Of a stretch of 64,000 bases of DNA, positions 1 through 64,000 are shown one piece after another. The stretch is from positions 795,548 through 859,547 of the forward strand of contig OY969569.1 in the NCBI GenBank assembly GCA_963701185.1, given 5' to 3'. Below the pieces are notes generated by a model. That model saw only the letters and a program-made list of their open reading frames with translations. It had not been told where the DNA came from and made no database searches. A program made the translations under genes and the position numbers. This DNA comes from Candidatus Gottesmanbacteria bacterium (lineage in GTDB: Bacteria > Patescibacteriota > Microgenomatia > UBA10105 > UBA927). Positions within the stretch are counted from its first letter, which is position 1. The number at the start of each line of letters is the position of its first letter.

Positions 1-82
1 TATTATAACCTCTTTTCACCACAAGGTCAACCGTCCACTTGACAAGTAATCGATCCTAGCTTATTATAATAATAAGTCCACT

Positions 83-769
83 ATGGCAAAACCGATTCTT
101 CGTAAAAAAGCTCGACTATTGCGTAAAAACGGATTTGGAGTAAAAACAATTGCCTATAAACTCCACGTTTCATCGAGCACCGTCAGTCAGTGGTGTAAAG
201 ACATTGAACTTACTCCTTTACAGATTGCCACTCTTGAAAAACGCCAACATGATCCTTTTTATGGACGTAGGCTTGCGTACGTAAAAGCGCAACAAAAGAA
301 ACGACAAGATAAAACTCTTGATCTGTTACATCGGGGGGTAAAAGACGTGGGTAAATTATCCAAACGCGAACTGTTTATTTCAGGTATCAGCCTCTATTGG
401 GCAGAGGGATTCAAAAAAGATAACCAAGTCGGATTCGCCAACTCCGACCCTACTATGACCCAATATTTTATCTTATGGCTCGAACAATGTTGTGATGTCA
501 ATAAAAATGCATTAAAACTTCGCGTCGGCGTCAACGAATCATACCGCGATAAAATTCAGGAAATCGAGTCCTTTTGGTCCAAAGCACTCAATATTCCAAC
601 AAGACAATTTCAAAAACCTTTTTTCCAACGTGTCCAATGGAAAAAACAATATGACCATCCAGAGAACTATCATGGTGTTTTACGCATCAGAGTAGCAAAA
701 AGCACGGATTTTTTGCGAAAAATCAATGGCTGGATTGAAGGCTTGAAACACAATTCTCTTGCTGGTTAA
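83..769 (+). CDS. HTH domain protein with a LAGLIDADG-like (homing-endonuclease-fold) C-terminal region
   Basis: N-terminal resolvase-like HTH ('GFGVKTIAYKLHVSSSTVSQW'). Downstream 'ISGISLYWAEGFKKDN' resembles a single LAGLIDADG motif. Lies next to tRNA-Met and a tyrosine recombinase. Confidence 0.4.
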   Translation: MAKPILRKKARLLRKNGFGVKTIAYKLHVSSSTVSQWCKDIELTPLQIATLEKRQHDPFYGRRLAYVKAQQKKRQDKTLDLLHRGVKDVGKLSKRELFISGISLYWAEGFKKDNQVGFANSDPTMTQYFILWLEQCCDVNKNALKLRVGVNESYRDKIQEIESFWSKALNIPTRQFQKPFFQRVQWKKQYDHPENYHGVLRIRVAKSTDFLRKINGWIEGLKHNSLAG

Positions 770-973
770 ATATAATTATGCGAAAAAAAACATCAGAAAA
801 ATTCAAGAAAAACATACTATTTTGAGGGTAAAGATTCGCCAAAGGACTCGTGGCGAAGACACGTGGGACCAAACAAAAAAATTCAGATGATGAAAACTCA
901 AAAAACTTCTCTGCCTGATGACATATTAGAATAATTTGACATCTATTCCTGCCTTCCGTACAGTTAATCTAGG

Positions 974-1540
974 ATGAAAAAGAAAAGTATTAAACGATAT
1001 GTCATCGGTATCTTCCTCCTCGTTACTTTAAACCTCGTTGTCCTCGATTATTTTTTCATAAAAACCTATATCAACGAGCGATACGTTTTGGGAGATGCGA
1101 CAACTGCTGCTGCGGCTTCCTGCCCGTCCGGATGCCTCACGGCAATCAACAAACTCGCAGGAACAACCGCATCAACATCTGTTGCCAAAGAATATTTTAT
1201 TCCGTTGGGCACCGGCACCAATGCCGCAAGCGATTGGACGGATGTCGTGGGCGCATCGGCTACCGTGGATACCGCGCAATATCCAAAGATTAAAAAAGTG
1301 GTATTTGAGGCAACGGTTTCTGTGCCTACCGGCGCGGCATATGTCCGCCTGTTCAATGCCACTGATAAACATCCGGTCTGGTTTTCGGAATTATCCATGA
1401 ATACCAGCGGGCCGACATTGCTCACCACTCAAGCAATTACACTCGACCGCGGGAGCAAGCTCTATCAGGTACAGATGAAAACACAACTTAAATATCCGGC
1501 AAACCTCAACCAATCCCGCATCCACATTACCACGTATTAA
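974..1540 (+). CDS. hypothetical membrane-anchored/exported protein
   Basis: ORF with an N-terminal hydrophobic anchor (IGIFLLVTLNLVVL) and a Thr/Ala-rich extracellular part. No recognisable domain. Confidence 0.4.
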   Translation: MKKKSIKRYVIGIFLLVTLNLVVLDYFFIKTYINERYVLGDATTAAAASCPSGCLTAINKLAGTTASTSVAKEYFIPLGTGTNAASDWTDVVGASATVDTAQYPKIKKVVFEATVSVPTGAAYVRLFNATDKHPVWFSELSMNTSGPTLLTTQAITLDRGSKLYQVQMKTQLKYPANLNQSRIHITTY

Positions 1541-1580
1541 TTGTTTTTGCGCCTCAAAACCGGTAAAATAAGACTCTGAC

Positions 1581-1652
1581 GTCAGGGTAGCTCAGTGGTA
1601 GAGCGGCAGTATCATAAACTGCATGTCGAGAGTCCGATCCTCTCCCCTGACA
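1581..1652 (+). tRNA. tRNA-Met (anticodon CAT), CCA not encoded
   Basis: Hand-folded cloverleaf. Acceptor GTCAGGG/CCCTGAC, D-arm GCTC-AGTGGTA-GAGC, anticodon stem GCAGT/ACTGC with loop AT-CAT-AA, T-arm GAGAG-TCCGATC-CTCTC, discriminator A. Total 72 nt. It lacks the three consecutive G-C pairs of an initiator tRNA, so it is an elongator Met or an Ile2 (lysidine) tRNA. Confidence 0.8.
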
Positions 1653-2015
1653 CTAAAAAAACAGACTCCACCACTGTTTCCACGAAGGTAAATCCTGCGG
1701 GGTCTTTTGATTACCGGTTTTCACGTTCTGCGTTCTGTCCATAATGACCACCGTCTCCCCGGGGCGGACCAGTCCCAGTTTATCCCGCGCCTCCTGCTCA
1801 ATAAATGCCGGACTGGTAGCCTCCAAAAGCTGTTCGTTAAGCCGACTGTTTTCGGCAAGAAGCCCGTGAAGCACCCCTTGACGCTCGCTGATAATCCCTT
1901 TTTTTTGCGAGAGCGTATAGACGGATCGGACAATCCCGATCCCCATGGTAATGAGAATGACCAGAATCATACCCCGAATCAGTTTTCTTCCCATATTTTG
2001 CTCCCTTGAAATCAA
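1653..2015 (-). CDS. ftsB: septum formation initiator (FtsB/DivIC-like) protein
   Basis: Short protein with an N-terminal TM helix (MILVILITMGIGIV) followed by a coiled coil and an 'EQEARDKLGLVRPGETVV' motif typical of FtsB/DivIC. The real start is probably the internal Met near 1994. Confidence 0.55.
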   Translation of the reverse strand: MISREQNMGRKLIRGMILVILITMGIGIVRSVYTLSQKKGIISERQGVLHGLLAENSRLNEQLLEATSPAFIEQEARDKLGLVRPGETVVIMDRTQNVKTGNQKTPQDLPSWKQWWSLFF

Positions 2016-2051
2016 GCGTGTTCAATGATATTATAGGACTCTAACATCTTT

Positions 2052-2912
2052 ATGGCACTTGATCTCAAAACTTCCCATACGCAATTCACCGAATACCTTG
2101 AAAGCCGCAGACGCGCCCGCGCTACTATCGTAGCATACGGTAAAGACATCGAACAGGTGACCACATTTCTTGCCAATATGGGCAAGAAAACGATCCACGA
2201 CGTCAGTCGGGATGAGCTTGAGGCGTTTTTGAAGAAGCTTGCCGCCGACCGCTATACGCCAAAATCGATCTCGCGCAAGATTAACTCCATAAAGACCTTT
2301 TTCCGATTTTTAAAGGCCTCCGGCGCCGTTTCGATGGATCCGGCAATCGAGATAGCTCACCCCAAATATGAGGTCAAACCCCCGAGGATTTTGTCAAAAA
2401 TTGAATACCGGGCTCTGCGGGACGCATGCCGCGGCGACATACGTATGTACGCCATCGTTGAGCTGTTTTTGCAAACCGGCATCCGGATTGGTGAGCTTGC
2501 CGCCCTCAGCCTTGCCGATGTCAAGGATAGTGAACTTCATATTGCCGCCCAGGAAGGACATGCAGAGCGCATGGTGCCGCTCAATAAGGCCGCCAAAGAG
2601 GCTTTGGACCGCTATATTGCGGTACGAAGTCCGAAAGCCGCCAGTCCTGCACTCTTTGTCACCAAAACCGGACGGGCGCTCCTGATCCGTAACATCCGCA
2701 CGGCTATTGACCGGTATTTCCGCATTGCAGGCATTGAAGGAGCAAAAGTCAACGATTTGCGCCACACGTTCATTGCCCATCATCTGATGGCGGGAACATC
2801 CATTACCACGCTTTCAAAACTCGTCGGCCACAAACGTCTCTCGACGACCGAGCGCTACCTTGAACTCGTCAAGGACAAAGGCACGGACACGGTTAAATTG
2901 GAAGAATTGTAA
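2052..2912 (+). CDS. xerD: tyrosine site-specific recombinase (XerC/XerD family)
   Basis: N-terminal SAM-like core-binding domain. C-terminal catalytic motifs are 'LRHTFIAHHLMAGTSITTLSKLVGHKRLSTTERYLEL' with the R..HxxR..Y signature. Confidence 0.8.
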   Translation: MALDLKTSHTQFTEYLESRRRARATIVAYGKDIEQVTTFLANMGKKTIHDVSRDELEAFLKKLAADRYTPKSISRKINSIKTFFRFLKASGAVSMDPAIEIAHPKYEVKPPRILSKIEYRALRDACRGDIRMYAIVELFLQTGIRIGELAALSLADVKDSELHIAAQEGHAERMVPLNKAAKEALDRYIAVRSPKAASPALFVTKTGRALLIRNIRTAIDRYFRIAGIEGAKVNDLRHTFIAHHLMAGTSITTLSKLVGHKRLSTTERYLELVKDKGTDTVKLEEL

Positions 2913-2932
2913 ATATACGCTACAATTGCCTC

Positions 2933-5014
2933 ATGGACAAAGCGTATACTCCCCAAACGGTAGAAGCGGCGATTTATACACTCTGGGAAACCGGAGGATA
3001 TTTTTCTCCGAACATGGACGGGTCAAAAATTCCCTTCTCTGTCCTTCTGCCTCCCCCCAACGCCAATGCGGATTTGCATTTGGGTCACGCAATGTACGTG
3101 GTTGAGGATATTATGATCCGCTACCACCGCATGAAGGGCGACCCCACGCTCTGGCTGCCCGGCGCCGACCACGCAGGTTTTGAAACGCAGTTCGTCTATG
3201 AAAAATATCTTGCCAAACAGGATAAAAGCCGCTTCGATTTCGACCGCGGGACGCTTTATAAAAACATCTGGGATTTTGTCGCGGCAAACCGCGGCACGAT
3301 GGAAAACCAACTCCGGCGCCTTGGATTTTCACTTGATTGGTCCAGAAACATTTTTACCCTTGATCCCAAAATTGTCGCCATCGTCTATCAAACATTCAAA
3401 AAATTATTCTATGACGGGCTCGTGTACCGCGATGCGAGACTGGTCAACTACTGCACGAAAGATGGGACGAGCTTCTCTGACCTTGAGGTCAAACATGTGG
3501 AGCGCATTGACCCTCTGTATTACATGAAATATGGGCCGTTTGTCCTCGCCAGCGTCCGGCCGGAAACCAAATTCGGCGATACCGCCGTAGCCGTCAATCC
3601 TAAAGATAAACGCTATACACAGTGGGTCGGCAAGGAAATTACGGTTGAAGGATTATTGGGGCCGTTTAAGGTAGTGGTGGTTGCGGATTCGGCTATTGAT
3701 CCGGCATTCGGCACGGGGGTTGCCAAAGTGACGCCCTTCCATGATATGACGGATTTTCAAATCGCCAAACGCCATAATCTGCCCGCCAAACAGGTCATCG
3801 GTTTTGACGGCAGGCTGACCAAAATCGCCGGCCCGTACGCGGGAATGAAAGTCAAAGCCGCACGGGAACAAATCGTCAAGGATATGGTCGCCCGCGGTCT
3901 CATGGATCACATTGATGAAACCTATACCCATACGGTCGCCACCTGCTACAAATGCGGCAATGTTCTTGAGCCGCTCCCCCTTTCCCAGTGGTATGTCAAA
4001 GTAAAACCACTCGCCGATGAGGCCAAAAAAGTAATAAAAGAAAAGAAAATCACATTTGTTCCCAAACGCTTTGAAAAAATAGCCAATCAGTGGCTGACTA
4101 ATTTCCATGACTGGAACATAAGCCGCCAGATTGTGTGGGGCATTCGGATTCCGGCCTGGAAATGCGAAGACTGTACGACGCCCGAACAGGAATACTGGGT
4201 TGTTACACAGGGCGAAATTCCGACCAATTGTACCAAGTGCGGCGGCACGCGGCTCACACAGGATATCGATACGTTTGATACGTGGTTTTCTTCCGGCCAA
4301 TGGCCGTTTGCGACACTCAAGGCCAGTGAACCGAGTGATTTTGAATATTTTTACCCGACGTCGGTTATGGAAACCGGCTACGACATTCTCCCCTGGTGGG
4401 TGTGCCGCATGATGATGCTGGGACTCTATATTACCGGCAAAGTACCGTTTAAGACGGTCTATCTTCACGGTTTAGTGCGCGATGCCAAAGGCCAGAAGAT
4501 GAGCAAAAGCAAGGGAAATGTGGTGAATCCCCTCAAGATGGTTGACCAGTACGGCGCCGATGCACTGCGGTTCACGCTCGTTTTCGGAGCGGCGCCGGGA
4601 AGCGATATCGCCGTCTCGGAAGACAAAATCCGCGGCATGCGGAATTTCGCCAATAAAATATGGAATGCATCACGTTTTATCACGTTATTTCAATCTGAAA
4701 CCAAAGAAGGAAAACAAGATAAAGAATGTAATAAAAAAATAAAAGATGTTACGAAAAAAGTCACGTCATATATGGAAAAATATAGATTCAACAATGCCGC
4801 CGAGCTCTTGTATGAAAGTTTTTGGCATTGGTTCTGCGATCAGGCAATCGAGCAGGCAAAAAACGGCGAGATTTCAAAGCGTGCACTTCAAGAAGGATTG
4901 CTGACATACCTCAAACTTCTCCATCCCTTTATGCCGTTTGTGACGGAAGAACTCTATCAGAAAATTCCCGGGTGGGATGGTATCCCTCTTATTGTGTCCC
5001 CGTGGCCTGTGTAA
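2933..5014 (+). CDS. valS: valine--tRNA ligase (short form lacking the long C-terminal coiled coil)
   Basis: Class I aaRS with HIGH motif 'PPPNANADLHLGHA' and KMSKS motif 'KMSKSKGN'. ValRS-type blocks 'WLPGADHAGFETQ' and 'DTFDTWFSSGQWPF' are present. At 693 aa it is shorter than typical ValRS. Confidence 0.75.
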   Translation: MDKAYTPQTVEAAIYTLWETGGYFSPNMDGSKIPFSVLLPPPNANADLHLGHAMYVVEDIMIRYHRMKGDPTLWLPGADHAGFETQFVYEKYLAKQDKSRFDFDRGTLYKNIWDFVAANRGTMENQLRRLGFSLDWSRNIFTLDPKIVAIVYQTFKKLFYDGLVYRDARLVNYCTKDGTSFSDLEVKHVERIDPLYYMKYGPFVLASVRPETKFGDTAVAVNPKDKRYTQWVGKEITVEGLLGPFKVVVVADSAIDPAFGTGVAKVTPFHDMTDFQIAKRHNLPAKQVIGFDGRLTKIAGPYAGMKVKAAREQIVKDMVARGLMDHIDETYTHTVATCYKCGNVLEPLPLSQWYVKVKPLADEAKKVIKEKKITFVPKRFEKIANQWLTNFHDWNISRQIVWGIRIPAWKCEDCTTPEQEYWVVTQGEIPTNCTKCGGTRLTQDIDTFDTWFSSGQWPFATLKASEPSDFEYFYPTSVMETGYDILPWWVCRMMMLGLYITGKVPFKTVYLHGLVRDAKGQKMSKSKGNVVNPLKMVDQYGADALRFTLVFGAAPGSDIAVSEDKIRGMRNFANKIWNASRFITLFQSETKEGKQDKECNKKIKDVTKKVTSYMEKYRFNNAAELLYESFWHWFCDQAIEQAKNGEISKRALQEGLLTYLKLLHPFMPFVTEELYQKIPGWDGIPLIVSPWPV

Positions 5015-5026
5015 TTGTCATTCCCG

Positions 5027-5063
5027 CGAAGGCGGGAATCGGTTTTGGTATTGTCCGAATTAG
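5027..5063. repeat. GC-rich hairpin repeat copy 1 (REP-like / putative bidirectional terminator) between convergent valS and the downstream gene
   Basis: 'GTCATTCCCGCGAAGGCGGGAATCGGTTTTGGTATTG'. Stem ATTCCCGC/GCGGGAAT with loop GAAG. Sits 12 nt after the valS stop and next to the 3' end of the minus-strand gene. Near-identical copies occur at 18709, 47276 and 55864. Confidence 0.7.
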
Positions 5064-5803
5064 TTTCCCGAGGTTGTCGCTGGTGTTGGCGTCGAAGAAA
5101 AATCAAGCGTTGAGATGATCTGGGTGAAGAGCGCGTCGTCGCGAGCCCAATCCGCAGTGACACCAACCGGCGTAAAGTGATTAATTTCCAAAGTGAGAGC
5201 CGGCGTCACTTCAATCATAAACCCGTGCATTTGTGTAAACCCGTAGCCGCCGGTCGTGCGGCCCGAGAATGTACCGGTATATTCAATAGCCGTATGCCCC
5301 GACATAGTCGCATCATGGCTGGTAAATGCCGTCCCTGCAACGTCCGTGATAACCGCACCGCGAAGACTGGATAATGACTGCGTGACAGTTTTGGGCGACA
5401 TTGTCAGTCTTGTGCCGCCCGGCAGATTCGTCCCCTGTGAGATACATCCTGCCACATCGCACGCGGGCGCCATAACATCCGGCGGCAATTTATACGAAAT
5501 TCCGGCGGCGGTATTCGTCCGCCAGTTAGCGAACGGATCCGCAGGTGTGGGGGTTGCGACGATCGGAGTCGGAGTTGGAACCCGGCCGCTCGCATTGTTC
5601 AGACCTGACAAAAATGGTAGGAGGTATGGTGAAAGAACTATGCCGGCAGCGACCAAAAGAATCAACAGGAGAATTGTGAAAACCGGAGAACCGCGGGAGA
5701 GGGCAGGCATCGGCGGAGGTGGAGGTACCTGCGGTTGCGTCGGCTCAGGCATATCCATGGGGATTTCCGGCGTTTCTTCGATAGGAAGCGGAGTATCATT
5801 CAT
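5060..5803 (-). CDS. hypothetical membrane protein (Pro-rich cytoplasmic N-terminus, single TM, extracytoplasmic domain)
   Basis: ORF with 'PQVPPPPPMP' followed by TM 'VFTILLLILLVAAGIVL'. Chosen over the overlapping plus-strand ORF 5256..5876 because its composition is protein-like. Confidence 0.45.
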   Translation of the reverse strand: MNDTPLPIEETPEIPMDMPEPTQPQVPPPPPMPALSRGSPVFTILLLILLVAAGIVLSPYLLPFLSGLNNASGRVPTPTPIVATPTPADPFANWRTNTAAGISYKLPPDVMAPACDVAGCISQGTNLPGGTRLTMSPKTVTQSLSSLRGAVITDVAGTAFTSHDATMSGHTAIEYTGTFSGRTTGGYGFTQMHGFMIEVTPALTLEINHFTPVGVTADWARDDALFTQIISTLDFSSTPTPATTSGN

Positions 5804-5857
5804 AACTCTATTGTTCCATGGTCCCCGCAGGGTGTCAACGCGAAAATTCTCCGGTTT

Positions 5858-6421
5858 TTATGCTCTCTCGAGGTAGGTTCCTGTTTCCGGATCGATGGCA
5901 ATCGTTTCGCCTTCTTTAATGAAGAGCGGCACGGTGACGACAGCACCGGTCTCGACAATCACGGTTTTGGTTGCCCCCGATACGGTATTACCCTTGGCGC
6001 CTTCCGTGGCCTCGGTTACCTTGAGGCGCACTTTTTTGGGGAACCGCAGTCCCACGGCTTCTTCACCATTCACCAACACCTGGTAGACATCGTTGGGTTT
6101 TAAATAATTAACATAAATACCTAACATGGCGGCGGGAATGTTGTACTGTTCGTAGGACGTATTGTCCATAAACACATAATTATCGTTTTCTTTGTAGAGA
6201 TACTGCATTTCGCGCGTGGCGATGGATACTTCCGTCACGGATTCGCCGGATTTGTAGGTAAATTCCTGCACCTTGCCGGTTTTCAAAGACTTAAGCCGGG
6301 TCCGCACAAACGCCGAACCCTTCCCGGGATTCACATGAGTCGCCTCCACAATCTGATGGGGTTCGCCTTTGAATTCGATAAATGTACTCTTGGTAAAATC
6401 GCCGGTGGTAATTGTAGCCAT
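5858..6421 (-). CDS. efp: elongation factor P
   Basis: 187 aa with 'FKGEPHQIVEATHVNPGKGSAFVRTRLKSLKTGK'. The conserved Lys sits in the PGKG loop (the beta-lysylation site in the EpmA system). Confidence 0.85.
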   Translation of the reverse strand: MATITTGDFTKSTFIEFKGEPHQIVEATHVNPGKGSAFVRTRLKSLKTGKVQEFTYKSGESVTEVSIATREMQYLYKENDNYVFMDNTSYEQYNIPAAMLGIYVNYLKPNDVYQVLVNGEEAVGLRFPKKVRLKVTEATEGAKGNTVSGATKTVIVETGAVVTVPLFIKEGETIAIDPETGTYLERA

Positions 6422-6428
6422 AGAATCC

Positions 6429-7415
6429 TCAAATTATATCAAATTCTTCGCGGGCTGGGAAGAACAAGGTGTCTGCAATGTCCGTCACACCGGCCAAAAG
6501 CATGACGAGGCGATCAACGCCCACAGCGATGCCGCTGCATTTTGGAAGTCCTACTTTCAGGGCGTCAATAAAATCGTGATCATAATCGTACGTCGTTTTC
6601 CCCAGACGTTTGAGCTCAACAAGTTCTTTTTTAAACCGCTCTTCCTGCTCAACGGGGTCCGTGAGTTCCGAATACGCATCGGCGAGCTCCAAGCCGCCCG
6701 CATACACTTCAAAACGCTCCGCAAATCTCGAGTCACGTTCTTTTTTCTTCGCAAGAGCCGCAAGTACCACCGGAAATTCATACAGAATCGTGGCTGTTTT
6801 CCCCCGTCCTAAATGAGATTCTACTTCGTTTAAGAATATCTGGTTATACTGCTCTTCCCATGTTGTACGCTCGTTGAGCGTATACCCTTTCTTCCGGGCA
6901 ATTTCGGGCGCATGATCAAAAAATTCATCAAAATTCACACCTGCATATTTTTTAAATGCAGCGGCCACGGTGATGCGTTCCCACTGATAATGAAGTCCGA
7001 TATGTGTAAATAACCTTTCACATTCATCCATGATATCGGTATAGTCTGCGCCCGCGCGGTACCACTCAAGAATCGTAAATTCGGGGTTATGGGTCCGGCT
7101 ATGCGTTTCCGTGTTGCGGAAACTTTTGGTAATGGCAAAACAATTACCCAAGCCCGCAACCATGAGCTTCTTTAAAGGAACTTCCGGGGACGTGGAGAGA
7201 TACGCGGGGGTTGCGCGGCGGGCCCGGTCAAGAAGTTTCGTTTCAAATACGTCCAAATATGATTCGGCCGGCGGATGGGCAATGAGGAGGGGCGTTTCTA
7301 TTTCGTGGAACTTCTCTTTTTCAAAAAATGACCGGATCGCACGGATTACCTTTTCGCGGACGAAATACCGCTCCCATAATTCCGGATGATCATGAAGTTT
7401 ACGCCAAGTACTCAT
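6429..7415 (-). CDS. epmA: EF-P--(R)-beta-lysine ligase EpmA (PoxA/GenX; truncated class II LysRS paralogue)
   Basis: 328 aa, about LysRS-catalytic-core length with no anticodon-binding domain. Class II motifs are present ('FHEIETPLL', 'EFTILEWYRAGADY', 'GLELADAYSELTDPVEQEERF', 'GLPKCSGIAVGVDRLVMLL'). Located immediately downstream of efp. Confidence 0.7.
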   Translation of the reverse strand: MSTWRKLHDHPELWERYFVREKVIRAIRSFFEKEKFHEIETPLLIAHPPAESYLDVFETKLLDRARRATPAYLSTSPEVPLKKLMVAGLGNCFAITKSFRNTETHSRTHNPEFTILEWYRAGADYTDIMDECERLFTHIGLHYQWERITVAAAFKKYAGVNFDEFFDHAPEIARKKGYTLNERTTWEEQYNQIFLNEVESHLGRGKTATILYEFPVVLAALAKKKERDSRFAERFEVYAGGLELADAYSELTDPVEQEERFKKELVELKRLGKTTYDYDHDFIDALKVGLPKCSGIAVGVDRLVMLLAGVTDIADTLFFPAREEFDII

Positions 7416-7467
7416 GAATAGATTGTACTACGGCGCTTTATAATTTCAAAGCTTAGCTTTAAAATAA

Positions 7468-8130
7468 TTAAAATAATAACGTGTTAAAAAGTGATACAAC
7501 CTTCTTTACATCAAGCGTGTATCCTCCTGTTATTTTCTCACTTACCTGGAAGCTCAACCAGTGAGCGGTTGGACTGGCAAATTCAAATTCTAGTCCGGTA
7601 TAATTTTTCTCATTGGATAATAGTTTAGGGTGCTTTGCTAGTTGTTGTCTCACGTGTTCCCCTGTTATTGCTGAATCGCCGGGTTTCCAAATCTCGCACG
7701 GACCAAACGTCATCCACCAATCTACCACACCCAACACGGTTGAGTTCGGTTGTCCAGAAAAAAATGTTCCGGTTTGCGCATGTAACGATTTCCCCAATGC
7801 CCGAACTACCGCTGGAAATGACGTGTTACCGAATTCCTGTATAACGGATAAATATAGAAGCAAAAACTCGTGCGGATCACGTGCGTTTTTCAGTTGGGGC
7901 GAGTGCTGGATACCGAAGTAAAAATCATGCCCATCTTTGGTTTTATAAAATAATTCCACTGCCACAATCTCGGGGCGTTTTCCTAAAAATTCATTCACGC
8001 GCGCCTCACTATATTCAAACTGAGAAATGGGAATCCTCCATGCATTTTCCCATCTACGATTAACCGCCATTTGAAGCTTATATGGGGTAGAAACCAACAA
8101 ATTGGCTACTGACTCAATAAGTGTAGCCAT
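7468..8130 (-). CDS. hypothetical protein
   Basis: ORF 7468..8190 trimmed to the internal Met (MATLIESV) to remove the overlap with the upstream small gene. No recognisable domain. Confidence 0.35.
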   Translation of the reverse strand: MATLIESVANLLVSTPYKLQMAVNRRWENAWRIPISQFEYSEARVNEFLGKRPEIVAVELFYKTKDGHDFYFGIQHSPQLKNARDPHEFLLLYLSVIQEFGNTSFPAVVRALGKSLHAQTGTFFSGQPNSTVLGVVDWWMTFGPCEIWKPGDSAITGEHVRQQLAKHPKLLSNEKNYTGLEFEFASPTAHWLSFQVSEKITGGYTLDVKKVVSLFNTLLF

Positions 8131-8140
8131 ATGTATGAGC

Positions 8141-8386
8141 TTATCGTGACCGACGCGCTGTCTTTTTACCGCTAAATGCGCGGGCGACAAAAATAAGATA
8201 GATGATCTCCAGTATTCCCAGGGTATGAACCAACAGGAAAAGGATAAACCACCATTTCTCCTGGCGACGGGCGGCGTGCCAGAGCGCTAGTCCCGTCCAA
8301 AGCAAAGACCAGATTGCAAAAGGGATCACTCCCCACCCGAACCAACCGGTGGACATCATCGAACCGTTTCCTAAATACCACGGCAT
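8141..8386 (-). CDS. small membrane protein (2 TM, Trp-rich)
   Basis: 81 aa with two clear TM helices. An AGGAGG RBS on the minus strand precedes the ATG. Confidence 0.4.
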   Translation of the reverse strand: MPWYLGNGSMMSTGWFGWGVIPFAIWSLLWTGLALWHAARRQEKWWFILFLLVHTLGILEIIYLIFVARAFSGKKTARRSR

Positions 8387-8389
8387 ATC

Positions 8390-9046
8390 TTATTCCTCCT
8401 TTATATTTATTGATTGTAGCACAGTGGGGGTAACGGGTTTGGAGTCCTCCCCTATTCCGTTATCTGTGACGGGCGCCGATGCGATAGCATCGAGCGTGGC
8501 GAGACTGGCCGTATCAGACGGATTGATCGCCCCGAAAATAACGTATTGTTTGGGCAACGGATAATCCTTGTGCATGATGAAAAACTGGCTTCCATTGGTG
8601 TTGGGACCGCTGTTGGCCATGGCAATCGTGCCGCGGGTATACTCACGGGTAATCGGCTCATCGACAAACGAATACCCCGGGCCGCCCGTCCCGTTCCCCT
8701 TCGGGTCGCCGCCCTGGATCATAAAGCCTTTCATGACGCGGTGGAAAATCGTGTTGGCGTAAAATCCTGCGCGCGCCAGTACGACAAAGTTATTGACCGT
8801 CACCGGCGTATCTTTGGCAAATAACCCGACAACCATTGTCCCTTTATCCGTTACGATTGTTGCCGTATACGTTTTATTGGAATCTATGGCCATTGCCGGC
8901 GGGCTGTTATATTGTTTTGTCATAGGTGTTTCCTCAACTTGTTTTACTTTTGTCGGTGACGGACTTTTTGTGGCAGATTTCCAAATAAATACTCCGCCCA
9001 CAGTCACGACTACTAATAGAATCGCAAGGATATACGTTTTCTTCAT
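8390..9046 (-). CDS. ppiB: peptidyl-prolyl cis-trans isomerase, cyclophilin type, membrane-anchored
   Basis: 'FHRVMKGFMIQGGDP', 'GTIAMANSGPNTNGSQFFIMHKD' and an N-terminal TM anchor. Confidence 0.85.
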   Translation of the reverse strand: MKKTYILAILLVVVTVGGVFIWKSATKSPSPTKVKQVEETPMTKQYNSPPAMAIDSNKTYTATIVTDKGTMVVGLFAKDTPVTVNNFVVLARAGFYANTIFHRVMKGFMIQGGDPKGNGTGGPGYSFVDEPITREYTRGTIAMANSGPNTNGSQFFIMHKDYPLPKQYVIFGAINPSDTASLATLDAIASAPVTDNGIGEDSKPVTPTVLQSINIKEE

Positions 9047-9052
9047 GCCTAG

Positions 9053-9697
9053 TTACAAAAATCGGAGAATGCGTGCTTTTGCTTTAATCTCGGCAAACCA
9101 TGTCTGCAGCTTCTGGTTCATCTGTTGGGAAAAAATAGCCTGTCTGGCTTCTTCTTTTACCCCGGCTTCGTCGGTTGCCGTGAGCGTCGACCCGCTGGTG
9201 GCAATATAGTTGGCAACTTCATCATCCGTGATCGTAATATCCTTCCCTAGCAGTTTTTCAACCGTCAACTGGATGCGGAGCTGATCTTCAAAATCCGACT
9301 TCGTCATGCCCTGGTATTGAAGAACATCCTCAAGACTTACCGTGCCGCCTAGGCTTTTAATAAGATCCGATTCTTTTTTGGCAATTTCCTCCTGCGAGAC
9401 ACGAACATTGGCTTTCCTGGCTTCCGAATCAACGAGCGATTGGCTGATCATGCTGTCCAACGTTTGAGCCCCGAACCGGCTTGCCATGACCTTATTGAGC
9501 TGCCACCGAAATATCGGTCTGCCGTTGACGACCGCGGCAACCAACAATCCCTTGTTGGACACAAAAATGGCGACCAATCCGAGGATAACGACAACGAGGG
9601 CCGCCTTCGCAATCGGGAACCGGCGCTTGGGTTGTACGGGTTGCATGGGTATAAGATCTTCCGGGGGTAATTTTTTAACGGATTTTTTTCGTGCCAT
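9053..9697 (-). CDS. SurA N-terminal-domain chaperone-like protein (PpiD/SurA-like, membrane-anchored)
   Basis: N-terminal TM anchor followed by a SurA_N-like helical chaperone region. Co-located with the PPIase gene. No parvulin domain. Confidence 0.5.
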   Translation of the reverse strand: MARKKSVKKLPPEDLIPMQPVQPKRRFPIAKAALVVVILGLVAIFVSNKGLLVAAVVNGRPIFRWQLNKVMASRFGAQTLDSMISQSLVDSEARKANVRVSQEEIAKKESDLIKSLGGTVSLEDVLQYQGMTKSDFEDQLRIQLTVEKLLGKDITITDDEVANYIATSGSTLTATDEAGVKEEARQAIFSQQMNQKLQTWFAEIKAKARILRFL

Positions 9698-9748
9698 ATG
9701 GTCTCCTTTATATGTAACGGATAATGCAGGAAGGATATCACAGTAGCT

Positions 9749-10441
9749 TTATCCCTGCAAGCGGGAGGACGGACAGAGGGAGTTCATCACGCACGCCGCG
9801 CAGTCGGGGTTTTGGGCACGGCAACGGGCGCGGCCGTGATCGATAAGGAGATAGGTGAGGCTAAACCAGTCTTTTTTGGGAATGACCGTCATGAGGTCTT
9901 TCTCAATTTTTACGGGATCCGCGTCTTTTGTGTAATCGATGAATACCTTGCCTCCGCGCTCAAAAATCATGAGTTTTTTACCGCCGATTTTCGTCAAATC
10001 CACGAGACGCAGCCGCTGGCTCACGCGCGACACGTGCGTATCCACCGCGATTCCGACCACGACGCCGTAGGCGTTCCCCAATACCACATTGGCGGTTTTC
10101 CGGGCAACACCGGGGATCGTGAGCATTTCGTCCATGGTTCTTGGAACATGACCGCGGGTTGCGCGTGCTGCAGCAAGGATGTGTTTTGCCTTATTGTGAT
10201 AAAACCCTGTTGACCTGATATCATGCTCAAATTCAGACAGATCTGCCTGCAGATAATCATTAATCGATGTATATTTCTTAAAAAGTTTTTCCGTGACTTT
10301 GTTGACAGTCAGGTCCGTACACTGGGCCGAAAGCATGACGGCGACCAGAAGTTCCCACGGAGTTGAATAATGAAGGATAATATGTGCGCCTGGATAGGTT
10401 TTTTTCAATAAAGAGAGAATGAGACTTGCATTATGAGCCAT
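9749..10441 (-). CDS. nth: endonuclease III (DNA-(apurinic or apyrimidinic site) lyase)
   Basis: HhH-GPD block 'LPGVARKTANVVLGNAYG...DTHVSRVSQRL' and C-terminal 4Fe-4S cluster loop 'CRAQNPDCAACVMNSLC'. ORF 9749..10576 trimmed to the Met at 10441 (MAHNASL) to give the typical ~230 aa length. Confidence 0.8.
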   Translation of the reverse strand: MAHNASLILSLLKKTYPGAHIILHYSTPWELLVAVMLSAQCTDLTVNKVTEKLFKKYTSINDYLQADLSEFEHDIRSTGFYHNKAKHILAAARATRGHVPRTMDEMLTIPGVARKTANVVLGNAYGVVVGIAVDTHVSRVSQRLRLVDLTKIGGKKLMIFERGGKVFIDYTKDADPVKIEKDLMTVIPKKDWFSLTYLLIDHGRARCRAQNPDCAACVMNSLCPSSRLQG

Positions 10442-10463
10442 AGCCTGAGTACAATCATAGCAC

Positions 10464-10964
10464 ATGACCATCCCGAGGCTACATTTCCCGCATATTTCCC
10501 GAATATTCTCCGCATTTTGTCTTTGGACGCTCCTTCTTACGCTTGTCAGCTTCAATATCTTCCTGCGGATCACCAAGCCTATGACCTATGCGGACGGTGT
10601 TTTTCAGATATTTGCCCACCCTAACGCTGCTTCCGCATATGAAAACCTGGCCCAAGCGCTGTGGAGCTCGGGGGCGCGTACCCAAGCAAACCACGAACTG
10701 GCTATTGTCGCAGAACTTAACCCGGTGTTAGGCGCAAGTACAACAGCCAAGGAAGAACGTGAGAAAACCGATAGTATCTATTGGCTCAACATTGCCGCCT
10801 CATACCCCGACTATCGCGATGCCTATCTGCAAATTGCCGCACTCTCTTACCGTCAGGGAAATCTCACGCAAACGCATGCGTATCTCGTCAAGGCTCTGGC
10901 ACTGGATCCGAATAATGCGGCGATCAACCGACTTCTTGCGTTTACTTCGAAGTTTTTGGAGTAG
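10464..10964 (+). CDS. membrane-anchored TPR-repeat protein
   Basis: N-terminal TM followed by TPR-like helical repeats ('AYENLAQALWSSGARTQANHELAIVAELNP', 'AYLQIAALSYRQGNLTQTHAYLVKALALDPNN'). Start codon uncertain. Confidence 0.4.
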   Translation: MTIPRLHFPHISRIFSAFCLWTLLLTLVSFNIFLRITKPMTYADGVFQIFAHPNAASAYENLAQALWSSGARTQANHELAIVAELNPVLGASTTAKEEREKTDSIYWLNIAASYPDYRDAYLQIAALSYRQGNLTQTHAYLVKALALDPNNAAINRLLAFTSKFLE

Positions 10965-11643
10965 GTTCGACAGGAGGAGCAGCTTCTGTCGGTGTTACTG
11001 CTTCCGTAGCTGCCGGGGCGGCGGCGGCTTCTGCGGCTGCGGCGGCTTTCACTGCTGCTTCCGCAGCGGCTTCTGCTTCTGCTTCTTTACTGATTAATGC
11101 TCCGACACGAATGACAGATTGATCTTGAGGAGTCAGAACGGTTACGCCGGAAGAAACTTTGAGCTCTCCCACCTTCACTTCCTGACCAACCTCTGCCAAT
11201 GGTGAAATATTAACCGTCAGCTTTTCCGGCAAGTCCGTCGGCAACGCTTCCACTTCCACCTCGTCAATAAGAGTGAGAAGTACCCCGACTTTCCCGATAA
11301 CCGCCGGCGCGTCCCCGATAAAAACGAGCGGCACTTTTGCATGAACTTTTTCTTTCAAATCTACCTGGTGAAATTCAATATGCAGCACCTGATTCGTCAC
11401 GGGATCTTTCTGCAATGTGTGGACAAGAACAGGCCGGATATCTTTTCCCACCGCAAGTTCAACCAGCCCCGTCTCCCCTGCTTCCTTGTATAGCTTCTCA
11501 AATCCTGCTGCGGGAACCGAAACCGAAACGCTTGTAACATTTTTGCCGTATACCGTCGCAGGAATCTGACCTTCCCGGCGCAGTTTTTTCACTTTCCTGC
11601 CGACGAGATCACGGGGTTGGGCTGTTAAGGAATGTTTTTTCAT
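10942..11643 (-). CDS. rplY: 50S ribosomal protein L25 / general stress protein Ctc with an Ala/Glu-rich C-terminal tail
   Basis: 'LTAQPRDLVGRKVKKLRREGQIPATVYGKN...VLVHTLQKDPVTNQVLHIEFHQV'. Low-complexity tail AEAEAAAEAAVKAAAAAEAAAAPA. Confidence 0.8.
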   Translation of the reverse strand: MKKHSLTAQPRDLVGRKVKKLRREGQIPATVYGKNVTSVSVSVPAAGFEKLYKEAGETGLVELAVGKDIRPVLVHTLQKDPVTNQVLHIEFHQVDLKEKVHAKVPLVFIGDAPAVIGKVGVLLTLIDEVEVEALPTDLPEKLTVNISPLAEVGQEVKVGELKVSSGVTVLTPQDQSVIRVGALISKEAEAEAAAEAAVKAAAAAEAAAAPAATEAVTPTEAAPPVEPTPKTSK

Positions 11644-11645
11644 TG

Positions 11646-14087
11646 TTACTTTGTGAACCGGATGCGCGTGAGACGGTCGCGGTCAAGAATCGTATTGTAC
11701 TCGAGTTGGCCGGTGTTTGCAATAAAGTCTTCCTGCCCCTCCACGCCTGCGGTCCATTCGGAGGGATACCGCACCACGGTATGGACCGGCGCTGCGTTCA
11801 CCCCCGGCTGTTTTTGGATAAAGAGGTCAAGGAGCGCACCGGAGTCTCCGAATGAAACGGCCTGATTTCTGGTATAGGAAATGGTGATGTTTTTTTCACT
11901 TCCGGAAGGAATATCCGCGGCAACCCCCAGGACATACAACGGGCTTGTCAGATCCGTCCGCTCAAGATACGGAAGGGAGGGAATTTTTGTCGCGTCTTTG
12001 CGCGCGGGAACCAGAGCCCCGTCAATGGTCACGCCGGCAACGGCGACATCCGGGGGCAGCAAAAACCGAAGATAGGTCCGGTACGATAATTGTTGTTCCT
12101 GCCCGCTGGTATTTTTGATTGTCATGGTTGCCGTTTCACTGACCGTGCCGTCGGCATCGACCGTTACCTGCCGGTTCAGCATCCTGCTGACAAAATAGTT
12201 CGCTTTGTTCACTCCCATATTGGATTCAACAGCAATAAACGGATCAAACCTGCAGGCTCCCTGAGTTTCGCCGACACAGCCGGTCGCGGACGGCACCCGA
12301 CCGGCCCACCCGTAATGGGAAATGACCGACTGAAGCTCATCATTCCCGAACATCATGAGAAGGTCGTGACCGGAAAGCGCGCGTGTTACGGCCTGAAACA
12401 ATGCGGGGACATTCGTGGTTCGGCCGGTCGTAATTTTTGTGATGAGCGCCCGCATCAAGGCTCCGAGAAAATCTCTTTTTTGGGTAGACCCGGGAAAAAA
12501 ATCCGCCTGCGTATAGTACAGGGACTTCCCGTAAAAATTATCCGCCGTGATGCGGTCATTATAATCAGGAAGGTCAATCGGCCCGGTTGCTTTCAACACC
12601 TCAACGATAAATGGCGTGTTGACGGCGAATACTCCGTCAACGCTGGTGCCGCTTTCTTTCTGGAAAAACCATGCGGCCTTTGAGCCGCTCACGGAAAAAT
12701 CCGGGTCCCAGTTTGAATCGCGTAAATACCAATGCTCCTGCCCGAGCAGTTCCCGAATGGGTATCGGCGGATCCGCGTGCCCTTTGAGTTGCCCGTCAAA
12801 AGTATAGACGTCATGCACCGCCAAATCCGTCATCCGTCCGTCTTCAAATGATGCAGTCGCGATACTGCCGAGAAACCCTCCTGTCGGCCGAAGTTCCGCG
12901 CTGTTCTGAAATAAAACAAGATAGGTCCTGGGTTCTTTAAATCCTGCAAGCTGTAAAAATAATGAGACGAGTTTATCCATGTTGGATGCAAAATCCCGAA
13001 GCGTTGTAATTTCTGCAACGACGCGCGTTCCTTCCCGTGCAATCCGGGGAATGGTAAACGGAAACGTCCGGTCTTTCAAAAGAAGTGTAAGTTCCGCTTG
13101 GGCAAGTCCCAACGAATTCTGAACCGAATGTAATGATCTTCGGAGTTTCGTGATATCTGATACCGGCGTCGTACCGGTGCCGGTAACATCCATTTGGTTC
13201 AAAAACCCGGATGCCACCGACTGACTCACTCCCATCATGGACTGAACCTCTTCACTGGCTGCTTCCGCATCGGAAAAAAATGAGAGTAATCGTTCCTGAC
13301 CGCGGATCTGATCCTGAGCCCCTGCCCATTTCAAGGGAACGGCAGCGACATGAAGGACCATGTTCCCCTGTCCGATCCAATATTTTGCAACGCGTAATTG
13401 CCACCCCGCAGTTCCCATGTTTCCGGCGCTGACGGCGCGCACACTTCCGGCAAGGAACGCGCCGGCCGCGGCAATACTGACCAGATACCAGATGACCGGA
13501 AGAATAAGTATCCCCAACCCCATCAAAACACCGGCCAACCACTGCCGCTGTTTTTTCTTCCTGCGGGGAGGAGGTTTCGTGTTATCGCCAAATACATCTT
13601 TGATCATATGACTGATCCGTTCCTTGTCGCTCACCGCCCCCGCCGGAGATTCAACAATGGGCTTCTCATGTGCGATTCGGCTTAGCCGCGGGCTTCGCAG
13701 GTCTAACGTATTTTTTTCCGAGGTGAAAAAAAATTCGAGCATGCCGGCCACCTGTACCCCGGAAATTTCTTTCGGATCGACAAAAATAATTTTGCCGTGG
13801 TAGTCCGCCGGATCGGGCGGGACGGGCGGATATCCGACAACGATTGCGAGTCTTTTTTCCTTTTGTTTTTTCGTCCGGAAAAAAATATCTTTCACAAAAT
13901 CGCTGTCGCCCATCACCAGATGATATATCGCAGCAACATCGGGAACCTTGTTGACAACCACCTGAACCCCGTGTCTTTCTAAGTATTCCCGCAGCGGCAA
14001 TACTGCTGGCGCGTCCTGCGCGTCAATACGGGCTGCAGGTTGTGCGTTTTGTTCACCGGTTGCAACTGATGCGGCGGCAGAATGCAT
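11646..14087 (-). CDS. large membrane protein, DUF4012-like extracytoplasmic domain
   Basis: 813 aa. Cytoplasmic N-terminal region, a TM (WLAGVLMGLGILILPVIWYLVSIAAA), then a large external domain containing 'NSAELRPTGGFLGSIA', which I recall as the DUF4012 signature. The family assignment is from memory. Confidence 0.45.
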   Translation of the reverse strand: MHSAAASVATGEQNAQPAARIDAQDAPAVLPLREYLERHGVQVVVNKVPDVAAIYHLVMGDSDFVKDIFFRTKKQKEKRLAIVVGYPPVPPDPADYHGKIIFVDPKEISGVQVAGMLEFFFTSEKNTLDLRSPRLSRIAHEKPIVESPAGAVSDKERISHMIKDVFGDNTKPPPRRKKKQRQWLAGVLMGLGILILPVIWYLVSIAAAGAFLAGSVRAVSAGNMGTAGWQLRVAKYWIGQGNMVLHVAAVPLKWAGAQDQIRGQERLLSFFSDAEAASEEVQSMMGVSQSVASGFLNQMDVTGTGTTPVSDITKLRRSLHSVQNSLGLAQAELTLLLKDRTFPFTIPRIAREGTRVVAEITTLRDFASNMDKLVSLFLQLAGFKEPRTYLVLFQNSAELRPTGGFLGSIATASFEDGRMTDLAVHDVYTFDGQLKGHADPPIPIRELLGQEHWYLRDSNWDPDFSVSGSKAAWFFQKESGTSVDGVFAVNTPFIVEVLKATGPIDLPDYNDRITADNFYGKSLYYTQADFFPGSTQKRDFLGALMRALITKITTGRTTNVPALFQAVTRALSGHDLLMMFGNDELQSVISHYGWAGRVPSATGCVGETQGACRFDPFIAVESNMGVNKANYFVSRMLNRQVTVDADGTVSETATMTIKNTSGQEQQLSYRTYLRFLLPPDVAVAGVTIDGALVPARKDATKIPSLPYLERTDLTSPLYVLGVAADIPSGSEKNITISYTRNQAVSFGDSGALLDLFIQKQPGVNAAPVHTVVRYPSEWTAGVEGQEDFIANTGQLEYNTILDRDRLTRIRFTK

Positions 14088-14179
14088 AATGGGAAGAATG
14101 TAGACGTTTGTATTATTGCAAATAATACATCCGAAAACAACGAATCAGATGTGATGTATCACGCACAACAAGATCAAGC

Positions 14180-14605
14180 CTACATGAGCGTGTTGTCCAG
14201 CGCCTGGTTGACCAGAAAATCTGCGCGCCGGTTTTGTTCGCGGGGTATGGAAGTGTAGTGGACCACTCCCCCCACCTCTTGTTCCAAAATCCTGATGCCG
14301 GTCGCCAGCGACCGGAGAGTCGGATCTTTAATTTTAAATAATCCGTTAAGCTGGTTAACCACTAGCGTAGAGTCCAAATAAAAAAATATTTCCAATTTTC
14401 CATTCTTCATTCTAAACTCTAAACTCTTCATTGCTTTTAATGCTTCCTCAACCGCCGTATATTCTGCAACATTGTTCGTCGCATTTCCGATTGCTTTTCC
14501 GATTTTTTTTATGACGTTCTTTTTCTCATCTTCAATAACCACGCCGATTCCTGCCGGACCCGGATTGCCCCGTGCTCCCCCATCGGTATGAATAATGAAT
14601 TTCAT
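14180..14605 (-). CDS. rnhA: ribonuclease HI
   Basis: 'MKFIIHTDGGARGNPGPAGIGVVIE', 'NNVAEYTAVEEAL', 'DSTLVVNQLNG'. ORF trimmed to MKFIIHTD. ATGA overlap with the upstream flippase gene. Confidence 0.8.
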   Translation of the reverse strand: MKFIIHTDGGARGNPGPAGIGVVIEDEKKNVIKKIGKAIGNATNNVAEYTAVEEALKAMKSLEFRMKNGKLEIFFYLDSTLVVNQLNGLFKIKDPTLRSLATGIRILEQEVGGVVHYTSIPREQNRRADFLVNQALDNTLM

Positions 14606-15816
14606 AACTTGCGCAGTAACATTGATCCGCTTACAACCAATACCAGCCCTTCGGAGATTACCGTCCACCATGCCGCCGCCATAAATCCGTATGCCGGAAC
14701 AAACACAATATTGCCGACAAGATTAACAATCATCGCCGTCCCGTAAATAACAACAAGTGAGGATTGTTTCTTTACTGCAATCAGCGCCCACATCGTGGCA
14801 CTTGTCAGAAAGAAAAACGGCAGGCCCAATGATAACACGCGCAGCGCTCCGACACTCGGAGCAAAATCGCTTTTAATAAGCGTAACGGCGGGGGCCGCAA
14901 ACCATATAACGATAAGGGACAGGAGAGAGGTGATCAGTAAAAACAAAAATGAATGCATAAAAATTGATTTGAATTTTGACCGTTCCTGTTTGAGCAGAAT
15001 GGGATACACGGCATTCATAAAAAATGTCGGAAACACCAATGCCACTTCAAATACTTTATACGCCAGACCGTAGACGCCGACTTCTGCCGTCGGCCTGGTG
15101 AGGGTGAGGATCACGCTGTCCGCGCGGAAATAGACGAGATTAAAAAGCAGGGTAACCCCCAGGGGTATGGAGGGAAGTAAAAGCCGCTTCATGTCCCCAA
15201 AAGAAATGTGTATCATTGGCAGGGGGGACGAGCGCAGCGCAACATACATTGTTGTTGCCGCGGTCATGATAGAACCGGCGACCAGCGCAAGAAGCGCGGC
15301 CGTAATCCCCGGCACAGCCCACTGGAACAGGAGCACCCACAACAGTCCGACGGTCGTCAGCGACCCGGCCAGTATTGCCCATGCGGAAAAATCATAGCGG
15401 AGTTTTTTTTGAAATATTGCATTGCCGGTCGTAATCCAGGCCTGAAACACGATGGTGGGGGAATACAGGAGAATTCCCAGTCTCACGAGAGATGTATACC
15501 CCTGACTGCCCGTGTCGGGCAAAAGCCAAACAATCACGATGGCCAATGCGACAAGAACCAATCCGCCGATTGTCCGGATACCGATGAGTGCCGGCCAGCT
15601 TGTCCGCGACTGCGCCTGCTGCAAATACACGGCGTTCATGCCGAAATCCGCCAGAAGATAAAAGAGTGCAACGTAGGTCGTGATTTTTACAAAATCTCCG
15701 TACCCGTCAGCCCCCAATTGCCGGGCAACCAAAAACGTGACGATAAACGTAGCCGCGACGCTCACCCCCCTCCCGATGAGCTGGCTGACCGTGTTGATCG
15801 CAACACTTTTCTTCAT
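14602..15816 (-). CDS. MOP-superfamily oligosaccharide/lipid flippase (Wzx/MurJ-like polysaccharide biosynthesis protein)
   Basis: 404 aa with about 12 TM helices. N-terminal 'INTVSQLIGRGVSVAATFIVTFLVARQLGADGYGDF' is typical of the polysaccharide biosynthesis/flippase family. Confidence 0.6.
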   Translation of the reverse strand: MKKSVAINTVSQLIGRGVSVAATFIVTFLVARQLGADGYGDFVKITTYVALFYLLADFGMNAVYLQQAQSRTSWPALIGIRTIGGLVLVALAIVIVWLLPDTGSQGYTSLVRLGILLYSPTIVFQAWITTGNAIFQKKLRYDFSAWAILAGSLTTVGLLWVLLFQWAVPGITAALLALVAGSIMTAATTMYVALRSSPLPMIHISFGDMKRLLLPSIPLGVTLLFNLVYFRADSVILTLTRPTAEVGVYGLAYKVFEVALVFPTFFMNAVYPILLKQERSKFKSIFMHSFLFLLITSLLSLIVIWFAAPAVTLIKSDFAPSVGALRVLSLGLPFFFLTSATMWALIAVKKQSSLVVIYGTAMIVNLVGNIVFVPAYGFMAAAWWTVISEGLVLVVSGSMLLRKL

Positions 15817-15820
15817 ATCG

Positions 15821-17029
15821 TCATTGTATCAAAGAAAGGGAAAGAAAAATGGTAAACAGCAGTTGACCCTGCTGAAGAGTTAAAAAATAATGATCCGCAA
15901 GACCGAGCAATAACAAAAATATAAATGACTTTTCTTTTTTCAGTGCTTTCCATATTAACCATAAAAAAATAACCAGTCCGATCATTCCCGTTTCCGACAA
16001 AATCAGCAAATATATATTATGCACCGGCTGCAAAAAATAAATGGTCCGCGACACCAGATGGGCGGGAAGCCGTACCAAAAAATTTCCCAATCCGTTGCCG
16101 ATGATGGGGGACGCACGGAACATCGAAATGGCGGCTGTATTTAATTGTTGCCGGATGACAACGGATTCATCCTGAAATCCAAACGTTTTTCCGATAAAAA
16201 ATATAAACAGAATTGCAAAAAAAAGGATAGGAAAAAACATGCGATTCTTTTTTCTAAATACAAAATACACAATACTCAATACACATACGACCCACGCGCT
16301 GCGGCTAAATGTCAAAATCAATGCAATGATTCCTAAAATAATCGTGACTGTTTTATAAATTGAAAATTTCTTTGTTTGATTGAAAATTGAAAATTGAAAA
16401 TTGAAAATTAACAATGGCAACATTGTTGCGAGGTATCCTCCCAAAACATTCGGGTGGGGGAATGTCGCGTAACTGCGGAGTTTAAATAGGGAATAAAAAT
16501 CAACGCGGGCGATGCCGGGTGTGTTTACGGAAAATGTCCGTTCACCTAAAAACCAAAAAATTCCTCCAAGAGAGTGCTGAAATAGAAATTGCATGATGGC
16601 GAGTAGAGAAGAATACAAAACGCCGACGGATAACGGGAAAATAATTGAAGAAAATTTTGGTTTCGTCTGAACGATATATATTCCCAGCGCCGCCATCTCC
16701 AAAATTTTTACCCATGCGAACAACGCGACCATGCGGTCGGCTGCAAAATAAATATTCGCACTACTGAATCCTAATATCAGAAAAACTTTTGCAATGGCTG
16801 ATTGAAAATTTCTTTGTTTGATTGAAAATTGAAAATTGAAAATTGAAATTTTTTTTTGTATCAACCAAAAAATTATGGTTAAAAAAATAAGTATATCCGT
16901 GAGATACAGAGTAGGGGAAAGGTAATCGACCCGTCTCCCCAATACCAGTGCCCAATCGGGCCAAAAGTGGTATCCCAGTTGCGTCGGCAGGAAAACAAGA
17001 AGAAGAGAAAACAATAATTCGTGCATCAA
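15821..17029 (-). CDS. O-antigen ligase (Wzy_C)-like polytopic membrane protein carrying two in-frame repeat insertions
   Basis: 402 aa with about 10 TM helices. Wzy_C-like 'RSYATFPHPNVLGGYL' motif. Contains the peptide 'IFNFQFSI' twice, encoded by the 48-nt direct repeats. Confidence 0.55.
   Translation of the reverse strand: MMHELLFSLLLVFLPTQLGYHFWPDWALVLGRRVDYLSPTLYLTDILIFLTIIFWLIQKKISIFNFQFSIKQRNFQSAIAKVFLILGFSSANIYFAADRMVALFAWVKILEMAALGIYIVQTKPKFSSIIFPLSVGVLYSSLLAIMQFLFQHSLGGIFWFLGERTFSVNTPGIARVDFYSLFKLRSYATFPHPNVLGGYLATMLPLLIFNFQFSIFNQTKKFSIYKTVTIILGIIALILTFSRSAWVVCVLSIVYFVFRKKNRMFFPILFFAILFIFFIGKTFGFQDESVVIRQQLNTAAISMFRASPIIGNGLGNFLVRLPAHLVSRTIYFLQPVHNIYLLILSETGMIGLVIFLWLIWKALKKEKSFIFLLLLGLADHYFLTLQQGQLLFTIFLSLSLIQ
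16359..16406. repeat. 48-nt direct repeat copy A, ATTGAAAATTTCTTTGTTTGAT + (TGAAAAT)n, inside the O-antigen-ligase-like CDS
   Basis: Identical over 48 nt to 16801..16848. The 3' part is a 7-nt microsatellite (TGAAAAT, 4 units here and 3 in copy B). Confidence 0.85.
16801..16848. repeat. 48-nt direct repeat copy B (same element, 442 bp from copy A)
   Basis: Perfect match to 16359..16406. Both copies are read in-frame on the minus strand, each in a different frame relative to the repeat. Confidence 0.85.
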
Positions 17030-17041
17030 CCCAATAATACG

Positions 17042-17497
17042 TTAAATCGCCTTGGGTTTCACGAGCAGCGTCCGGGACACGCCTTCGCCCACGGATTCTG
17101 TTTCCACCCGTTCATCGCCGGCAAGTGTGAGGTGAATAACGCGGCGTTCGGATGCGGATAGGTGGGGCAGTTCAATGGGCCGCCCGGCGGAAATGGCCCG
17201 CTCGGCCGCATGCTGGGCCATGAGCATGAGGGCTTCTTCCCGTTTTTCGCGGTAGTCGCCGACATTCACATAGACTTTCACCCATTGGGCCAGCTCCTTG
17301 GAAACCAACAGCCCCAAAATAATCTGGAAACTCTCGAGCGTTTTCCCGTGGAATCCGATCAATAAACCCGTTTCTTCCGTTTCGATATGTACGCGGAATG
17401 CACCGGTCTCGTCCAGGTCGACGCTAACCGCGCCGGCAACATCAAGCCGCTTCAAAAAATCTTCCGTTATCTTTTTTACCTTCTCTATATGTTCCAT
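17042..17497 (-). CDS. jag: Jag/KhpB-like RNA-binding protein (KH + R3H domains)
   Basis: 'GRPIELPHLSASERRVIHLTLAGDERVETESVGEG' is an R3H motif. Sits directly downstream of yidC as in the canonical rpmH-rnpA-yidD-yidC-jag operon. Confidence 0.75.
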   Translation of the reverse strand: MEHIEKVKKITEDFLKRLDVAGAVSVDLDETGAFRVHIETEETGLLIGFHGKTLESFQIILGLLVSKELAQWVKVYVNVGDYREKREEALMLMAQHAAERAISAGRPIELPHLSASERRVIHLTLAGDERVETESVGEGVSRTLLVKPKAI

Positions 17498-17499
17498 GA

Positions 17500-18288
17500 T
17501 TACTTTTCCTTATTAATTGCAATCTGCTGCATGATACCAAAAAGTCCGAAGATGTTCCAATACAGCGCAAGCCCCAACGGGAACTGGTAGGCAAAATATC
17601 CAAACATAATAGGGGTAATAATAGCCATTTGTTTTTGCATGTCCGCAGCCATATCCTCTTTAGGTTTTTCATCTTTGACTGCCAACGCTTTCGCGGCTGG
17701 AGCCGTATTCATCATGAGCTTGGTCTGCCAATACTGCAATGCCGCCGTAATCACGGGAATAAGGAGGAGCCAATACCCCTGTGTCTGAAATTGCGACGGT
17801 TTGACCCCAAGATTCATCCCGAAAAAACTCAGATCAAGAGTTGTCAATTTCAATGCAGGCAGATACACGATCTGGTTGATTTCCCCCATCATTTTCGAAA
17901 GGTTGCCGTTGTTTAACACCTGATAAAAAACGTTGTAGAGGGCGATGAGTACCGGCATCTGGATAAGAAGGGGGAGACACCCTGCCGCGGGATTAACGCC
18001 GTGTTCTTTATAAAGCGCCATCTGCGCCTGTTGGAGGGCGGCTTTGTCTCCTTTATGTTTGATCGATAGCGCGTCCATGTGCGGTTTGATCTTTGCCATT
18101 TTTTTGGCGCTCCTTAGTTGGGCGGCCATGAGGGGATAGAGGAGAAGCCGGATGATAAGCGTGAGTCCGATGACGGCAAACCCCAAGGGCCCGGGGATAT
18201 GCAGAAATTCAAAAAGTTTGTACAGGGCGATGAGCACGTTCAAAATCGGCCAGACTAACAGTTGATTCCAGAGATTCGGATTCGTCAT
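17500..18288 (-). CDS. yidC: membrane protein insertase YidC (short form)
   Basis: '[75 protein letters not shown]' is a canonical YidC/Oxa1 core. Confidence 0.85.
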
Positions 18289-18500
18289 ATGTTTGGTACG
18301 GGATCAAAACCGCCTTTCGACCATGGATGGCAGCGAAGAATACGTCTCACCCCCAAAATCGATCCTCTGATTATACCATAGCGCTCGATTGCGCCATAGG
18401 TGTACTCGCTGCACGTGGGAGAAAAACGGCATGCCTGTCCGGTTAAGGGAGATATATACCGCTGATAGAACCGGATGGATTTCAAAATAAACCGTTTCAT
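18285..18500 (-). CDS. yidD: membrane protein insertion efficiency factor YidD
   Basis: 71 aa with '[31 protein letters not shown]...[13 protein letters not shown]'. Confidence 0.85.
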
Positions 18501-18844
18501 ACGGAAAGTAATCCGCTGATGATTTTTTCCACTTCAGACTGGGGGATATCCGCGAAATTCTTCTTCGCGATAAAAATACCGTCAATGGGCGGTAAGGTTG
18601 ATAAAAGATGCCGCACCGATTCGCTCATAACCCGGCGCATGCGGTTCCGTTGCGTCGCGCGTTTATCTATTTTTGTCGACACGATGAACGCGAATCTGGA
18701 AGTATTATTGTCATTCCCGCGCAGGCGGGAATCGGTATTGGTTTTTTTATAAATTAACTCAATGAGCTCACTGCGTACGTGCGTGCCGTAGCGCAAAAGT
18801 GGAGATATCCCTTCTTTGGGAAGTCTATGGGCGGCGGACAACAT
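18497..18844 (-). CDS. rnpA: ribonuclease P protein component, with an in-frame hairpin-repeat insertion
   Basis: '[28 protein letters not shown] ... [31 protein letters not shown]' is the RnpA fold with the RNR motif. The segment '[15 protein letters not shown]' is encoded by the hairpin repeat. Confidence 0.8.
18709..18747. repeat. GC-rich hairpin repeat copy 2, located inside the rnpA CDS
   Basis: 'GTCATTCCCGCGCAGGCGGGAATCGGTATTGGTTTTTTT'. Translated in-frame on the minus strand as part of RnpA. Confidence 0.7.
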
Positions 18845-18847
18845 GAA

Positions 18848-18985
18848 TTAAATACTGACGCGGCGGCGTCCAACCAGCCTGCGGTGCTTCAACACCTTAC
18901 GGCCGCCGATCGTACGCATCCTGAGACGGAATCCGTGCTTCCGGATGTGTTTTTTCTTTTTCGGCTGATAGACGCGCTTGGGCAT
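18848..18985 (-). CDS. rpmH: 50S ribosomal protein L34
   Basis: Not in the ORF track because it is under 60 aa. Manual translation of the minus strand gives [45 protein letters not shown], a canonical L34, immediately upstream of rnpA. Confidence 0.8.
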
Positions 18986-19030
18986 GGGGGTAGTATACCA
19001 AGATTTCCCTTGTGGTACAATAACCCCGAT

Positions 19031-19372
19031 ATGATGGTCATCACAAAACCAATTCCGTTTTCAAAAGTAAAAGCGCTTGCGAAAAACCGGTTCGGCAACC
19101 TCATAAAAGCCGTCATTGATATTCAGGGGGAGACTCTTGCCATAGACGCGGATCTCCATTCGGACGAGGAAGCGGAGTTGCTCTCCCAAGGCTGCAAACA
19201 GGAAAACCTGTGGGGTATTAATTTGTATCCAGAATTAACCGGCGACGATTTTATCGAATTTGATTCCATGATTAATGTGCGGCCGCAGTCGGGTAATATG
19301 ACCTGCGGCATCGCTGACCTCGCGATTCAGAAAAAAATCCGGACCATCGTACACCGTCTTATCATCGTATAA
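19031..19372 (+). CDS. small conserved hypothetical protein
   Basis: ORF 18779..19372 trimmed to Met85 ([10 protein letters not shown]), because its 5' part overlaps rpmH and rnpA on the opposite strand. No confident family assignment. Confidence 0.35.
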
Positions 19373-19374
19373 CC

Positions 19375-19701
19375 ATGCAACATAAAAATCTGACCATAAA
19401 ACGCTGGAGCAGGCTTTCCCTCATGGAACAACTCGCGAACATCGGAAGCGAGGTCATCCGCGCGACCAACTGGCAGGAAAAGGGGAAAACGGAATACGCC
19501 GCGCTGGCGTTTTATCGTGCGCTTGAACTTACCGACTGTACGCTTGCCCAACCGCTCGAATATACAAAACTCCGGGAGCTTACCCGCATGAGAGAAATAC
19601 TGGTCGATTATTTCTTCGGAAAGAACATCTATGGTTCAACCGCTTCCTCGTGGCAATCGTATTTCGGCGCCTTTACCTTCGCCGCTCGTCGTACCGCATA
19701 A
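19375..19701 (+). CDS. hypothetical protein
   Basis: 108-aa ORF immediately following the previous gene. No recognisable motif. Confidence 0.3.
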   Translation: MQHKNLTIKRWSRLSLMEQLANIGSEVIRATNWQEKGKTEYAALAFYRALELTDCTLAQPLEYTKLRELTRMREILVDYFFGKNIYGSTASSWQSYFGAFTFAARRTA

Positions 19702-19993
19702 GTTTTTTGTGAATCTCATGGAGTTCTTCCGGGTCAAACCGGAGATTATACAGCTTCGACGCCGCAAAGAGCTCCGCAAATAAATCCTCATCATTCAAAA
19801 AACGCCGCTTCGCGCGGATATTGGTGAGAAGAATTTCCTCGGCAAGAATGCCCAAAAATGTCCGGGTGACATACCCCCGCAGGTAGCCCAATACAGCATC
19901 CCCGAAAACGTTTCGTATAACGGATTCCGTTGGGTGGCGGTAGAAGTGATATTTTCGAAGAATTGCACGAATGTGACTTCGTTCCTGGTCCAT
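19673..19993 (-). CDS. hypothetical protein
   Basis: ORF 19673..20080 trimmed to the internal Met (MDQERSHIR) to avoid overlap with the upstream large gene. No recognisable motif. Confidence 0.3.
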   Translation of the reverse strand: MDQERSHIRAILRKYHFYRHPTESVIRNVFGDAVLGYLRGYVTRTFLGILAEEILLTNIRAKRRFLNDEDLFAELFAASKLYNLRFDPEELHEIHKKLMRYDERRR

Positions 19994-20051
19994 ATGGGTA
20001 TCCAGAAATACGAGTGTATCGAAATAGATCAACCAAGTCAAGTTGAACCGG

Positions 20052-22469
20052 CTACGGCGCAACCTCCTGCCAGGATACACCTAGTTCTTTCATAGTCTCC
20101 GGCATGGTGAAAATCAGTTGCGGATTGTAGATAAACAGCTCGGATGGCGTGGTGGTGCTGGCTGCGCCCCCGATGTCGCGGCCAAGCGTAAAATTACCGG
20201 CTACAAATGTCCCCGTTCCGACAAACTGCACGGAACCTGTACCGGTTATAAACGTCCCCGCGGGGGACGTTATATAGACTCCCTGAAGAGCGCCCACCGA
20301 CGGATCAACGGTGATATTACCTTTGACGATAAATGCAATAAACCCTCCCGGCGTTATGGTAATCGGCGTATTGATCGTCAAATTTCCGCTGACGAACACA
20401 ACGACTTTATCACCGCTTGGAATAGTCCACGCGGGAGCATTGATCGTAAGATCTCCGTCGTAATAATAGGGGGTAGCCGATCCGGCCAGACGACTGGATA
20501 GGGTTGTCGTTCCTGCTGTCGGGGCAGGCGAGCCGAACTGAGTGAACATCAGTTGGTAAAAATTGGTAGCGGGAGACGTGTCGTTGGCGAGCCAGTTTTT
20601 ACTGCTGACCCACGTGTTCCCCTGTCCCGCCCCGCTGTCAAAATCATAATTCCCGCCGTACGTGGCGACACCGGGATATCCGCCTGCTCCGTCCTTAATA
20701 AATACCTGCGCCGGGTGCGGTACCGGCACAAAGGATTGCAGCATGCCGCTGGCATAGACGTCGCCGCCCGCGGCCTGGCTCCATGCAATCCCCTGTACGT
20801 ATCCGATATCCCACGTTAAGGTATCTCCGGATGCCAAATCTGCCGACATGGTTTCACCGGAAGTTGGAGCAGTTGTCCTTTGCCAACAATATCTGACAGG
20901 TATATACCCACCGGCCGGAGGAGCGGGCTGAATGGTGTATGTTCCGATGGTTGCATTGTTAAATACGACATATGAACTTCCGCTTTGCGTCTGGGGTGCG
21001 GGTTGGGATGCGGAGGACGGGGTAAACTGGTGAATGGTCCCACCGATACCGTTGCCGCCCGCGATGATGTCGGCACAGGTGGCGGACGGAGCAACCTGTA
21101 CCGCCCGCGCCCGGATAGTACCCACTTGGGCACTATAATGCCACCAAAGATCGGCATACCCATCAGCAGATTGGCAATAAGAGGTATCGGACAAACTAAC
21201 AGAACTTGACATTACGGGTGGATTTCCATGACAACCAGTACTATTATAACAAAGTGTATAACCGACATCATAACCGGCCGGTACGGTAGCGGAAACGGTC
21301 CTTGTTTTATTTGCGGCGGGAAAAGAAAAAGAATAGGGGTTTGTTGTCGTTTGAGTAAACAGATCGCTCAGCGTTACCGTTTGAGAATCGAGCGGGGCTT
21401 GATTTGGCTGTTTAAAACCCTGGATCGTACACGTCGACGGACAAGGGACCGGCACTTTTTGCTGGGGACTACAATACACATTATTGTACGCATTGTTGTT
21501 CATAAAAACATCGCCAATCATATGTCCCTGATACCCTCCTAAGTCGGTTTGCGGAATAGTGGCCTGCCATGTCCCCCCGCCCATATTTGTGGCCGTGTAT
21601 GTTTTCATAATCGTAGCCCACCCCCGGTCATCATATCCGTTCACAGTTACCCCTGTGACATTTTGCACACCTAATGCGCTCACCACCCAGCTTCCTCCGT
21701 TGTTTACACATACCGGGGCAGAGGAGGTACCGGTACACGTCGGCGGGACGCAGGGAACCGGCACCTTTTGCTGGGGACCACAATTCACATTACTGAACGA
21801 ACCGTTGCTCATAAAAACATCGCCAATCATATGTCCCTGATACCCTCCTAAGTCGGTTTGCGGAATAGTGGCCTGCCATGTCCCCCCGCCCATATTTGTG
21901 GCCGTGTATGTTTTCATAATCGTAGCCCACCCCCGGTCATCATATCCGTTCACTGTTACCTGGCCGGCGTTTTGCACGCCTGACGCAGTGACCACCCAAC
22001 TTCCTCCGTTGTTTACACATACCGGGACAGAGGACGTGCCACCGCACGTCGGCGGGACGGAGGGTGTGGGGGTTGCCGCCGGTGGCGGTGTGGGGGTCGG
22101 ACCTGGCGGTGTGGGGGTCGGACCACTCCAATTACAATAAGCACCCGCCTCTTCTATGCAAACACAATTACCAACAGCACATGCATTCCCTGCAGAACAA
22201 TATGACTGGGACATATCAGAGCACTGATTGCATGTCCACCTGGTTCCGCTATCACAGTAATTGCAAGTGTTGCAATTCGGCACGACTGGGTTACAGGCAA
22301 TCCCAGAACCGCAATAATTCAGTTCGTGTGTTTGTCTTTCTTGGGAATGGCAATGATAAGGTTCGGAACCGCTTCCTGTGCAGGAAGCCTTAACATCCGT
22401 CTTAACAAAAATTAGACCTAAAGAAAAAAATAATATGGTTAGAAAGAGTCTTAATAAGTTTTTACACAT
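20052..22469 (-). CDS. large exported Cys-rich / Pro-Thr-linker protein with an internal tandem-duplicated ~103-aa domain (putative surface protein)
   Basis: Signal peptide MCKNLLRLFLTILFFSLGLIFVKTDVKA, then a Cys-rich module, then a PTPTPP linker. Two near-identical domains follow ('C.GTSS.PVCVNNGGSWVV...VNGYDDRGWATIMKTYTATNMGGGTWQATIPQTDLGGYQGHMIGDVFM'), then a long Gly/Thr-rich C-terminal region. Confidence 0.55.
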   Translation of the reverse strand: MCKNLLRLFLTILFFSLGLIFVKTDVKASCTGSGSEPYHCHSQERQTHELNYCGSGIACNPVVPNCNTCNYCDSGTRWTCNQCSDMSQSYCSAGNACAVGNCVCIEEAGAYCNWSGPTPTPPGPTPTPPPAATPTPSVPPTCGGTSSVPVCVNNGGSWVVTASGVQNAGQVTVNGYDDRGWATIMKTYTATNMGGGTWQATIPQTDLGGYQGHMIGDVFMSNGSFSNVNCGPQQKVPVPCVPPTCTGTSSAPVCVNNGGSWVVSALGVQNVTGVTVNGYDDRGWATIMKTYTATNMGGGTWQATIPQTDLGGYQGHMIGDVFMNNNAYNNVYCSPQQKVPVPCPSTCTIQGFKQPNQAPLDSQTVTLSDLFTQTTTNPYSFSFPAANKTRTVSATVPAGYDVGYTLCYNSTGCHGNPPVMSSSVSLSDTSYCQSADGYADLWWHYSAQVGTIRARAVQVAPSATCADIIAGGNGIGGTIHQFTPSSASQPAPQTQSGSSYVVFNNATIGTYTIQPAPPAGGYIPVRYCWQRTTAPTSGETMSADLASGDTLTWDIGYVQGIAWSQAAGGDVYASGMLQSFVPVPHPAQVFIKDGAGGYPGVATYGGNYDFDSGAGQGNTWVSSKNWLANDTSPATNFYQLMFTQFGSPAPTAGTTTLSSRLAGSATPYYYDGDLTINAPAWTIPSGDKVVVFVSGNLTINTPITITPGGFIAFIVKGNITVDPSVGALQGVYITSPAGTFITGTGSVQFVGTGTFVAGNFTLGRDIGGAASTTTPSELFIYNPQLIFTMPETMKELGVSWQEVAP
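21470..22100. repeat. tandem duplication (2 x ~309 nt) within the large exported protein gene
   Basis: 21502..21660 is essentially identical to 21811..21969, an offset of 309 nt. The plus-strand shadow ORFs 21559.. and 21868.. begin with identical 31 aa. Confidence 0.8.
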
Positions 22470-22471
22470 GC

Positions 22472-23062
22472 TTATATTTTATCTATTATGAAAAATCGAT
22501 CTTTTTTCACCCGCTCTGTCGCGAATCTATCTGCTTCACCATTATCAATTTGATCAGTCGATATGTTTTTATATTTACTAACAATATAAACACTCATCCA
22601 ATAAGCATAATCAAATAAACCTTCAATTTGCTCTTTGTTTTGTAAATAGGCAGGATCTTCTACGGAGATATCGATAATTACCTCTCCATCCGGTGTTACT
22701 TTCGCGCTGGCTTCTGTAATTTTGGCCTTGTTCTTAGGATCAGTTTCAAGAAGGAAACCGTCGGAGACTTGCGGCACAAGAGTAATTTTTAGTGCCTTGG
22801 CAGTAAACCTTTTTTCTATAATATTAAAATTGGCAACACCGTTATCTTTCCAGAATCCAATCGTGGTTAGCTCGTTATAAAGTTTATCCTGATCTTTGGC
22901 GGAAAGACGATACCCTTCAATTTTTGAGTCAATGACAATTTGCCGTTTGGGGGTAAAAAAAGAAAACGTATTGGTAAGAGAAAAATACTTGAATATTAAG
23001 TAAGAGGAGAACAATCCAAGTAATACAAGAGCTACTAATAAAATGATTTTTAATTTTTCCAT
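22472..23062 (-). CDS. hypothetical membrane-anchored protein in an AT-rich segment
   Basis: N-terminal TM (IILLVALVLLGLFSSYLIF). Local A+T is clearly higher than the flanks. Confidence 0.4.
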   Translation of the reverse strand: MEKLKIILLVALVLLGLFSSYLIFKYFSLTNTFSFFTPKRQIVIDSKIEGYRLSAKDQDKLYNELTTIGFWKDNGVANFNIIEKRFTAKALKITLVPQVSDGFLLETDPKNKAKITEASAKVTPDGEVIIDISVEDPAYLQNKEQIEGLFDYAYWMSVYIVSKYKNISTDQIDNGEADRFATERVKKDRFFIIDKI

Positions 23063-23162
23063 CCAAGCAGTTTATAAATGTATAATATATTTATAGTATA
23101 ATTTGAATTCGAAGTCAACGAAGTTGAGGCAACGAAGATTTTATACGTAGTTAATAGAAAAT

Positions 23163-24674
23163 TTACTCAAACGTAACATTAAACAAACCCTGATCCCCAT
23201 TCGTACAGAAATTATTATTAGCTCTACAATTAAAAGCTTCGTAAATAGGGTTAGGCATCCAACCTTGCCTTCTAATTCCTTTGGTTATTGTGACACCAGC
23301 CCTACCTAAACCATCGGCAATAATACGCATTACGGCATCTTTTCGGTCCCAGTCAGAACTAATATTTGATAAAAATGAAGATCTACTGATAACAATAAGC
23401 GTACCTTCATTATCAAAGTAGGCCATGAGAGGGGAGGTCTCGGTTGCCCCAAGATCATCCAAAATACTTAAACCGCAAATTCGTTCAGAATTTAGCAACC
23501 TTTCTCGGATGTTTGTGAATTCATCTCGGTTTACTACAAAAATTTTAGCTCTACCAAGCGAACCCACGATACTGTCATAAAACCTTTCATCCGTGGTATT
23601 TCTATAAGAACCTATGATTAGGGTTTCACCCTCTGCCATTTTTTGATAGTTGTAAGTATCATTTACAATCCACCCCCATGCTCTATCCATTGCTGCTGGA
23701 TCCACCTGTATGCTATCTATCCCTGCATAATCTAAAACTGAGTTGGCATACCGAACTTCCAGTTCCCCGCTTTCTGATATATTTTCTCCCCTTTGTGGAA
23801 ATTCGGCATTTGTATCTATAATACTTTGTAATTCTTGGCATACTTTTTCTGTTGGGGTGGCTGTTGGTGTTTCAGTTGGCATAGCAGTTTCGGTTTTGCT
23901 GGGTTCCGGAGTGGGGGCTGATGTTTCTGTGGTTGTTACCGCCGGTGCCGGTGGGGCGGGGAGTACCGTCGGCGTCACGGAAAACTCACCTCTGGCGGTA
24001 TTCACGGGTTTAAAAACAACATTAATGACATTCGTCGTTGTTTCCGGCGTCTGCGTGGGGGAAACCATCTTTTCCCGGCCGGTAGCCTCCCGGATGAAGG
24101 AAAAAGTCTCTCCGTCATACTCCATTTTAAACGGCGCTATCGACACCCTATGGTCCGTCCCCAGGGTGGCCGCGTCATAGATGCCTTCCGGCCCCGCGGC
24201 TGTCCCTTCCAGTACGAGCATTGTTGCTTCGGATGAATTCGCCTGCGTGTCATGCGTGATGAGAAATATTGCACTGCCGACGGGGGCGTACTCCTCTCCT
24301 CCGGGTTTTTTCACCTCTACGGGAACAACGCAAAACGCATACTGCTTGGTCGTATCAAGAGTGCCGTCTGCCTTTTGCAGATGAAATGTTTCGAGGGTTG
24401 CGCCGGTGGTATCGGACGGGTTGGTGGCACACAGCAAATTTCCCGTCAGGCGGGCTTCATACCCTGCACTATTGGAAAAAGGCTCCGCAGCCCACGGCAG
24501 CATTGCTTTGGCCGCGTCAACGGTAAGAAGCGAGGTTGCTGTTTCCGGTATCACCGTTGCTTCAACCTGACAGCCGGCAAGCACGCTTGCGGCAGTACCG
24601 AGCGCTATGACTGATTCTACAGGCTTAGCAAATGCTTTAGTTCGATCGGGCAACAATACTTCCCCCATATGCAC
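23163..24674 (-). CDS. hypothetical exported protein with a Pro/Thr-rich linker
   Basis: 503 aa. Linker 'PAPPAPAVTTTETSAPTPEPSKTETAMPTETPTATPTEK'. No known domain recognised. Confidence 0.4.
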   Translation of the reverse strand: MHMGEVLLPDRTKAFAKPVESVIALGTAASVLAGCQVEATVIPETATSLLTVDAAKAMLPWAAEPFSNSAGYEARLTGNLLCATNPSDTTGATLETFHLQKADGTLDTTKQYAFCVVPVEVKKPGGEEYAPVGSAIFLITHDTQANSSEATMLVLEGTAAGPEGIYDAATLGTDHRVSIAPFKMEYDGETFSFIREATGREKMVSPTQTPETTTNVINVVFKPVNTARGEFSVTPTVLPAPPAPAVTTTETSAPTPEPSKTETAMPTETPTATPTEKVCQELQSIIDTNAEFPQRGENISESGELEVRYANSVLDYAGIDSIQVDPAAMDRAWGWIVNDTYNYQKMAEGETLIIGSYRNTTDERFYDSIVGSLGRAKIFVVNRDEFTNIRERLLNSERICGLSILDDLGATETSPLMAYFDNEGTLIVISRSSFLSNISSDWDRKDAVMRIIADGLGRAGVTITKGIRRQGWMPNPIYEAFNCRANNNFCTNGDQGLFNVTFE

Positions 24675-24845
24675 CTCTTATAACTTATAGTATACCACTT
24701 CTGTCAAAAATTGCACTTTTCCTAAAAAAAACTCCGCTCGGCGCGGAGTTCTATCATGGATTTTCCATCCTCTATGTGAGAGAGATATTCTCGGATATGC
24801 TTTATCATAGGCACACTGTATACTAACACTAGTCAGTGTAGACTA

Positions 24846-27527
24846 TTGCCAAACTCACGTCAATCTATGGGGGAATCACTCGGCGCACCAAATAAAAACA
24901 GCGGAGAGGCGATGCTTCAGAGTTTTCCGCCCCACGTCAGGAGGGAGTGGTTTGATGCGCATCCGAGTATCTCCGGCGCAAAGCGGTTATTGCTTCCTGC
25001 TGATACTGTTTTAGCAATACGGCTGGAATCCAAGATCACCCCACAGGAGCTCATTGATGTGGTGGATCTCAGAAACAGGGAGGCGGCCATTGATCAAAAA
25101 CTCAAAACGGAAAAGCCGGAAACGTTTTTTTCTTCTGAATACCGGCGGCTCTACGCGATCGCGCGCGAACAAGGCCCGACAGAACATGTCTTACGTGAGG
25201 CGCTGGCGCTCAGTATTGCCGCCGCAAAACACGCATACGGAACGGCAGGAAAACCGTTTGATGTATGGGGCACCCAGCGCATCGCGATGCTACGGATCAC
25301 CAAAAATCTCCTGCAAGCCGCCAGTCCCGGACTTGTGGCGGATCTGCGGACCGGGATGGGAAAAAGCGCCGTGGTTGCCATGATTACCATACCGGTCGGC
25401 CTCATGGTGAAAGACCACTGGGATGTTGTCAGCCGGACACCTCTTTCGCGCATGGACAATGCCCGGCGGTTTTCGGCGCTCGGAGATCTCTTGGGCATCA
25501 AAAACGCAGAAGTGACGGAATCGTCGACATGCATCTGGAAAAACGGCAGACGCGGCACGTATATAAGCCTGGATCCTAAAAGAGACGTGCGGACTATCGC
25601 CATGAAAGACAATCAGGTGACCTTTGCAACGCGGCCCGACATTGCCTCGTATATTTTAACGCACTATGCAGGCGGGCAGTTTCGGACACTGCAGGACATC
25701 GTCCGGCCCGCACGACGGGGATGCATTGTCGATGAAATCGACGCCGCGTTTATCGATGAGGCGTCTCACCTGCTTATCATCTCCGGTCCCGCCGAAGAAA
25801 CGCCCGGGGCCGTCCGCGTCTATTGGGAACCGACTGCCTATCCCAAGGATACGACGGATTCTGATATTCCGTCTAAAAGAATTTCGCGCCGGCTCTATAC
25901 AAAGCATATGTCGCGGCTCCAACGCGCCATGGAAAACGACGTGCATCGGGCGCGGGCCGCACTTGGGGAAAACACGGCGGCGGCGGGGGATGAGAATACT
26001 GCTTTTTCTTTTGCATTACTGCAAAAGATATTCTCGTTTGAAGACGAGCTGCGCCGTCAGGATCGTTTTCAAATACACAGACCGTTTTTCACTCCCGACG
26101 GACGACTGACCGCGGACGGACAGTATGATCTGTTGCGGCGGTTTTACAGTTCTGTTGCCGGCATACCCTATAACAGTCAGGAGCTTATCCCGCAGGAATG
26201 GGACAAATTCCTTTCAATACTTTTCCCTGCCCACATCATCGAAACCATCGGGGCGGGTATGCGCCTGCGGCCGGAAAAAGATTATTTTATAAAAGATCGC
26301 AACATTGTCGTCCAATCGCCGTTAACAGGCTGGCCGCGGCCGCGGCAGGAATTTGACCCGCTCACCACATTTGCCCTCTACGCCAAAGAGTCGCTTCGCG
26401 CTCAGCTCGACGTTCCGACGACGCTTCATGAAACAGCGGATGCGTTTTCCTCTCCGGAACTGGATGCAATATTCTACACCAAAATGATCGGCCTGACCGG
26501 AACAGGACTGCAGGCCGCAGACTGGTTCCGCAGGGTTCGCGGCATGGATATCACAGCCTGTCCTCCTGAATTTGCCGAAACAATAGACGATACCGATCCC
26601 TACATCGTGGTTCGGAATGGAGAGACAAAAAAACAACACCTGGAAGACTATCTCAAAGCCCTTCCGGACCCGTCTGTTCCCGTTCTTATTGACGTATCAT
26701 CCAGACAGGAACAACAGACGGCCGTCGACCTTTTACAGACGCTCTACCCGGATGACCGGATTCAGGTCATTTCTGCGGTCAATGCGCAGGACGCTCAGGA
26801 AAAATTTGACAAAGCCGGGCAGCCGGGCATGAAAACGGTCGTGCTTCTTATGGCCGGAAGAGAGGTGGATATTCTCGTGGATGATGCGCTGGAACACATC
26901 GGCGGACTGCGGGTAGTGTCAATGAGTCCGCGGACGTTGGCGCGCAGTGAACAACAACTGAAAGGCCGCACCGGAAGAGCGGGGAAGTCCGGCGCATACC
27001 GCTGTCTTGTATCGGCGGACGATGAGGTCTTTGCGCTGCTGACGCCGGACCAGCAGAAAAAAGCCGCACAATACATCCGGGGCGGCAATACGGAAAAAAT
27101 AAAACAGGTTATCGCGCGGGGACAGCAAAAACATGAAGAACGGCTCCGGGAACAAAACGCCGCATTTGAACGGATCTACGGGCCGCTTGTACTCATCCGC
27201 CGCCGCATGCTGCGGCTTTCGCCTGCACAATTTGATGCCGTCACTATTTTTTGGCAGGATTTCCTGACACTGAATCAAACATGGGGGGCAAGCCTCGGAT
27301 TTCTCACGCCGCCGACAGGATTAAAAGAGCATCAGGTAAACACGCTGTGGAAACATCATGTCGTGGGGATGTTTGAAACGGCATTGGCGCGGACAACCGA
27401 GCTCATGGAACAGTCAAAAACAACGACTGCAATGACCCGCGGCCGCATGCGGGACATTATAGGGGACGAGATGGGCGCCGCTATGAATAATTTTGGTTTT
27501 TCCGTCGGGCCGATTTCCGGCACTTGA
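24846..27527 (+). CDS. SecA-like DEAD-box ATPase, highly divergent (preprotein-translocase SecA paralogue/orthologue)
   Basis: SecA blocks are recognisable but diverged. 'PFDVWGTQRIAMLRI' matches SecA 'RHFDVQLIGGMVLH'. Walker A 'LRTGMGKSAVVAMITIPVGL' matches '[20 protein letters not shown]'. 'CIVDEIDAAFIDEASHLLIISGP' matches '[20 protein letters not shown]'. 'MIGLTGTG' matches 'LAGMTGTA'. 'GRTGRAGKSGAYRCLVSADDEVF' matches '[20 protein letters not shown]'. No C-terminal zinc finger. Confidence 0.55.
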   Translation: MPNSRQSMGESLGAPNKNSGEAMLQSFPPHVRREWFDAHPSISGAKRLLLPADTVLAIRLESKITPQELIDVVDLRNREAAIDQKLKTEKPETFFSSEYRRLYAIAREQGPTEHVLREALALSIAAAKHAYGTAGKPFDVWGTQRIAMLRITKNLLQAASPGLVADLRTGMGKSAVVAMITIPVGLMVKDHWDVVSRTPLSRMDNARRFSALGDLLGIKNAEVTESSTCIWKNGRRGTYISLDPKRDVRTIAMKDNQVTFATRPDIASYILTHYAGGQFRTLQDIVRPARRGCIVDEIDAAFIDEASHLLIISGPAEETPGAVRVYWEPTAYPKDTTDSDIPSKRISRRLYTKHMSRLQRAMENDVHRARAALGENTAAAGDENTAFSFALLQKIFSFEDELRRQDRFQIHRPFFTPDGRLTADGQYDLLRRFYSSVAGIPYNSQELIPQEWDKFLSILFPAHIIETIGAGMRLRPEKDYFIKDRNIVVQSPLTGWPRPRQEFDPLTTFALYAKESLRAQLDVPTTLHETADAFSSPELDAIFYTKMIGLTGTGLQAADWFRRVRGMDITACPPEFAETIDDTDPYIVVRNGETKKQHLEDYLKALPDPSVPVLIDVSSRQEQQTAVDLLQTLYPDDRIQVISAVNAQDAQEKFDKAGQPGMKTVVLLMAGREVDILVDDALEHIGGLRVVSMSPRTLARSEQQLKGRTGRAGKSGAYRCLVSADDEVFALLTPDQQKKAAQYIRGGNTEKIKQVIARGQQKHEERLREQNAAFERIYGPLVLIRRRMLRLSPAQFDAVTIFWQDFLTLNQTWGASLGFLTPPTGLKEHQVNTLWKHHVVGMFETALARTTELMEQSKTTTAMTRGRMRDIIGDEMGAAMNNFGFSVGPISGT

Positions 27528-27550
27528 CGAACAAAACAAATGTGTTTACT

Positions 27551-27570
27551 ATGTGGACAAGTTATCCACA
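27551..27570. promoter_or_regulatory. DnaA boxes immediately upstream of dnaA
   Basis: 'TGTGGACAA' (one mismatch to TGTGGATAA) and a perfect 'TTATCCACA' at 27562-27570, two nucleotides before the dnaA ATG. Confidence 0.6.
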
Positions 27571-27571
27571 T

Positions 27572-28948
27572 ATGGACATACAAAAACTCTGGAAGTCGGT
27601 ATTGTCGGAACTTGAACTGTCGGTTTCAAAAGCGACATTTCAAACGCATTTCGCCCATTCCGAACTCGTCTCGTTTGAAGGGGGAGTCGCCACCATTGGC
27701 TTTACCAGCCCTCTTATGCGGACGCTCGTTGAAACCCGATATTATTCCCTTGTCAAAAGCGTGTTGGACCACCAGGCAAAACAAAACACAAGCCTCGTTT
27801 TCGTTGTCGTTGCCAAAAAGGAAACGCTTGACCCCGCCAGCGCGGGACCGCTCTTCGCCCAAACGCTGGACCGGGAGGTCATAAGCATTTCCTCCGTCGC
27901 GCGCCGTCTTCATATCCGCCCCGGGGCCACATTCGAAAGCTTTGCCGTATCGACAACCAACCAGATGGCGTATGCGGCGGCAACCGCCGTTGCCAAAAAC
28001 CCGGGCACGGCGTACAACCCCCTGTTTTTTTACGGCGGCACCGGAGTAGGGAAGACCCATCTTATGCACGCCATTGCAAACCAGCTTCTTGCCGTCCGGC
28101 CGGAAATGCGTATTGTCTATTGCATGGGAGAGGAATTTCTCAATGAAATCGTGGAGGCAATCCAGACCAAATCAGCGCGGCAGTTTAAACAAAAGTACAG
28201 GAGCGCCCAGCTCCTTTTGGTGGATGACGTCCAGTTTATCGCGGGCAAACAGACGGCGCAGGAAGAATTTTTCCATACGTTTAACACGGTGCACCGCGAG
28301 GGGGGACAGATTGTCCTCACGAGCGACCGGCCGCCGTCTGAAATTTCGCGGCTTGAGGACCGCCTGCGCAGCCGTTTCGAGGGAGGGCTCACGGTTGACG
28401 TGGCGGCGCCGGATTTTGAACTGCGCGTCGCCATTGCAAATATTAAGGCTGACGCCATGGGGCTTGCCGTTCCTCCGGACGCGGCACAACTCGTCGCGGC
28501 AAACATCACCGACACGCGCGCCATTGAGGGGTTCTTGCGGCGGCTCACCACGGAAGCGGCAACCCGGAAGTCTACGGTTACCGCGGAGCTTGTCGCGTCG
28601 CTGTTAAACATTAAAAACCATGGGGATGGCGTCACTGCCCCGTCTGCGTCCGCAAAGCGCGTCAGTCCGCAGGAGGTGTTGGACTGCGTCGCGGCGTATT
28701 ACGGCCTGAAAACTACGGCGCTCAAAGGCACCAAGCGCGACCGGCCGATAGCCAGACCACGCCAGGTCTTTATGTACTTGTGCCGCACGGAGCTCGGGTT
28801 AACCCATGAAGACATCGGTGGCTCATTGGGGGGGCGCGACCACACGACGGTTATGCACGGCGTGGAAACGATTACCCGCGAATTGTCCACAAACACGCGC
28901 CTTCGGGAGGCGGTGGAGGGGATAAAACAAAAACTATGGGCCTACTAA
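27572..28948 (+). CDS. dnaA: chromosomal replication initiator protein DnaA
   Basis: AAA+ Walker A 'GGTGVGKTHLMHAIANQ', Walker B 'LLLVDDVQFIAGK', sensor 'IVLTSDRPP', and a C-terminal DnaA-box-binding HTH 'RQVFMYLCRTELGLTHEDIGGSLGGRDHTTVMHG'. Start placed at MDIQKLW because the upstream ATG region contains the DnaA boxes. Confidence 0.9.
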   Translation: MDIQKLWKSVLSELELSVSKATFQTHFAHSELVSFEGGVATIGFTSPLMRTLVETRYYSLVKSVLDHQAKQNTSLVFVVVAKKETLDPASAGPLFAQTLDREVISISSVARRLHIRPGATFESFAVSTTNQMAYAAATAVAKNPGTAYNPLFFYGGTGVGKTHLMHAIANQLLAVRPEMRIVYCMGEEFLNEIVEAIQTKSARQFKQKYRSAQLLLVDDVQFIAGKQTAQEEFFHTFNTVHREGGQIVLTSDRPPSEISRLEDRLRSRFEGGLTVDVAAPDFELRVAIANIKADAMGLAVPPDAAQLVAANITDTRAIEGFLRRLTTEAATRKSTVTAELVASLLNIKNHGDGVTAPSASAKRVSPQEVLDCVAAYYGLKTTALKGTKRDRPIARPRQVFMYLCRTELGLTHEDIGGSLGGRDHTTVMHGVETITRELSTNTRLREAVEGIKQKLWAY

Positions 28949-28956
28949 TAAGAAAG

Positions 28957-29136
28957 TTATCAACTTATCCACCGCTACCAACTATTTATCCACTTTGTTA
29001 TCCACACGATCTCCACAGATAAAACGATTGTTTTGAGTCGTTGACACGAGACGTTAAAAAGCATACACTTTTCCACGCCGTTTTCTATTACTACTACTAT
29101 TGGATTATATAGAAGAAAAACAAAAACAAACCCTGT
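28957..29136. promoter_or_regulatory. oriC-like DnaA-box cluster plus AT-rich region between dnaA and dnaN
   Basis: TTATCCACC (28965-28973), TTATCCACT (28987-28995), TTATCCACA (28998-29006), TCCACAGAT (29012-29020), followed by AT-rich sequence up to dnaN. Confidence 0.6.
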
Positions 29137-30243
29137 ATGAATATTTCAATTCTCCAAGAAAACCTACTAAAAGCACTCACGCGAACGGGCAGAATCGTTG
29201 CACAAAAAACCCAATTGCCCATCATGCAGAATGTGCTTCTTGCGACGGATGACGCGCGACTCAAAATTGTTGCAACCACCATGGAAACGACAGAGGTTGT
29301 GTGGGCGGGCGCCAAGGTGGAAAGCGAAGGGGGGATATGTGTCTCTTCGAGACTGCTGACTGATCTTGTGATGTCTCTCCCTCAGGATACCATCCATATG
29401 GTGGCCAGAGAGGGGTCTCTTCATGTGAGGTGTAACGGCGTCAACGCGACCATTCCCGGCGTGCCCGCGTCCGAATTCCCTCCTGTTTCTTCCCTGAAAA
29501 AGAAAACAGGAATGAAGCTGGAAAAAACGACGTTTCTGGGCGCGCTCACCGGCGTGCTGTTTGCGGCCGCCACGGACGAGGGGAGGCCGCTTCTGACCGG
29601 CGTCAAAATCGCAACCGGCGACGGATCGGCGCTGTTTGCGGCCACGGACGGGTACCGCCTGTCCATGAAAAAAGTCGCGTCGGGAAAGTTTGGAGATATT
29701 CATTTGGTGATTCCTGCGCGGGCGCTGTCGGAGGTTGTGAAGGTGAGCCAGGAAGAAAAAGAAGTAGGCGTCGTAGAGATGGTAGAGACAGAAGAAGGGC
29801 AGATGGTCTTTACGATTGGAGACACGGAGATCCACACAAGGCCGATTGCCGGCGAATATCCCGATATCGAAAAAATTGTCCCTGCGCGGCACAATACGCG
29901 GGTATTGGTTGATAAAACAAGCCTCCTGCGCGCGGTCAAGTCTGCCTCTATATTTGCCCGGGACAACGCAAACATTCTCCGGCTTCATATTGAAAATCAG
30001 AAAATAATTGTGTCGGCCAACACTCCGCAGGTCGGGGAAAATCATGTGGAGGTGGAGGCCAAAGTGGACGGCGACGGGGGAGACATCGCCTTCAACAGCA
30101 GGTTTTTGCTGGAGTTCCTCAACGGGTTTGCCGGCGAAGAGCTTTTGTTTGAAATGACGGGGTCATTAAACTCCGGAGTCTTCCGCCCCGTGAAGGACGA
30201 CTCCTATCTTCACATCATTATGCCGGTGAGAGTTCAGAGTTGA
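29137..30243 (+). CDS. dnaN: DNA polymerase III beta sliding clamp
   Basis: 368 aa. 'MNISILQENLLKALTRTGRIVAQKTQLPIMQNVLL' plus the three-domain length. Canonical position after dnaA. Confidence 0.85.
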   Translation: MNISILQENLLKALTRTGRIVAQKTQLPIMQNVLLATDDARLKIVATTMETTEVVWAGAKVESEGGICVSSRLLTDLVMSLPQDTIHMVAREGSLHVRCNGVNATIPGVPASEFPPVSSLKKKTGMKLEKTTFLGALTGVLFAAATDEGRPLLTGVKIATGDGSALFAATDGYRLSMKKVASGKFGDIHLVIPARALSEVVKVSQEEKEVGVVEMVETEEGQMVFTIGDTEIHTRPIAGEYPDIEKIVPARHNTRVLVDKTSLLRAVKSASIFARDNANILRLHIENQKIIVSANTPQVGENHVEVEAKVDGDGGDIAFNSRFLLEFLNGFAGEELLFEMTGSLNSGVFRPVKDDSYLHIIMPVRVQS

Positions 30244-31229
30244 ATGGGTTCAGCCGGGATCAGCCAGAGAAACAGCGTTGCTTTTTGGATGGAGCCGGTA
30301 TTCGCTACCCCTGTTCCGGTCATGTAGATGGCGGGTAGCAGCAGGTTCTTCTGCGGCGCATAGACGATGGCGCTCTCCTCTATAACAAAGCGAGAAAAGC
30401 CGGGAATTTCTCCCTGCTCGGGCGTCTGTGGGTTGTGCGTATCCAAAAGCGTCCCTCGCCCCGCGGCAAGATTTTCAAGAATCTGATCGCCCGTCAAAAG
30501 CGGCACTGCGGCTCCCGCCTGAAATGACGCAGGCGGCGGGACAATGTTTGCAAAACGGATGATGCCGCCGCTGTCGGCGATGACGGAAACGGGCTCAATA
30601 CTTAAGTCGGGCGTCAACAGCGGGTAGGACGCCACGGTATAGGAATAGAAGTAATTTTTAAATGATGTCGGGGAGGGCGTGTCCAGTACGAGGAGTCCGT
30701 CAAAAGGGCCGCTTGTTGTTCCTGCGGCTTGTATGGAAAGGTTTGGTGTCGCAGGAACGAGGGTCTGTAAAAATTGCCGTACGGCGGCGTCCTGTGTGAT
30801 CGTATTTGGAGCCTGTTTGCTCTTTACCTGGCGGAAGGTGACAGAAATTATCCCGTTTGTTTGAGTGACCGCAAGGGCAGCCTCATCCGGCCGGGACCAC
30901 GTTTTGGTATATGAGCCGCCGCGGATAAGCGTGCTTGGGGTAGCGTCCAGGTCAAGGGCGGCAGCGGCGTTTCCGGCAGTTTTTTCAACAGATGAAAGAG
31001 GCGCCGGCTGAAACGTATATATCGGAAGCGATGCGGGAATGGTGGGAGGCGCGGAGAATGAGAACGCGACCTTTGCCGGCTGAGTAAATATGCCAGTCGG
31101 CCCGGGCGCGGCAAGTGTCGGTTCGGGGTGGGAGGAAGGGGGAGGCGCGGACTGACGCACAACAAGCGCCAGCACGGCGGCAACACCGACGATAAAAATA
31201 ATCCCAACAAACAGTAGTTTTTTATTCAT
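30234..31229 (-). CDS. hypothetical exported protein (last gene of the T4SS-like operon)
   Basis: N-terminal anchor 'LLFVGIIFIVGVAAVLALVV', then a Pro-rich stretch. Lies directly downstream of the M23 peptidase gene. Confidence 0.4.
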   Translation of the reverse strand: MNKKLLFVGIIFIVGVAAVLALVVRQSAPPPSSHPEPTLAAPGPTGIFTQPAKVAFSFSAPPTIPASLPIYTFQPAPLSSVEKTAGNAAAALDLDATPSTLIRGGSYTKTWSRPDEAALAVTQTNGIISVTFRQVKSKQAPNTITQDAAVRQFLQTLVPATPNLSIQAAGTTSGPFDGLLVLDTPSPTSFKNYFYSYTVASYPLLTPDLSIEPVSVIADSGGIIRFANIVPPPASFQAGAAVPLLTGDQILENLAAGRGTLLDTHNPQTPEQGEIPGFSRFVIEESAIVYAPQKNLLLPAIYMTGTGVANTGSIQKATLFLWLIPAEPIQL

Positions 31230-31230
31230 A

Positions 31231-33273
31231 CTATTTTCTCCCCGTGGTTATCGCCGTTGCCGGACACGCCTTTGTGCATCCTGACACATTTGATACACAG
31301 CCGTTAATCGCTTCGGGCGACAGCTTTGGGTTCCCGGTGGGCACAAAATCCAGAACGTTGCCGCCCGAAAGTACGCCAAAGTGCAGATGGGTGCCTGTGG
31401 AGTTTCCCGTCTGATCCATCCACCCCAACTGCGCGTGCGCGTCAACGTGTTGTCCTGCCCGTACCGCAATGGCACTCTCCAGATGGCCAAAAATGAGCGT
31501 GTACCCATCGTCTGTTTTTAGAATAACATGATTGCCGTACCCTGCATATGCCGGGCTTCCGCCGCATGTGTTGCCGGGGCGCCCGGAATTGTTTGAACAC
31601 CCCCCATAGGCCTCAATGACGGTTCCTGCCCTCGGTGTGTAGACGGGGCCTCCGGAAAAACTGGCAATATCAATGCCGTTTGCCGCCGATCCCGCCGCAT
31701 GTGATGTTCTGGCGGTACAATGTGCCGCAGTGCGCGGCCCCTGGGAAATGTAGCCGCTTGCCGGCCAGCGGCAATCGCCGGAACAGGCAGTAAACTTGCA
31801 CTGCGGATTATCGGGCGTCAGTTGGCAATTGACGACTGGGCCGCCCTCCATGCCGCCCTCGGCGCTTGTGGCAATCGACGTGTCGATCATGGACTGGTTA
31901 AATGCGGGGAGATTTAAGAGGGGGAATATCGGAAGGAAGAAAACAAGGACAACGCCCGCCCCGACAACAAGAATCAGGTTGTCTTCGGGGTTTTTGCTGT
32001 TGCCCATAAACAGAAGGCTTTTGAAGACGGAGACGGCTTTATTAACCGCCCCTTTGAGAAGATCCGCCCCGATCATTATCAATGCGCCCACGCCGCCCGT
32101 GGCGGCCCCGGTAGCCGCCTCCAATCCCAGTTTTGTTACCCCGCTGACCGCCGCCTTTTTTACCCCTGCCTTAATTCCTGCCCGTATGGCATAATTGGCG
32201 CCCGTCCAAACGAGCCGCCGGCCGTAACCCAGGACGACCGGACTGTAACAAGGGATATTGCCCACAACGACCCCCTGCGATGCGACGAGCCGGTATGTTT
32301 CGATATAGGTAATGACGCGTTCGGTTGCCGGACCGCGGAACACCGTTGTGGCGACATCGGAAACGAGGGCGGTAAATTTGGATGTAACTTTTAGCGCGCT
32401 TTTCTGGTCGCTCATCATGCGGTTGGCGTCAGTCTGCAGCGCCGTAAACCAGGAAGAATTTACAAAATCTGCCCCCCACCTGTCCGTCATCGTTCCCATG
32501 ACGGTTTGCGGCAGCGCCTCGGGGTGATTGACAATAGTAGTCAGCGGCTGCAGGAGAATTTTATTGACGACCGCTTCTTTGGCGGCGAGGGGTACGACAG
32601 CGTCCAGCACGGACGCAACACTTTTTTGAAAATCATTGGACGCAAGTATGGAAAAAGATTGTGGGGGCGGAAATGTGCCGGCGGGGGAGGAGAGAACCTT
32701 CGCAGCCTCAGTTGCTTCAACCGCGCGGGGAACGAGCTCTTTGATTTCGCGGTCCGGCTGTTCGGAAGCAAACGAAGCCAGCGCGTGAAAAACGAGCGCT
32801 TTTTCTTCCGGCGGCCCGGGGTAACGGATCGCGGCGCTGATGGCGCCCTGTATCCGCTCCGGTGATACCGGAGCGCCCTCCCGTTCCGGCGGCACGGGCG
32901 CCCGCATTTCGGGGAGCGGTCCATTTGATTTTTTTGCGTTTTCTTTTAGCGCCTCAACGAATTTTTTTGACGCCGTTGCCGCATTGACCCTTTGCTCTTT
33001 TGCCGCGGCAAACTCGCGGTCAAACTCCTCAACCAGTTCGTTAATCTTGGGGTTGATATTTCGCTGGATCCCGTCGGTTTCAGCGGCCGGCATTGTTATT
33101 TCAAAAAAGCGCAGGAACGCCTCGGTTGGCTCTCTGAGAAAAGGCCACGATCCAAAAGGGTTTGCCTCCGGATATTTATTAAAAAACCCTTCAAGCGTTT
33201 CCGGATCCTCCTGGAGCTTCAGCAAGCACCCGAGCGCCCGTTCGATTTCTTGTGATGATGCAAATTCTGCCAT
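31231..33273 (-). CDS. T4SS-associated membrane protein with a C-terminal M23 (lysostaphin-type) peptidoglycan peptidase domain
   Basis: About 420-aa N-terminal region, a TM (LILVVGAGVVLVFFLPIFPLL), then an M23 domain ('PRAGTVIEAYGG...GYGNHVILKTDDGYTLIFGHL...GNSTGTHLHFGV') with the HxH zinc motif. Confidence 0.65.
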   Translation of the reverse strand: MAEFASSQEIERALGCLLKLQEDPETLEGFFNKYPEANPFGSWPFLREPTEAFLRFFEITMPAAETDGIQRNINPKINELVEEFDREFAAAKEQRVNAATASKKFVEALKENAKKSNGPLPEMRAPVPPEREGAPVSPERIQGAISAAIRYPGPPEEKALVFHALASFASEQPDREIKELVPRAVEATEAAKVLSSPAGTFPPPQSFSILASNDFQKSVASVLDAVVPLAAKEAVVNKILLQPLTTIVNHPEALPQTVMGTMTDRWGADFVNSSWFTALQTDANRMMSDQKSALKVTSKFTALVSDVATTVFRGPATERVITYIETYRLVASQGVVVGNIPCYSPVVLGYGRRLVWTGANYAIRAGIKAGVKKAAVSGVTKLGLEAATGAATGGVGALIMIGADLLKGAVNKAVSVFKSLLFMGNSKNPEDNLILVVGAGVVLVFFLPIFPLLNLPAFNQSMIDTSIATSAEGGMEGGPVVNCQLTPDNPQCKFTACSGDCRWPASGYISQGPRTAAHCTARTSHAAGSAANGIDIASFSGGPVYTPRAGTVIEAYGGCSNNSGRPGNTCGGSPAYAGYGNHVILKTDDGYTLIFGHLESAIAVRAGQHVDAHAQLGWMDQTGNSTGTHLHFGVLSGGNVLDFVPTGNPKLSPEAINGCVSNVSGCTKACPATAITTGRK

Positions 33274-33277
33274 AGCC

Positions 33278-35176
33278 TTATACCTTTTCTACGGTAAATA
33301 TCGGGCGGGAGCTTTTATCTTCTTCGGTTATCATGGTTGGTTTTTCCTGCGGCGCGGTAGCCTTTATCTGAACCTGTTTTTCTAATTCCTGTGGTTTAGT
33401 TGTGGCAAGCGCGTGTTCTTCAGGTGAAGAAATGACCCTAATGGCCGCGTGGGCCGGTCCGGCAAAAAACAACCCCTCGCCGATATCGGCAGACAAGAGA
33501 AGGTGCTGTTCCCCCTCGGAGAGATAGAAGACATCAGCGACCTTGTCGATGGCGGCGGACGACTGTTTAAGCAGTATCTGAACACTGCTGTTTTGAATGA
33601 TGGATTTTCCGAGGTCAACGGTTAAAAAATCTTCGACATCCTGAGTAATGGTCGTGAGACCGAGATAATATTTGCGCGCTCGTTTGGCAATAGAATTGAG
33701 GAATGCCCCGGAATCAGGATATTTCATCATGTACCACGCCTCGTCAACGATGAGGATCCGGCGTTTGGCGTCGCGGCGTATTTTGGTCCAGATATAGTCA
33801 AGGATAAGGTACATGGCGATGGGCCGCAGCTCATCCTCCAAATCCCGGATGGAGAATACCGTGAGCTGGTTTCGTATTTCCACGTTGGTCTGCCGGTCAA
33901 AAATCCCGACCAGACTCCCTTTGACGAATTTTTCTATGCGGTCGGCAAGACCCCGCGCAGTCGGATCTTCCATACCGGTAAGGGCTTTATACAAATCTTC
34001 CATGAGCGGCGGCTCGCGGGTCTGGGTGGCGGGATCCGGCGTAATGCCTTTTTGTTTGTAGGTAAGGATCAGGGCCCGGTCAAGGAGGGCATCTTCCGTG
34101 GGAGTGAGCTTTCCCATGACAACGCGGAAAAATCCGTGCAGGGACAATATCTTTTGGTTGAGCTCGCTTTCCCCCCCTGCGCCTTTCGTTTGGGTGAACA
34201 AAGACAGGTCAAACGGATTGATTTTTGTCGTTGAGCCGAAGTGGAAGCGGATGTATTCGCCGCCTAAGGCGTGGGAGAGTGATTCGTATTCTGATTCCGG
34301 ATCGATGACGATGACCTCCGTGTCGAACATAAGACTGCGCATAATTTCCAGTTTCACCATGTACGATTTTCCAGAACCGGATTTTCCGAAGACCACCGTA
34401 TTTGCATTCTCTAAGGTAAACCGGTCAAAAATAACAAGGCTGTCATTATGTTCGTTGATGCCGTACAGAACCCCTTCATTGGCGGTGAGCTCCGATGTCG
34501 TAAACGGAAATGTGGTGGCAAGGGACGTGGTATCCATATTCCTGGTGATAACGAGCCGGTCGCGCCCCATGGGGAGCGTCGTTTTGAAGCCTTCCTCCAT
34601 CTGCAGGATTGCGCGCTTGGTGATAATCAGAAGAGCCGCAAGGGCGGCTTCAACCTGTTTTGTCGTTTTATTGAGGTCCTCCAGATTTTTGGCAGGGACC
34701 GTGATATACAGGGCAAACTGAAAAAAGCGCTGGGAGCCCTTGGCCAGCTCCTGCTGGAGAGATACCGCATCTTCAAGCGCGACTTGAATGGAGGGCTCTG
34801 TTGCCCTTCCGCGCTTCATGTCCGACTGGATTGTGGCCTCCATTTCGCCGACCCTGCGCTTGAGGTTTTCCAACACCTCTTCGCTTTTAGTGGGATAGAC
34901 ATACATGGCAATATCCAGCGTGTGATTGAAAGAAATAAGCGGCTCCAGCCAATTGGCGGATACAAACCGCGGATACCCGGCAACGAAGAGCGTGCGGAAA
35001 TACCGGTCGCCGATTTTTATCGTATCAAAATCCACTTCAATTGCCGGCGGGGCGACGAGGTCTTTTATGGTCATGGGGCCCTGCCTGTCGGCAGGCAGGC
35101 CGCCGTCTCCGGTCGAGGCGGGCATGGGATTGATGAATTTTTTCACTGCAGATTGTACGCGTTTGGTTAGATCCAT
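33278..35176 (-). CDS. virB4: type IV secretion system ATPase VirB4/TraC/TrbE family
   Basis: Walker A 'VVFGKSGSGKSYMVK', Walker B 'ILIVDEAWYMM', 'LGLTTITQDVEDF'. About 630 aa, consistent with Gram-positive/CPR-type VirB4. Confidence 0.8.
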   Translation of the reverse strand: MDLTKRVQSAVKKFINPMPASTGDGGLPADRQGPMTIKDLVAPPAIEVDFDTIKIGDRYFRTLFVAGYPRFVSANWLEPLISFNHTLDIAMYVYPTKSEEVLENLKRRVGEMEATIQSDMKRGRATEPSIQVALEDAVSLQQELAKGSQRFFQFALYITVPAKNLEDLNKTTKQVEAALAALLIITKRAILQMEEGFKTTLPMGRDRLVITRNMDTTSLATTFPFTTSELTANEGVLYGINEHNDSLVIFDRFTLENANTVVFGKSGSGKSYMVKLEIMRSLMFDTEVIVIDPESEYESLSHALGGEYIRFHFGSTTKINPFDLSLFTQTKGAGGESELNQKILSLHGFFRVVMGKLTPTEDALLDRALILTYKQKGITPDPATQTREPPLMEDLYKALTGMEDPTARGLADRIEKFVKGSLVGIFDRQTNVEIRNQLTVFSIRDLEDELRPIAMYLILDYIWTKIRRDAKRRILIVDEAWYMMKYPDSGAFLNSIAKRARKYYLGLTTITQDVEDFLTVDLGKSIIQNSSVQILLKQSSAAIDKVADVFYLSEGEQHLLLSADIGEGLFFAGPAHAAIRVISSPEEHALATTKPQELEKQVQIKATAPQEKPTMITEEDKSSRPIFTVEKV

Positions 35177-35180
35177 AGGT

Positions 35181-35840
35181 TTAGGTTCCCACCGCCTTTT
35201 CGATATTTTCAGCGCTCACAATCGGCGCGCCCTGGTTATAGATTTCGTAAAACAGCCGCACGAGCCGCTCATTGGTTAATTGTTTTGCCGAGAGACCTAT
35301 GCGGTTGCAAAGCCGTATGATTTGGTCCCCTTTGGGGGTAAGGACAATTATGGCCCGTTCGAAAATATAGGGCCTCGGGTACGGGAGGCCCCGCCTTTTG
35401 GACCCGCCAAGAAGCACGTTGGCGCTTGCCCCCAGCTCCAGATATGAAAACGGTACGACAATATAAAACTTTTTATCCAGCACATCTTTCTCCTTGACGG
35501 TGGCCGCCACAAACAGGCGGTATCCGTGCATGGCAGCGGCAAGCTTCGGATTTTTTTGCGTTTTTTCCCTGTCCTCCAGCGTCCGGAGGTATGCCGTCAC
35601 GTCTTTGTGTTGGGTGCGGATCAAAATTTCAATCGGGAAGGAGAGCGAATTTAACAGACCCGCGTACGCGTAAATAATTGCATCCTGTTCCTTTTCGGAT
35701 AGCAATCCGAAATTAACCGCGGTCGCGGATATAACCATGGAGCAGGAGCCGTCGGCGTACATGACCAGACCATGGTCAATGGTTTCTATTTCCGTGAATA
35801 GCTGTGTTGAGGATCTGATGGGTACGATTGGGTCAGGCAT
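35181..35840 (-). CDS. hypothetical T4SS-operon protein
   Basis: ORF 35181..36053 trimmed to Met72 (MPDPIVPIRS) so it does not overlap the upstream gene ending at 35851. Located between the PrgI-like and VirB4 genes. Confidence 0.4.
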   Translation of the reverse strand: MPDPIVPIRSSTQLFTEIETIDHGLVMYADGSCSMVISATAVNFGLLSEKEQDAIIYAYAGLLNSLSFPIEILIRTQHKDVTAYLRTLEDREKTQKNPKLAAAMHGYRLFVAATVKEKDVLDKKFYIVVPFSYLELGASANVLLGGSKRRGLPYPRPYIFERAIIVLTPKGDQIIRLCNRIGLSAKQLTNERLVRLFYEIYNQGAPIVSAENIEKAVGT

Positions 35841-35850
35841 ATGGGTATAA

Positions 35851-37044
35851 CTATGTCGGTGCCCCGAACAATTCCTTCTCAAGCTTTGCCCGCGTGATTT
35901 CTTTTTCGGTTTTTGCAAAAATCTCAAGCGCCGGTACGATCGACCCGTTGAGGGTGATCTGGGCGCGGTCAAAGGTAAAGCGAAGCCGGGGGTCTTCCGT
36001 TTCCACAAAATAGATGCCGTTGGGAAGCTGGGTGGACGCCGCAAACTGGCCAAGGCGGTTGGTTTTGAGGGCCCGCAGCGGCATGCCGTCTTTGTCTTTT
36101 ACTGTTACCAGGACGCCGGGCAGCAAATTTTTGTCTTTGTCTTTGACGATTCCGGTGACGATGTTGGGAAATGTCGTGAGGCGTGGTAATCCCACTTTTG
36201 CCGCGCGTCCGGGACCTATGACCTGAATGGTGGGCATCTTCGCCTGCCCGGCGGGTGTTTGCGTAACGGTAGTAGTGGGAGGGTTATATTCAGGAGGGCT
36301 TTGAAGCGAACGGAGTTTGGCGAGTTCCGCCATCATCTTTTCCTGTTCGGCCAAGAGCTCGGTTAGCTGGGCCTGCAGTTCCGCGACACGCGATTCCGCC
36401 GCGGTTTTACTCTCCAATTCCGAGGTGAGTTTTTTGAGTTTGTCTTCCAGGGCTGATTCTTTTTGCTGGGTCTCTGTAAGCTCTTTTGAAACATTTGGTG
36501 CGGGTCTTACAATAGGCGGCGGAGAAAGGTCCATGTGCGGCACCGGCGCCGTCTTGGGTTTGGGCGCCCACAAATCGGCAAGCCGATCAGCGATGCCCTT
36601 TTTGGGAGCAGATACAGTTACGACGCCGGCAGTAGTAGCCGGCGGCGAAGGAACAAAAATATTCTGCAAAATATCTCCCTTTCGGGTTGGGGGAGATGCC
36701 GGGGCGGTTTGTGTTTTTTCCGGCACTGCGGGCCGGGGATTCTCGGTTTTTGGCCGGCTCCAGACATACTGCGTTGGGTTATAAATACTCTTGATAAACG
36801 AAAGGACCCATACATCCATAGGGCGTTCCTCAATCGGCACAAACGCGAGCCCGAATCCGGCAACCGCACTGGTGACCGCCAGCGGCAGGGTAATGAAAAA
36901 CGGCAAGGGCAGCTTGTACATGATGTAGGCTCCAATCGCTCCTCCGACCAAATACCCGAATTGTTTGAGGGTCATGTCGCCGATGAGGCGGAATTGAAAT
37001 GTCGTAACGTTTTGCGGGACAGGATGTTGTTCCATATATAACAA
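35851..37044 (-). CDS. PrgI/VirB3-like T4SS membrane protein with an extended Pro-rich/coiled-coil C-terminal region
   Basis: N-terminal 'FQFRLIGDMTLKQFGYLVGGAIGAYIMYKLPLPFFITLPLAVTSAVAGFGLAFVPIEERPMDVWV' is a PrgI-like two-TM module. Pro/Ala-rich linker, coiled coil, then a C-terminal globular part. Confidence 0.5.
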   Translation of the reverse strand: MLYMEQHPVPQNVTTFQFRLIGDMTLKQFGYLVGGAIGAYIMYKLPLPFFITLPLAVTSAVAGFGLAFVPIEERPMDVWVLSFIKSIYNPTQYVWSRPKTENPRPAVPEKTQTAPASPPTRKGDILQNIFVPSPPATTAGVVTVSAPKKGIADRLADLWAPKPKTAPVPHMDLSPPPIVRPAPNVSKELTETQQKESALEDKLKKLTSELESKTAAESRVAELQAQLTELLAEQEKMMAELAKLRSLQSPPEYNPPTTTVTQTPAGQAKMPTIQVIGPGRAAKVGLPRLTTFPNIVTGIVKDKDKNLLPGVLVTVKDKDGMPLRALKTNRLGQFAASTQLPNGIYFVETEDPRLRFTFDRAQITLNGSIVPALEIFAKTEKEITRAKLEKELFGAPT

Positions 37045-37190
37045 ACGACGAGCGTCGCTATAGTAATTATTCTAAAAGGTAATTTTGCATGGCGCAATAG
37101 TGCAAAGCGCATCAGGACCGTGAAAACTGAAAATTTTTCCGTGAAAATTTTCATCCCGAGCGAAGTCGAAGGATATGCTACAATGAGCGT

Positions 37191-37754
37191 ATGAAAATCG
37201 GAATTCTCGGCGGTTCGTTTGATCCGCCGCACTTCGGACACCTTCTTCTGGCCCGGCAGACGAGAGAAATTATGGGCTTGGATGAAATTTGGCTTATGCC
37301 GTATTTTGCTCACAGTTGGGACCCGACTCTCTCGCCGGCCGCAGACCGGCTTGCGATGGCCAAACTTATCGAAGAACCCGGCATTGTGGTGTCGGAGGAG
37401 GAAATAGGAGAGAGGACGACAAACTACACCATCGATACCGTCCGCCGGCTGAAAACCAAGAACCACCATACATTTTCTTGGATTGTCGGCAGCGATATTT
37501 TGGAGGAATTTGAGCGGTGGCGCGACCACGATGCGCTTTCGGAGGAAGTGCCGTTTCTCGTATTTCCGCGAAACGGATACCCGACGTCCTCGGCTCTCCC
37601 GCCGGGATTCACACTCATTGATTCTCCCGACATCATTACGTCAAACATTTCCTCCACGATCGTACGGAAGCGCCTGCAGCAGTCGCATTCGGTGGTCGGG
37701 CTCATTCCTGCCGATGTGCTCGCCTACATTCATGAGCACGGACTGTATAAATAA
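37191..37754 (+). CDS. nadD: nicotinate-nucleotide adenylyltransferase
   Basis: 'MKIGILGGSFDPPHFGHLLLA' is the (H/T)xGH nucleotidyltransferase motif. About 190 aa. Confidence 0.85.
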   Translation: MKIGILGGSFDPPHFGHLLLARQTREIMGLDEIWLMPYFAHSWDPTLSPAADRLAMAKLIEEPGIVVSEEEIGERTTNYTIDTVRRLKTKNHHTFSWIVGSDILEEFERWRDHDALSEEVPFLVFPRNGYPTSSALPPGFTLIDSPDIITSNISSTIVRKRLQQSHSVVGLIPADVLAYIHEHGLYK

Positions 37755-37793
37755 AATTCTAAGTATTAAGTTTTGGGTACTTAGCATTTAAAT

Positions 37794-38549
37794 ATGAAAC
37801 TTATAGATCCGCAGCAGACGTCCGAACAATTGACCAACTTTTTGAAAACCAGTTTCGCGCGCGCAGGTTTTTCCAACGCCGTGATCGGGCTTTCCGGGGG
37901 CGTGGATTCGGCAACAAGCTGTATTCTGGCTATCCGGGCACTCGGCGCCGATCATGTGTATCCGGTGCTTTTGCCGTACGGCGTTCTCAGTACGCAGGCG
38001 ACGCTGGATGCCATGAGCGTCATCGAACTGCTCAAAATTTCTCCGTCGAATGTTACCCGCGTTGACATTAAACCCGTGATTGACCCCATAGCGCCGCAAG
38101 ACAATATTCGCCGGGGCAATATGATGGCACGAACCCGCATGATGATTTTGTTTGACCAGGCAAAGAAACGTGACGCTTTGGTAGTGGGGACGGAAAATAA
38201 AAGCGAGCATCTCCTGGGTTACTTTACCCGGTACGGAGACGAGGCAAGCGATATTGAGCCCTTGCGGAATCTCTACAAAACTCAGGTGTATGAATTGGCA
38301 AAATATCTGGGCGTGCCTGAGGCGATTCTCACCAAAAAGCCCACGGCGGGTCTGTGGGAAGGGCAGACGGACGAAGGAGAATTCGGATTTACCTACAAAG
38401 ACGCGGATGAGATTCTGTTTCTCTCATTCGACGAAAAAAAATCGGATGAGCAAATTATTGCCGCAGGATTTTTCAAAGAAATTGTGGAAAAAGTGCTGGC
38501 CCGCGTCCGCGCCAATGACTTCAAACACCATTTGCCAATAATCCTATAG
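37794..38549 (+). CDS. nadE: NH3-dependent NAD+ synthetase
   Basis: PP-loop 'GLSGGVDSATS' and 'VVGTENKSEHLLGYFTRYGDEASD'. Confidence 0.85.
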   Translation: MKLIDPQQTSEQLTNFLKTSFARAGFSNAVIGLSGGVDSATSCILAIRALGADHVYPVLLPYGVLSTQATLDAMSVIELLKISPSNVTRVDIKPVIDPIAPQDNIRRGNMMARTRMMILFDQAKKRDALVVGTENKSEHLLGYFTRYGDEASDIEPLRNLYKTQVYELAKYLGVPEAILTKKPTAGLWEGQTDEGEFGFTYKDADEILFLSFDEKKSDEQIIAAGFFKEIVEKVLARVRANDFKHHLPIIL

Positions 38550-38587
38550 TTTGACTTTTCTTTAAAAAAATGGTATAAATTTGAACC

Positions 38588-39268
38588 ATGTCTAGATCAG
38601 AAAATGGAAAAGGTGTAACACCAAAAGAAAACACTATTTGGTATCAATCTCTTCAAAGAGCGGGTCTTGCGTTACGAGAACGGCGAATAGACACAGCTCT
38701 GAACGAACTGGAGTTTGCGAGTAACAACCGTCCAACCCAAAACAAAGATGAGCTGCCCGGATTTTTCTATGACCCTCAATATTCAATGTGTATTCCACAT
38801 GGTGTAGTGGGACTAGCGTATACCGCCGTCACAATTTATCAAGATACAGATGCCGCATACAGAATTCTTAATTTTGTAGAGGAAAAATGGGATGAAAAGG
38901 GAACTGCACTTGAAGATACCTGGTTTGAATTATCGAAAGAAGCAATAAAACAGAAGAGGTTTGAAGATGCATCTGTTTTTTTCCGTCGAAGCAGAGATGC
39001 CCATCGAACCCAATATCAAGAGCGTATTCCGTTTTTTGAATTGTGGAATTATTGTCGGTCATATATAAGAAATTGGTATACTGACAGACAATATGCAGAT
39101 GCTGCAGGCGCACTTTTCATGGTTGCACGAAACGGTAAAGATCCAGAGGTAGGTATGATGGCCGAACGATTAGCAAGGAAATTATTAGATGGGGATGCTT
39201 GGGCGGATTGGGAGGGTTTTCACAAAGCTATACGAGAATTAGACAAGGCATTGGGCGCTCCATGGTAA
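38588..39268 (+). CDS. hypothetical protein (first gene of the AT-rich island)
   Basis: 226-aa ORF, AT-rich. No recognisable domain. Confidence 0.35.
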   Translation: MSRSENGKGVTPKENTIWYQSLQRAGLALRERRIDTALNELEFASNNRPTQNKDELPGFFYDPQYSMCIPHGVVGLAYTAVTIYQDTDAAYRILNFVEEKWDEKGTALEDTWFELSKEAIKQKRFEDASVFFRRSRDAHRTQYQERIPFFELWNYCRSYIRNWYTDRQYADAAGALFMVARNGKDPEVGMMAERLARKLLDGDAWADWEGFHKAIRELDKALGAPW

Positions 39269-39351
39269 AGTGATGATATTAAACGCCGCTTGGCAATACT
39301 ACTGTAATGTAACCTTCGTCTTGCGCCCCACCTCCCACTAGCGATACAATC

Positions 39352-42300
39352 GTGGTATCTATGGCAGAAACAGAGCCGCCACCAAAGAAGAATGTTGAGC
39401 AGGAGCAAAAACCTCAAGAACAGACCCCTGAAGATAAAGCAGCGGAGGAATTAGGCAAACGTGCCCAAAAATCAACGCGGTATGAACGTCATAAGATAAA
39501 AGAACAACGGGAGAGAGCCGAAAAAGTATTCGAAAAACTAAAAAAGGGTGAAGTTCCAAAACTTGATTTGGAAAAAATGTCCCCTGCGGATATCAAAGAA
39601 GCCAAATCTATTATCGCCGACATAGAACGCGCCCACGAACAAAAGTGGCTTACCAAAGGCGAAATTCCAGATAACCCAATTGTATTAGATGTTGTTGCCC
39701 GCATCGCCAGTGCGCCTCAAGAGCTTCAGGATGACCCGAAATGGCTTATTGCCCAGGGACTTGAACTGCGGGAAGCGCAAAAAGGAAGTATGCCTGATGA
39801 TGTAAAGATTGCCATACAAAAAGTGAGTTATAGAATAAGGAATAGGGTTACAGAATTAACAGGTATAAATGAAGAAGACCGGCATGCCATTTTTCGCTCT
39901 TCATTTGATCCCGCGAAACTTACCAGCGTAACCCCGGAGCAAGCGGAAGTTGTTGAGGTGGCAGAATTTTATTTAAGCGAGTCTGGAAGCCCGGTTCGGC
40001 GCGGGTCGGGAACGCCAGAATTAATTACCCCAAGCGATTGGCTTTACAAAGGACAAACGACGGGAAACGCAGCTCTGGATAAGAAATTGGAGGAAATTAA
40101 TAATAGATATGCGAATGAACCACAGGCAGAATATCTTCAAGAAGCGCATCGTGAGCTTAAAGATATGAAACTTGCCGAAGCAGAACCATATCTCAGAACA
40201 ATCGAAAACACTTATAAAATCATGTCCGATGAGCAATTTAGGTTAACCCCCGCGGAAATCGAGAAAATTAAAAATCCTGACACACGCGACGAGGTTTTTT
40301 ACCGACGCATAGAAAAAATTTTGAATAAACCAAATAAAACATCTCGGGAAAGCATGGATCTCTACACACAAACAGCATTGGACTCATTTACGTATGGTGT
40401 AAGCAGAATGGAAAATGGTCGAAATCTCGTCGCTCACTTTGAAAACCTGCAAGAAGCGATTTTTGCGTTTCATGATATTGACTTTTATGCACGCAGCGCC
40501 GCCGGAGATGTAAAACCGTTTGTTGAGGCAGCATCATATTTCCAAAATTCATTCGCAATAGAAGCCATTAATGACCCGCTTGTGGAAGTGAGCATTCAGA
40601 GCTACGAGCAGGCACTCAAGATGATTCGGGACAATAATGACGGGTATATACCGCCATCGATGGTAAGTTACGATACGAATACCTACCAGAATTATTGGGA
40701 TGAACTTGCAAAGAAAATTCTGATAGAGAAAATAAAGGCGGGTTTAGTTCACGATTATGATCGCGACCCAAAAACAGGAACTCCTCTGAAAAATAATGAT
40801 GGCACACGGCGGTTTAAAGATGAGGCAATGACACTTGAAGAGCTCGGTTTAGATCCAAAAAGTAAGCTGAGCGTTGAAGATCAGAGAAATAAAACATTAC
40901 GTCTTATTGCCTCCATGCGTATGGCAAAAGGATTTGGGATCCTCGACATGAGGCTTTTGGAAATTTTTGCATTCTCCAAAACCCCCGGGTATTCCAATCC
41001 AGAATACGGAACGCAAGGACTAATATTCAGCAGTAAAGCATATGAAGGAATCGCGCGTTGGTTAAATCCCATGGCTGATTGGTTTGGCAAATTTAAAATG
41101 GGAGACACCATGTTTGCTCCATTCTTTGCGACACTCATAGGAATAAAACACAATGATCTTAAGGAATTTTTCTCATGGGATCAGGACCAGTGGAAACGTA
41201 TCACCAATATGGCGGCCAACGGAGAATTACAGGAATGGCTCCGGAATAAATTTCCGAAAGGTGGCGGACGACTTCACGATCTTGTTTCAATGTTTGCATT
41301 TAGCGGACGTTTCGGGCCGTTGTCAAAATGGGGAGAGTCAGATGTCACTTTGGGTTTTACTGATTTAGATCGTGAACGGGAAGGCGGCTCAATGAGGCTA
41401 TTTAAGGCCTCAAGGTGGGCAGAAGAGGAAGCCAGAAATCATTTTGATCCGGATAAGAAACTAAAAGAGTCGGAATGGAGAGTCATGAAGAACTCTGAAG
41501 AAGTTAAGAAGAAAATAGACGAATATGAAAAAGCATATAAAATTCACGTGTGGGTACAGACCGTCATGCGTAATCCAACCGGAGTAGCAGGCCATGTGCG
41601 TATGCAGACGCCAGAGAAATCTGGGGAAGCGCCGCATACGTATCTATACGGCGATGTTCATAAGCATGGTAATGAAAGAATGGCACGACATCTCAGGAAT
41701 GTGGTTATCCAAGAAGTGCTTGGGAATGACTATATTGTCGAGGGAAGAATTTTATTAAACGGAGAAATTCAATATGAGCCTGTAGAGAATGAACGATCTC
41801 CTGACGCAGCTAAACTTAATAAGATGGCCCGTATAGAACTTTTGGAGCGGGATGTCATGACGATCCAGCAGGCAGCGCTCTGCGGCGGCAGCGACAACAG
41901 ACCACGGGATATAAAATTAGAAACAGACTCGAAGCGTATCGAGGGCGATGAAGTGATTGCAGGAGAAACCATTACGCAAGAAAAGCGTCGTGAAGATGCA
42001 AAACAATACATTACCCGCGTGCAGACATATATGTTGGGGAACAAATTGTCAGCAAAAGATTGGCAAAAAAAACTTGGGGGGGATTGGGATGATACATTGG
42101 ACAGAATTAAGATGGAAGATTACTCGTCGGATAGTGTGAGCGTTCCGGTCGGAAGCGGGAAAAGTAAATTAGTATTGAAGATTGTGGACACAATAACGGA
42201 GAAAAATCCCACTCCCGTAACTAAGATGCTCGCATCTGTTCGTGGCATAGATGAAGATGCCAAGGTAGACTATGGGAACCCGTTATTGTCGGAAGAGCTT

Positions 42301-42930
42301 TTGAAAGTGATTTCGCCTTCACATATGGGTCTTGAGGACGTGCAATGGCATTATATAGATATTGCTCCTTTGGGTGAGCGGCATTGGGCGAGACGAGCGA
42401 ACGATTTGCGGGCACGGTCAGAAACAGATGCGGCGCTGATAAAAAGTTTAGACACAATGCGCCCACACCCTGATCTTAAAGAGATCGGAAAAGCGCTTGA
42501 GGAAGTGTACAACGCAGAAAAACAGCACGATCCAAATGAGGCGCACAGGTTTGTGTATTTATGGTCGCGGGGAATGGGAGAGATGTACAGACAAAGATTT
42601 TGGGCGAAAATTCCTTTTCTTGGAAGACTTATTTCTCGAATGAATCCATCTTCTATTGCTGCGCAAGTGTATGGTCCCGAGCATGGAGCTTCGTGGAGTG
42701 CGAATAATGAGAGGGAATTTGTGGAAGCAGTCCAACAATCAACAAAACTACCATATCAGGAAATCGATAGGTTGGGAAATAAGCATACATATAACATACA
42801 TAGTTTGGAAAAAGAACTAGGTGCGACCCGGAGAGTCGTGATAATGGAAATGATCGGATTGGGGGTGTTTATTGCGATTGCGGCAACGATATTGGCAGCG
42901 GGCACAAAATCGCTGGAAGATAAAGATTAA
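39352..42930 (+). CDS. giant hypothetical protein (1192 aa) with a C-terminal TM anchor
   Basis: Single uninterrupted ORF, highly charged (K/E/D/R-rich). No P-loop or other signature found. C-terminal hydrophobic helix 'VVIMEMIGLGVFIAIAATILAAG'. Its A+T content is above the surrounding core genes. Confidence 0.55.
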   Translation: MVSMAETEPPPKKNVEQEQKPQEQTPEDKAAEELGKRAQKSTRYERHKIKEQRERAEKVFEKLKKGEVPKLDLEKMSPADIKEAKSIIADIERAHEQKWLTKGEIPDNPIVLDVVARIASAPQELQDDPKWLIAQGLELREAQKGSMPDDVKIAIQKVSYRIRNRVTELTGINEEDRHAIFRSSFDPAKLTSVTPEQAEVVEVAEFYLSESGSPVRRGSGTPELITPSDWLYKGQTTGNAALDKKLEEINNRYANEPQAEYLQEAHRELKDMKLAEAEPYLRTIENTYKIMSDEQFRLTPAEIEKIKNPDTRDEVFYRRIEKILNKPNKTSRESMDLYTQTALDSFTYGVSRMENGRNLVAHFENLQEAIFAFHDIDFYARSAAGDVKPFVEAASYFQNSFAIEAINDPLVEVSIQSYEQALKMIRDNNDGYIPPSMVSYDTNTYQNYWDELAKKILIEKIKAGLVHDYDRDPKTGTPLKNNDGTRRFKDEAMTLEELGLDPKSKLSVEDQRNKTLRLIASMRMAKGFGILDMRLLEIFAFSKTPGYSNPEYGTQGLIFSSKAYEGIARWLNPMADWFGKFKMGDTMFAPFFATLIGIKHNDLKEFFSWDQDQWKRITNMAANGELQEWLRNKFPKGGGRLHDLVSMFAFSGRFGPLSKWGESDVTLGFTDLDREREGGSMRLFKASRWAEEEARNHFDPDKKLKESEWRVMKNSEEVKKKIDEYEKAYKIHVWVQTVMRNPTGVAGHVRMQTPEKSGEAPHTYLYGDVHKHGNERMARHLRNVVIQEVLGNDYIVEGRILLNGEIQYEPVENERSPDAAKLNKMARIELLERDVMTIQQAALCGGSDNRPRDIKLETDSKRIEGDEVIAGETITQEKRREDAKQYITRVQTYMLGNKLSAKDWQKKLGGDWDDTLDRIKMEDYSSDSVSVPVGSGKSKLVLKIVDTITEKNPTPVTKMLASVRGIDEDAKVDYGNPLLSEELLKVISPSHMGLEDVQWHYIDIAPLGERHWARRANDLRARSETDAALIKSLDTMRPHPDLKEIGKALEEVYNAEKQHDPNEAHRFVYLWSRGMGEMYRQRFWAKIPFLGRLISRMNPSSIAAQVYGPEHGASWSANNEREFVEAVQQSTKLPYQEIDRLGNKHTYNIHSLEKELGATRRVVIMEMIGLGVFIAIAATILAAGTKSLEDKD

Positions 42931-42933
42931 ATA

Positions 42934-44418
42934 TTATGGATGGCTTCCGCCACCCCCTCCCTTTCCCTTATTTATCCATTTTCCTACCTGACTGACCATT
43001 GCTGAGCCATAGTAAAACTGGGATGCGGTTCCCATAGTGGTTTGAACAGCGCCGCCCAAGGGTGAGAATATTGCGCTGGGGCCAGCACTGACCATAGGTT
43101 TGGCCTTGAGCGCCTCTTTCAGTGCCTTACCAATCGAAGGAATGGCAAATAGAATGCCCAGTGAGATAAGTGTTGAGAGTGACGTCGTGTTGAATGAGAT
43201 CGCCGATAAATTTGGAGCCCAAAGTGATTTATGGGTGTCGGCAAAGTTCGCAAATACCGCCGCAAGCATGAAGAAAACAACACCAAGCGGAAACACAGCA
43301 ATATTTGCTATAAGATTATTGATCCACGACCCGAATGAGTTGGTTCCTGGAATTGCTTCCATCAGGATTTGTACCGGGCCAAAGAGAAGTGCAAGTACGA
43401 TTTGAATGTATGCTCCGACGAAAAAGATGAGGAGACGTATAAACAAAAATAGCATGGCAAGGGATAGAATGAATTCCAAAACAGGCATCGAAAGAGCGGC
43501 AATTCCTCCTGCTACTACCATCGGGCCGGCTACCCCCGCTGAAATTGCCGTAATGGCAACCGCCGGAACAATCAACAATGCTCCGAGACCTAGCCCTGCA
43601 AGCAATTCCGTTCCGACCCCTACGGGTATGCCCAATATTTTTAAAACGCTCACGTTCCAAGTCGCCTGGATGGTGTTAGCAGCCAAGGTTCCCTGTGTAA
43701 AGAATTTCAGCTGTGTATCTAGCCCCCAGATGTTCCAGATACTAGGGACTGCCGGTAACAGTCCTGAAGAAACAAATAAACCTACGGCAAGATACATGAT
43801 CAAATACATGACGTCTATGAGAAGCCCGACAATAGCATATGAGAATGTTATAAGAAGGAGGGTAAGTACAATTCTCGGGAGGGCATTCTGGACGGTGACG
43901 ACGGTTTTTGGATCTATTTTTTTTCGGAACATGACCATGAATCCGATGACGATCATAACAACGGCCATAAGAAAGTAGGCGATGTTTCTGAATATTTTCC
44001 AGAGAGGTAGAAGAGCAGAGAATCCGGAAAATCCAATGCCTTGAGCGTGTACCTGTTTAGGAAAAAAGCCAAGAGATTGACCGGTATCTTCTACCCAGTA
44101 GGCAATGCTTGAGGGTGGCGTCGTATAGACGCCCGCTATAACGCCGCTTATAAGGGTTAACGAGCTTTTACCGTAATAAAATGCGCTGTTTGGATCTTTG
44201 CTGCAGCCGGCAATCATGCAGGTTGCCGTGTTCATGTACGAGGCCTGGGTATTGACGGTATAGACCTCTTTACTCATCTGCCCCGCTTTGGATTTCTGGT
44301 CCACGATTGCGCCAAACTCTTCGGCGCTTGGCATCGGATTAAACTCCGCGTGTGCGGGCGGCACAAAGACCAATCCGACGAGAATGAAGATGAGAAATAA
44401 AAACGCGGCGTGCTTCAT
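42934..44418 (-). CDS. VirB6/TrbL-like polytopic T4SS membrane protein
   Basis: Signal peptide plus a periplasmic N-domain, then 7 or more TM helices. Encoded immediately downstream of six VirB2-like pilin genes, in the VirB6 position. Confidence 0.5.
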   Translation of the reverse strand: MKHAAFLFLIFILVGLVFVPPAHAEFNPMPSAEEFGAIVDQKSKAGQMSKEVYTVNTQASYMNTATCMIAGCSKDPNSAFYYGKSSLTLISGVIAGVYTTPPSSIAYWVEDTGQSLGFFPKQVHAQGIGFSGFSALLPLWKIFRNIAYFLMAVVMIVIGFMVMFRKKIDPKTVVTVQNALPRIVLTLLLITFSYAIVGLLIDVMYLIMYLAVGLFVSSGLLPAVPSIWNIWGLDTQLKFFTQGTLAANTIQATWNVSVLKILGIPVGVGTELLAGLGLGALLIVPAVAITAISAGVAGPMVVAGGIAALSMPVLEFILSLAMLFLFIRLLIFFVGAYIQIVLALLFGPVQILMEAIPGTNSFGSWINNLIANIAVFPLGVVFFMLAAVFANFADTHKSLWAPNLSAISFNTTSLSTLISLGILFAIPSIGKALKEALKAKPMVSAGPSAIFSPLGGAVQTTMGTASQFYYGSAMVSQVGKWINKGKGGGGGSHP

Positions 44419-44457
44419 AGATATATTATGCTGACTCCATTGGCACGAGTCAATGTG

Positions 44458-44763
44458 TTAATTGCCGGGGATCGTAAATTGCGTGACATTGACGCCGGTA
44501 AACAACTGGATGGTGCGTAAGATAAGATACGCAATGACGATAACGACAACGCCGGTGATAGCTGCCGTCAGCGTGCCGCGGGCTTTCTCGAGTTTTTTTT
44601 GGTCCCCGCCGGAGAATAAAAAACCGTACCCGCCGATTATGAACATGATAAATAATGCAACGCCTATGAGTGCGGTAAGCGCCTGCACGACACCCGTAAA
44701 TATCGGTTCAAAACATTGAAGTGTCGCTGCGCCCCCAATCGTACAGTTCTGCCAGGTCCACAT
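44458..44763 (-). CDS. VirB2/TrbC-like T4SS pilin paralogue 1
   Basis: TM1, then 'GGYGFLFSGGDQKKLEKARGTLTAAITGVVVIV', then TM2. Same architecture as the other paralogues. Confidence 0.6.
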   Translation of the reverse strand: MWTWQNCTIGGAATLQCFEPIFTGVVQALTALIGVALFIMFIIGGYGFLFSGGDQKKLEKARGTLTAAITGVVVIVIAYLILRTIQLFTGVNVTQFTIPGN

Positions 44764-44814
44764 ATGGAATCATTATCGCGCAGATGGCGGCAACAGGCAA
44801 GAGGGTGTCGCGCT

Positions 44815-45147
44815 TTAATTAAAAGGCTTTGGGAACGTGAGCGTCCCGCCGATAATCGATATGCCCAGGAAATTCTGGACGAGAATCATAATCGCCCACG
44901 CGGCTCCGACAATGATAAGTCCGACAATCGCATGGGTAATTTTATTGCGCGCAGCTTCCATGCCGGCTTTGTCTCCGCCGGAGGTGATCCATTGGATGCC
45001 GCCCATGATAAGGAAAAAGAATGCCAGGAGTGCCGCAACGATAAGAAGCACGCCGACGAGCGCACTGATGAGCTGACCGATATCACCGATTTTTATGTTC
45101 GCGGGTTGCGGGATTGTAATCTGTGCCTGTGCAAATACCTTTTCCAT
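44815..45147 (-). CDS. VirB2/TrbC-like T4SS pilin paralogue 2
   Basis: 'LIMGGIQWITSGGDKAGMEAARNKITHAIVGLIIVGAAWAI' is the core motif GG.QW.(T/S).GGD...A..I..AI.GL.I. Confidence 0.65.
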   Translation of the reverse strand: MEKVFAQAQITIPQPANIKIGDIGQLISALVGVLLIVAALLAFFFLIMGGIQWITSGGDKAGMEAARNKITHAIVGLIIVGAAWAIMILVQNFLGISIIGGTLTFPKPFN

Positions 45148-45222
45148 AATTCCTCCTTATTAACGACCGTGTTTTATTATATCCTTATTCTCATTGTTGC
45201 GCAACTATCTTTCGCTTGTCAA

Positions 45223-45579
45223 CTATTGATTAATGCTCGGGATGGTAAGTTTTGTGATCTCTATGCCGAAAAATTGTCCGACGAGCGTCATGAGCGCATA
45301 GGCTGCCGCCACGATCACCAGCCCCATAATGGCGTTGGTAATACCGCTGCGCGCTTTCTCCAGCGCCTGCTTGTCTCCGCCTGCAGTGATCCATTGGATG
45401 CCGCCGATAAGAAGCAGCATAAACGTGAGTAAGAATCCCGCGATAAACAGTGCGCCGACCAAATTACTGATGAGCTTTCCCAGCGACGCGCCGCCCTGAG
45501 AAACATCGGGGTTTGGTCCGCCTCCGAGAGACGGGGGTAAAACGGGGTTTCGGATCTGAGATAATATTCGTGTATTCAT
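45223..45579 (-). CDS. VirB2/TrbC-like T4SS pilin paralogue 3
   Basis: 'LLIGGIQWITAGGDKQALEKARSGITNAIMGLVIVAAAYAL'. Confidence 0.65.
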   Translation of the reverse strand: MNTRILSQIRNPVLPPSLGGGPNPDVSQGGASLGKLISNLVGALFIAGFLLTFMLLLIGGIQWITAGGDKQALEKARSGITNAIMGLVIVAAAYALMTLVGQFFGIEITKLTIPSINQ

Positions 45580-45581
45580 TT

Positions 45582-45974
45582 TTACTGAATTTTTAATTGC
45601 TGAATAATGACTCCGGGATTGCCGACAAGAATATCATATCCGAAGAATTGACCGACGACCGCGATCATGATCCAGGCGGCAATGATGATGACGAGCCCGA
45701 AAAATCCGTTCATAATCCGCTGCCGGGCCGTTGTAAGCTTTTTTGTGTCTCCGGCGCTGGAAATCCATTCATAGCCGCCAAACAGGAGCTGGAACATAAA
45801 CCAAATACTGCCGGCTATCGTCAGAAATCCGACGATGGAGGATATGACTCCGGTTACCTTGGTCAGCGCCAGTACGCCGCCTGCCTGACCACCGAAATTT
45901 AGCGCCCCAAACGGCCCCAAGCCGGATCCTCCGATGTTTCCAAGCCCCTGTCCTGTTTGTGCAAGTAGCGCCAT
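45582..45974 (-). CDS. VirB2/TrbC-like T4SS pilin paralogue 4
   Basis: Gly-rich N-terminus, then 'LLFGGYEWISSAGDTKKLTTARQRIMNGFFGLVIIIAAWIMIAV'. Confidence 0.6.
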   Translation of the reverse strand: MALLAQTGQGLGNIGGSGLGPFGALNFGGQAGGVLALTKVTGVISSIVGFLTIAGSIWFMFQLLFGGYEWISSAGDTKKLTTARQRIMNGFFGLVIIIAAWIMIAVVGQFFGYDILVGNPGVIIQQLKIQ

Positions 45975-45977
45975 AGA

Positions 45978-46352
45978 TTATGGTGTGTAAATCTTCGGAT
46001 TTAAGATATACCCCGCATCGCCGAACAATAAGTATCCGAATAGTGCGGCGAGGGCGAATGAGCTGACCACAAGAATGAGTCCCAAGAGCGACTGCCAGAT
46101 TTTTCCCCATGCCTTTTGCACGACTTTTGAGTCTCCTCCGGCGCCCATAAATTGGAATCCGGCGAGAATAAGATTGATGAATGCAAACAATCCGGCGACC
46201 ACAAAGACCAGCCGGAGAATGTTTGTGAGAAAGAGGATGAGTCCGCCGCCCTGTGCGGCAGTTATGCCCCGGTATGCTTTCGGGAGCGGATTGTCAACCG
46301 TCCCGACGATGCTTGATGCGCCCTGTGCAAATATTTTTTCCATGCCAAACAT
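45978..46352 (-). CDS. VirB2/TrbC-like T4SS pilin paralogue 5
   Basis: 'LILAGFQFMGAGGDSKVVQKAWGKIWQSLLGLILVVSSFALAAL'. Confidence 0.6.
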   Translation of the reverse strand: MFGMEKIFAQGASSIVGTVDNPLPKAYRGITAAQGGGLILFLTNILRLVFVVAGLFAFINLILAGFQFMGAGGDSKVVQKAWGKIWQSLLGLILVVSSFALAALFGYLLFGDAGYILNPKIYTP

Positions 46353-46354
46353 AA

Positions 46355-46711
46355 TTATTTCAGACCGACCATCTGTTTTAATATGTCAGCGCCCGTGATG
46401 GTGGCGATGACCTGGACGATAAGAACTGATAAGACGACGATCAAAAGCCCGATGACCGCCCCGGTTACCGCCCTTTTGCTCTGTTCGAGTTGTTTGGCGT
46501 CCTCGGATCCTGCTCCCACTATAACGCCCAGTCCCCCTAAAATCAATAAAACAAAGCTGATAACCCCGGCCAGTACGACGGCATTTTTGACAATCACGGA
46601 TACGATTGAGCCGAAGTCGCTAAATGTCGCGGCGGGCGCGAATATGGTTTTGATGTCGACAGCGTACACCATTCTCAGATCATTGTATGGGTAAATGGAG
46701 GTTACTGTCAA
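46355..46711 (-). CDS. VirB2/TrbC-like T4SS pilin paralogue 6
   Basis: 'LLILGGLGVIVGAGSEDAKQLEQSKRAVTGAVIGLLIVVLSVLIVQV'. Confidence 0.6.
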   Translation of the reverse strand: MTVTSIYPYNDLRMVYAVDIKTIFAPAATFSDFGSIVSVIVKNAVVLAGVISFVLLILGGLGVIVGAGSEDAKQLEQSKRAVTGAVIGLLIVVLSVLIVQVIATITGADILKQMVGLK

Positions 46712-47273
46712 TTTATGGTATAGTTATCGGGTTGTGGACGACGCAAACATTATTCCTAAGATTCTTGCGCGCGACCGGAGGGCACTGCTTATTTTTTACC
46801 GCAGGTACGCGCCGAAACTCTCCCGCTTCATTGCCGGAAAGATCGGAAATCCGGGCGATGCGGAAGAGGTTCTGCAGGACACGCTCTATGCATTCTTGGA
46901 GGCCATCCGCGATTTTCAGGGAAAAAGCAATATTCAGACGTTTTTGTTTTCCATTTGCCAGCACAAAGTGATTGATTATTACCGGAGAAAGAAGCTCAAG
47001 CACGCAGTGTTTTCCCAGATGCCGCAGCTTGAGGCGATTATCTCGCCTCTTATCAGTCCCGAAGACCAGCTGGATGCCGTTTTAGTGAAAGAGAAAATTC
47101 ACGCCGTGTTGGGGCGACTCCTCCCGCGTCATAGGCAAATTTTGCAGCTGAAATATCTTGACGGGTTATCCGTAGAAGAAATCGCAAAACGCCTGGCGAT
47201 GACATTTAAGAGTGTCGAGTCCCAGCTTTTCCGCGCCAGGAAAGCCTTTGTCGAGCATTTTATATCTATTTAG
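46695..47273 (+). CDS. RNA polymerase sigma factor, ECF (sigma-70 group 4) family
   Basis: Region 2 'DAEEVLQDTLYAFLEAIRDFQGKSNIQTFLFSICQHKVIDYYRRK'. Region 4 HTH 'LKYLDGLSVEEIAKRLAMTFKSVESQLFRARKAF'. Divergent to the pilin array. Confidence 0.75.
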   Translation: MEVTVNLWYSYRVVDDANIIPKILARDRRALLIFYRRYAPKLSRFIAGKIGNPGDAEEVLQDTLYAFLEAIRDFQGKSNIQTFLFSICQHKVIDYYRRKKLKHAVFSQMPQLEAIISPLISPEDQLDAVLVKEKIHAVLGRLLPRHRQILQLKYLDGLSVEEIAKRLAMTFKSVESQLFRARKAFVEHFISI

Positions 47274-47275
47274 GT

Positions 47276-47313
47276 GTCATTCCCGCGAAGGCGGGAATCG
47301 GTACTGGTATTTG
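47276..47313. repeat. GC-rich hairpin repeat copy 3, directly after the sigma factor stop codon
   Basis: 'GTCATTCCCGCGAAGGCGGGAATCGGTACTGGTATTTG' begins 3 nt after the TAG. Confidence 0.7.
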
Positions 47314-47344
47314 AAAAAAATGCAGATCCCCGATCAGGTCGGGG

Positions 47345-47590
47345 ATGACAAAAAAACATATGAGAAGTACAACATATCAAAAATTTGTCAAAAGGTGGGA
47401 AGAGGTGACGGACCTGCCGCCGCAGACAGTCGGGCCCCTGACGCCCCTTTATAAAGCAGTCGCCCGGCGGCTCAAAGTGATGCCCTGGCCGGTATTGGTT
47501 CTCTCGTCGCTCGTTGTGGTTACGGGATTGTATGTGATCATCGGATCCGCCATTACCCTCCTTGTCTCCGTTCTGCAAAAAGGATTTTAA
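47345..47590 (+). CDS. putative anti-sigma factor (small single-pass membrane protein)
   Basis: 81 aa. Charged cytoplasmic N-terminus, one TM (VLVLSSLVVVTGLYVIIGSAITLLV). Position immediately after the ECF sigma gene. Confidence 0.4.
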   Translation: MTKKHMRSTTYQKFVKRWEEVTDLPPQTVGPLTPLYKAVARRLKVMPWPVLVLSSLVVVTGLYVIIGSAITLLVSVLQKGF

Positions 47591-47616
47591 CCCCCCATTA
47601 CGACTAATACGTATAC

Positions 47617-48234
47617 ATGGAGACATCGCTTATTGTCGCGCTTGTTGATTTTAGCAGAAATATTATAGGATTAATTATCCGTCCGTATGAAACGTGCCGC
47701 AGGATCGTGGAAAAAGAAAACCCGTTGGAACTGATTTATGTTGCGGTAGTGCTTGCCGTATATTTTGTCCTCGCGTCTTTGGTTAAGGTTGCCAGCTTCC
47801 GTCCGTTTCTTCTGACCCGGCAGTTTTTTGTGTTGGCGGGTGCGGTAGCTATTACGTATTGTTTTGTCGTGACGGTATTCTGGGTGGTAGGGAGATTGGT
47901 GGGCGCAGGCGGGAAAATGAAAGGCCTTGCGGTCCTCTGGGGGTATTCGCTGCTGCCTACGACACTCTGGTTTTTCGTCACATCTCTCCTCTATGTTTTG
48001 TTGCCTCCGCCGCGGACCACAAGCATTCAGGGGATTCTTTTCAGCGTATTCTTCCTCGTGTTTTCCATTACGCTGTTTTTGTGGAAGGCAACGATTACCT
48101 ATTTGTCTCTCCGCTTCGGACTCAAGGTGGATTTAGGAAAAATTTTGGTTATTTTGGCGATATCACTTCCGGTTCTTGCGTTATACAGTTACGGCATGTA
48201 TAGACTCGGAATCTTTAAAATACCGTTTATATGA
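47617..48234 (+). CDS. polytopic membrane protein (Yip1-like topology)
   Basis: 205 aa with five predicted TM helices. Stop overlaps the HMGR start (ATGA). Confidence 0.4.
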   Translation: METSLIVALVDFSRNIIGLIIRPYETCRRIVEKENPLELIYVAVVLAVYFVLASLVKVASFRPFLLTRQFFVLAGAVAITYCFVVTVFWVVGRLVGAGGKMKGLAVLWGYSLLPTTLWFFVTSLLYVLLPPPRTTSIQGILFSVFFLVFSITLFLWKATITYLSLRFGLKVDLGKILVILAISLPVLALYSYGMYRLGIFKIPFI

Positions 48235-49370
48235 ACCTACGTGATTACACAAGCGTTTTGGAACGAAGGAAAGCGATTGAGAAAGAACGGAACGTTGATC
48301 TTACGCATATCGGTGCCTTCACGCTGGATGAGACTGTTGCCGTCACACGAAACTGCGAAAACATGATTGGCGCAGTACAGATTCCGATGGGAATTGCCGG
48401 GCCGCTTCGCATTGCCAAAAAAGAATATTATCTGCCGCTTGCGACCACGGAAGGTGCGCTCGTGGCGTCCGTGAACCGCGGATGCAGGGCAATAACCGAA
48501 TCAGGAGGGGCATTTGTCCGAAGTAAACGCGTGGGTGCTACGCGCGGGCCTGTATTTCGTGTTGAGTCTATGCGGGACCAAGTAGTTTTCAGTGATTTTC
48601 TTAAAAAGAATTTTAAGGATTTGAAAAATATTGCTCAGTCAACATCAGGTCACATAACGCTTCTCAGTGCTCATTCACGGGCCGTTGGAAGATATCGCTA
48701 CGTACGTTTTGTTTTTGACACACAGGACGCCATGGGCATGAACATGGCAACAATCGCGGCGCAAAAACTTGTTGCGTTTATTGAATTAAAAACCACGGCC
48801 CGCTGCGTTTCCGTGGCAGGGAATTATGACATAGACAAAAAACCCGCCTGGGTGAATGTTATTGAAGGCCGCGGTACAAAAGCATGGGCGGAAGTGACAA
48901 TTTCCGACAGAATTTTAAGGAGAATATTGAAAACCACCGCGCAAAAAATATATGATGTGTGGCTTGCAAAATGTATGATCGGGTCTGCCATGAGCGGCTC
49001 GATGGGATTCAATGCTCAGTATGCAAATGTAATCGCTGCACTTTTTATTGCTACAGGCCAGGATCCCGCACATGTTGTTGAGGGAAGTTTGGGGATAACA
49101 ACGGTGGAGGTTATTGACGGAAAAAATCTATACATGAGCGTCTATCTTCCTGATTTGATGGTCGGGACTGTCGGAGGAGGAACCGGACTTGCGACACAAC
49201 GGGAAGCGCTATCGATGATTGGCGCAAAAACGAGTCAAGAGTTTTCGGAAATTATCGCCGGAGCAGTGCTGGCGGGGGAGATTTCGTTACTCGCATCATT
49301 AAGCGAAGGAACGTTAGCACGGGCACACCAAAAATTGGCGCGCGGAAAAGTATTAAGTACTAAATACTAA
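48231..49370 (+). CDS. hmgA: hydroxymethylglutaryl-CoA reductase (class I-like)
   Basis: 'DAMGMNMATIAAQK' is a class I signature. 'AGNYDIDKKPAWVNVIEGRGTKAWAEV' and 'IGTVGGGTGLATQ'. Confidence 0.8.
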   Translation: MNLRDYTSVLERRKAIEKERNVDLTHIGAFTLDETVAVTRNCENMIGAVQIPMGIAGPLRIAKKEYYLPLATTEGALVASVNRGCRAITESGGAFVRSKRVGATRGPVFRVESMRDQVVFSDFLKKNFKDLKNIAQSTSGHITLLSAHSRAVGRYRYVRFVFDTQDAMGMNMATIAAQKLVAFIELKTTARCVSVAGNYDIDKKPAWVNVIEGRGTKAWAEVTISDRILRRILKTTAQKIYDVWLAKCMIGSAMSGSMGFNAQYANVIAALFIATGQDPAHVVEGSLGITTVEVIDGKNLYMSVYLPDLMVGTVGGGTGLATQREALSMIGAKTSQEFSEIIAGAVLAGEISLLASLSEGTLARAHQKLARGKVLSTKY

Positions 49371-49405
49371 GTATTAATTAAAACTTAGCACTTAGAATTT
49401 AAACT

Positions 49406-50455
49406 ATGGTCGGCATTGTTAGTTACGGAACATACATACCGCAGTATCGGATTAAGCTGGCCGATATCGCCGCGGCGTGGAAAAAAGATCCGCAGGAAGT
49501 CGTCGGGTCGCTCGGGATTGAAGAGAAATCGGTTCCGGGGACTGATGAGGATGCCGTATCGATAGCGCTGGAAGCGGCATGGAATAGCCTGTCGGCATTC
49601 AACGGAAAACCGGCGGACATAGAAGCACTCTTCGTCGGGAGCGAAAGCCATCCGTATGCTGTGAACCCGACATCAACGATTGTCGGAGAGTTATTGGGAG
49701 CCGGACATAACTATTTGGCAGCGGATTTGGAATTTGCCTGCAAGGCCGCAACGGCGGGCGTGCAGGCGGCTGCCGGACTTATCAGCGCGGGACACGCGCG
49801 TTATGGTTTAGTCATCGGAGCGGATACTGCCCAAAGCAAGCCGCATGATGCCCTGGAGTATACCTCGGCGGCGGCAGGGGCCGCATATCTGCTGTCGGGA
49901 GAGAAGCAAGAGATTGTTGCTAAACTTCTGGCTTATACCTCGTATTCTTCCGATACGCCGGATTTCTGGAGACGGGACGGCATCCGGTATCCCTCCCACG
50001 CAGGGCGATTTACCGGCGAACCCGCATATTTTGCCCACGTACTTGGCGCGGCAGCCAGACTCTTTGCCCAGTGTCATATGAAACCGGAGGATTTTGATTA
50101 TTGCGTATTCCATATGCCCAACGGCAAGTTCCCGCGCGACGCGGCGCGCCGTCTGGGATTTAGTAAAGAGCAATTGTCAACGTCTCTTATCGTTGATTAT
50201 ATCGGCAATCCGTACTCCGCCTCTGCCATGCTCGGCCTTGCGGCGGTCCTGGATATTGCACGGCCGGGTGAAAAAATATGTATGGTGTCGTATGGCTCCG
50301 GCGCGGGCTCGGATGCGTTTGTATGGGAAACGACGCCGCTCTTGCCGCGCATGCAGAAGATCCGCGGAAAGCAGCAGAGCTTGGTAACCCAGCAGATAGT
50401 AAAAAAACAGTATGTGGATTACGTCGGCTATTTGAAGCAGACACACAAGATTTAA
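49406..50455 (+). CDS. hydroxymethylglutaryl-CoA synthase, archaeal-type (thiolase-fold condensing enzyme)
   Basis: 'MVGIVSYGTYIPQYRIKLADIAAAW', catalytic Cys context 'LEFACKAATAG'. About 350 aa. Co-located with a thiolase and a DUF35 protein, as in the archaeal HMGS/thiolase/DUF35 complex. Confidence 0.75.
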   Translation: MVGIVSYGTYIPQYRIKLADIAAAWKKDPQEVVGSLGIEEKSVPGTDEDAVSIALEAAWNSLSAFNGKPADIEALFVGSESHPYAVNPTSTIVGELLGAGHNYLAADLEFACKAATAGVQAAAGLISAGHARYGLVIGADTAQSKPHDALEYTSAAAGAAYLLSGEKQEIVAKLLAYTSYSSDTPDFWRRDGIRYPSHAGRFTGEPAYFAHVLGAAARLFAQCHMKPEDFDYCVFHMPNGKFPRDAARRLGFSKEQLSTSLIVDYIGNPYSASAMLGLAAVLDIARPGEKICMVSYGSGAGSDAFVWETTPLLPRMQKIRGKQQSLVTQQIVKKQYVDYVGYLKQTHKI

Positions 50456-50512
50456 TTTGAAAATTAAGAAAATAAAAATTGATTAAAAATTGAAAATTTT
50501 AAATTAAAAATT

Positions 50513-51658
50513 ATGAAAGTGTATATAACCGGCGCAGCAACGACAAAATTCGGTGAATTGTGGGCAACGTCCCCCAGGAGCCTTGCGCGCACGGCAGCGT
50601 TCGGCGCACTGAAAGACGCGGGGATTGGCGTCCGTCGCATCCAGGCGGTATTCGTCGGCAATATGTTGTCCGGCATCTTGGGCGGGCAGGAGCATTTGGG
50701 CGCATTTTTTGCGGAAGAATTAGGAATAAGCGTACCGGCATTTAAAATTGAAGGCGCGTGTGCATCCGGCGGTCTTGCGCTTCATAACGCAGTCAACAGT
50801 GTTTTGTCGGGTCAGTACGATACTGTGGTTGTTCTGGGTGTAGAGAAAATGACGGATCACAAGCCGGAAGATGTCGCCACAGCCCTCATGGGTGCGGGAT
50901 CGGAAGAAGAACGTGCGGCCGGTGCGACATTTCCGGGCTTGTACGCCATACTTGCGCGTGCCCATATGAGGGCATATGGGACGACACAGGAACAGCTCGC
51001 CGCAGTTGCCGTCAAAAATCACTATCATGCATCGCTCAACCCCAATGCGCAGTTTCATACCACACTTACGATTGAACAGGTTATACGAAGTTCGCGGATT
51101 GCCGACCCCTTACGGCTTTTGGATTGCTCGCCCATTTCAGACGGAGCTTCAGCACTTGTTATCACGAGTAAAAAATCAGGAGTTCAGATAGCCGCCTCGA
51201 CGGTCGCGACGGATACGTTGGGATTGGCACAGAGGAAAAGTCTTACAGAGCTGGCCGCGACGAAAGAGGCGGGTAAAAAGGCATATAAACATGCAGGCAT
51301 GACACCGAAGGATGTTGATGTTGCGGAGGTTCATGATTGTTTTACCATTGCCGAAATATTTGCGATGGAAGACCTCGGATTTTTTTCGAGGGGAAAGGCT
51401 GCTGTTGCAATTGCGGCCGGAGAAACAAGACTTGAAACATCACGCCATCTCGTCGTTAATCCTTCGGGCGGACTCAAAGGGTGCGGGCATCCGGTGGGGG
51501 CAACCGGCGTGAAGCAAATTGTGGAACTGGTCGATCAACTGCGCGGCCGCGCCACAGCGCGGCAGGTAAAAGGAGCAACAATTGGTTTAGCACATAATGT
51601 CGGCGGCAGCGGGGCAACAGCGGTTGTGCATATACTTAAAAAATTAATGTATGAATAG
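50513..51658 (+). CDS. acetyl-CoA C-acetyltransferase (archaeal-type thiolase)
   Basis: Active-site Cys 'IEGACASGGLALHNAV'. C-terminal 'GHPVGATGVKQIVELVDQLRG' and 'GLAHNVGGSGATAVVHIL'. Confidence 0.8.
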   Translation: MKVYITGAATTKFGELWATSPRSLARTAAFGALKDAGIGVRRIQAVFVGNMLSGILGGQEHLGAFFAEELGISVPAFKIEGACASGGLALHNAVNSVLSGQYDTVVVLGVEKMTDHKPEDVATALMGAGSEEERAAGATFPGLYAILARAHMRAYGTTQEQLAAVAVKNHYHASLNPNAQFHTTLTIEQVIRSSRIADPLRLLDCSPISDGASALVITSKKSGVQIAASTVATDTLGLAQRKSLTELAATKEAGKKAYKHAGMTPKDVDVAEVHDCFTIAEIFAMEDLGFFSRGKAAVAIAAGETRLETSRHLVVNPSGGLKGCGHPVGATGVKQIVELVDQLRGRATARQVKGATIGLAHNVGGSGATAVVHILKKLMYE

Positions 51659-51950
51659 TCCGGTTAAAATTTGGAGAAACCAAAAACATATAGCCAATCT
51701 GCTTGGCCGCGAGGGAACGATCGTTTCCTGGACCGTTGTCCGCGTGCCGCCCGCCGGATTTTCCAATCTTGCGCCGTATCCCGTCGTGGTTGTTGATCTT
51801 GCAGGAGGAGGGAGAATTACCGCTCAACTCGTGGATTGGAACGAAGCAGATCTCACAGAAGGACGACGGGTAAAAGTAGTCATCCGGCGCATCTGTGAAC
51901 CCACAACTGAGGGCATTATTCCGTATGGGATTAAGGTGAAACCCGTCTAG
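51651..51950 (+). CDS. DUF35 OB-fold protein (scaffold of the thiolase/HMGS complex)
   Basis: 99 aa. 'GTIVSWTVVRVPPAGFSNLAPYPVVVVDLAGGGRITAQLVD' is OB-fold DUF35-like. Overlaps the thiolase stop. Confidence 0.6.
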   Translation: MNSPVKIWRNQKHIANLLGREGTIVSWTVVRVPPAGFSNLAPYPVVVVDLAGGGRITAQLVDWNEADLTEGRRVKVVIRRICEPTTEGIIPYGIKVKPV

Positions 51951-51959
51951 GAATTCTAT

Positions 51960-52848
51960 ATGAAAATTTCAGTATCTGTTCCCGGGAAAATTATTCTGAT
52001 GGGTGATCATGCGGTCGTGCATGGAAAGCCTGGGCTTATTGCTGCAGTCAACCGCAGGCTTACCGTACAGGTTTCATGCAGGAAAAGGCACACACAAGGA
52101 ATATATCTCACACATTCTCGGGATTATACAAAATCATTTTCAGCTTTCGATACCGCCTGCATTTACGGATAACAATTACGTCAGATATCCCCGAGGGATA
52201 TCACTTGGGTTCATCTGCTGCGGTTGCAGTAGCAACTATTGGGGCCGCCATCGTATTTTTTGAAAAAAATATGGAATCCGACTGCTATAAATCAACTTGC
52301 GTATGAGGCGGAAAAAATACACACATAAGATCCGTCAGGAGGTGACAATACGGCGGTGACATTCGGAGGATTTATATGGTACAGAAAGGAACTGGAATTT
52401 TCAAAAGTATTTGGCAGTTGCCGCTGAAGTTTCCGCGGCGATTAATCATTTTTCTCTCATTGATACCGGTCGGCCCAAAGAGAAATACGGGAGAGATGGT
52501 TGCGTACGTTGAGGAAACTCAATACACAATACAATGCAAGAAGTTTTTGACACAAATGAAGTACAGACAAAAAGAATTGCGGTGGCATTAAAAGAGGGAG
52601 ATGAAAAGACATTTATTGATGCGATGCGAAAAGGCGAACGGACTCTGGAGGCAATCGGCGTAGTCAGTCCGAAAGTGATTCCCATAATCCGTGCGGTTGA
52701 GAAATCCGGTGGAGCAGCAAAAATATTAGGTGGCGGGGGACGCGCCAACGGCGTGGGGTATCTGTTATGTTATTCCCATAACCCTCCAGAAGGAGCAATG
52801 CCAATCACACTTGGTGAAGAAGGGGTTCGTTTGGAGAAAAAAATATGA
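51960..52848 (+). pseudogene. GHMP-kinase (mevalonate kinase-like) gene disrupted by several frameshifts and an in-frame TAA
   Basis: Conserved pieces lie in different frames. 'PGKIILMGDHAVVHG' is in frame 0. 'ITSDIPEGYHLGSSAAVAVA' is in frame 2. 'LAYEAEKIHT*DPSGGDNTAVTFGGFIWY' is in frame 0 with an in-frame TAA. 'LIDTGRPKEK' and the C-terminal 'ILGGGGRANGVGYLLCY' are in frame 1. The total span of about 890 nt equals one GHMP kinase. Confidence 0.6.
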
Positions 52849-54191
52849 GAACAAGCGCACCGGGAAAACTCATGTTGCTTGGCGAACATGCCGTCGTGTA
52901 CGGGTATCCGTGCATTGTGACGGCCATTTCCCAAAGGCTTTATGTGAAGGAAGGAAATTCCACCGGTGATACGCGATTTTTGGATGCAGCGATAAAATTA
53001 TGGGGAACTAGTAGCACAAAACTTTCTGCAGATTGTTTGTTTTCCGGAAAATATGGGTTCGGATCTTCTTCCGCGGTGACGGTTGCGGCACTCAAAGCTC
53101 TAAAACCCAATGCGCCTAATAAAGACATTTTTGATGCGGCATACAAGATCGTTCTGGATATTCAGGGTGCGGGATCAGGATTTGATGTTGCGGCGGCAAC
53201 TCACGGCGGGACGCTGTATTACGTAAAAAATAAAACAATTGAGCCTTTGGCAATCAGCGATATGCCGCTTATCGTTGGGTATACCGGTATAAAAAGCAGT
53301 ACGATTGATATCGTCAACACGGTAGCCGCCAAAAGGGATGCGTACCCGGAAAAAGTAGACAGGATTTTTCTCGGGATTGCCAAACTCGTGGATCAGGCGA
53401 AGGAAAAAATGCTTACAGGAGATTGGGAGCGTGTCGGCAGACTCATGGATTTTGACCAGGAGTATCTTCGCGATCTTGGGGTAAGTTCGGAGAAACTGGA
53501 GGCATTGATCAAGGCGGCCAAACGTGCAGGAGCTTGGGGCGCCAAGCTGTCTGGGGCGGGCGGCGGAGATTGTATGATTGCCATGGCGCCTCCTGACAGG
53601 CGGCAAGCAGTGGAAGACGCTATAGCGGACGCGGGCGGGGAGGTGGCGCGGGTCACGCCCGACGCAGAAGGGGTGAGGATCGAAACCACGGATAATCAGG
53701 ATGAACTTTTTATTGTTGTCGATCGCGATGATACCATTTTAGGATACAAAACCCGCTATGAATGTCATCATGATAAAACTCTTATACACCGGGTGGTAGG
53801 TGCTTTGATTTTTGATGAAGCCGGCAGAATCTTATTACAAAAGCGCAGTATGACAAAAGATATGGGGCCGGGATTGTGGGGAATATCAGCAGCGGGTCAC
53901 GTGACAAAGGGTCAAACGGATGAGGAAGCTGTGCACCGCGAGCTTCAGGAAGAGTTGGGGGTAGATATACCGTTAACATTCTGGAAAAAATTTATATCGG
54001 AAGAGCCGAGTGAAACAGAACGGGATATGATTTATAAAGGCATGTCAGACGGCCCGTTTCATCCGAACGCGGAAGAGGTCTCCGAGGTACGTTTTTTTGA
54101 AATCCGCGAACTCAAATTTCTGTGTGCAAGTCGGCATATCCGGCTGACTGCAGGAGCAGCAAGAACATTACGCGAGGTGGAAATTTTATGA
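52845..54191 (+). CDS. mevalonate kinase (GHMP kinase) fused to a C-terminal Nudix / IPP-isomerase-type-1-like domain
   Basis: N-terminus 'SAPGKLMLLGEHAVVYG', 'GFGSSSAVTVAALKAL', 'KLSGAGGGDCMIAM' is an intact GHMP kinase. C-terminal ~150 aa 'VVGALIFDEAGRILLQKRSMTKDMGPGLWGISAAGHVTKGQTDEEAVHRELQEELG' is an IDI-1/Nudix fold. Ala replaces the Cys of the canonical IDI 'CCGH' motif. Confidence 0.65.
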   Translation: MRTSAPGKLMLLGEHAVVYGYPCIVTAISQRLYVKEGNSTGDTRFLDAAIKLWGTSSTKLSADCLFSGKYGFGSSSAVTVAALKALKPNAPNKDIFDAAYKIVLDIQGAGSGFDVAAATHGGTLYYVKNKTIEPLAISDMPLIVGYTGIKSSTIDIVNTVAAKRDAYPEKVDRIFLGIAKLVDQAKEKMLTGDWERVGRLMDFDQEYLRDLGVSSEKLEALIKAAKRAGAWGAKLSGAGGGDCMIAMAPPDRRQAVEDAIADAGGEVARVTPDAEGVRIETTDNQDELFIVVDRDDTILGYKTRYECHHDKTLIHRVVGALIFDEAGRILLQKRSMTKDMGPGLWGISAAGHVTKGQTDEEAVHRELQEELGVDIPLTFWKKFISEEPSETERDMIYKGMSDGPFHPNAEEVSEVRFFEIRELKFLCASRHIRLTAGAARTLREVEIL

Positions 54192-55114
54192 AGAAAGCAA
54201 CCGCCATCGCGCCCGCAAACATCGCGTTTATCAAATTTTGGGGTAAAAAAGATGCGGCGTTGCGCCTGCCGTGCAATCCGTCGATTTCCATGAATTTATC
54301 ATCTTGTACGACGACGACGATAGTAGAATTCTCGCCTGATTTTGAAAAAGACACAGTGTCAGAAGGTTTCGACGAAAAAAGAATACTCGATCACGTTGAC
54401 CGTTTACGGAAAATCGCAGAATCGGAAGAAAAAGTAACGGTGATAACGGAAAATAATTTTCCGAAATCAGCGGGTATTGCCTCGTCCGCGTCGGGTTTTG
54501 CAGCGCTTACCGTGGCCGCCGCCGCCGCGTTGGGTTTAAAACTTTCGGAAAAGGAGTTGTCAAGTCTTGCCCGTTTGGGATCAGGATCCGCAAGCCGCAG
54601 TATTCCCGATGGTTTTGTAAAATGGGATGGCGAATTTGCCCGATCTCTCTACCCGCCGGACTGGTGGGACCTGCGGGATATTATCGTCATTGTACAAAGT
54701 CGGGTCAAGGATGTGCCCACATCGATCGGTCATGAAAACGTGCAAACAAGTCCGTTTTTCAAAAAAAGACTGGAAGCGTTGCCCCGTCGGATTACGCGAT
54801 TAGAAAAGGCACTGAAAGAAAAAAACCTTACGATGTTTGGAGAAATACTCGAAGAAGAGTGCCTGGATATGCATCATGTCATGCAGACACAGACGCCGCC
54901 GTTATTTTATTGGAACGATGATACAAAACGGGTAATGAAGAAATTGAAAATGAGCGGAATACCGGCCTATTTCACTATTGATGCCGGACCCAATGTACAC
55001 GTCATGTGTGAAGCAAAAGATGAAAGAAAAGTAACGCAACTTTTTAAAAATTGGAAAATGATCGTCAATAAACCGTCAGATGGCGCCCATATAGTCAATA
55101 CACACTTATTTTAG
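54188..55114 (+). CDS. mvaD: diphosphomevalonate (or phosphomevalonate) decarboxylase
   Basis: 'APANIAFIKFWGK', 'ITENNFPKSAGIASSASGFAALTVAAA', 'GSGSASRS'. ATGA overlap with the upstream gene. ORF trimmed to MKKATAIAP. Confidence 0.8.
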   Translation: MKKATAIAPANIAFIKFWGKKDAALRLPCNPSISMNLSSCTTTTIVEFSPDFEKDTVSEGFDEKRILDHVDRLRKIAESEEKVTVITENNFPKSAGIASSASGFAALTVAAAAALGLKLSEKELSSLARLGSGSASRSIPDGFVKWDGEFARSLYPPDWWDLRDIIVIVQSRVKDVPTSIGHENVQTSPFFKKRLEALPRRITRLEKALKEKNLTMFGEILEEECLDMHHVMQTQTPPLFYWNDDTKRVMKKLKMSGIPAYFTIDAGPNVHVMCEAKDERKVTQLFKNWKMIVNKPSDGAHIVNTHLF

Positions 55115-55139
55115 TATGGTAATATGCTAATATGCTAAT

Positions 55140-55820
55140 ATGACACAACAGCAAAATATACCGACACATATTGCCATCATCATGGACGGAAACCGGCGGT
55201 GGGCTGGTGAACATAAGCTTCCGATTTTGGAAGGGCATCGCAGGGTCGCCAATGTCGTCTTGGAACGCCTTGTTGAACATGCGGCAAAACGCGGGATTGC
55301 ATACATAACATTCTGGGCATTCTCGACGGAGAATTGGAATCGGGCAAAAGATGAAGTAAAAGGAATCATGCAGATTTTATCCCAGGGCATCGGATATTTC
55401 GGGAAGCGTATGTTTGAAAAAGGAGTGAAACTGCAGATGATCGGTGACCTGTCGCGTCTTGACCCGAAACTGCAAAAAAGTATTCTGCAGGTAGTAGAAA
55501 ACACAAAAGAAAATAAAAGAATTACATTGATTATCGCATTAAATTACGGAGGGCGGGACGAAATAATACGCGCAATGCAGAAAGTGAACGGGGAAATATC
55601 AGAAAAAGAATTTTCTCAACTTCTTGATACCGTTGGCATTCCCGATCCGGATTTACTCATACGGACGGGCGGGGAACAGCGGTTAAGCGGATTTTTACCG
55701 TGGCAAAGCGTCTACAGCGAACTGTATTTTCCGCCGTGGTACATGCCGGATTTTACCCCCCGTAGGTTGGACGAGGCGATTGAGGAATTTGCGCGCCGTC
55801 AGCGCCGGTTTGGTCGTTGA
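55140..55820 (+). CDS. uppS: isoprenyl transferase (undecaprenyl-diphosphate synthase family)
   Basis: 'HIAIIMDGNRRWA', 'GHRRG', 'ITFWAFSTENWNR', 'RTGGEQRLSGFLPWQSVYSELYF'. Confidence 0.85.
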   Translation: MTQQQNIPTHIAIIMDGNRRWAGEHKLPILEGHRRVANVVLERLVEHAAKRGIAYITFWAFSTENWNRAKDEVKGIMQILSQGIGYFGKRMFEKGVKLQMIGDLSRLDPKLQKSILQVVENTKENKRITLIIALNYGGRDEIIRAMQKVNGEISEKEFSQLLDTVGIPDPDLLIRTGGEQRLSGFLPWQSVYSELYFPPWYMPDFTPRRLDEAIEEFARRQRRFGR

Positions 55821-55823
55821 TGT

Positions 55824-55857
55824 GTCATCCTCGCGAAAGCGAGGATCTGCCTTTTTC
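55824..55857 (+). terminator. intrinsic terminator after uppS (hairpin variant of the repeat family)
   Basis: 'GTCATCCTCGCGAAAGCGAGGATCTGCCTTTTTCG'. Stem ATCCTCGC/GCGAGGAT, loop GAAA, followed by a T-run. Same architecture as the CCCGC/GCGGG repeat but with compensatory changes. Confidence 0.65.
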
Positions 55858-55863
55858 GAAAAA

Positions 55864-55900
55864 CAACACCAAAACCGATTCCCGCCTTCGCGGGAATGAC
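55864..55900. repeat. GC-rich hairpin repeat copy 4 (inverted orientation)
   Basis: The reverse complement is 'GTCATTCCCGCGAAGGCGGGAATCGGTTTTGGTGTTG', one mismatch from copy 1. Lies between convergent uppS and the pilin gene. Confidence 0.7.
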
Positions 55901-55911
55901 AAAATGAGAAA

Positions 55912-56253
55912 TTATTTAAAAACGCTGGTAATAGACTCAAGCCCGAAGATGGCGCCCACGAGCTGGACAATCCAGTATGCGGCAAATACGATAAAAAATC
56001 CCACAATTGCGTTCGTCAGACGGGATTTTCCCTGTTCCATTTTTTTTGCATCGCCCGCACTGGTGAGAAACGTGTAGCCTGCGGAAATAAGCATCAGCAG
56101 TAACCCCAGCCCCGCAAACGCCAGTACCAACGGAACCGCAGCAGAGAGAATGTTCCCGATGGTAGGATTGGATCCGTATAATGGCATATTGAGCGGTCCT
56201 TTAATAGAGCTTCCGTCAGGCAGTGTTAAATTTTGTGCTAAAAGAGTGTACAT
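55912..56253 (-). CDS. VirB2/TrbC-like T4SS pilin paralogue 7
   Basis: 'LLMLISAGYTFLTSAGDAKKMEQGKSRLTNAIVGFFIVFAAYWIVQL'. Confidence 0.6.
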   Translation of the reverse strand: MYTLLAQNLTLPDGSSIKGPLNMPLYGSNPTIGNILSAAVPLVLAFAGLGLLLMLISAGYTFLTSAGDAKKMEQGKSRLTNAIVGFFIVFAAYWIVQLVGAIFGLESITSVFK

Positions 56254-56258
56254 AAAAG

Positions 56259-56933
56259 TTATTGAAATCCAGGAATACCAAGAATACTTACTCCGATTAG
56301 CCGCAATATAAATATGGAAAAGATAATAATGAGCAGCCCCGTGATGGCGCTGGTGACCAATTCTTTACCGGCATTGAGCTGCTCCGGGTTTCCGGCGCTC
56401 ATGAGTATTTGGAACCCGCCGAAGAGAATGAGGAGGAAGGCGATCCCGCCGCCGATGCCGATGCCGATCCGAAGTATATCTCCGATAAATTTCTGCGGGT
56501 CAGTCTGGATGCACCCGATCGCCGTCCATGCCGCCGTCCCTTTCCCCATACACGTTTCGCACGCCGATTTTTTATCGCCCGCAAAATCGCATATTTTGTT
56601 TGATGTGGATGTTGTGTTACTCGCGATGCATTTTTGCGTTGTTGCACAAATACCGGCTGATACAGTCACGGAATTCCCGCTACAACAGGATTGGAGTAAC
56701 GTTTTGCACTGATTATCTTCGATACAAATTGATCCGCCAACGGTGCCGCATTTTTGCGTTGTTGCACAAATACCGGCTGATACAGTCACGGAATTCCCGC
56801 TACAACAGGATTGGAGTAACGTTTTGCACTGATTATCTTCGATACATGCTGCCGACGCAGGCGTATCCAACAAACCAAATAATGTTGTTATGAAAACGAA
56901 GAATAAGACGGTTAGAATAACCTTTTTGACCAT
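56259..56933 (-). CDS. pilin-like protein with an N-terminal tandem Cys-rich module (VirB2-like C-terminal domain; paralogue 8 / putative minor pilin or adhesin)
   Basis: Signal peptide, then two perfect copies of 'CIEDNQCKTLLQSCCSGNSVTVSAGICATTQKC', then a C-terminal 'LILFGGFQILMSAGNPEQLNAGKELVTSAITGLLIIIFSIFIL' pilin core. Confidence 0.55.
   Translation of the reverse strand: MVKKVILTVLFFVFITTLFGLLDTPASAACIEDNQCKTLLQSCCSGNSVTVSAGICATTQKCGTVGGSICIEDNQCKTLLQSCCSGNSVTVSAGICATTQKCIASNTTSTSNKICDFAGDKKSACETCMGKGTAAWTAIGCIQTDPQKFIGDILRIGIGIGGGIAFLLILFGGFQILMSAGNPEQLNAGKELVTSAITGLLIIIFSIFILRLIGVSILGIPGFQ
56629..56846. repeat. perfect 2 x 120-nt tandem repeat inside the Cys-rich pilin-like gene
   Basis: 98 nt at 56629..56726 are identical to 56749..56846. 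The two Cys-rich modules are therefore identical. Confidence 0.85.
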
Positions 56934-56943
56934 ATTACACTAA

Positions 56944-58695
56944 GTGTATCAAAGATTTTCTTCAAACGCACGTGGTAAAATGGGTGAGATGAGAAAAATA
57001 TTCCTCATGTGCATGCTTCTAGTTGTGTATTTTTTTGCCGCCCCATATGTGTCTGCACAGGAGTGTAATGCGTCAAATATTTCGTCGATGAATTTATTAG
57101 CGCTCACAGACTTGGGCAATAAATGTCAGGAAGCGCTCAATAGTCTTCAAAATGCGCTGAAGCCGAATGTTGACCAACTGAACAAAATGAATGCCGCAAT
57201 TGCGGCATTTGAAGCTCGCATCAAAACCATCGAAGTAGACGTGGCGGTAAAAACACAGGAGATTGCCGTCGGGGAAAAAGAGCTTGAAGCATCATTAACC
57301 CTGGCCGGTGAACGGATACGCCAGTTTTACATGCGAAGTTATACATTAAACCCCATGTATTTACTTCTTTCCTCCACAAATATCGGTTCGGCGCTTCGCA
57401 TCATGGGGTATCAGCAGGCGGCAGTCAATGAAGACAAAAAAATCATTACTCAGATTGCCCTTACGGTGAAAGATCTGGAAGATAAAAAGAAGGCACTCGA
57501 GGATGAAAAAGCCACACTTGCCGCACTGAAAGAAGATACGGATAAGAGAGCCGCGTCGGTACGCAAATTGGTCGCTGAAGCGACTGCATATGAGAATAAA
57601 TTGCAGGGTGTAATCTCGGCCGTGACTGCCGCGCAACAGGCAATATTGAACGCCCGTAGCGGCACGTTTACCACGAGTCTCGGAGATGTCCCATTGGCTG
57701 ATGATCCCAACGCTGCACCCAATTACAATCCGGGATTTTCTCCTGCGTTTGCCGGTTTTTCGTTCGGCGCGTATACACACAAGAAAGGCATGAGTCAGTA
57801 TGGAGCTAAGGGTAGAGCGGAAAAAGGTCAAGATGCCAACCAGATTTTACAGGCATATTATGGAAAAACTTCTGTTAATAAGGATACCGGGGGTGACATC
57901 AGCGTTTCCGGTTTCGGTAACATGAATTTTGAAGATCGGTATCTTATGGGAATTGCGGAAATGCCATCCAGTTTCCCGAAAGAAGCACTTCGGGCTCAAG
58001 CCGTTGCCGCCCGATCGTATGCATACCGATATAAGACGCAGGGGCAAACAATTTGTACCACACAGGCCTGTCAGGTATTTTCCAGTTCCAAGGCGGATAA
58101 TCCGCCGGGAGAATGGAGAGATGCGGTCCAAAGCACGAGAGGACAGGTGATTGAAGACGTGGTGACCTATTATTCTTCAACCACCGGGGGGTACTTGCTT
58201 ACCATGGGGTGGGACACGACGTGCGGCGGACAGGGATGTTGGACCAGCGGCGCCTATGAGAGCATTGCCGGCTCCCCGTGGTTTTATAAAGGGTGGTACA
58301 CATCAGATTATTATAATAATTCAGCAAAATGCAGCAGAAATAGTCCATGGCTGACGGCTGATGAATTCGCGGATATTTTAAACGCATGGCGTGTGCTTAA
58401 TAGCGGCGGAGACTCTTCGCGTGTGTTACCCGTAACACTGAATAGTTGTTCAATTTCCGGAGCCTCTGGAAACCCATTTTCTATGGCAGAGATGCGCACA
58501 GAAGCGGACAGTCACGGAGGCGCGTTTACAAGTATTTCTTCCGTTTCGGTGACATATAGTACGGAGGGGTATACCAATGCTGTGGTTGTGAACGGTCAAT
58601 CGATTCCGGGGGATCAATTTAAACAGGCGTTTAATTTACGGGCTCCCGGCTATATTTCAATCAGAAGTTCACTTTATAATATCGAGAAAAAATAG
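56944..58695 (+). CDS. SpoIID/LytB-domain protein with an N-terminal coiled coil (cell-wall remodelling)
   Basis: Signal/TM 'IFLMCMLLVVYFFAAPYVSA', a long coiled coil, then a SpoIID/LytB domain ('GMSQYGAKGRAEKGQDANQILQAYYG', 'EMPSSFPKEALRAQAVAARSYA'). The true start may be the Met at about 56980. Confidence 0.6.
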   Translation: MYQRFSSNARGKMGEMRKIFLMCMLLVVYFFAAPYVSAQECNASNISSMNLLALTDLGNKCQEALNSLQNALKPNVDQLNKMNAAIAAFEARIKTIEVDVAVKTQEIAVGEKELEASLTLAGERIRQFYMRSYTLNPMYLLLSSTNIGSALRIMGYQQAAVNEDKKIITQIALTVKDLEDKKKALEDEKATLAALKEDTDKRAASVRKLVAEATAYENKLQGVISAVTAAQQAILNARSGTFTTSLGDVPLADDPNAAPNYNPGFSPAFAGFSFGAYTHKKGMSQYGAKGRAEKGQDANQILQAYYGKTSVNKDTGGDISVSGFGNMNFEDRYLMGIAEMPSSFPKEALRAQAVAARSYAYRYKTQGQTICTTQACQVFSSSKADNPPGEWRDAVQSTRGQVIEDVVTYYSSTTGGYLLTMGWDTTCGGQGCWTSGAYESIAGSPWFYKGWYTSDYYNNSAKCSRNSPWLTADEFADILNAWRVLNSGGDSSRVLPVTLNSCSISGASGNPFSMAEMRTEADSHGGAFTSISSVSVTYSTEGYTNAVVVNGQSIPGDQFKQAFNLRAPGYISIRSSLYNIEKK

Positions 58696-58707
58696 TACAA
58701 TAGAGCC

Positions 58708-59313
58708 GTGCAGAAAGACAGACATTTTTCTCCCACATCACAGCCGCCGACCGCGATGCATCCCTTGACCGCATTTGCCGTCAACCCCATGTCGCTGCGG
58801 TTTGAAACCCAGGAAGAGGCGGAAAAAGTCATTCTTTTTTTACGGCAGCATTTCATCGTCAACGTGCCGTGGATTTTGGTTGCCATTGTGCTGGTTATCG
58901 CTCCGACCGTCATTTTTCCCATCTTATTCCGCGTGTTAAGTCTCAATATGGCGTTTCCCGCCTCCTATTATGTCGTCGGTACGATGTTTTGGTACCTTGC
59001 GACGTTTGGTTTTACCCTGGCAAGCTTTATCGGCTGGTTTTTTAACATTTATATCGTGACGAACGAACGGATTGTGGACATCGACTTTTTCTATTTGTTA
59101 TATAAAAAATTTGCGCAGGCGGAACTGACGAAAATTCAGGATATTAATTACACGAGCGGAGGGATAGTCGCGGCACTGTTTAACTACGGCAATGTAACAG
59201 TAGAAACCGCGGGAGAAGCGCCCAACATTATCTTTGAGGCAATCCCGTTTCCGGAAAAAGTCGTGGAAACGATTCGGGAGTTAACTGAACACGAGGAAAG
59301 GGAGCCTGTATGA
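58708..59313 (+). CDS. bacterial PH-domain (YdbS/YdbT-like) membrane protein
   Basis: Two TM helices followed by 'IVTNERIVDIDFFYLLYKKFAQAELTKIQDINYTSGGIVAALFNYGNVTVETAG', a bPH_2-like fold. Confidence 0.55.
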   Translation: MQKDRHFSPTSQPPTAMHPLTAFAVNPMSLRFETQEEAEKVILFLRQHFIVNVPWILVAIVLVIAPTVIFPILFRVLSLNMAFPASYYVVGTMFWYLATFGFTLASFIGWFFNIYIVTNERIVDIDFFYLLYKKFAQAELTKIQDINYTSGGIVAALFNYGNVTVETAGEAPNIIFEAIPFPEKVVETIRELTEHEEREPV

Positions 59314-59531
59314 CGCCGGTCGCTATTCCATCGTATGTTCTTTTGACCATAAAAATTTTCAGCATTGTGGGACTCCTTGTCTATACCGTGTTTGCCAGCG
59401 TTCTTGTTCGCCAGGAACAGCTCATGGCCCATGTATTGGAAGAACAATTTCAGCCGATTATACGGCTGCTTGTACTTGTGCACCTGATTGCGACGGTCGT
59501 TCTTCTCCTGTTGACGATTATTCTTCTCTAG
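59310..59531 (+). CDS. small membrane protein (2 TM)
   Basis: 73 aa with two hydrophobic helices. ATGA overlap with the upstream gene. Confidence 0.4.
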   Translation: MTPVAIPSYVLLTIKIFSIVGLLVYTVFASVLVRQEQLMAHVLEEQFQPIIRLLVLVHLIATVVLLLLTIILL

Positions 59532-59548
59532 CGTGCTAAGATAAAGAT

Positions 59549-61312
59549 ATGCACGTAAAGCCTTTAGTAGGATCCGTGGTGGGACCCACAAGCGTCACCC
59601 ATTGGGCGCAAATACTTCAACTGCCGACGGCCTACGGCGTTGTGGAGGCGGCATATCCGGACGGAGCCGCAAGAGCGGTAGGAATCCATATATTGAGCTC
59701 GCTCAGTCACCAATTGACTGATGGTCCTGTCAGTCTCAAAGCTATTAGCCGGATTGTTGAAGCTGAGATAAAAGACGGGGTGCGTACCATTTTGGTTGCG
59801 GTACCCGTTGGAAACGTTCTCTATATTGTCCTTCGGGGTACAGGCGACGTGTATCTGAAGCGTGGAAGCGAGTTTGCCCGGCTTCTTACTGGTGCGGGGG
59901 AAATTTCCGGTGAAGTGAAGGTTGGCGATACACTCCTTCTGACGTCGGCGGAATTTTCCAAAGCACTGCATCAGGATGAACTCACACACGTATTTGATCA
60001 TCTGCCGCCGGCGGAGGTCGCTGAGCGTTTGACGCTTCTTTTGCATGAGAAAGAATACGGGGAAGGGAGCGCCGCAGTGATTCTGCAGATTAACGATCTG
60101 TATGAGGCAGAGGTTCCGGAAACGAAAGTTCATGAACCGTCAGTCCCGCGGCACTACCTATCGCCGTCATACATAAAATCTGCTATTCGAAGAGTCCGAT
60201 CACATCCCAAAAAAGCAACGGCGATATTGACCATCGTTTTGATCGCGGTTTTCGGCGTGAGTGTTTTGTTGGGTGTGTGGAAACAGTCAACACGGGTGAA
60301 GAATCAATCCGTTATCAATACGCTCAACGATGCGCGGCATGCGCTGGATGAGGGGATTGCCCTTGCCTCACTCAATCCGGTGAAAGGCCGTGAGCGGCTG
60401 GTCACAGCAAAACAGTTATTGGAGCCACTGCGGACCTCCGTCTCTGCGCGAAGTGACGAAGGGGTGCAGGTTGCCAATCTTTACCGTCAGATCACGGACA
60501 ATCTTACGCAGGCCATGCAGATATATGCGGTGAAACCGGAGCTGTTTTTCGACGCGGGACTCGTGAAGAAAGACGGGAAGATATCATCCGTCGGATTTGA
60601 AGGTACCACCATGGGCATCACGGATCAGATAACCAAGACCGTATATTCGCTCGACGTGACCAGTAAAAATTCCCAGGTTCTTGGCGGAGGGCCGACGTAC
60701 GAAGGGCTTTCGTTCGTTGCGATTCACGGAACTGACATATATGTGTTAACGGATTCGGGGATTAATCAGGTTCAGCTGACGGATAAGCAAACGGCGGTAA
60801 ATGTTGTGAAAAAAGATCCGGAGTGGGGAACAATCAGCGCACTTGTTTCATTTGGGGGGAACCTATATATATTGGATACGCAAAAAAGCCGCATCTGGAA
60901 ATATGTGGCGACTGATACCGGATTTTCCGACACCCGTGAATACCTCAATTCCGATACGCTTCCGGATCTAGGCCGCGCAACCAGTATGGCCATTGACGGA
61001 TCGGTCTGGATCGGCTCTGCGGACGGAAAAATTATGAAATTTACCCAGGGGAAATCTGACACATTTACCCCCAAAGGCGTTGACCCTGCATTCGGGGAAA
61101 ATTTGACCGTCTACACCAGCGATACGACGACTAATTTGTACGTCCTGGACGGGCAAAACAAGCGTGTCGTCGTTTTGGATAAAGATGGGACATATCTTGC
61201 CCAGTATGCGTGGCAGGAAAATATTATTCCCACACAACTTGCCGTATCGGAAAGTCAGAAAAAGATATATCTTCTAGCCTCCGGCCAGCTCTACGCAATC
61301 GGTTTGAAATAG
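59549..61312 (+). CDS. hypothetical single-pass membrane protein with an extracytoplasmic repeat (beta-propeller-like) region
   Basis: 587 aa. TM 'ATAILTIVLIAVFGVSVLLGVW'. C-terminal repeated 'NLYILDTQKSRIW' and 'NLYVLDGQNKRVVVLDKDGTYLAQY' blades. Confidence 0.45.
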   Translation: MHVKPLVGSVVGPTSVTHWAQILQLPTAYGVVEAAYPDGAARAVGIHILSSLSHQLTDGPVSLKAISRIVEAEIKDGVRTILVAVPVGNVLYIVLRGTGDVYLKRGSEFARLLTGAGEISGEVKVGDTLLLTSAEFSKALHQDELTHVFDHLPPAEVAERLTLLLHEKEYGEGSAAVILQINDLYEAEVPETKVHEPSVPRHYLSPSYIKSAIRRVRSHPKKATAILTIVLIAVFGVSVLLGVWKQSTRVKNQSVINTLNDARHALDEGIALASLNPVKGRERLVTAKQLLEPLRTSVSARSDEGVQVANLYRQITDNLTQAMQIYAVKPELFFDAGLVKKDGKISSVGFEGTTMGITDQITKTVYSLDVTSKNSQVLGGGPTYEGLSFVAIHGTDIYVLTDSGINQVQLTDKQTAVNVVKKDPEWGTISALVSFGGNLYILDTQKSRIWKYVATDTGFSDTREYLNSDTLPDLGRATSMAIDGSVWIGSADGKIMKFTQGKSDTFTPKGVDPAFGENLTVYTSDTTTNLYVLDGQNKRVVVLDKDGTYLAQYAWQENIIPTQLAVSESQKKIYLLASGQLYAIGLK

Positions 61313-61327
61313 CGTAAAATAGGGCCA

Positions 61328-61771
61328 ATGAAGATTTTCAATAAGAAAGCCACGTTTGAATATGAGATCCTGGAACGATTTGAGGCCGGGGTTGCTTTGA
61401 CGGGCGCAGAGGTGAAATCCATAAAAGGAGGCCACGCACAGCTGACGGGATCGTTTGTGCGGATTATCGGCTCGGAAGCATACGTGGTTAATGCTCAGGT
61501 ATATCCGTATACCTATGCGCGTCCTGAGGGGTATGACCCGAAGCGGACCAGGAAGCTCCTTTTGCACAAGGCAGAGCTAATCCGCCTGAAAAGCAAGCTG
61601 GAAGGGGCCAATTTGACCTTGATACCCCTCTCTTGGTATACTAAAGGCCCTCTTGTGAAGCTCGAAATAGGACTTGCGCGCGGCAAAAAGCAGTACGAAA
61701 AGCGTGAAGCCAAACGCAGGGAGGACCAAAAAATAGAACTTGAACGGGAATTTAGGGGGAAAGTAAAGTAA
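61328..61771 (+). CDS. smpB: SsrA-binding protein
   Basis: 'FEYEILERFEAGVALTGAEVKSIKGGHAQLTGSFVRI' is canonical SmpB. 147 aa. Confidence 0.85.
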   Translation: MKIFNKKATFEYEILERFEAGVALTGAEVKSIKGGHAQLTGSFVRIIGSEAYVVNAQVYPYTYARPEGYDPKRTRKLLLHKAELIRLKSKLEGANLTLIPLSWYTKGPLVKLEIGLARGKKQYEKREAKRREDQKIELEREFRGKVK

Positions 61772-61772
61772 T

Positions 61773-62182
61773 GGGGATGATTGACTCGACGAGAGATTGT
61801 ACATTAACAACTGCAAGCCGGCGATGATAAAAGAGCCGTAAAACTTTATTAAAATTTATCTGCTGATATTTCAGACAGAAAACAGTCACTCCGCGAAGAA
61901 CTCGCATCACTGCGAGCCTATTTCGGTATGACTCCTCGACAGTTCGCGTTCGCGTGAACTGATTAAGGCGTTTCGCGATAATTTTGTCCGGTGGATTGCG
62001 CGAGGCGGAAACTCAGCCGGAACGTCAGGAATCAATCGACCAGTTGGTTCCGGAGAAATAATTGGTCAAAACCCCGCTTTCATTTTTGTCCGTTTCTATG
62101 AATGCGGGAAATCAAATGGACTACGCTTGTAGACGTTGACGATGTATGCTTTCGGACCCGGGCTCAATACCCGGCATCTCCA
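61773..62182 (+). ncRNA. ssrA: tmRNA (ssrA), CCA not encoded
   Basis: Starts 2 nt after smpB. 5' end 'GGGGATGATTGACTCGACGAGA' matches E. coli 'GGGGCTGATTCTGGATTCGACGGGA'. 3' T-arm/acceptor 'GGACCCGGGCTCAATACCCGGCATCTCCA' matches 'GGACGCGGGTTCAACTCCCGCCAGCTCCA'. A candidate tag ORF ends in '...RQFAFA*' at about 61936-61956, but its assignment is uncertain. Confidence 0.7.
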
Positions 62183-62276
62183 CACTCCGCTCTCGACTTT
62201 CAATCGGAGCTTCGTGTGGCACGGCCACATTCGATGTTGTTTGATGAAAAATAAAACTGGTATAATGTAATAAATT

Positions 62277-62504
62277 ATGCCAAGTCGTTATCGCTTCGAG
62301 GCTATCTTCCTTGTTGATTCAGCAGGTGGAACCATCACTCCGAAATATAATGTCGTTATCAATGGCATGAGATTTAATCAAGGCTCAACGATAGCACGTC
62401 TTACTTCGTTTGGAGGATTAAATTTATTTAACTATGTTGGTAGGCCTCTTGCCGGGACATGGGATCCAGTTAATCGAGTTCTAACAATATTAGGATTTTA
62501 TTAA
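62277..62504 (+). CDS. small hypothetical protein in an AT-rich islet downstream of ssrA
   Basis: 75-aa ORF. The islet 62190..62940 is clearly more AT-rich than the flanks. Confidence 0.3.
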   Translation: MPSRYRFEAIFLVDSAGGTITPKYNVVINGMRFNQGSTIARLTSFGGLNLFNYVGRPLAGTWDPVNRVLTILGFY

Positions 62505-62506
62505 AT

Positions 62507-62881
62507 ATGGGTGGAGGACAAATCGCACTAGATCCAAATGCCGTGCCTCAACCAGAGGAGAAGAAGGCTCCTGTGGGGTTTGATCCAGCTTCGCTGCTAA
62601 GTCGGTTAGATTCACTCGAAAAAGGACACAAATTATTAAACAATACCATAGATTTTGTAAAGGGAACCAATCAATTTGTTCTTGCGGTATTATTTATGGG
62701 TTTTATTGCGATGTTGGCGTCATTTATATCTGGCGTTATTCAAGCAACGAATTCTAATTCGGCGACGCAGATTGAATTTATTAAATCCTTAGATAGTTTA
62801 TCTACTGAAATGAAGAGTTTATCCAAAGAAATTAATGCAATTAAACCAACAAGTACGCCAACTCAGATAGTACCCCAATAA
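62507..62881 (+). CDS. small membrane protein (coiled coil - TM - coiled coil; holin/XhlA-like architecture)
   Basis: 124 aa. Central TM 'FVLAVLFMGFIAMLASFISGVI' flanked by heptad-like 'LLSRLDSLEKGHKLL' and 'EFIKSLDSLSTEMKSLSKEINAI'. Confidence 0.35.
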   Translation: MGGGQIALDPNAVPQPEEKKAPVGFDPASLLSRLDSLEKGHKLLNNTIDFVKGTNQFVLAVLFMGFIAMLASFISGVIQATNSNSATQIEFIKSLDSLSTEMKSLSKEINAIKPTSTPTQIVPQ

Positions 62882-62940
62882 TAAGATTCAACCCATAATA
62901 TCTGTTTTTTCTGTACTATGAATATAGGAGGAGATTTTTT

Positions 62941-63591
62941 GTGCAAATTTTAGATATTATTTTTCCCAAGCGTTGCGTCGGGTGCGGCCGTATCGGAAAA
63001 TATTTTTGTGTGGCGTGCCGGGCGAAAATTCGAATTATTCATTCCAATGAGCGCATATGTCCCACGTGCGGAAGGCTTGCGCTTGACGGGATTACCCACC
63101 CGTACTGCCGGACACGATATGGAATTGACGGACTCACCAGTTTTTTCCATTACGAAGGTGTGGTGCAAAAGGCAATCAAAGCGATTAAATACCGTATGGT
63201 TTCCGATGTAGCAGAAGAGTTTGTGAGCCTACTTTCAATCCCCGAATTTAAAAATTATGTATTGATTCCCATTCCGCTTCATTCCAAAAGATACAGAGAG
63301 CGGGGATTTAATCAGGCAGAGGTATTCGGAAACTTGATTGCTAAACGGTTGAATATAACAGCGCGAACTGATATTCTTCGGCGGACCCGTGCGACCGTGC
63401 CGCAGGCGGAAATTAAAGAAAAAAACAAACGGCTGGACAATATGAAAAACAGTTTTGTGAGCAGTAAGATACGGGGCAATATTGTACTTTTTGATGATGT
63501 AACGACGACAGGAGCAACGCTGCGGAATGCCGCGGACGCACTCAAACGTGCAGGAGCACACCATGTATGGGCAATGACCATCGCACACTAA
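62941..63591 (+). CDS. comFC: ComF family protein (ComFC; zinc-finger + phosphoribosyltransferase domain)
   Basis: GTG start with an AGGAGG RBS. N-terminal 'CVGCGRIGKYFCVACRAKI...CPTCG' and the PRTase motif 'IVLFDDVTTTGATL'. Confidence 0.8.
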   Translation: MQILDIIFPKRCVGCGRIGKYFCVACRAKIRIIHSNERICPTCGRLALDGITHPYCRTRYGIDGLTSFFHYEGVVQKAIKAIKYRMVSDVAEEFVSLLSIPEFKNYVLIPIPLHSKRYRERGFNQAEVFGNLIAKRLNITARTDILRRTRATVPQAEIKEKNKRLDNMKNSFVSSKIRGNIVLFDDVTTTGATLRNAADALKRAGAHHVWAMTIAH

Positions 63592-64000
63592 TATTCGGAA
63601 ACGGTTTCCTTCATCCGCAATTTCTCCGCGACATTCGGGAGGGGGATTGCATTATCGGCGTTGATAGGGCGGCGTATTGGTTGCTTTCACAAAGCATTAC
63701 GCCTGATATTGCTATTGGAGACTTCGATTCCGTACGTATAGAAGAATTAAAGCTCATAAAAAAATCCATCCGGTCGGTCAAACAGTATCCTTCAAAAAAA
63801 GATAAAACAGATATGGAGCTGGCTTTGTCATACGCCCGCGGGCAGACGTTTATCTACGGGTGGTCAGGGACGCGGCTGGATCATACGTTTGCAACACTGC
63901 ACATGATGAAACATCACATATTAATAGATGACCATAACAGAATCCGTCTTATAGGCCGCGGTAAGACGGTTGTAGAAAAAGCGTCCTATAGATATGTTTC
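63567..64000 (+). CDS. thiamine pyrophosphokinase (3'-truncated by the window end)
   Basis: 'MGNDHRTLIFGNGFLHPQF...CIIGVDRAAYWLL...IAIGDFDSV...KDKTDMELAL'. The GDFDS motif is present. The start overlaps the comFC 3' end by about 25 nt. The start codon is uncertain. Confidence 0.6.
   Translation, partial: MGNDHRTLIFGNGFLHPQFLRDIREGDCIIGVDRAAYWLLSQSITPDIAIGDFDSVRIEELKLIKKSIRSVKQYPSKKDKTDMELALSYARGQTFIYGWSGTRLDHTFATLHMMKHHILIDDHNRIRLIGRGKTVVEKASYRYV

Follow-up and report, generated by a model that had tools for sequence, protein, structure and literature searches.

Described systems

The closest described counterpart of the locus reported here is the MPF-FATA-like type IV secretion system (T4SS) of Southlakia epibionticum (SEML1_0006-0019), which is chromosomally encoded beside dnaA/dnaN and is essential for epibiotic growth (PMC10633639, PMC12102498). 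Its cluster includes a 998-aa protein without recognised domains (SEML1_0011) and a 1088-aa extended VirB6 (SEML1_0013), both of which contain ARM-like helical regions (PMC10633639). In extended VirB6 proteins, a polytopic module is joined to a large hydrophilic domain whose role is unknown (PMC12857230). Type VI and type IVB secretion machines contain a tail-anchored, alpha-helical subunit, TssL/DotU (IcmH) (PMC3426401). In the Dot/Icm coupling complex, DotL together with DotM, DotN, DotY and DotZ, which are membrane-anchored cytoplasmic proteins, forms a substrate-docking cavity by the coupling ATPase (PMC12981334).

The T4SS locus of the window

The window (the whole stretch of 64,000 nucleotides of Candidatus Gottesmanbacteria DNA analysed here) contains one T4SS locus with the following features.

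31231-33273, minus strand: M23 peptidase
33278-35176, minus strand: VirB4
35181-35840, minus strand: TrsD/TraC-like protein
35851-37044, minus strand: PrgI/VirB3-like protein
37191-37754, plus strand: nadD, a housekeeping gene lodged in the locus
37794-38549, plus strand: nadE, likewise a housekeeping gene
38588..39268, plus strand: 226-aa accessory ORF (GC3 0.30), which fills the variable slot that immediately precedes the giant gene
39361..42930, plus strand: giant gene, encoding a domain-less, all-alpha, tail-anchored protein of 1189 aa and 136 kDa that belongs to a Gottesmanbacteria-wide family (ORF, gene callers, alignment and AlphaFold)
42934..44418, minus strand: gene of a VirB6-like polytopic membrane protein (494 aa), ending 3 nt from the giant gene in convergent orientation
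44458..46711, minus strand: six small T4SS pilin-like genes, the first with a PF18895 match

The first four genes, which form one arm of the locus (31231..37044), were assigned by Pfam/NCBIfam matches, and nadD and nadE by Pfam. The VirB6 assignment follows topology and position only, with no Pfam match. The orthologues of the pilin-like array in the related loci L001, L003 and L006 have T4SS_pilin matches. Like the S. epibionticum cluster, the locus is chromosomal, lies beside dnaA/dnaN, and combines a cell-wall hydrolase, VirB4, TrsD-like, PrgI and VirB6 proteins with a six-pilin array. Both also encode Pfam-less proteins of about 1000 aa with ARM-like helical regions between PrgI and the pilins, a likeness drawn by description. 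However, the VirB6-like protein here is short (494 aa against the 1088 aa of SEML1_0013), and the helical mass is a separate tail-anchored protein encoded on the opposite strand. No such giant component is listed in the published survey of Patescibacteria T4SSs.

Conserved synteny places the giant gene within this VirB4-centred cluster. In L001, L003, L006, L007, L011, L012, L017 and L049 it is flanked on one side by the coupling-protein/nadDE part and on the other by the convergent VirB6-like gene. In L007, L033 and L044 it directly follows the coupling-protein gene; nadD and nadE are therefore variable inserts, and their presence indeed varies among relatives (interval content of 22 loci). 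The coupling-protein gene is absent from the locus in the window, L011 and L049, where the giant gene is still found. All the Gottesmanbacteria-like GTDB loci with a flank reaching the giant position carry an ORF of at least 900 aa there, and 25 of these ORFs were recruited by the giant family profile. Even the family members P0065, P0075 and P0096, at about 20% identity, are convergent with a VirB6-like homologue (E 1e-60 to 1e-69) across gaps of 12-31 nt, and in most Microgenomates loci with a visible VirB6-like gene a convergent ORF of at least 900 aa comes next. The giant gene is thus resident in a Gottesmanbacteria T4SS locus, and none of the related loci examined lacks its pairing with the VirB6-like gene. 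The first-pass annotation had rightly linked it to T4SS; the island that it drew between two T4SS loci gives way to this single locus. Its proposed comparison with relatives found the gene in syntenic position and no housekeeping homologue.

The slot between nadE and the giant gene is occupied differently. The 226-aa ORF is absent from L001, L003, L006, L007, L011 and L012, has a 45%-identical homologue at the same position in L013, and matches no family in Pfam, NCBIfam, PHROGs or PADLOC. Elsewhere the slot holds AbiEii and MNT/HepT modules (L001), a HEPN gene (L045) or a PaaX-like gene (L015), and toxin-antitoxin and Abi genes adjoin the giant gene in several loci. Searches for an integrase, flanking direct repeats and an adjacent tRNA found none. 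Only the 0.8-kb segment of the 226-aa ORF behaves as cargo, and this gene is truly sporadic.

A giant tail-anchored helical protein

The ORF at 39352-42930 (plus strand) encodes 1192 aa from a GTG, the form first reported together with the 226-aa ORF. Both ORFs are present, and the start of the larger is revised to the ATG at 39361 (1189 aa), which is favoured by gene callers and by the N-termini of homologues. As had been remarked, the protein is highly charged (K/R/D/E 31%; pI 5.85; a single Cys) and has one C-terminal membrane anchor. The conserved parts, taken from column information over 86 sequences, and the anchor are as follows.

40201..40740, plus strand: conserved core 1 (aa 281-460), with near-invariant F313, F343 and E416 and the motif IRDNNDGYIPP
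40921..41400, plus strand: conserved core 2 (aa 521-680), with the motifs MAKGxGIL, FSGRFGPLSxWGE and REREGGSMRL
42361..42720, plus strand: conserved core 3 (aa 1001-1120)
42829..42900, plus strand: C-terminal hydrophobic helix (aa ~1157-1180) with E1163 and G1168, followed by a 9-residue acidic tail (Kyte-Doolittle)

Near core 3, D993 is invariant and G1005, R1011 and D1015 are near-invariant (motif TEDVQW..D...LG.R.W.RR.ND.), and few regions are as well conserved as the C-terminal third. The helix is the sole hydrophobic segment in a Kyte-Doolittle scan, which showed no signal-like segment at the N-terminus. A lone hydrophobic segment in the last 65-70 residues, with neither signal peptide nor other transmembrane segment, agrees with the definition of a tail-anchored membrane protein (PMC12981334). 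The helix is found in 80 of the 86 family members, only one of which has a second hydrophobic segment, and is followed by 3-26 residues. At the C-terminal extremity many members are Glu-rich (EE.., often then GGGGHH). E1163 and G1168 are invariant in alignments of 7 and 18 sequences, which fits helix packing and not a passive anchor. An RR pair precedes the helix and the acidic tail follows it, so the positive-inside rule would place about 1150 aa in the cytoplasm; this predicted topology and the missing signal peptide disagree with the surface protein first proposed.

Neither Walker A, HExxH and GxSxG motifs nor internal repeats were detected. The giant has no match in Pfam, NCBIfam, PHROGs or PADLOC and nothing meaningful among PDB sequences; 43 relatives and 14 positional equivalents likewise have no Pfam/NCBIfam match. 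The absence of known domains stated in the first-pass annotation therefore holds. The structure search that it proposed yielded an AlphaFold model (pLDDT 85.7, pTM 0.78) that is compact and almost entirely alpha-helical, and a Foldseek search of this model returned no match in PDB or BFVD. A relaxase is not indicated, as the protein has no Pfam match of that kind (HUH, Rep_trans or endonuclease-like) and the model is nearly all helical. No sequence or fold homology to described T4SS subunits (VirB1-11, VirD4, PrgF, TrsJ and others) was found. The protein is nevertheless no orphan as first described: the profile search recovered 146 clusters (50% identity), of which 62 reach E<=1e-30. It is single copy, with no paralogue in the window.

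Divergent types, their exchange and composition

Within a type, the giant is constrained as strongly as VirB4. The comparison of L027 with L030 gives dN/dS values of 0.016 (giant), 0.012 (coupling protein) and 0.015 (VirB4), and among L036, L038 and L039 the dN of the giant equals that of the two ATPases. The giant of the window is 54, 48 and 43% identical to those of L006, L003 and L007, and the VirB6-like protein 55, 47 and 39%. The divergence of the two neighbours matches, so the allele of the window looks vertically inherited. The comparison with closer relatives defined three tracts.

39361..40005, plus strand: N-terminal ~215 codons of the giant, orthologous to the close relative L001 at 78.7% DNA identity (blastn breakpoints)
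40006..42930, plus strand: body of the giant, which forms the exchanged portion of the cassette; it lacks DNA homology to L001, whereas both flanks are 75-84% identical
38541..43795, unstranded: tract with no DNA homology to L011 (blastn), spanning the 226-aa ORF, the whole giant and the C-terminal ~290 codons of the VirB6-like gene

Over the N-terminal codons, sliding protein identity to L001 is 60-90% and dN/dS is 0.115. The VirB6-like protein of L001 is still 83% identical while the body of its giant is replaced, which indicates that tight co-adaptation of the pair is not obligatory. L011 is the closest public relative, with VirB4 88-92% identical; at a VirB4 identity of 92% the two giants are beyond BLAST alignment, and the VirB6-like protein is 56-88% identical until residue 200 and 12-51% thereafter. 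Similarly, L019 and L021 share 92% identity in VirB4 and 95% in the coupling protein and only 52% in the giant. Close relatives (VirB4 87-92% identical) carry giants replaced by types that BLAST cannot align. The horizontal acquisition suggested in the first-pass annotation is correct in that exchange occurs: a divergent type displaces the resident allele, and no new gene is gained.

The break in composition first seen at 38588-42930 is real. The GC content of this segment is 0.436, compared with 0.494 in the remaining window, and it is the most AT-rich 4.3 kb of the window (the minimum among all 4343-bp sliding windows, 0.5% of which lie at or below it); it thus deviates from its flanks as a genomic island does. 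GC3 is 0.405 in the giant gene and 0.304 in the 226-aa ORF, against about 0.58-0.62 in nadD, nadE, VirB4 and PrgI. The proposed codon-usage comparison also showed a non-uniform composition, with RMS distances to 27 pooled window genes of 0.149 for the giant gene and 0.231 for the 226-aa ORF (remaining genes: mean 0.119, sd 0.033, maximum 0.184). The AT shift of the giant gene is shared by its orthologues in L001, L003 and L006, and its GC3 is lower than that of VirB4 in 19 of 22 loci. The AT-rich composition is probably a property of the swappable cassette.

Discussion

We tentatively favour the view that the giant is a membrane-tethered cytoplasmic subunit of a Microgenomates T4SS acting with the VirB6-like protein, a function that we infer. 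It would be synthesised in the cytoplasm without a signal peptide and inserted post-translationally through its C-terminal helix, with the N-terminus in and the short acidic tail out, so that a compact all-alpha domain of about 1150 residues would sit on the cytoplasmic face of the membrane. There it might cooperate with the polytopic VirB6-like protein, whose gene is tail to tail with its own, and also with the coupling ATPase in loci that encode one just upstream. It may provide the translocon with a platform on the cytoplasmic side, equivalent to an extended VirB6 whose large hydrophilic domain is made as a separate polypeptide. The analysis establishes that the giant belongs to the locus, its conserved pairing and its architecture, how strongly it is selected and how its types are replaced; the topology, a physical interaction with the VirB6-like protein and the platform role are inferred. 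Several ancient and very divergent types of the gene occur, each under strong purifying selection, and homologous recombination in the conserved flanks may occasionally swap them, sometimes with the C-terminal half of the VirB6-like gene. Constant position, single copy, a pairing that survives extreme divergence, machine-part-like constraint, the single C-terminal helix with its invariant residues, the confident compact helical model, co-replacement with part of the VirB6-like gene relative to L011 and the precedents of TssL/DotU, extended VirB6 and the S. epibionticum cluster all speak for a subunit. The lack of homology or fold likeness to T4SS subunits speaks against it, as do the deeply divergent, exchangeable types, which are not expected of a strictly cytoplasmic structural part, the replaced giant body in L001 beside an 83%-identical VirB6-like protein, and the missing coupling-protein gene in three of the loci, that of the window included.

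Known machines offer partial parallels. Extended VirB6/TraG-type proteins likewise combine a polytopic VirB6 module with a large hydrophilic domain, and the tract swapped relative to L011 spans the giant and the C-terminal ~290 residues of the VirB6-like protein. Here, however, there are two polypeptides, the large domain having its own anchor and being predicted cytoplasmic. No sequence similarity to extended VirB6/TraG-type proteins was detected, and the giant itself, with one hydrophobic helix and a separate polytopic 494-aa protein on the other strand, is not an extended VirB6. TssL/DotU shares the alpha-helical cytoplasmic domain and the single C-terminal anchor, yet it has about 200 aa against 1189, shows no type polymorphism and has no detected homology to the giant. 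In several relatives the gene comes right after the coupling-protein gene, which recalls the Dot/Icm coupling complex with its membrane-anchored cytoplasmic proteins; there is no homology to that complex, and the giant is retained in loci with no coupling-protein gene nearby.

The main rival, which we consider somewhat unlikely, is that the giant is a dedicated translocated effector, like CagA or the transmembrane effectors of Legionella. It would be picked up at the membrane and delivered into the host bacterium, where the C-terminal helix would anchor it, and the divergent types would be adaptations to different hosts. With in-locus giant effectors and transmembrane effectors, represented by CagA and by the Legionella proteins that bear an E-block signal, it shares a size of about 130 kDa, a helical build, the lack of relatives of known fold, encoding in the T4SS locus, allelic types and a Glu-rich C-terminus. 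Effectors commonly show no recognised domain or fold match, and encoding within the T4SS locus, straight after the coupling-protein gene in L007, L033 and L044, discrete and very divergent types exchanged between close relatives, and deviant composition (GC3 below VirB4 in 19 of 22 loci) would suit such a protein. Relaxases are missing from patescibacterial T4SSs, whose presumed cargo is protein (PMC12102498, PMC10633639). Transmembrane segments occur in roughly one in three T4SS effectors (PMC12981334). The Glu-rich end of many members recalls an E-block signal (PMC12981334), yet the positive-inside rule puts this tail outside the membrane: with the helix at the very end and the N-terminus predicted inside, the 3-26-residue tail would be beyond the reach of a cytoplasmic receptor, whereas characterised transmembrane effectors mostly retain long cytoplasmic C-terminal tails (PMC12981334). 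The giant differs from CagA and the Legionella proteins in its helix at the C-terminal extremity, with the tail predicted outside. Each related locus covered has one copy of it, in the same slot, which is unlike effector repertoires, and its within-type dN/dS is as low as that of the ATPases. It is also kept in loci with no coupling-protein gene, and no chaperone-like or immunity-like gene adjoins it, the VirB6-like gene being 3 nt away. Judged by gene neighbourhood alone, a subunit and a dedicated substrate look alike. A polymorphic toxin was considered and rejected: the variable part is about 1000 aa long and homologous across types, the C-terminal third is well conserved, and downstream there is no immunity gene, only the 3-nt gap.

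Two further readings leave the giant with no part in secretion. It could be a conflict protein resident in the cytoplasm, such as an exclusion factor or a defence against phages or plasmids, that guards entry and exit at the T4SS; its types would then stem from an arms race with mobile elements. Polymorphic types that are each strongly constrained, as in specificity loci, the toxin-antitoxin and Abi genes alongside in several loci, and a membrane tether beside a DNA or protein conduit agree with this, but it is improbable: no defence-system profile matched (PADLOC, nothing at E<=0.1), nuclease, ATPase and protease motifs are absent, and defence genes are typically patchy, whereas no related locus examined has this slot empty and the giant stays linked to the VirB6-like gene. 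We regard as highly improbable that the whole of 38.6-42.9 kb is a recent foreign island (phage, plasmid or defence cargo) lying by chance in the T4SS region. The lowest GC of the window, the deviant codon usage, the sporadic 226-aa ORF and the AbiEii, MNT/HepT, HEPN and PaaX-like genes in the slot of relatives would suit an island. For the giant itself, synteny largely refutes this: no related locus examined lacks it at this site, its divergence from L006, L003 and L007 equals that of its VirB6-like neighbour, and orthologues share its AT shift. Nor are there an integrase, direct repeats or a tRNA, and the phage or defence cargo first suggested found no match in PHROGs, PADLOC or IMG/VR.

Whether subunit or substrate, there is a modest chance that the giant is the specificity element of an essential patescibacterial T4SS, either the substrate itself or a receptor that selects substrates, with a fold that has no solved relative. 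If so, a Gottesmanbacteria lineage would re-tune its choice of host bacterium by cassette-like switching among ancient giant types.

Locus organization and relatives

The giant gene lies within a T4SS locus with the following gene order.

dnaA and dnaN, then the gene for a 331-aa protein
Minus strand: M23 peptidase, VirB4, TrsD/TraC-like protein and PrgI (VirB3-like)
Plus strand: nadD, nadE, 226-aa ORF and giant
Minus strand: 494-aa polytopic VirB6-like protein (named by topology and position), then six pilin-like genes
ECF sigma factor gene

This order describes a single locus, not the two T4SS loci that the first-pass annotation had placed on either side of the giant. The locus is a chromosomal, dnaA-proximal, pilin-array T4SS as described for Patescibacteria (PMC12102498; PMC10633639), on a contig of about 995 kb. 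According to a VirB4-based GTDB scan, its closest relatives are Candidatus Gottesmanbacteria MAGs, followed by other Microgenomates (Woese-, Curtiss-, Shapiro- and Beckwithbacteria). Many GTDB records with Gottesmanbacteria-type T4SS loci (L013-L089; VirB4 63-84% identical) bear the title "uncultured Gammaproteobacteria bacterium"; "Bathyarchaeia archaeon" and "Clostridia bacterium" occur as titles of single records. All these titles are evidently placeholders or wrong labels.

The gene for the coupling protein (VirD4-like, DUF8128/TrwB) is missing between PrgI and nadD (37044-37191), and no homologue was found anywhere in the 64 kb window. Most relatives carry it in this interval (L001:4266-6443, L003:5906-8101, L007:7782-9983), and its loss is common to the window, L011 and L049. 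An intein bearing a LAGLIDADG homing endonuclease interrupts the VirB4 gene of L001 (L001:1-2333, 1224-aa product), and the VirB4 gene of the window is intein-free.

Coding sequences and base composition

Two ORFs are present in the segment 38588-42930, as had been stated at the outset, with a revised start for the larger one.

38588-39268 (+): 226-aa ORF, from an ORF scan
39352-42930 (+): giant ORF as first described; the ATG at 39361 is preferred and gives 1189 aa

The start at 39361 is the one chosen by gene callers in public assemblies, and it agrees with the N-termini of homologues in the alignment. The GC content of the segment is 0.436, compared with 0.494 in the remaining window, and is the lowest among all 4.3-kb sliding windows in the window. 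This shift is visible in the codons: the giant gene has a GC3 of 0.405 and the 226-aa ORF one of 0.304, against about 0.58-0.62 in nadD, nadE, VirB4 and PrgI. The codon-usage distances of the giant gene and the 226-aa ORF to the pooled window genes are 0.149 and 0.231, respectively (other genes: mean 0.119, sd 0.033). The compositional break noticed at first is thus borne out. A promoter and terminator scan gave counts not above those of shuffled sequence. By direct reading, positions 38551-38580, just upstream of the 226-aa ORF, contain TTGACT, 17 nt and then TGGTATAAA, which resembles a sigma-70 promoter whose -10 box is extended, missed by the stricter rule of the tool.

A word-indexed search of 5.8 billion proteins matched the 226-aa ORF only to itself, and the ORF is missing in L001, L003, L006, L007, L011 and L012. 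A 226-aa homologue (45% identity, E 6e-62) is encoded at L013:3117-3794 (VirB4 82%), in the same position, where the next gene downstream is a giant of another type. The 226-aa ORF is a genuine gene, an accessory one that occurs sporadically in a variable slot. Its case illustrates that "no homologue" from a word-indexed protein search is not equivalent to orphan status.

Family and synteny of the giant

Only seven relatives of the giant (40-54% identity) were recovered by the word-indexed search. An exhaustive profile search recruited 146 clusters (50% identity) at E ≤ 1e-3, 62 of them at E ≤ 1e-30, with lengths of 900-1350 aa for nearly all members. The giant can therefore no longer be called an orphan.

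In L001, L003, L006 and L007, the giant gene is convergent with the VirB6-like gene (gaps of 3-120 nt) and lies downstream of the coupling-protein gene (DUF8128/DUF87/TrwB), which it follows directly in L007, L033 and L044 (gaps of 3-38 nt). The interval between the coupling-protein and giant genes is, depending on the locus, empty or occupied by nadD alone, by nadD and nadE, or by these together with small cargo (AbiEii, MNT/HepT, HEPN, a PaaX-like gene or a 23S-IVS protein). Since this content varies among loci, it is nadD, nadE and the cargo that are inserted variably, with the giant gene as the resident, the reverse of its earlier description as an inserted island.

Distant family members at about 20% identity (P0065, P0075 and P0096) are still encoded convergently with a VirB6-like homologue (E 1e-60 to 1e-69), and a convergent ORF of at least 900 aa follows the VirB6-like gene in most Microgenomates loci where that gene is in view. 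In Curtissbacteria and several other lineages, the ORF in this slot comes from families that hhalign and profile iteration could not link to the giant family. Comparison of the Gottesmanbacteria giant family with the Curtissbacteria same-slot proteins by hhalign gave a probability of 0.2 and no relationship, and local profile iteration did not recruit the latter. None of 14 positional equivalents contained a Pfam domain. The different family in the slot of Curtissbacteria-like loci (L057, L058, L059, L068, L070, L071 and L088; alignment A6), also convergent with the VirB6-like gene, comprises proteins of 1100-1460 aa with about 31-33% charged residues and no known domains.

Giant types and their replacement

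The identities of the window giant to those of L006, L003 and L007 (54, 48 and 43%) track those of the VirB6-like protein (55, 47 and 39%), so that the giant allele of the window appears to have been inherited vertically. L001 differs: its flanking genes share 72-90% identity with those of the window (VirB6-like 83%, pilins 75-85%, nadE 78%), its giant only 42%. The giant is a mosaic in this comparison: identity is 60-90% over the first ~215 codons and 14-48% over the other ~1000 residues, with DNA homology lost at 38530-39320 and again at 40006-42993. The closest public relative, L011, has an identical locus architecture (VirB4 88-92% and DnaN 90% identical), and DNA homology to it is lost over 38541-43795, a tract that takes in the 226-aa ORF and the giant gene in full, plus the part of the VirB6-like gene that encodes the C-terminal ~290 residues. 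BLASTP gave no alignment between the two giants, which are linked solely by the unfiltered family profile (E 3e-12, collinear).

Identity between proteins of paired T4SS loci
L019 vs L021: VirB4 92%, coupling protein 95%, giant 52%
L027 vs L030: VirB4 95%, coupling protein 96%, giant 96%
L036 vs L039: VirB4 90%, coupling protein 86%, giant 88%

Between L027 and L030, dN/dS values are 0.016 (giant), 0.012 (coupling protein) and 0.015 (VirB4); among L036, L038 and L039, the dN of the giant equals that of both ATPases. Constraint on the giant within a type matches that on the ATPases. The giant gene exists as constrained types, which are exchanged as cassettes.

The giant gene has a lower GC3 than VirB4 in 19 of 22 loci (mean difference -0.08, range -0.26 to +0.02); the two values nearly coincide in the clade whose giant is inherited in step with its neighbours. 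Because the AT shift is found likewise in the L001, L003 and L006 orthologues, it is, together with this GC3 pattern, a recurrent property of the giant cassette and not the mark of a recent foreign insertion in the window genome. No integrase, flanking direct repeats or adjacent tRNA were found at the AT-rich segment, and scans of GTDB genome and IMG/VR collections with the giant family returned nothing.

Architecture of the giant and its VirB6-like partner

Charged residues make up 31% of the giant, which has one hydrophobic stretch (aa ~1157-1180), no N-terminal signal-like segment, a single cysteine, no Walker A, zincin or serine-hydrolase motif and no internal repeats. The original description of a highly charged protein with a single C-terminal hydrophobic segment and no recognisable motif therefore holds. 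Neither the giant nor the 226-aa ORF matched Pfam, NCBIfam, PHROGs or PADLOC; Pfam searches with 43 family members gave nothing meaningful, and PDB sequence searches with the single protein and an 86-sequence profile returned low-complexity helical noise only. An AlphaFold run from 7 sequences was unusable (pLDDT 49.5). With the good model (pLDDT 85.7, pTM 0.78, almost all alpha-helical), the best Foldseek hits had E-values of 0.036 (PDB) and 0.033 (BFVD) at TM-scores of about 0.1, which is noise. An HD-phosphohydrolase assignment was rejected, the "HD" at residue 371 not being conserved (S in the homologue P0006).

A single hydrophobic helix is present in the last 55 residues of 80 of 86 family members, and a second strongly hydrophobic segment in one of the 86. 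Since the helix of the window type is preceded by RR and followed by the acidic tail TKSLEDKD, the positive-inside rule predicts that ~1150 residues of the giant are cytoplasmic. E1163 and G1168, within the helix, are invariant in both the 7- and 18-sequence alignments. Conservation is maximal at aa 281-460, 521-680 and 1001-1120 as well as in the helix, and lowest in the first 280 residues and aa 681-1000. D993 is invariant across 86 sequences, and F313, F343, E416, G524, W657, P739, G1005, R1011, D1015 and S1098 are nearly so.

In the VirB6-like protein, the charged residues D202 and R328 lie within hydrophobic helices (...LFLFIRLLIFF... at R328) and are invariant in seven divergent orthologues. 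An intramembrane salt bridge between E1163 of the giant and R328 was considered and dropped, since R328 coexists with giant types whose helix lacks an acidic residue. A similar poly-Gly tail followed by His ends both VirB6-like proteins (C-terminus at window 42934-42975) and giants (L027, L030, L036, L039, L040 and others) in many loci, for example ...KGKGGGGGSHP, ...EEEGKSGGGGGAHH and ...TGGGGH; GGG occurs within the last 25 residues of 15 of 39 VirB6-like C-termini.

Other features of the window

Several further features were recorded in the window.

61773-62185 (+): full-length tmRNA (Rfam, 105.6 bits), unreported by ARAGORN
48231-51658 (+): HMG-CoA reductase, HMG-CoA synthase-like protein and thiolase (mevalonate pathway), after the T4SS locus and syntenic in all relatives; assigned from their orthologues with Pfam annotation in L001 and L003
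24846-27527 (+): 893-aa protein by dnaA, with weak, split SecA DEAD-like and P-loop matches (E ~1e-11)
15821-17029 (-), 22472-23062 (-), 83-769 (+) and 62277-62881 (+): low-GC ORFs (GC 0.34-0.40, GC3 0.28-0.41)

The 893-aa protein may be a divergent or insertion-bearing SecA, and the four scattered low-GC ORFs may be more variable or acquired genes.

Possible functions of the giant

The giant may act as a cytoplasmic platform, tethered to the membrane, that cooperates with the VirB6-like protein and, where one is encoded nearby, with the coupling ATPase. In effect, it would correspond to the large hydrophilic domain found in extended VirB6 proteins, made here as a separate polypeptide. The giant shares several features with machine components: the slot is filled in every related locus examined, by one copy; the link to the VirB6-like gene outlasts recognisable sequence similarity; within-type constraint equals that on VirB4; the tail-anchored architecture has conserved polar residues in the helix; and part of the VirB6-like gene is co-replaced with the giant (L011 comparison). 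There are precedents for tail anchoring in TssL/DotU (PMC3426401), for part of the idea in extended VirB6 proteins (PMC12857230), and in the ARM-like 998-aa SEML1_0011 and 1088-aa VirB6 of the Southlakia essential cluster (PMC10633639). Exchangeable ancient types are odd for an internal subunit, and no homology to a known T4SS subunit was detected. We favour this role, with its putative interaction, only tentatively, at somewhat less than even chances.

The main rival, a dedicated translocated effector, is somewhat less likely. An effector role agrees with the polymorphism of types, the lack of known domains, the location behind the coupling-protein gene and a Glu-rich C-terminus (PMC12981334), but the Glu-rich tail is predicted to be external, and the giant is constantly present in single copy with a very low dN/dS. 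A role in defence or exclusion is improbable beside either a platform or an effector. Even less credit can be given to the AT-rich segment being a simple foreign island: horizontal acquisition as a foreign insertion had been suggested from composition, and the AT shift shared by orthologues, the lack of integrase, repeats and tRNA and the empty IMG/VR scan argue against it.

The only Patescibacterium that is genetically tractable requires its T4SS for epibiotic growth, and for patescibacterial T4SSs the substrates and cytoplasmic architecture are not known and a relaxase is absent (PMC10633639, PMC12102498). The literature on these systems describes VirB1/2/3/4/6/8-like proteins, TrsD, T4CP and a few MPF-FATA-specific proteins, with VirB6 scarcely detected in Microgenomatia, and we found no mention in it of a giant component. 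Given this silence, the giant is classed as an undescribed component of a known kind of system, that is, a putative lineage-specific T4SS partner with a predicted fold for which no relative was detected. A conserved T4SS component escapes HMM-based inventories. The giant is a concrete and testable candidate for Microgenomates T4SSs, with a mass of ~130 kDa, no known domain and a constant VirB6-like partner. Within a locus that is otherwise conserved, it is the part most open to exchange, and with its confident predicted structure it could guide co-folding, the interpretation of cryo-ET data and studies of host range.

Follow-up and report, generated by a model that had tools for sequence, protein, structure and literature searches.

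The stretch of DNA analysed in this study (the window, 64,000 nucleotides) contains a Microgenomates-type mevalonate operon of Candidatus Gottesmanbacteria (Microgenomates/CPR). Its genes, all on the plus strand, encode in order a sigma factor, a Yip1-domain protein, HMG-CoA reductase (HMGR), HMG-CoA synthase (HMGS), thiolase, a DUF35 protein, a broken kinase (K1), a kinase fused to a Nudix domain (K2::Nudix), a diphosphomevalonate decarboxylase homologue (MVD) and undecaprenyl-diphosphate synthase (UppS). The ORF for the ECF-type sigma-70 factor (46695..47273) precedes the cluster, and this synteny is conserved, with Sigma70_r2/r4 domains at the orthologous position in loci L001-L003 and L085/L087, while the position of the Yip1-domain membrane protein gene (47617..48234; PF04893, 37 bits), whose stop overlaps the HMGR start, is likewise occupied in L001-L003. 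HMGR (48231..49370; PF00368, 404 bits) is class I-like, scoring 408 bits with the NADPH-type model TIGR00533 (cut-off 442) and only 80 with the class II model TIGR00532. Both HMGS (49406..50455; NF003274, 473 bits vs a cut-off of 244; TIGR00748, 438 vs 353) and the acetoacetyl-CoA thiolase (50513..51658; NF004720, 466 bits vs 420; PF22691 and PF00108) are of archaeal type, and they are followed by a DUF35 OB-fold protein of 99 amino acids (51651..51950), which matches PF01796 over residues 18-79 only (67 bits). Downstream of K1 and the fusion, MVD (54188..55114) has its true start at ATG 54188, overlapping the TGA of the fusion, and is followed by UppS, a cis-prenyltransferase (55140..55820; TIGR00055, 224 bits vs 110). 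A terminator-like hairpin and T run (55827-55846) lie 3' of UppS, and a 23-nt palindromic repeat occurs at 55877-55899 and again at 47277-47299. All ORFs were confirmed where the earlier note on this DNA had placed them, and its gene identities, including the archaeal-type HMGS/thiolase/DUF35 trio, are borne out by the family-model scores.

The kinase::Nudix fusion (448 aa, 52845-54191; PF00288, PF08544 and PF00293), which had also been noted earlier, is real. It is also common, the best 120 database relatives all being fused. Its kinase domain (residues 1-282, 52845..53690; TIGR00549, 180 bits vs 163) matches the Methanosarcina mazei mevalonate kinase (MVK) 6mde both by sequence (E 4e-42) and by Foldseek (E 1.5e-27, TM 0.82), and K2 is thus an archaeal-type mevalonate kinase. 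By its scores, MVD is of the diphosphomevalonate-decarboxylase type (TIGR01240, 249 bits vs 171; phosphomevalonate decarboxylase (PMD) model NF040704, 138 bits vs a cut-off of 475); the otherwise invariant Tyr of its IKYWGK motif is replaced by Phe, a sequence confirmed in the independent contig L092. The cluster type is not new, being already in print as the Microgenomates/CPR MVA cluster (Hoshino & Gaucher, Mol Biol Evol, 2018, PMC6107057). The published cluster shares with the window an archaeal-type thiolase, HMGS, class I HMGR, MVK, DPMD and an 'IDI-I' homologue, as well as synteny with a cis-prenyltransferase, and it also has a second kinase, named PMVK there, whose counterpart in the window is a pseudogene. 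The MVK::Nudix fusion is apparently undescribed in that paper, in whose text the word 'fusion' is absent, and we found no mention there of the lack of the catalytic Cys in many 'IDI-I' homologues. The operon is therefore known; what is new here is a decay of K1 confined to this genome, the wide occurrence of the fusion and, probably, the Cys-less, hydrolase-like nature of the Nudix domain carried by the mevalonate kinase.

The C-terminal Nudix domain of the fusion (53691..54191; PF00293, 73 bits) resembles type 1 isopentenyl-diphosphate isomerase (IDI-1) and is referred to here as type B. It has a hydrolase-type box, G-x5-Q-x7-RELQEELGV, and lacks the equivalent of Cys67, on which the catalysis of characterised type-1 IDIs depends. 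The Cys-to-Ala change in 'ISAAGH' singled out in the earlier note is real (fusion residues 347-352, the second Ala aligning with E. coli IDI Cys67) but not peculiar to this genome: among 119 aligned fused relatives the column never holds Cys (A in 85, G in 19, S in 12, T in 3), and the IDI motif itself, given previously as 'CCGH', is correctly C-G-H-P or C-C-S-H-P. The PDB includes entries of E. coli IDI in which residue 67 is Ala, and we take these to be C67A mutants. The window domain has counterparts of the five IDI metal ligands (H25, H32, H69, E114 and E116) and of the diphosphate binders K21, R51 and K55, as do 113-119 of the 119 fused relatives, and R-E-x-x-E-E is present in 118-119 of them; the window domain has no counterpart of Trp161 or Tyr104, the residues that close off the C5 pocket in IDI. 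Its score with the IDI model NF002995 is 92 bits (cut-off 127), compared to 136-146 for the canonical IDI-1s of L027, L063 and L043, and it is below the TIGR02150 cut-off as well. For the predicted structure (pLDDT 97), Foldseek ranked YfcD first (TM 0.82-0.84), followed by IDI and DR0079. The alternative of a non-IDI Nudix family is thus supported by the intact hydrolase box, the failure at both IDI equivalog cut-offs and the structural match to YfcD, but the best-scoring sequence model is still IDI. In the Nudix box (definitions in PMC5389931), hydrolases carry R-E and IDIs R-R. We infer that the domain is a member of a distinct subfamily, IDI-like but without the Cys, that has a complete hydrolase box.

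Across 81 distinct loci, a type-B domain was found fused to K2 or between K2 and MVD in 39, and a canonical IDI-1 in only three. The canonical gene accompanies the fusion in L027 and L043, the fused domain of L043 being degenerate (E116 equivalent lost), while in L063 a canonical IDI-1 is present and the type-B domain is missing; the pattern in L043 and L063 is that of one function replaced by another. Four proteins (P0362, P0365, P0366 and P0378) join a canonical IDI-1 domain (CCSH, RR, ExE, PW) to a type-B domain, and two of these tandem proteins, P0378 and P0366, are encoded within MVA clusters. It is possible that the type-B domain is the operon's IPP:DMAPP isomerase, working without the canonical Cys, in which case the cluster would encode every step from mevalonate to IPP and DMAPP (here apart from the decayed K1) and the fusion would simply link the pathway's first kinase with its final enzyme. 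An isomerase is needed because the mevalonate pathway yields IPP only and the FPP primer required by UppS is built from DMAPP. The identification of this isomerase with the type-B domain is favoured by the frequency of that domain relative to canonical IDI-1, by the retained metal ligands and diphosphate binders, by the gene content of L043 and L063, and by a Cys immediately preceding the H25 equivalent, in a short helix with R304 and H308, that is invariant in all 119 fused proteins. In addition, canonical IDI-1 of the L027 kind was rare in CPR and found in none of the large Gottesmanbacteria contigs, including this genome (a weak test), and in CPR IDI-I has been counted as universal and IDI-II as sparse (PMC6107057). 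However, the Cys67 equivalent is never Cys, and the helix Cys occurs in only 73 of 185 domains of the wider family, with Ala or Val elsewhere, and so is not a family-wide catalytic residue. Additionally, the general-base Glu of hydrolases is conserved (R-E, against R-R in IDIs), and a second isomerase domain would be redundant in a polypeptide shared with a fully canonical IDI-1. Because the Nudix domain on K2 is Cys-less, has a hydrolase box, scores below both cut-offs and elsewhere adjoins or is fused to canonical IDI-1, it is probably not the pathway's isomerase, and we consider an isomerase working without this Cys rather unlikely.

K1 (51960..52848), the second, MVK-like GHMP kinase of the lineage and its presumed phosphomevalonate kinase (PMK), is a pseudogene here. 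The earlier observation of a GHMP-kinase region broken over three frames with an in-frame TAA (52326-52328) was confirmed: there are seven gaps of non-multiple-of-three length compared to orthologues within 0.9 kb, and the TAA, which stems from a cluster of ~10 substitutions in 13 nt, falls inside the conserved HGNPSG motif. The alignments show this second kinase to be conserved, disrupted here and intact in the loci of 67 other species, where its orthologues are 286-390 aa long. It is thus decayed and a paralogue, as had been proposed, but it is not a duplicate of the fused kinase, being old and distinct (K1 orthologues share about 25-28% identity with the kinase part of K2). The question of whether it was the phosphomevalonate kinase can plausibly be answered in the affirmative given this conserved orthologue, and we regard K1 as the likely PMK of the lineage. 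It fails every PMK model (57-69 bits vs a cut-off of 166), its score with the MVK model is close to the cut-off, and K2 has the motifs GSGFD and GAGGGDC, which are typical of PMKs; in view of these PMK-like motifs in K2 and the MVK-like scores of K1, the division of the kinase steps between the two is tentative. Clusters L085/L086 have a K2-type kinase only, with no K1 in the 17 kb examined, which suggests that K1 can be dispensed with.

Were the disruption of K1 an artefact of sequencing or assembly, this genome would have an ordinary, complete Microgenomates pathway. The damage consists mostly of 1-bp indels, some of them at short homopolymers (52400, 52486), and many such indels with little excess substitution resemble long-read consensus errors. 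Once frameshift-corrected, the protein is 71% identical to the K1 of L001, deviates at only one of 38 highly conserved columns (E16D) and retains the codon-position bias of a working gene; single split genes also occur in other MAG loci (L019, L066, L035 and L041). The independent Logan contig L092 reproduces window positions 52671-55897 with one mismatch and no gaps, but it ends at 52671, inside K1 and short of every K1 frameshift. On the other hand, this gap-free match covers the adjacent 3.2 kb, and the seven frameshifting gaps in 0.9 kb compare with none in the adjoining 6.7 kb, the other seven genes having only one offsetting pair in UppS that is also seen between L001 and L002. Greedy ORF calling covered 97% of the window and left K1 as the sole evident broken gene in 64 kb. 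Furthermore, the substitutions behind the TAA are not an indel-type error, the insertion at 52250 is not at a homopolymer, and E16D alters the otherwise highly conserved Glu of the GEHAVV motif. No intact K1 from the source contig (995,214 bp) was present among the best 120 K1 relatives, all at least 60% identical. An artefact therefore seems improbable, and the loss of K1 is likely to be real and fairly recent.

The other seven genes (HMGR, HMGS, thiolase, DUF35, K2::Nudix, MVD and UppS) show zero or one deviation each at columns conserved at 95% or more and, since they also have no frameshifts, appear to be still under purifying selection, from which it follows that the pathway is still in use. 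With K1 lost and the pathway in use, there must be a bypass for the step that starts from mevalonate-5-P. It is possible that K2 phosphorylates mevalonate-5-P as well, or that MVD decarboxylates mevalonate-5-P and an isopentenyl-phosphate kinase (IPK) encoded elsewhere completes the route; no IPK, type-2 IDI or polyprenyl synthase was found in the 40 larger window ORFs (147-1192 aa) outside the cluster region. The operon product feeds undecaprenyl-phosphate synthesis. The Nudix domain, which retains the diphosphate- and metal-binding residues of IDI yet has a full hydrolase box, would most likely act on a C5 prenyl diphosphate, hydrolysing IPP or DMAPP to IP or DMAP, and as a putative C5 prenyl-diphosphate hydrolase it would be a valve or regulator coupled to the pathway kinase. 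Counter to this, the domain occupies the operon place expected of an isomerase. Taken as a whole, a Microgenomates operon with K1 truly lost, the PMK step bypassed and a Nudix domain that is a hydrolase rather than an isomerase has, in our estimation, somewhat less than an even chance of being correct. A hydrolase or ligand sensor for a non-C5 substrate, such as nucleotides, mevalonate diphosphate or long-chain prenyl diphosphates (undecaprenyl-PP), would agree with the absent Trp161 and Tyr104 equivalents, the terminal position of UppS in the operon, the relatives of the domain fused to GDPD, HAD and GNAT domains, and the structural proximity of DR0079, for which a title cited in PMC5158307 gives a preference for cytidine di- and triphosphates. 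However, all close relatives with examined contexts are in mevalonate clusters or fused to MVK or IDI-1, and the diphosphate-binding residues of IDI are retained, making such a substrate distinctly improbable. That the operon is dying, with K1 the first gene to go, the remaining genes looking intact merely for lack of time and isoprenoid carrier precursors obtained some other way, would fit the reduced, host-dependent genomes of CPR and the little excess substitution in K1 (its inactivation may be recent), but if the other 6.7 kb were neutral, the indel density of K1 (7 in 0.89 kb) would predict ~50 indels there, where none was seen and conserved columns hardly deviate, and the L085/L086 type keeps a K1-less, otherwise intact operon, so that we consider it highly improbable.

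The preferred reading, with K1 lost and a hydrolase on K2, can be compared to several known systems. An archaeal thiolase/HMGS/DUF35 complex is said to have been described from Methanothermococcus by Vögeli et al. in PNAS in 2018; the window has the same three adjacent genes, but its DUF35 protein differs in having no zinc-ribbon domain, because it is only 99 aa long and contains no Cys. If the K1 loss is real, the genome would need a PMK-free route like the haloarchaeal/Chloroflexi-type pathway (MVK, phosphomevalonate decarboxylase and IPK), although the window decarboxylase scores as a diphosphomevalonate decarboxylase rather than a PMD and no IPK is among the scanned window ORFs. Type 1 IDI (E. 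coli Idi, human IDI1) shares its Nudix fold with the window domain (TM 0.74-0.82) along with the metal-ligand and diphosphate-binder equivalents, but its box is R-R-x-x-[YA]-E instead of R-E-x-x-E-E, its Cys67 position holds Ala, Gly, Ser or Thr throughout the subfamily of the window domain, and its Trp161 is missing there. E. coli YfcD (PDB 2fkb; rmsd 2.1), the best structural match, and Deinococcus DR0079 (PDB 2o5f) are IDI-like Nudix hydrolases that, like the window domain, lack the catalytic Cys, and to our knowledge neither is linked to a mevalonate cluster. YfcD shares the H-R, T-K-D and R-E-x-x-E-E motifs but aligns G-G with the G-H of the window domain (H69 equivalent), which scores only 68 bits with the YfcD model (cut-off 152), while DR0079 acts on cytidine nucleotides. 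Plants have an IPK/Nudix system (AtNUDX1/3). An M. mazei IDI-1 homologue without the catalytic residues is reportedly an IPP/DMAPP-specific Nudix hydrolase (Ishibashi and colleagues, Biosci Biotechnol Biochem, 2022), an IDI-like enzyme without isomerase residues that removes the terminal phosphate of IPP or DMAPP, the very activity suggested for the window domain. The window domain is not its orthologue, because it scores 49 bits with NCBIfam NF041653 'Nud_hyd_Meth' (cut-off 300), and, unlike the M. mazei hydrolase, domains of the window type are fused to mevalonate kinase or IDI-1.

The operon encodes HMGR (48231-49370; PF00368, 404 bits; class I-like), HMGS (49406-50455), a thiolase (50513-51658), a DUF35 OB-fold protein of 99 aa (51651-51950), a 448-aa fusion of a GHMP kinase and a Nudix domain (52845-54191; PF00288, PF08544 and PF00293), the diphosphomevalonate decarboxylase MVD (54188-55114), whose ATG at 54188 overlaps the TGA of the fusion, and UppS (55140-55820; TIGR00055, 224 against a cut-off of 110). 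Open reading frames and gene identities put forward in an earlier note on this DNA match these positions exactly, and family scans confirmed each identity. The archaeal-type HMGS/thiolase/DUF35 trio recognized there is borne out by the scores of HMGS (NF003274, 473 against 244; archaeal model TIGR00748, 438 against 353), thiolase (NF004720, 466 against 420) and the adjacent DUF35 gene (PF01796, 67 against 27). The zinc ribbon of the archaeal scaffold is missing from the DUF35 proteins of the cluster, since the OB fold alone is matched: the window protein lacks the N-terminal zinc-ribbon domain, contains zero Cys and has the OB domain as its sole match, and the DUF35 proteins of the closest loci are 92-106 aa long, with no Cys in the sequences inspected (those of the window and of the related locus L085).

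A scan of one genome per species yielded 80 loci from Gottesman-, Roizman-, Davies- and Woesebacteria with the common gene order HMGR-HMGS-thiolase-DUF35-K1-K2-MVD-UppS, where K1 is the second GHMP kinase gene, broken in the window, and K2 is the kinase that forms the N-terminal part of the fusion. The same cluster was reported by Hoshino & Gaucher (2018; PMC6107057), so the cluster as such was already known, and the operon is of a known kind. The word 'fusion' is absent from the text of that paper, and no description of an MVK-Nudix or MVK-IDI fusion turned up in the literature searched. All of the 120 best-matching relatives of the fusion protein are fusions themselves; where a source is named, it is Candidatus Gottesmanbacteria, Microgenomates or Patescibacteria. 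The MVK::Nudix fusion is a variant found throughout the lineage and apparently undescribed.

Several features of the neighborhood were also recorded. A 23-nt palindromic element, TCATTCCCGCGAAGGCGGGAATC, resembling a REP-like or terminator hairpin family, occurs four times (5018-5040, 18711-18733, 47277-47299 and 55877-55899), with none expected by chance, and two of its copies bracket the operon from the sigma/Yip1 genes to UppS. On either side of the operon lies a minus-strand array of genes for small membrane proteins (44458-46711 and 55912-56933), and T4SS-pilin-like proteins (PF18895) occupy the same flanking positions in the three closest loci (L001-L003) and in L085 and L087; the position is conserved across species. 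Within the second array, a 33-residue Cys-rich module, CIEDNQCKTLLQSCCSGNSVTVSAGICATTQKC, is duplicated exactly inside a 224-aa ORF (56259-56933, minus strand). Between 24846 and 37044, a SecA-like gene, dnaA (27524-28948) and dnaN (29137-30243) adjoin a T4SS-like set comprising an M23 peptidase, a TraG/VirB4-like ATPase and a PrgI-domain protein; the replication origin is probably close to the window. The region 1581-2912, where approximately 400 bp separate a tRNA-Met gene (1581-1653) from a downstream tyrosine-recombinase/integrase gene (2052-2912), may mark the boundary of an integrated element.

As the earlier note had it, K1 (51960-52848) reads as a GHMP kinase across three frames combined and contains an in-frame TAA; this stop lies at 52326-52328. 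In the three closest loci, the gene that occupies the slot after DUF35 and before the fusion is intact (291-297 aa), and a near full-length K1 is present in 67 loci, where the disruptions seen in the window are absent. The decay of K1 is specific to this genome and probably real, and K1 is likely a true pseudogene. An assembly or sequencing artefact is an unlikely explanation. Seven gaps of a length that is not a multiple of three separate K1 from its orthologues, while the other seven operon genes have no such gaps, apart from an offsetting pair in UppS that is also present between L001 and L002; ORFs called greedily take up 97% of the 64-kb window, with no further gene evidently broken. The stop stems from a burst of substitutions (CAT GGG AAT to ACA TAA GAT) within the conserved HGNPSG motif, and Asp replaces the Glu of GEHAVV, which is otherwise highly conserved. 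In addition, the 120 best relatives of K1, each with at least 60% identity, include no intact K1 from the window's own 995-kb contig. An independent Logan contig, L092 (ERR10755943, 3227 bp), reproduces 52671-55897 with one mismatch and zero gaps; however, it starts at 52671, so that the frameshifts of K1 fall outside its coverage. It is also true that consensus error could likewise produce many single-base indels with little extra substitution, and the frameshift-corrected K1 shows 71% identity to its closest orthologue and a normal codon-position pattern, with a deviation at just 1 of 38 highly conserved columns. Single split genes were noted in other metagenome-assembled loci, affecting MVD (L019, 7484-8465), K2 (L066, 5868-6817) and the thiolase (L035 and L041), which indicates that isolated frameshifts do occur in such assemblies; none of these four loci matches the frameshift density of the window K1.

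With respect to function, the kinase part of the fusion (residues 1-282) passes the mevalonate kinase (MVK) model TIGR00549 (180 against 163), matches the Methanosarcina mazei MVK 6mde (E 4e-42; TM 0.82) and contains the MVK motifs P-G-K, G-E-H-A-V-V and S-x-x-D, whose roles are described in PMC6283576. The K1 orthologues likewise have TIGR00549 as their best model (149-164 against a cut-off of 163) and fall below all cut-offs for phosphomevalonate kinase (PMK), namely TIGR01220 (59-69 against 166), NF040957 (36-47 against 500) and TIGR01219. Dividing K1 and K2 into MVK and PMK by NCBIfam scores was tried and gave no separation, with K2 scoring higher on every model. The kinase motifs send mixed signals as well, as K2 carries GSGFD and GAGGGDC, which we take to be typical of PMKs. 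From pathway logic and PMC6107057, we infer that the K1 orthologues are the PMK. Retention of K2 in a cluster without K1 (see below) suggests that K2 is the indispensable first kinase and K1 the accessory one, which fits the 'PMVK' of PMC6107057.

The pathway appears to be in use despite the loss of K1. Each of the other seven genes deviates at 0 or 1 of the columns that are at least 95% conserved (38-78 orthologues), and at the indel density of K1 their 6.7 kb should hold approximately 50 indels, whereas none were observed. The remaining genes are therefore under purifying selection, meaning that the missing kinase step must have another source, and the decay of K1 implies a bypass of the phosphomevalonate kinase step. 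Precedent for an operon without K1 is provided by the cluster type of L085 and L086 (JGI metagenomes), in which a single K2-type kinase precedes MVD and K1 is absent within 17 kb; in both loci (L085, 8001-10008), DUF35 is followed by a tandem protein in which a canonical type 1 IPP isomerase (IDI-1) is joined to a type-B domain, the Cys-less IDI-1-like Nudix domain that forms the C-terminal part of the window fusion. A polyprenyl synthase was seen upstream of a sigma factor in this cluster type and likewise in L087.

There are two potential routes for the bypass: K2 could perform both phosphorylations, or MVD could act on mevalonate-5-P, followed by an isopentenyl phosphate kinase (IPK) encoded elsewhere. 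A scan of the window's 40 larger ORFs beyond the cluster region revealed no IPK, type-2 IDI or polyprenyl synthase, and no IPK family was evident among the gap genes and clustered unassigned ORFs of related loci, the latter being pilins, Yip1, SpoIID, a sigma factor, methyltransferases and Avd-like proteins. MVD itself scores as a diphosphomevalonate decarboxylase (TIGR01240, 249 against 171) and not as a phosphomevalonate decarboxylase (NF040704, 138 against 475), with M3K and MBD models at approximately 32. The sole unusual residue among the remaining operon enzymes of the window lies in MVD, with Phe in place of the IKYWGK Tyr (residue 17 counted from ATG 54188; 54236-54238), a change confirmed by L092; the Tyr is kept in all 79 other orthologues compared. 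This Tyr presumably lines the substrate pocket of bacterial MDDs, as in the S. epidermidis MDD structures, and a search of the open literature on its role returned nothing usable. Its replacement may be related to the loss of K1. A comparison of the window MVD with that of L085, the other K1-less case, showed no changes in common. Taken together, a dead K1 within a conserved operon and a related lineage with no K1 in its cluster suggest that the second kinase is dispensable, which bears on the interconversion of the classical and phosphomevalonate-decarboxylase routes and matters for the engineering of shortened pathways.

The Nudix domain of the fusion was compared across 81 distinct loci. 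It is fused to K2 in 30 of these and encoded by a separate gene between K2 and MVD in 9, while 5 loci have a different IDI-like gene elsewhere and 37 have none within ±6 kb. In two clusters, L027 and L043, the fusion occurs together with a canonical IDI-1 that has the Cys. Searching 1.8 billion representatives retrieved 1928 relatives at E <= 1e-10, including tandem proteins in which a canonical IDI-1 domain (CCSH, RR, ExE, PW) is joined to a type-B domain; two of these lie inside mevalonate (MVA) clusters (L085 and L089), and the Beckwithbacteria cluster L087 has the reverse domain order with a second Cys-less domain. Mirroring these tandem-domain proteins, two different Cys-less IDI-like Nudix genes are adjacent downstream of MVD in L062 (6104-7182, minus strand). 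The canonical IDI-1 of L027, used as a query, returned three close relatives and then Bacteroidota-like IDIs, none from the window's contig; this counts for little because the method relies on words in common, and a divergent CCSH-type IDI-1 would escape it.

The Cys-to-Ala change noticed previously was located in 'ISAAGH' (fusion residues 347-352), where the second Ala, Ala350, aligns with Cys67 of E. coli Idi. In 119 aligned fused relatives this column holds Ala (85), Gly (19), Ser (12) or Thr (3) and never Cys, and across the wider family Cys occupies it in 4 of 185 domains. Equivalents of the IDI metal ligands H25, H32, H69 and E114 and of the catalytic Glu116 are kept in the window domain (H308 in 113 of 119 fused relatives, H315 and H352 in all 119, E390 and E392 in 118), and together with those of K21, R51 and K55 they are retained in 113-119 of the 119. 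The equivalent of Trp161 is missing, where the canonical IDI-1s of L027, L043 and L063 have P-W. The Nudix box, RELQEELGV, has the hydrolase form R-E-x-x-E-E, not the IDI type R-R-x-x-[Y/A]-E (definitions in PMC5389931), and E366 is present in 119 of 119. The full hydrolase box G-x5-E-x7-R-E-U-x-E-E-x-G-U is complete except that its first Glu is Gln; among 120 aligned relatives, this position is Gln in 84 and Glu in 32. The domain belongs to the Nudix superfamily (PF00293, 73 bits against 21) and misses the IDI equivalog cut-offs (NF002995, 92 against 127, where the canonical control IDI-1s of L027, L063 and L043 score 136-146; TIGR02150, 68 against 106) as well as that of the YfcD family (NF011922, 68 against 152). 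Because a Foldseek search with the whole fusion returned kinase matches only, the domain (166 residues, soluble) was modeled on its own (pLDDT 97); its best structural match is E. coli YfcD (TM 0.82-0.84), followed by IDI and DR0079. The resemblance to type 1 IPP isomerase claimed in the earlier note thus holds in that IDI is still the best sequence model, but by structure YfcD comes first and the box is of the hydrolase type.

There are several potential roles for this domain. The type-B domain is repeatedly joined to a true isomerase, making it unlikely to be just another isomerase and favoring a separate role as a hydrolase of a small prenyl diphosphate; on this analysis, we give a prenyl-diphosphate hydrolase roughly an even chance. 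A putative isomerase is a more doubtful prospect. In its favor, the pathway requires an isomerase, canonical IDI-1 is rare in the lineage, the fused domain of L043, which does have a canonical IDI-1, is degenerate, and an invariant Cys adjoins the H25 equivalent in the fused proteins. This Cys, at position 307, is not conserved across the wider family (73 of 185 domains), so that its having taken over as the catalytic Cys is a minor possibility at most. Other roles for the Nudix domain share what likelihood is left. Returning to a hydrolase, it is conceivable, though decidedly improbable in its entirety, that Microgenomates possess a dedicated Cys-less IDI-like Nudix isoprenoid diphosphatase physically coupled to MVK or IDI-1, and that this genome represents a natural PMK-less MVA pathway moving from the classical to the isopentenyl-phosphate route. 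The substrate of the diphosphatase would be IPP/DMAPP or possibly cytoplasmic undecaprenyl-PP from the neighboring UppS, and the proposed shift would fit the dead K1, the loss of the MVD Tyr and the K1-less L085 and L086.

The CPR mevalonate pathway has been used in arguments on the ancestral isoprenoid pathway, with 'IDI-I' and 'PMVK' assigned by homology alone. The Nudix and K1 results bear on these assignments. In these clusters the catalytic Cys is missing from most copies of 'IDI-I', which carry a hydrolase box and in some clusters lie beside true IDI-1 domains; this points either to an undescribed mode of IPP isomerization or to an undescribed hydrolase step tied to mevalonate kinase. 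The role proposed for the window domain would be analogous to that of the IPP/DMAPP Nudix hydrolase reportedly found in Methanosarcina mazei and to that of the Nudix partner in the plant IPK/Nudix pair.
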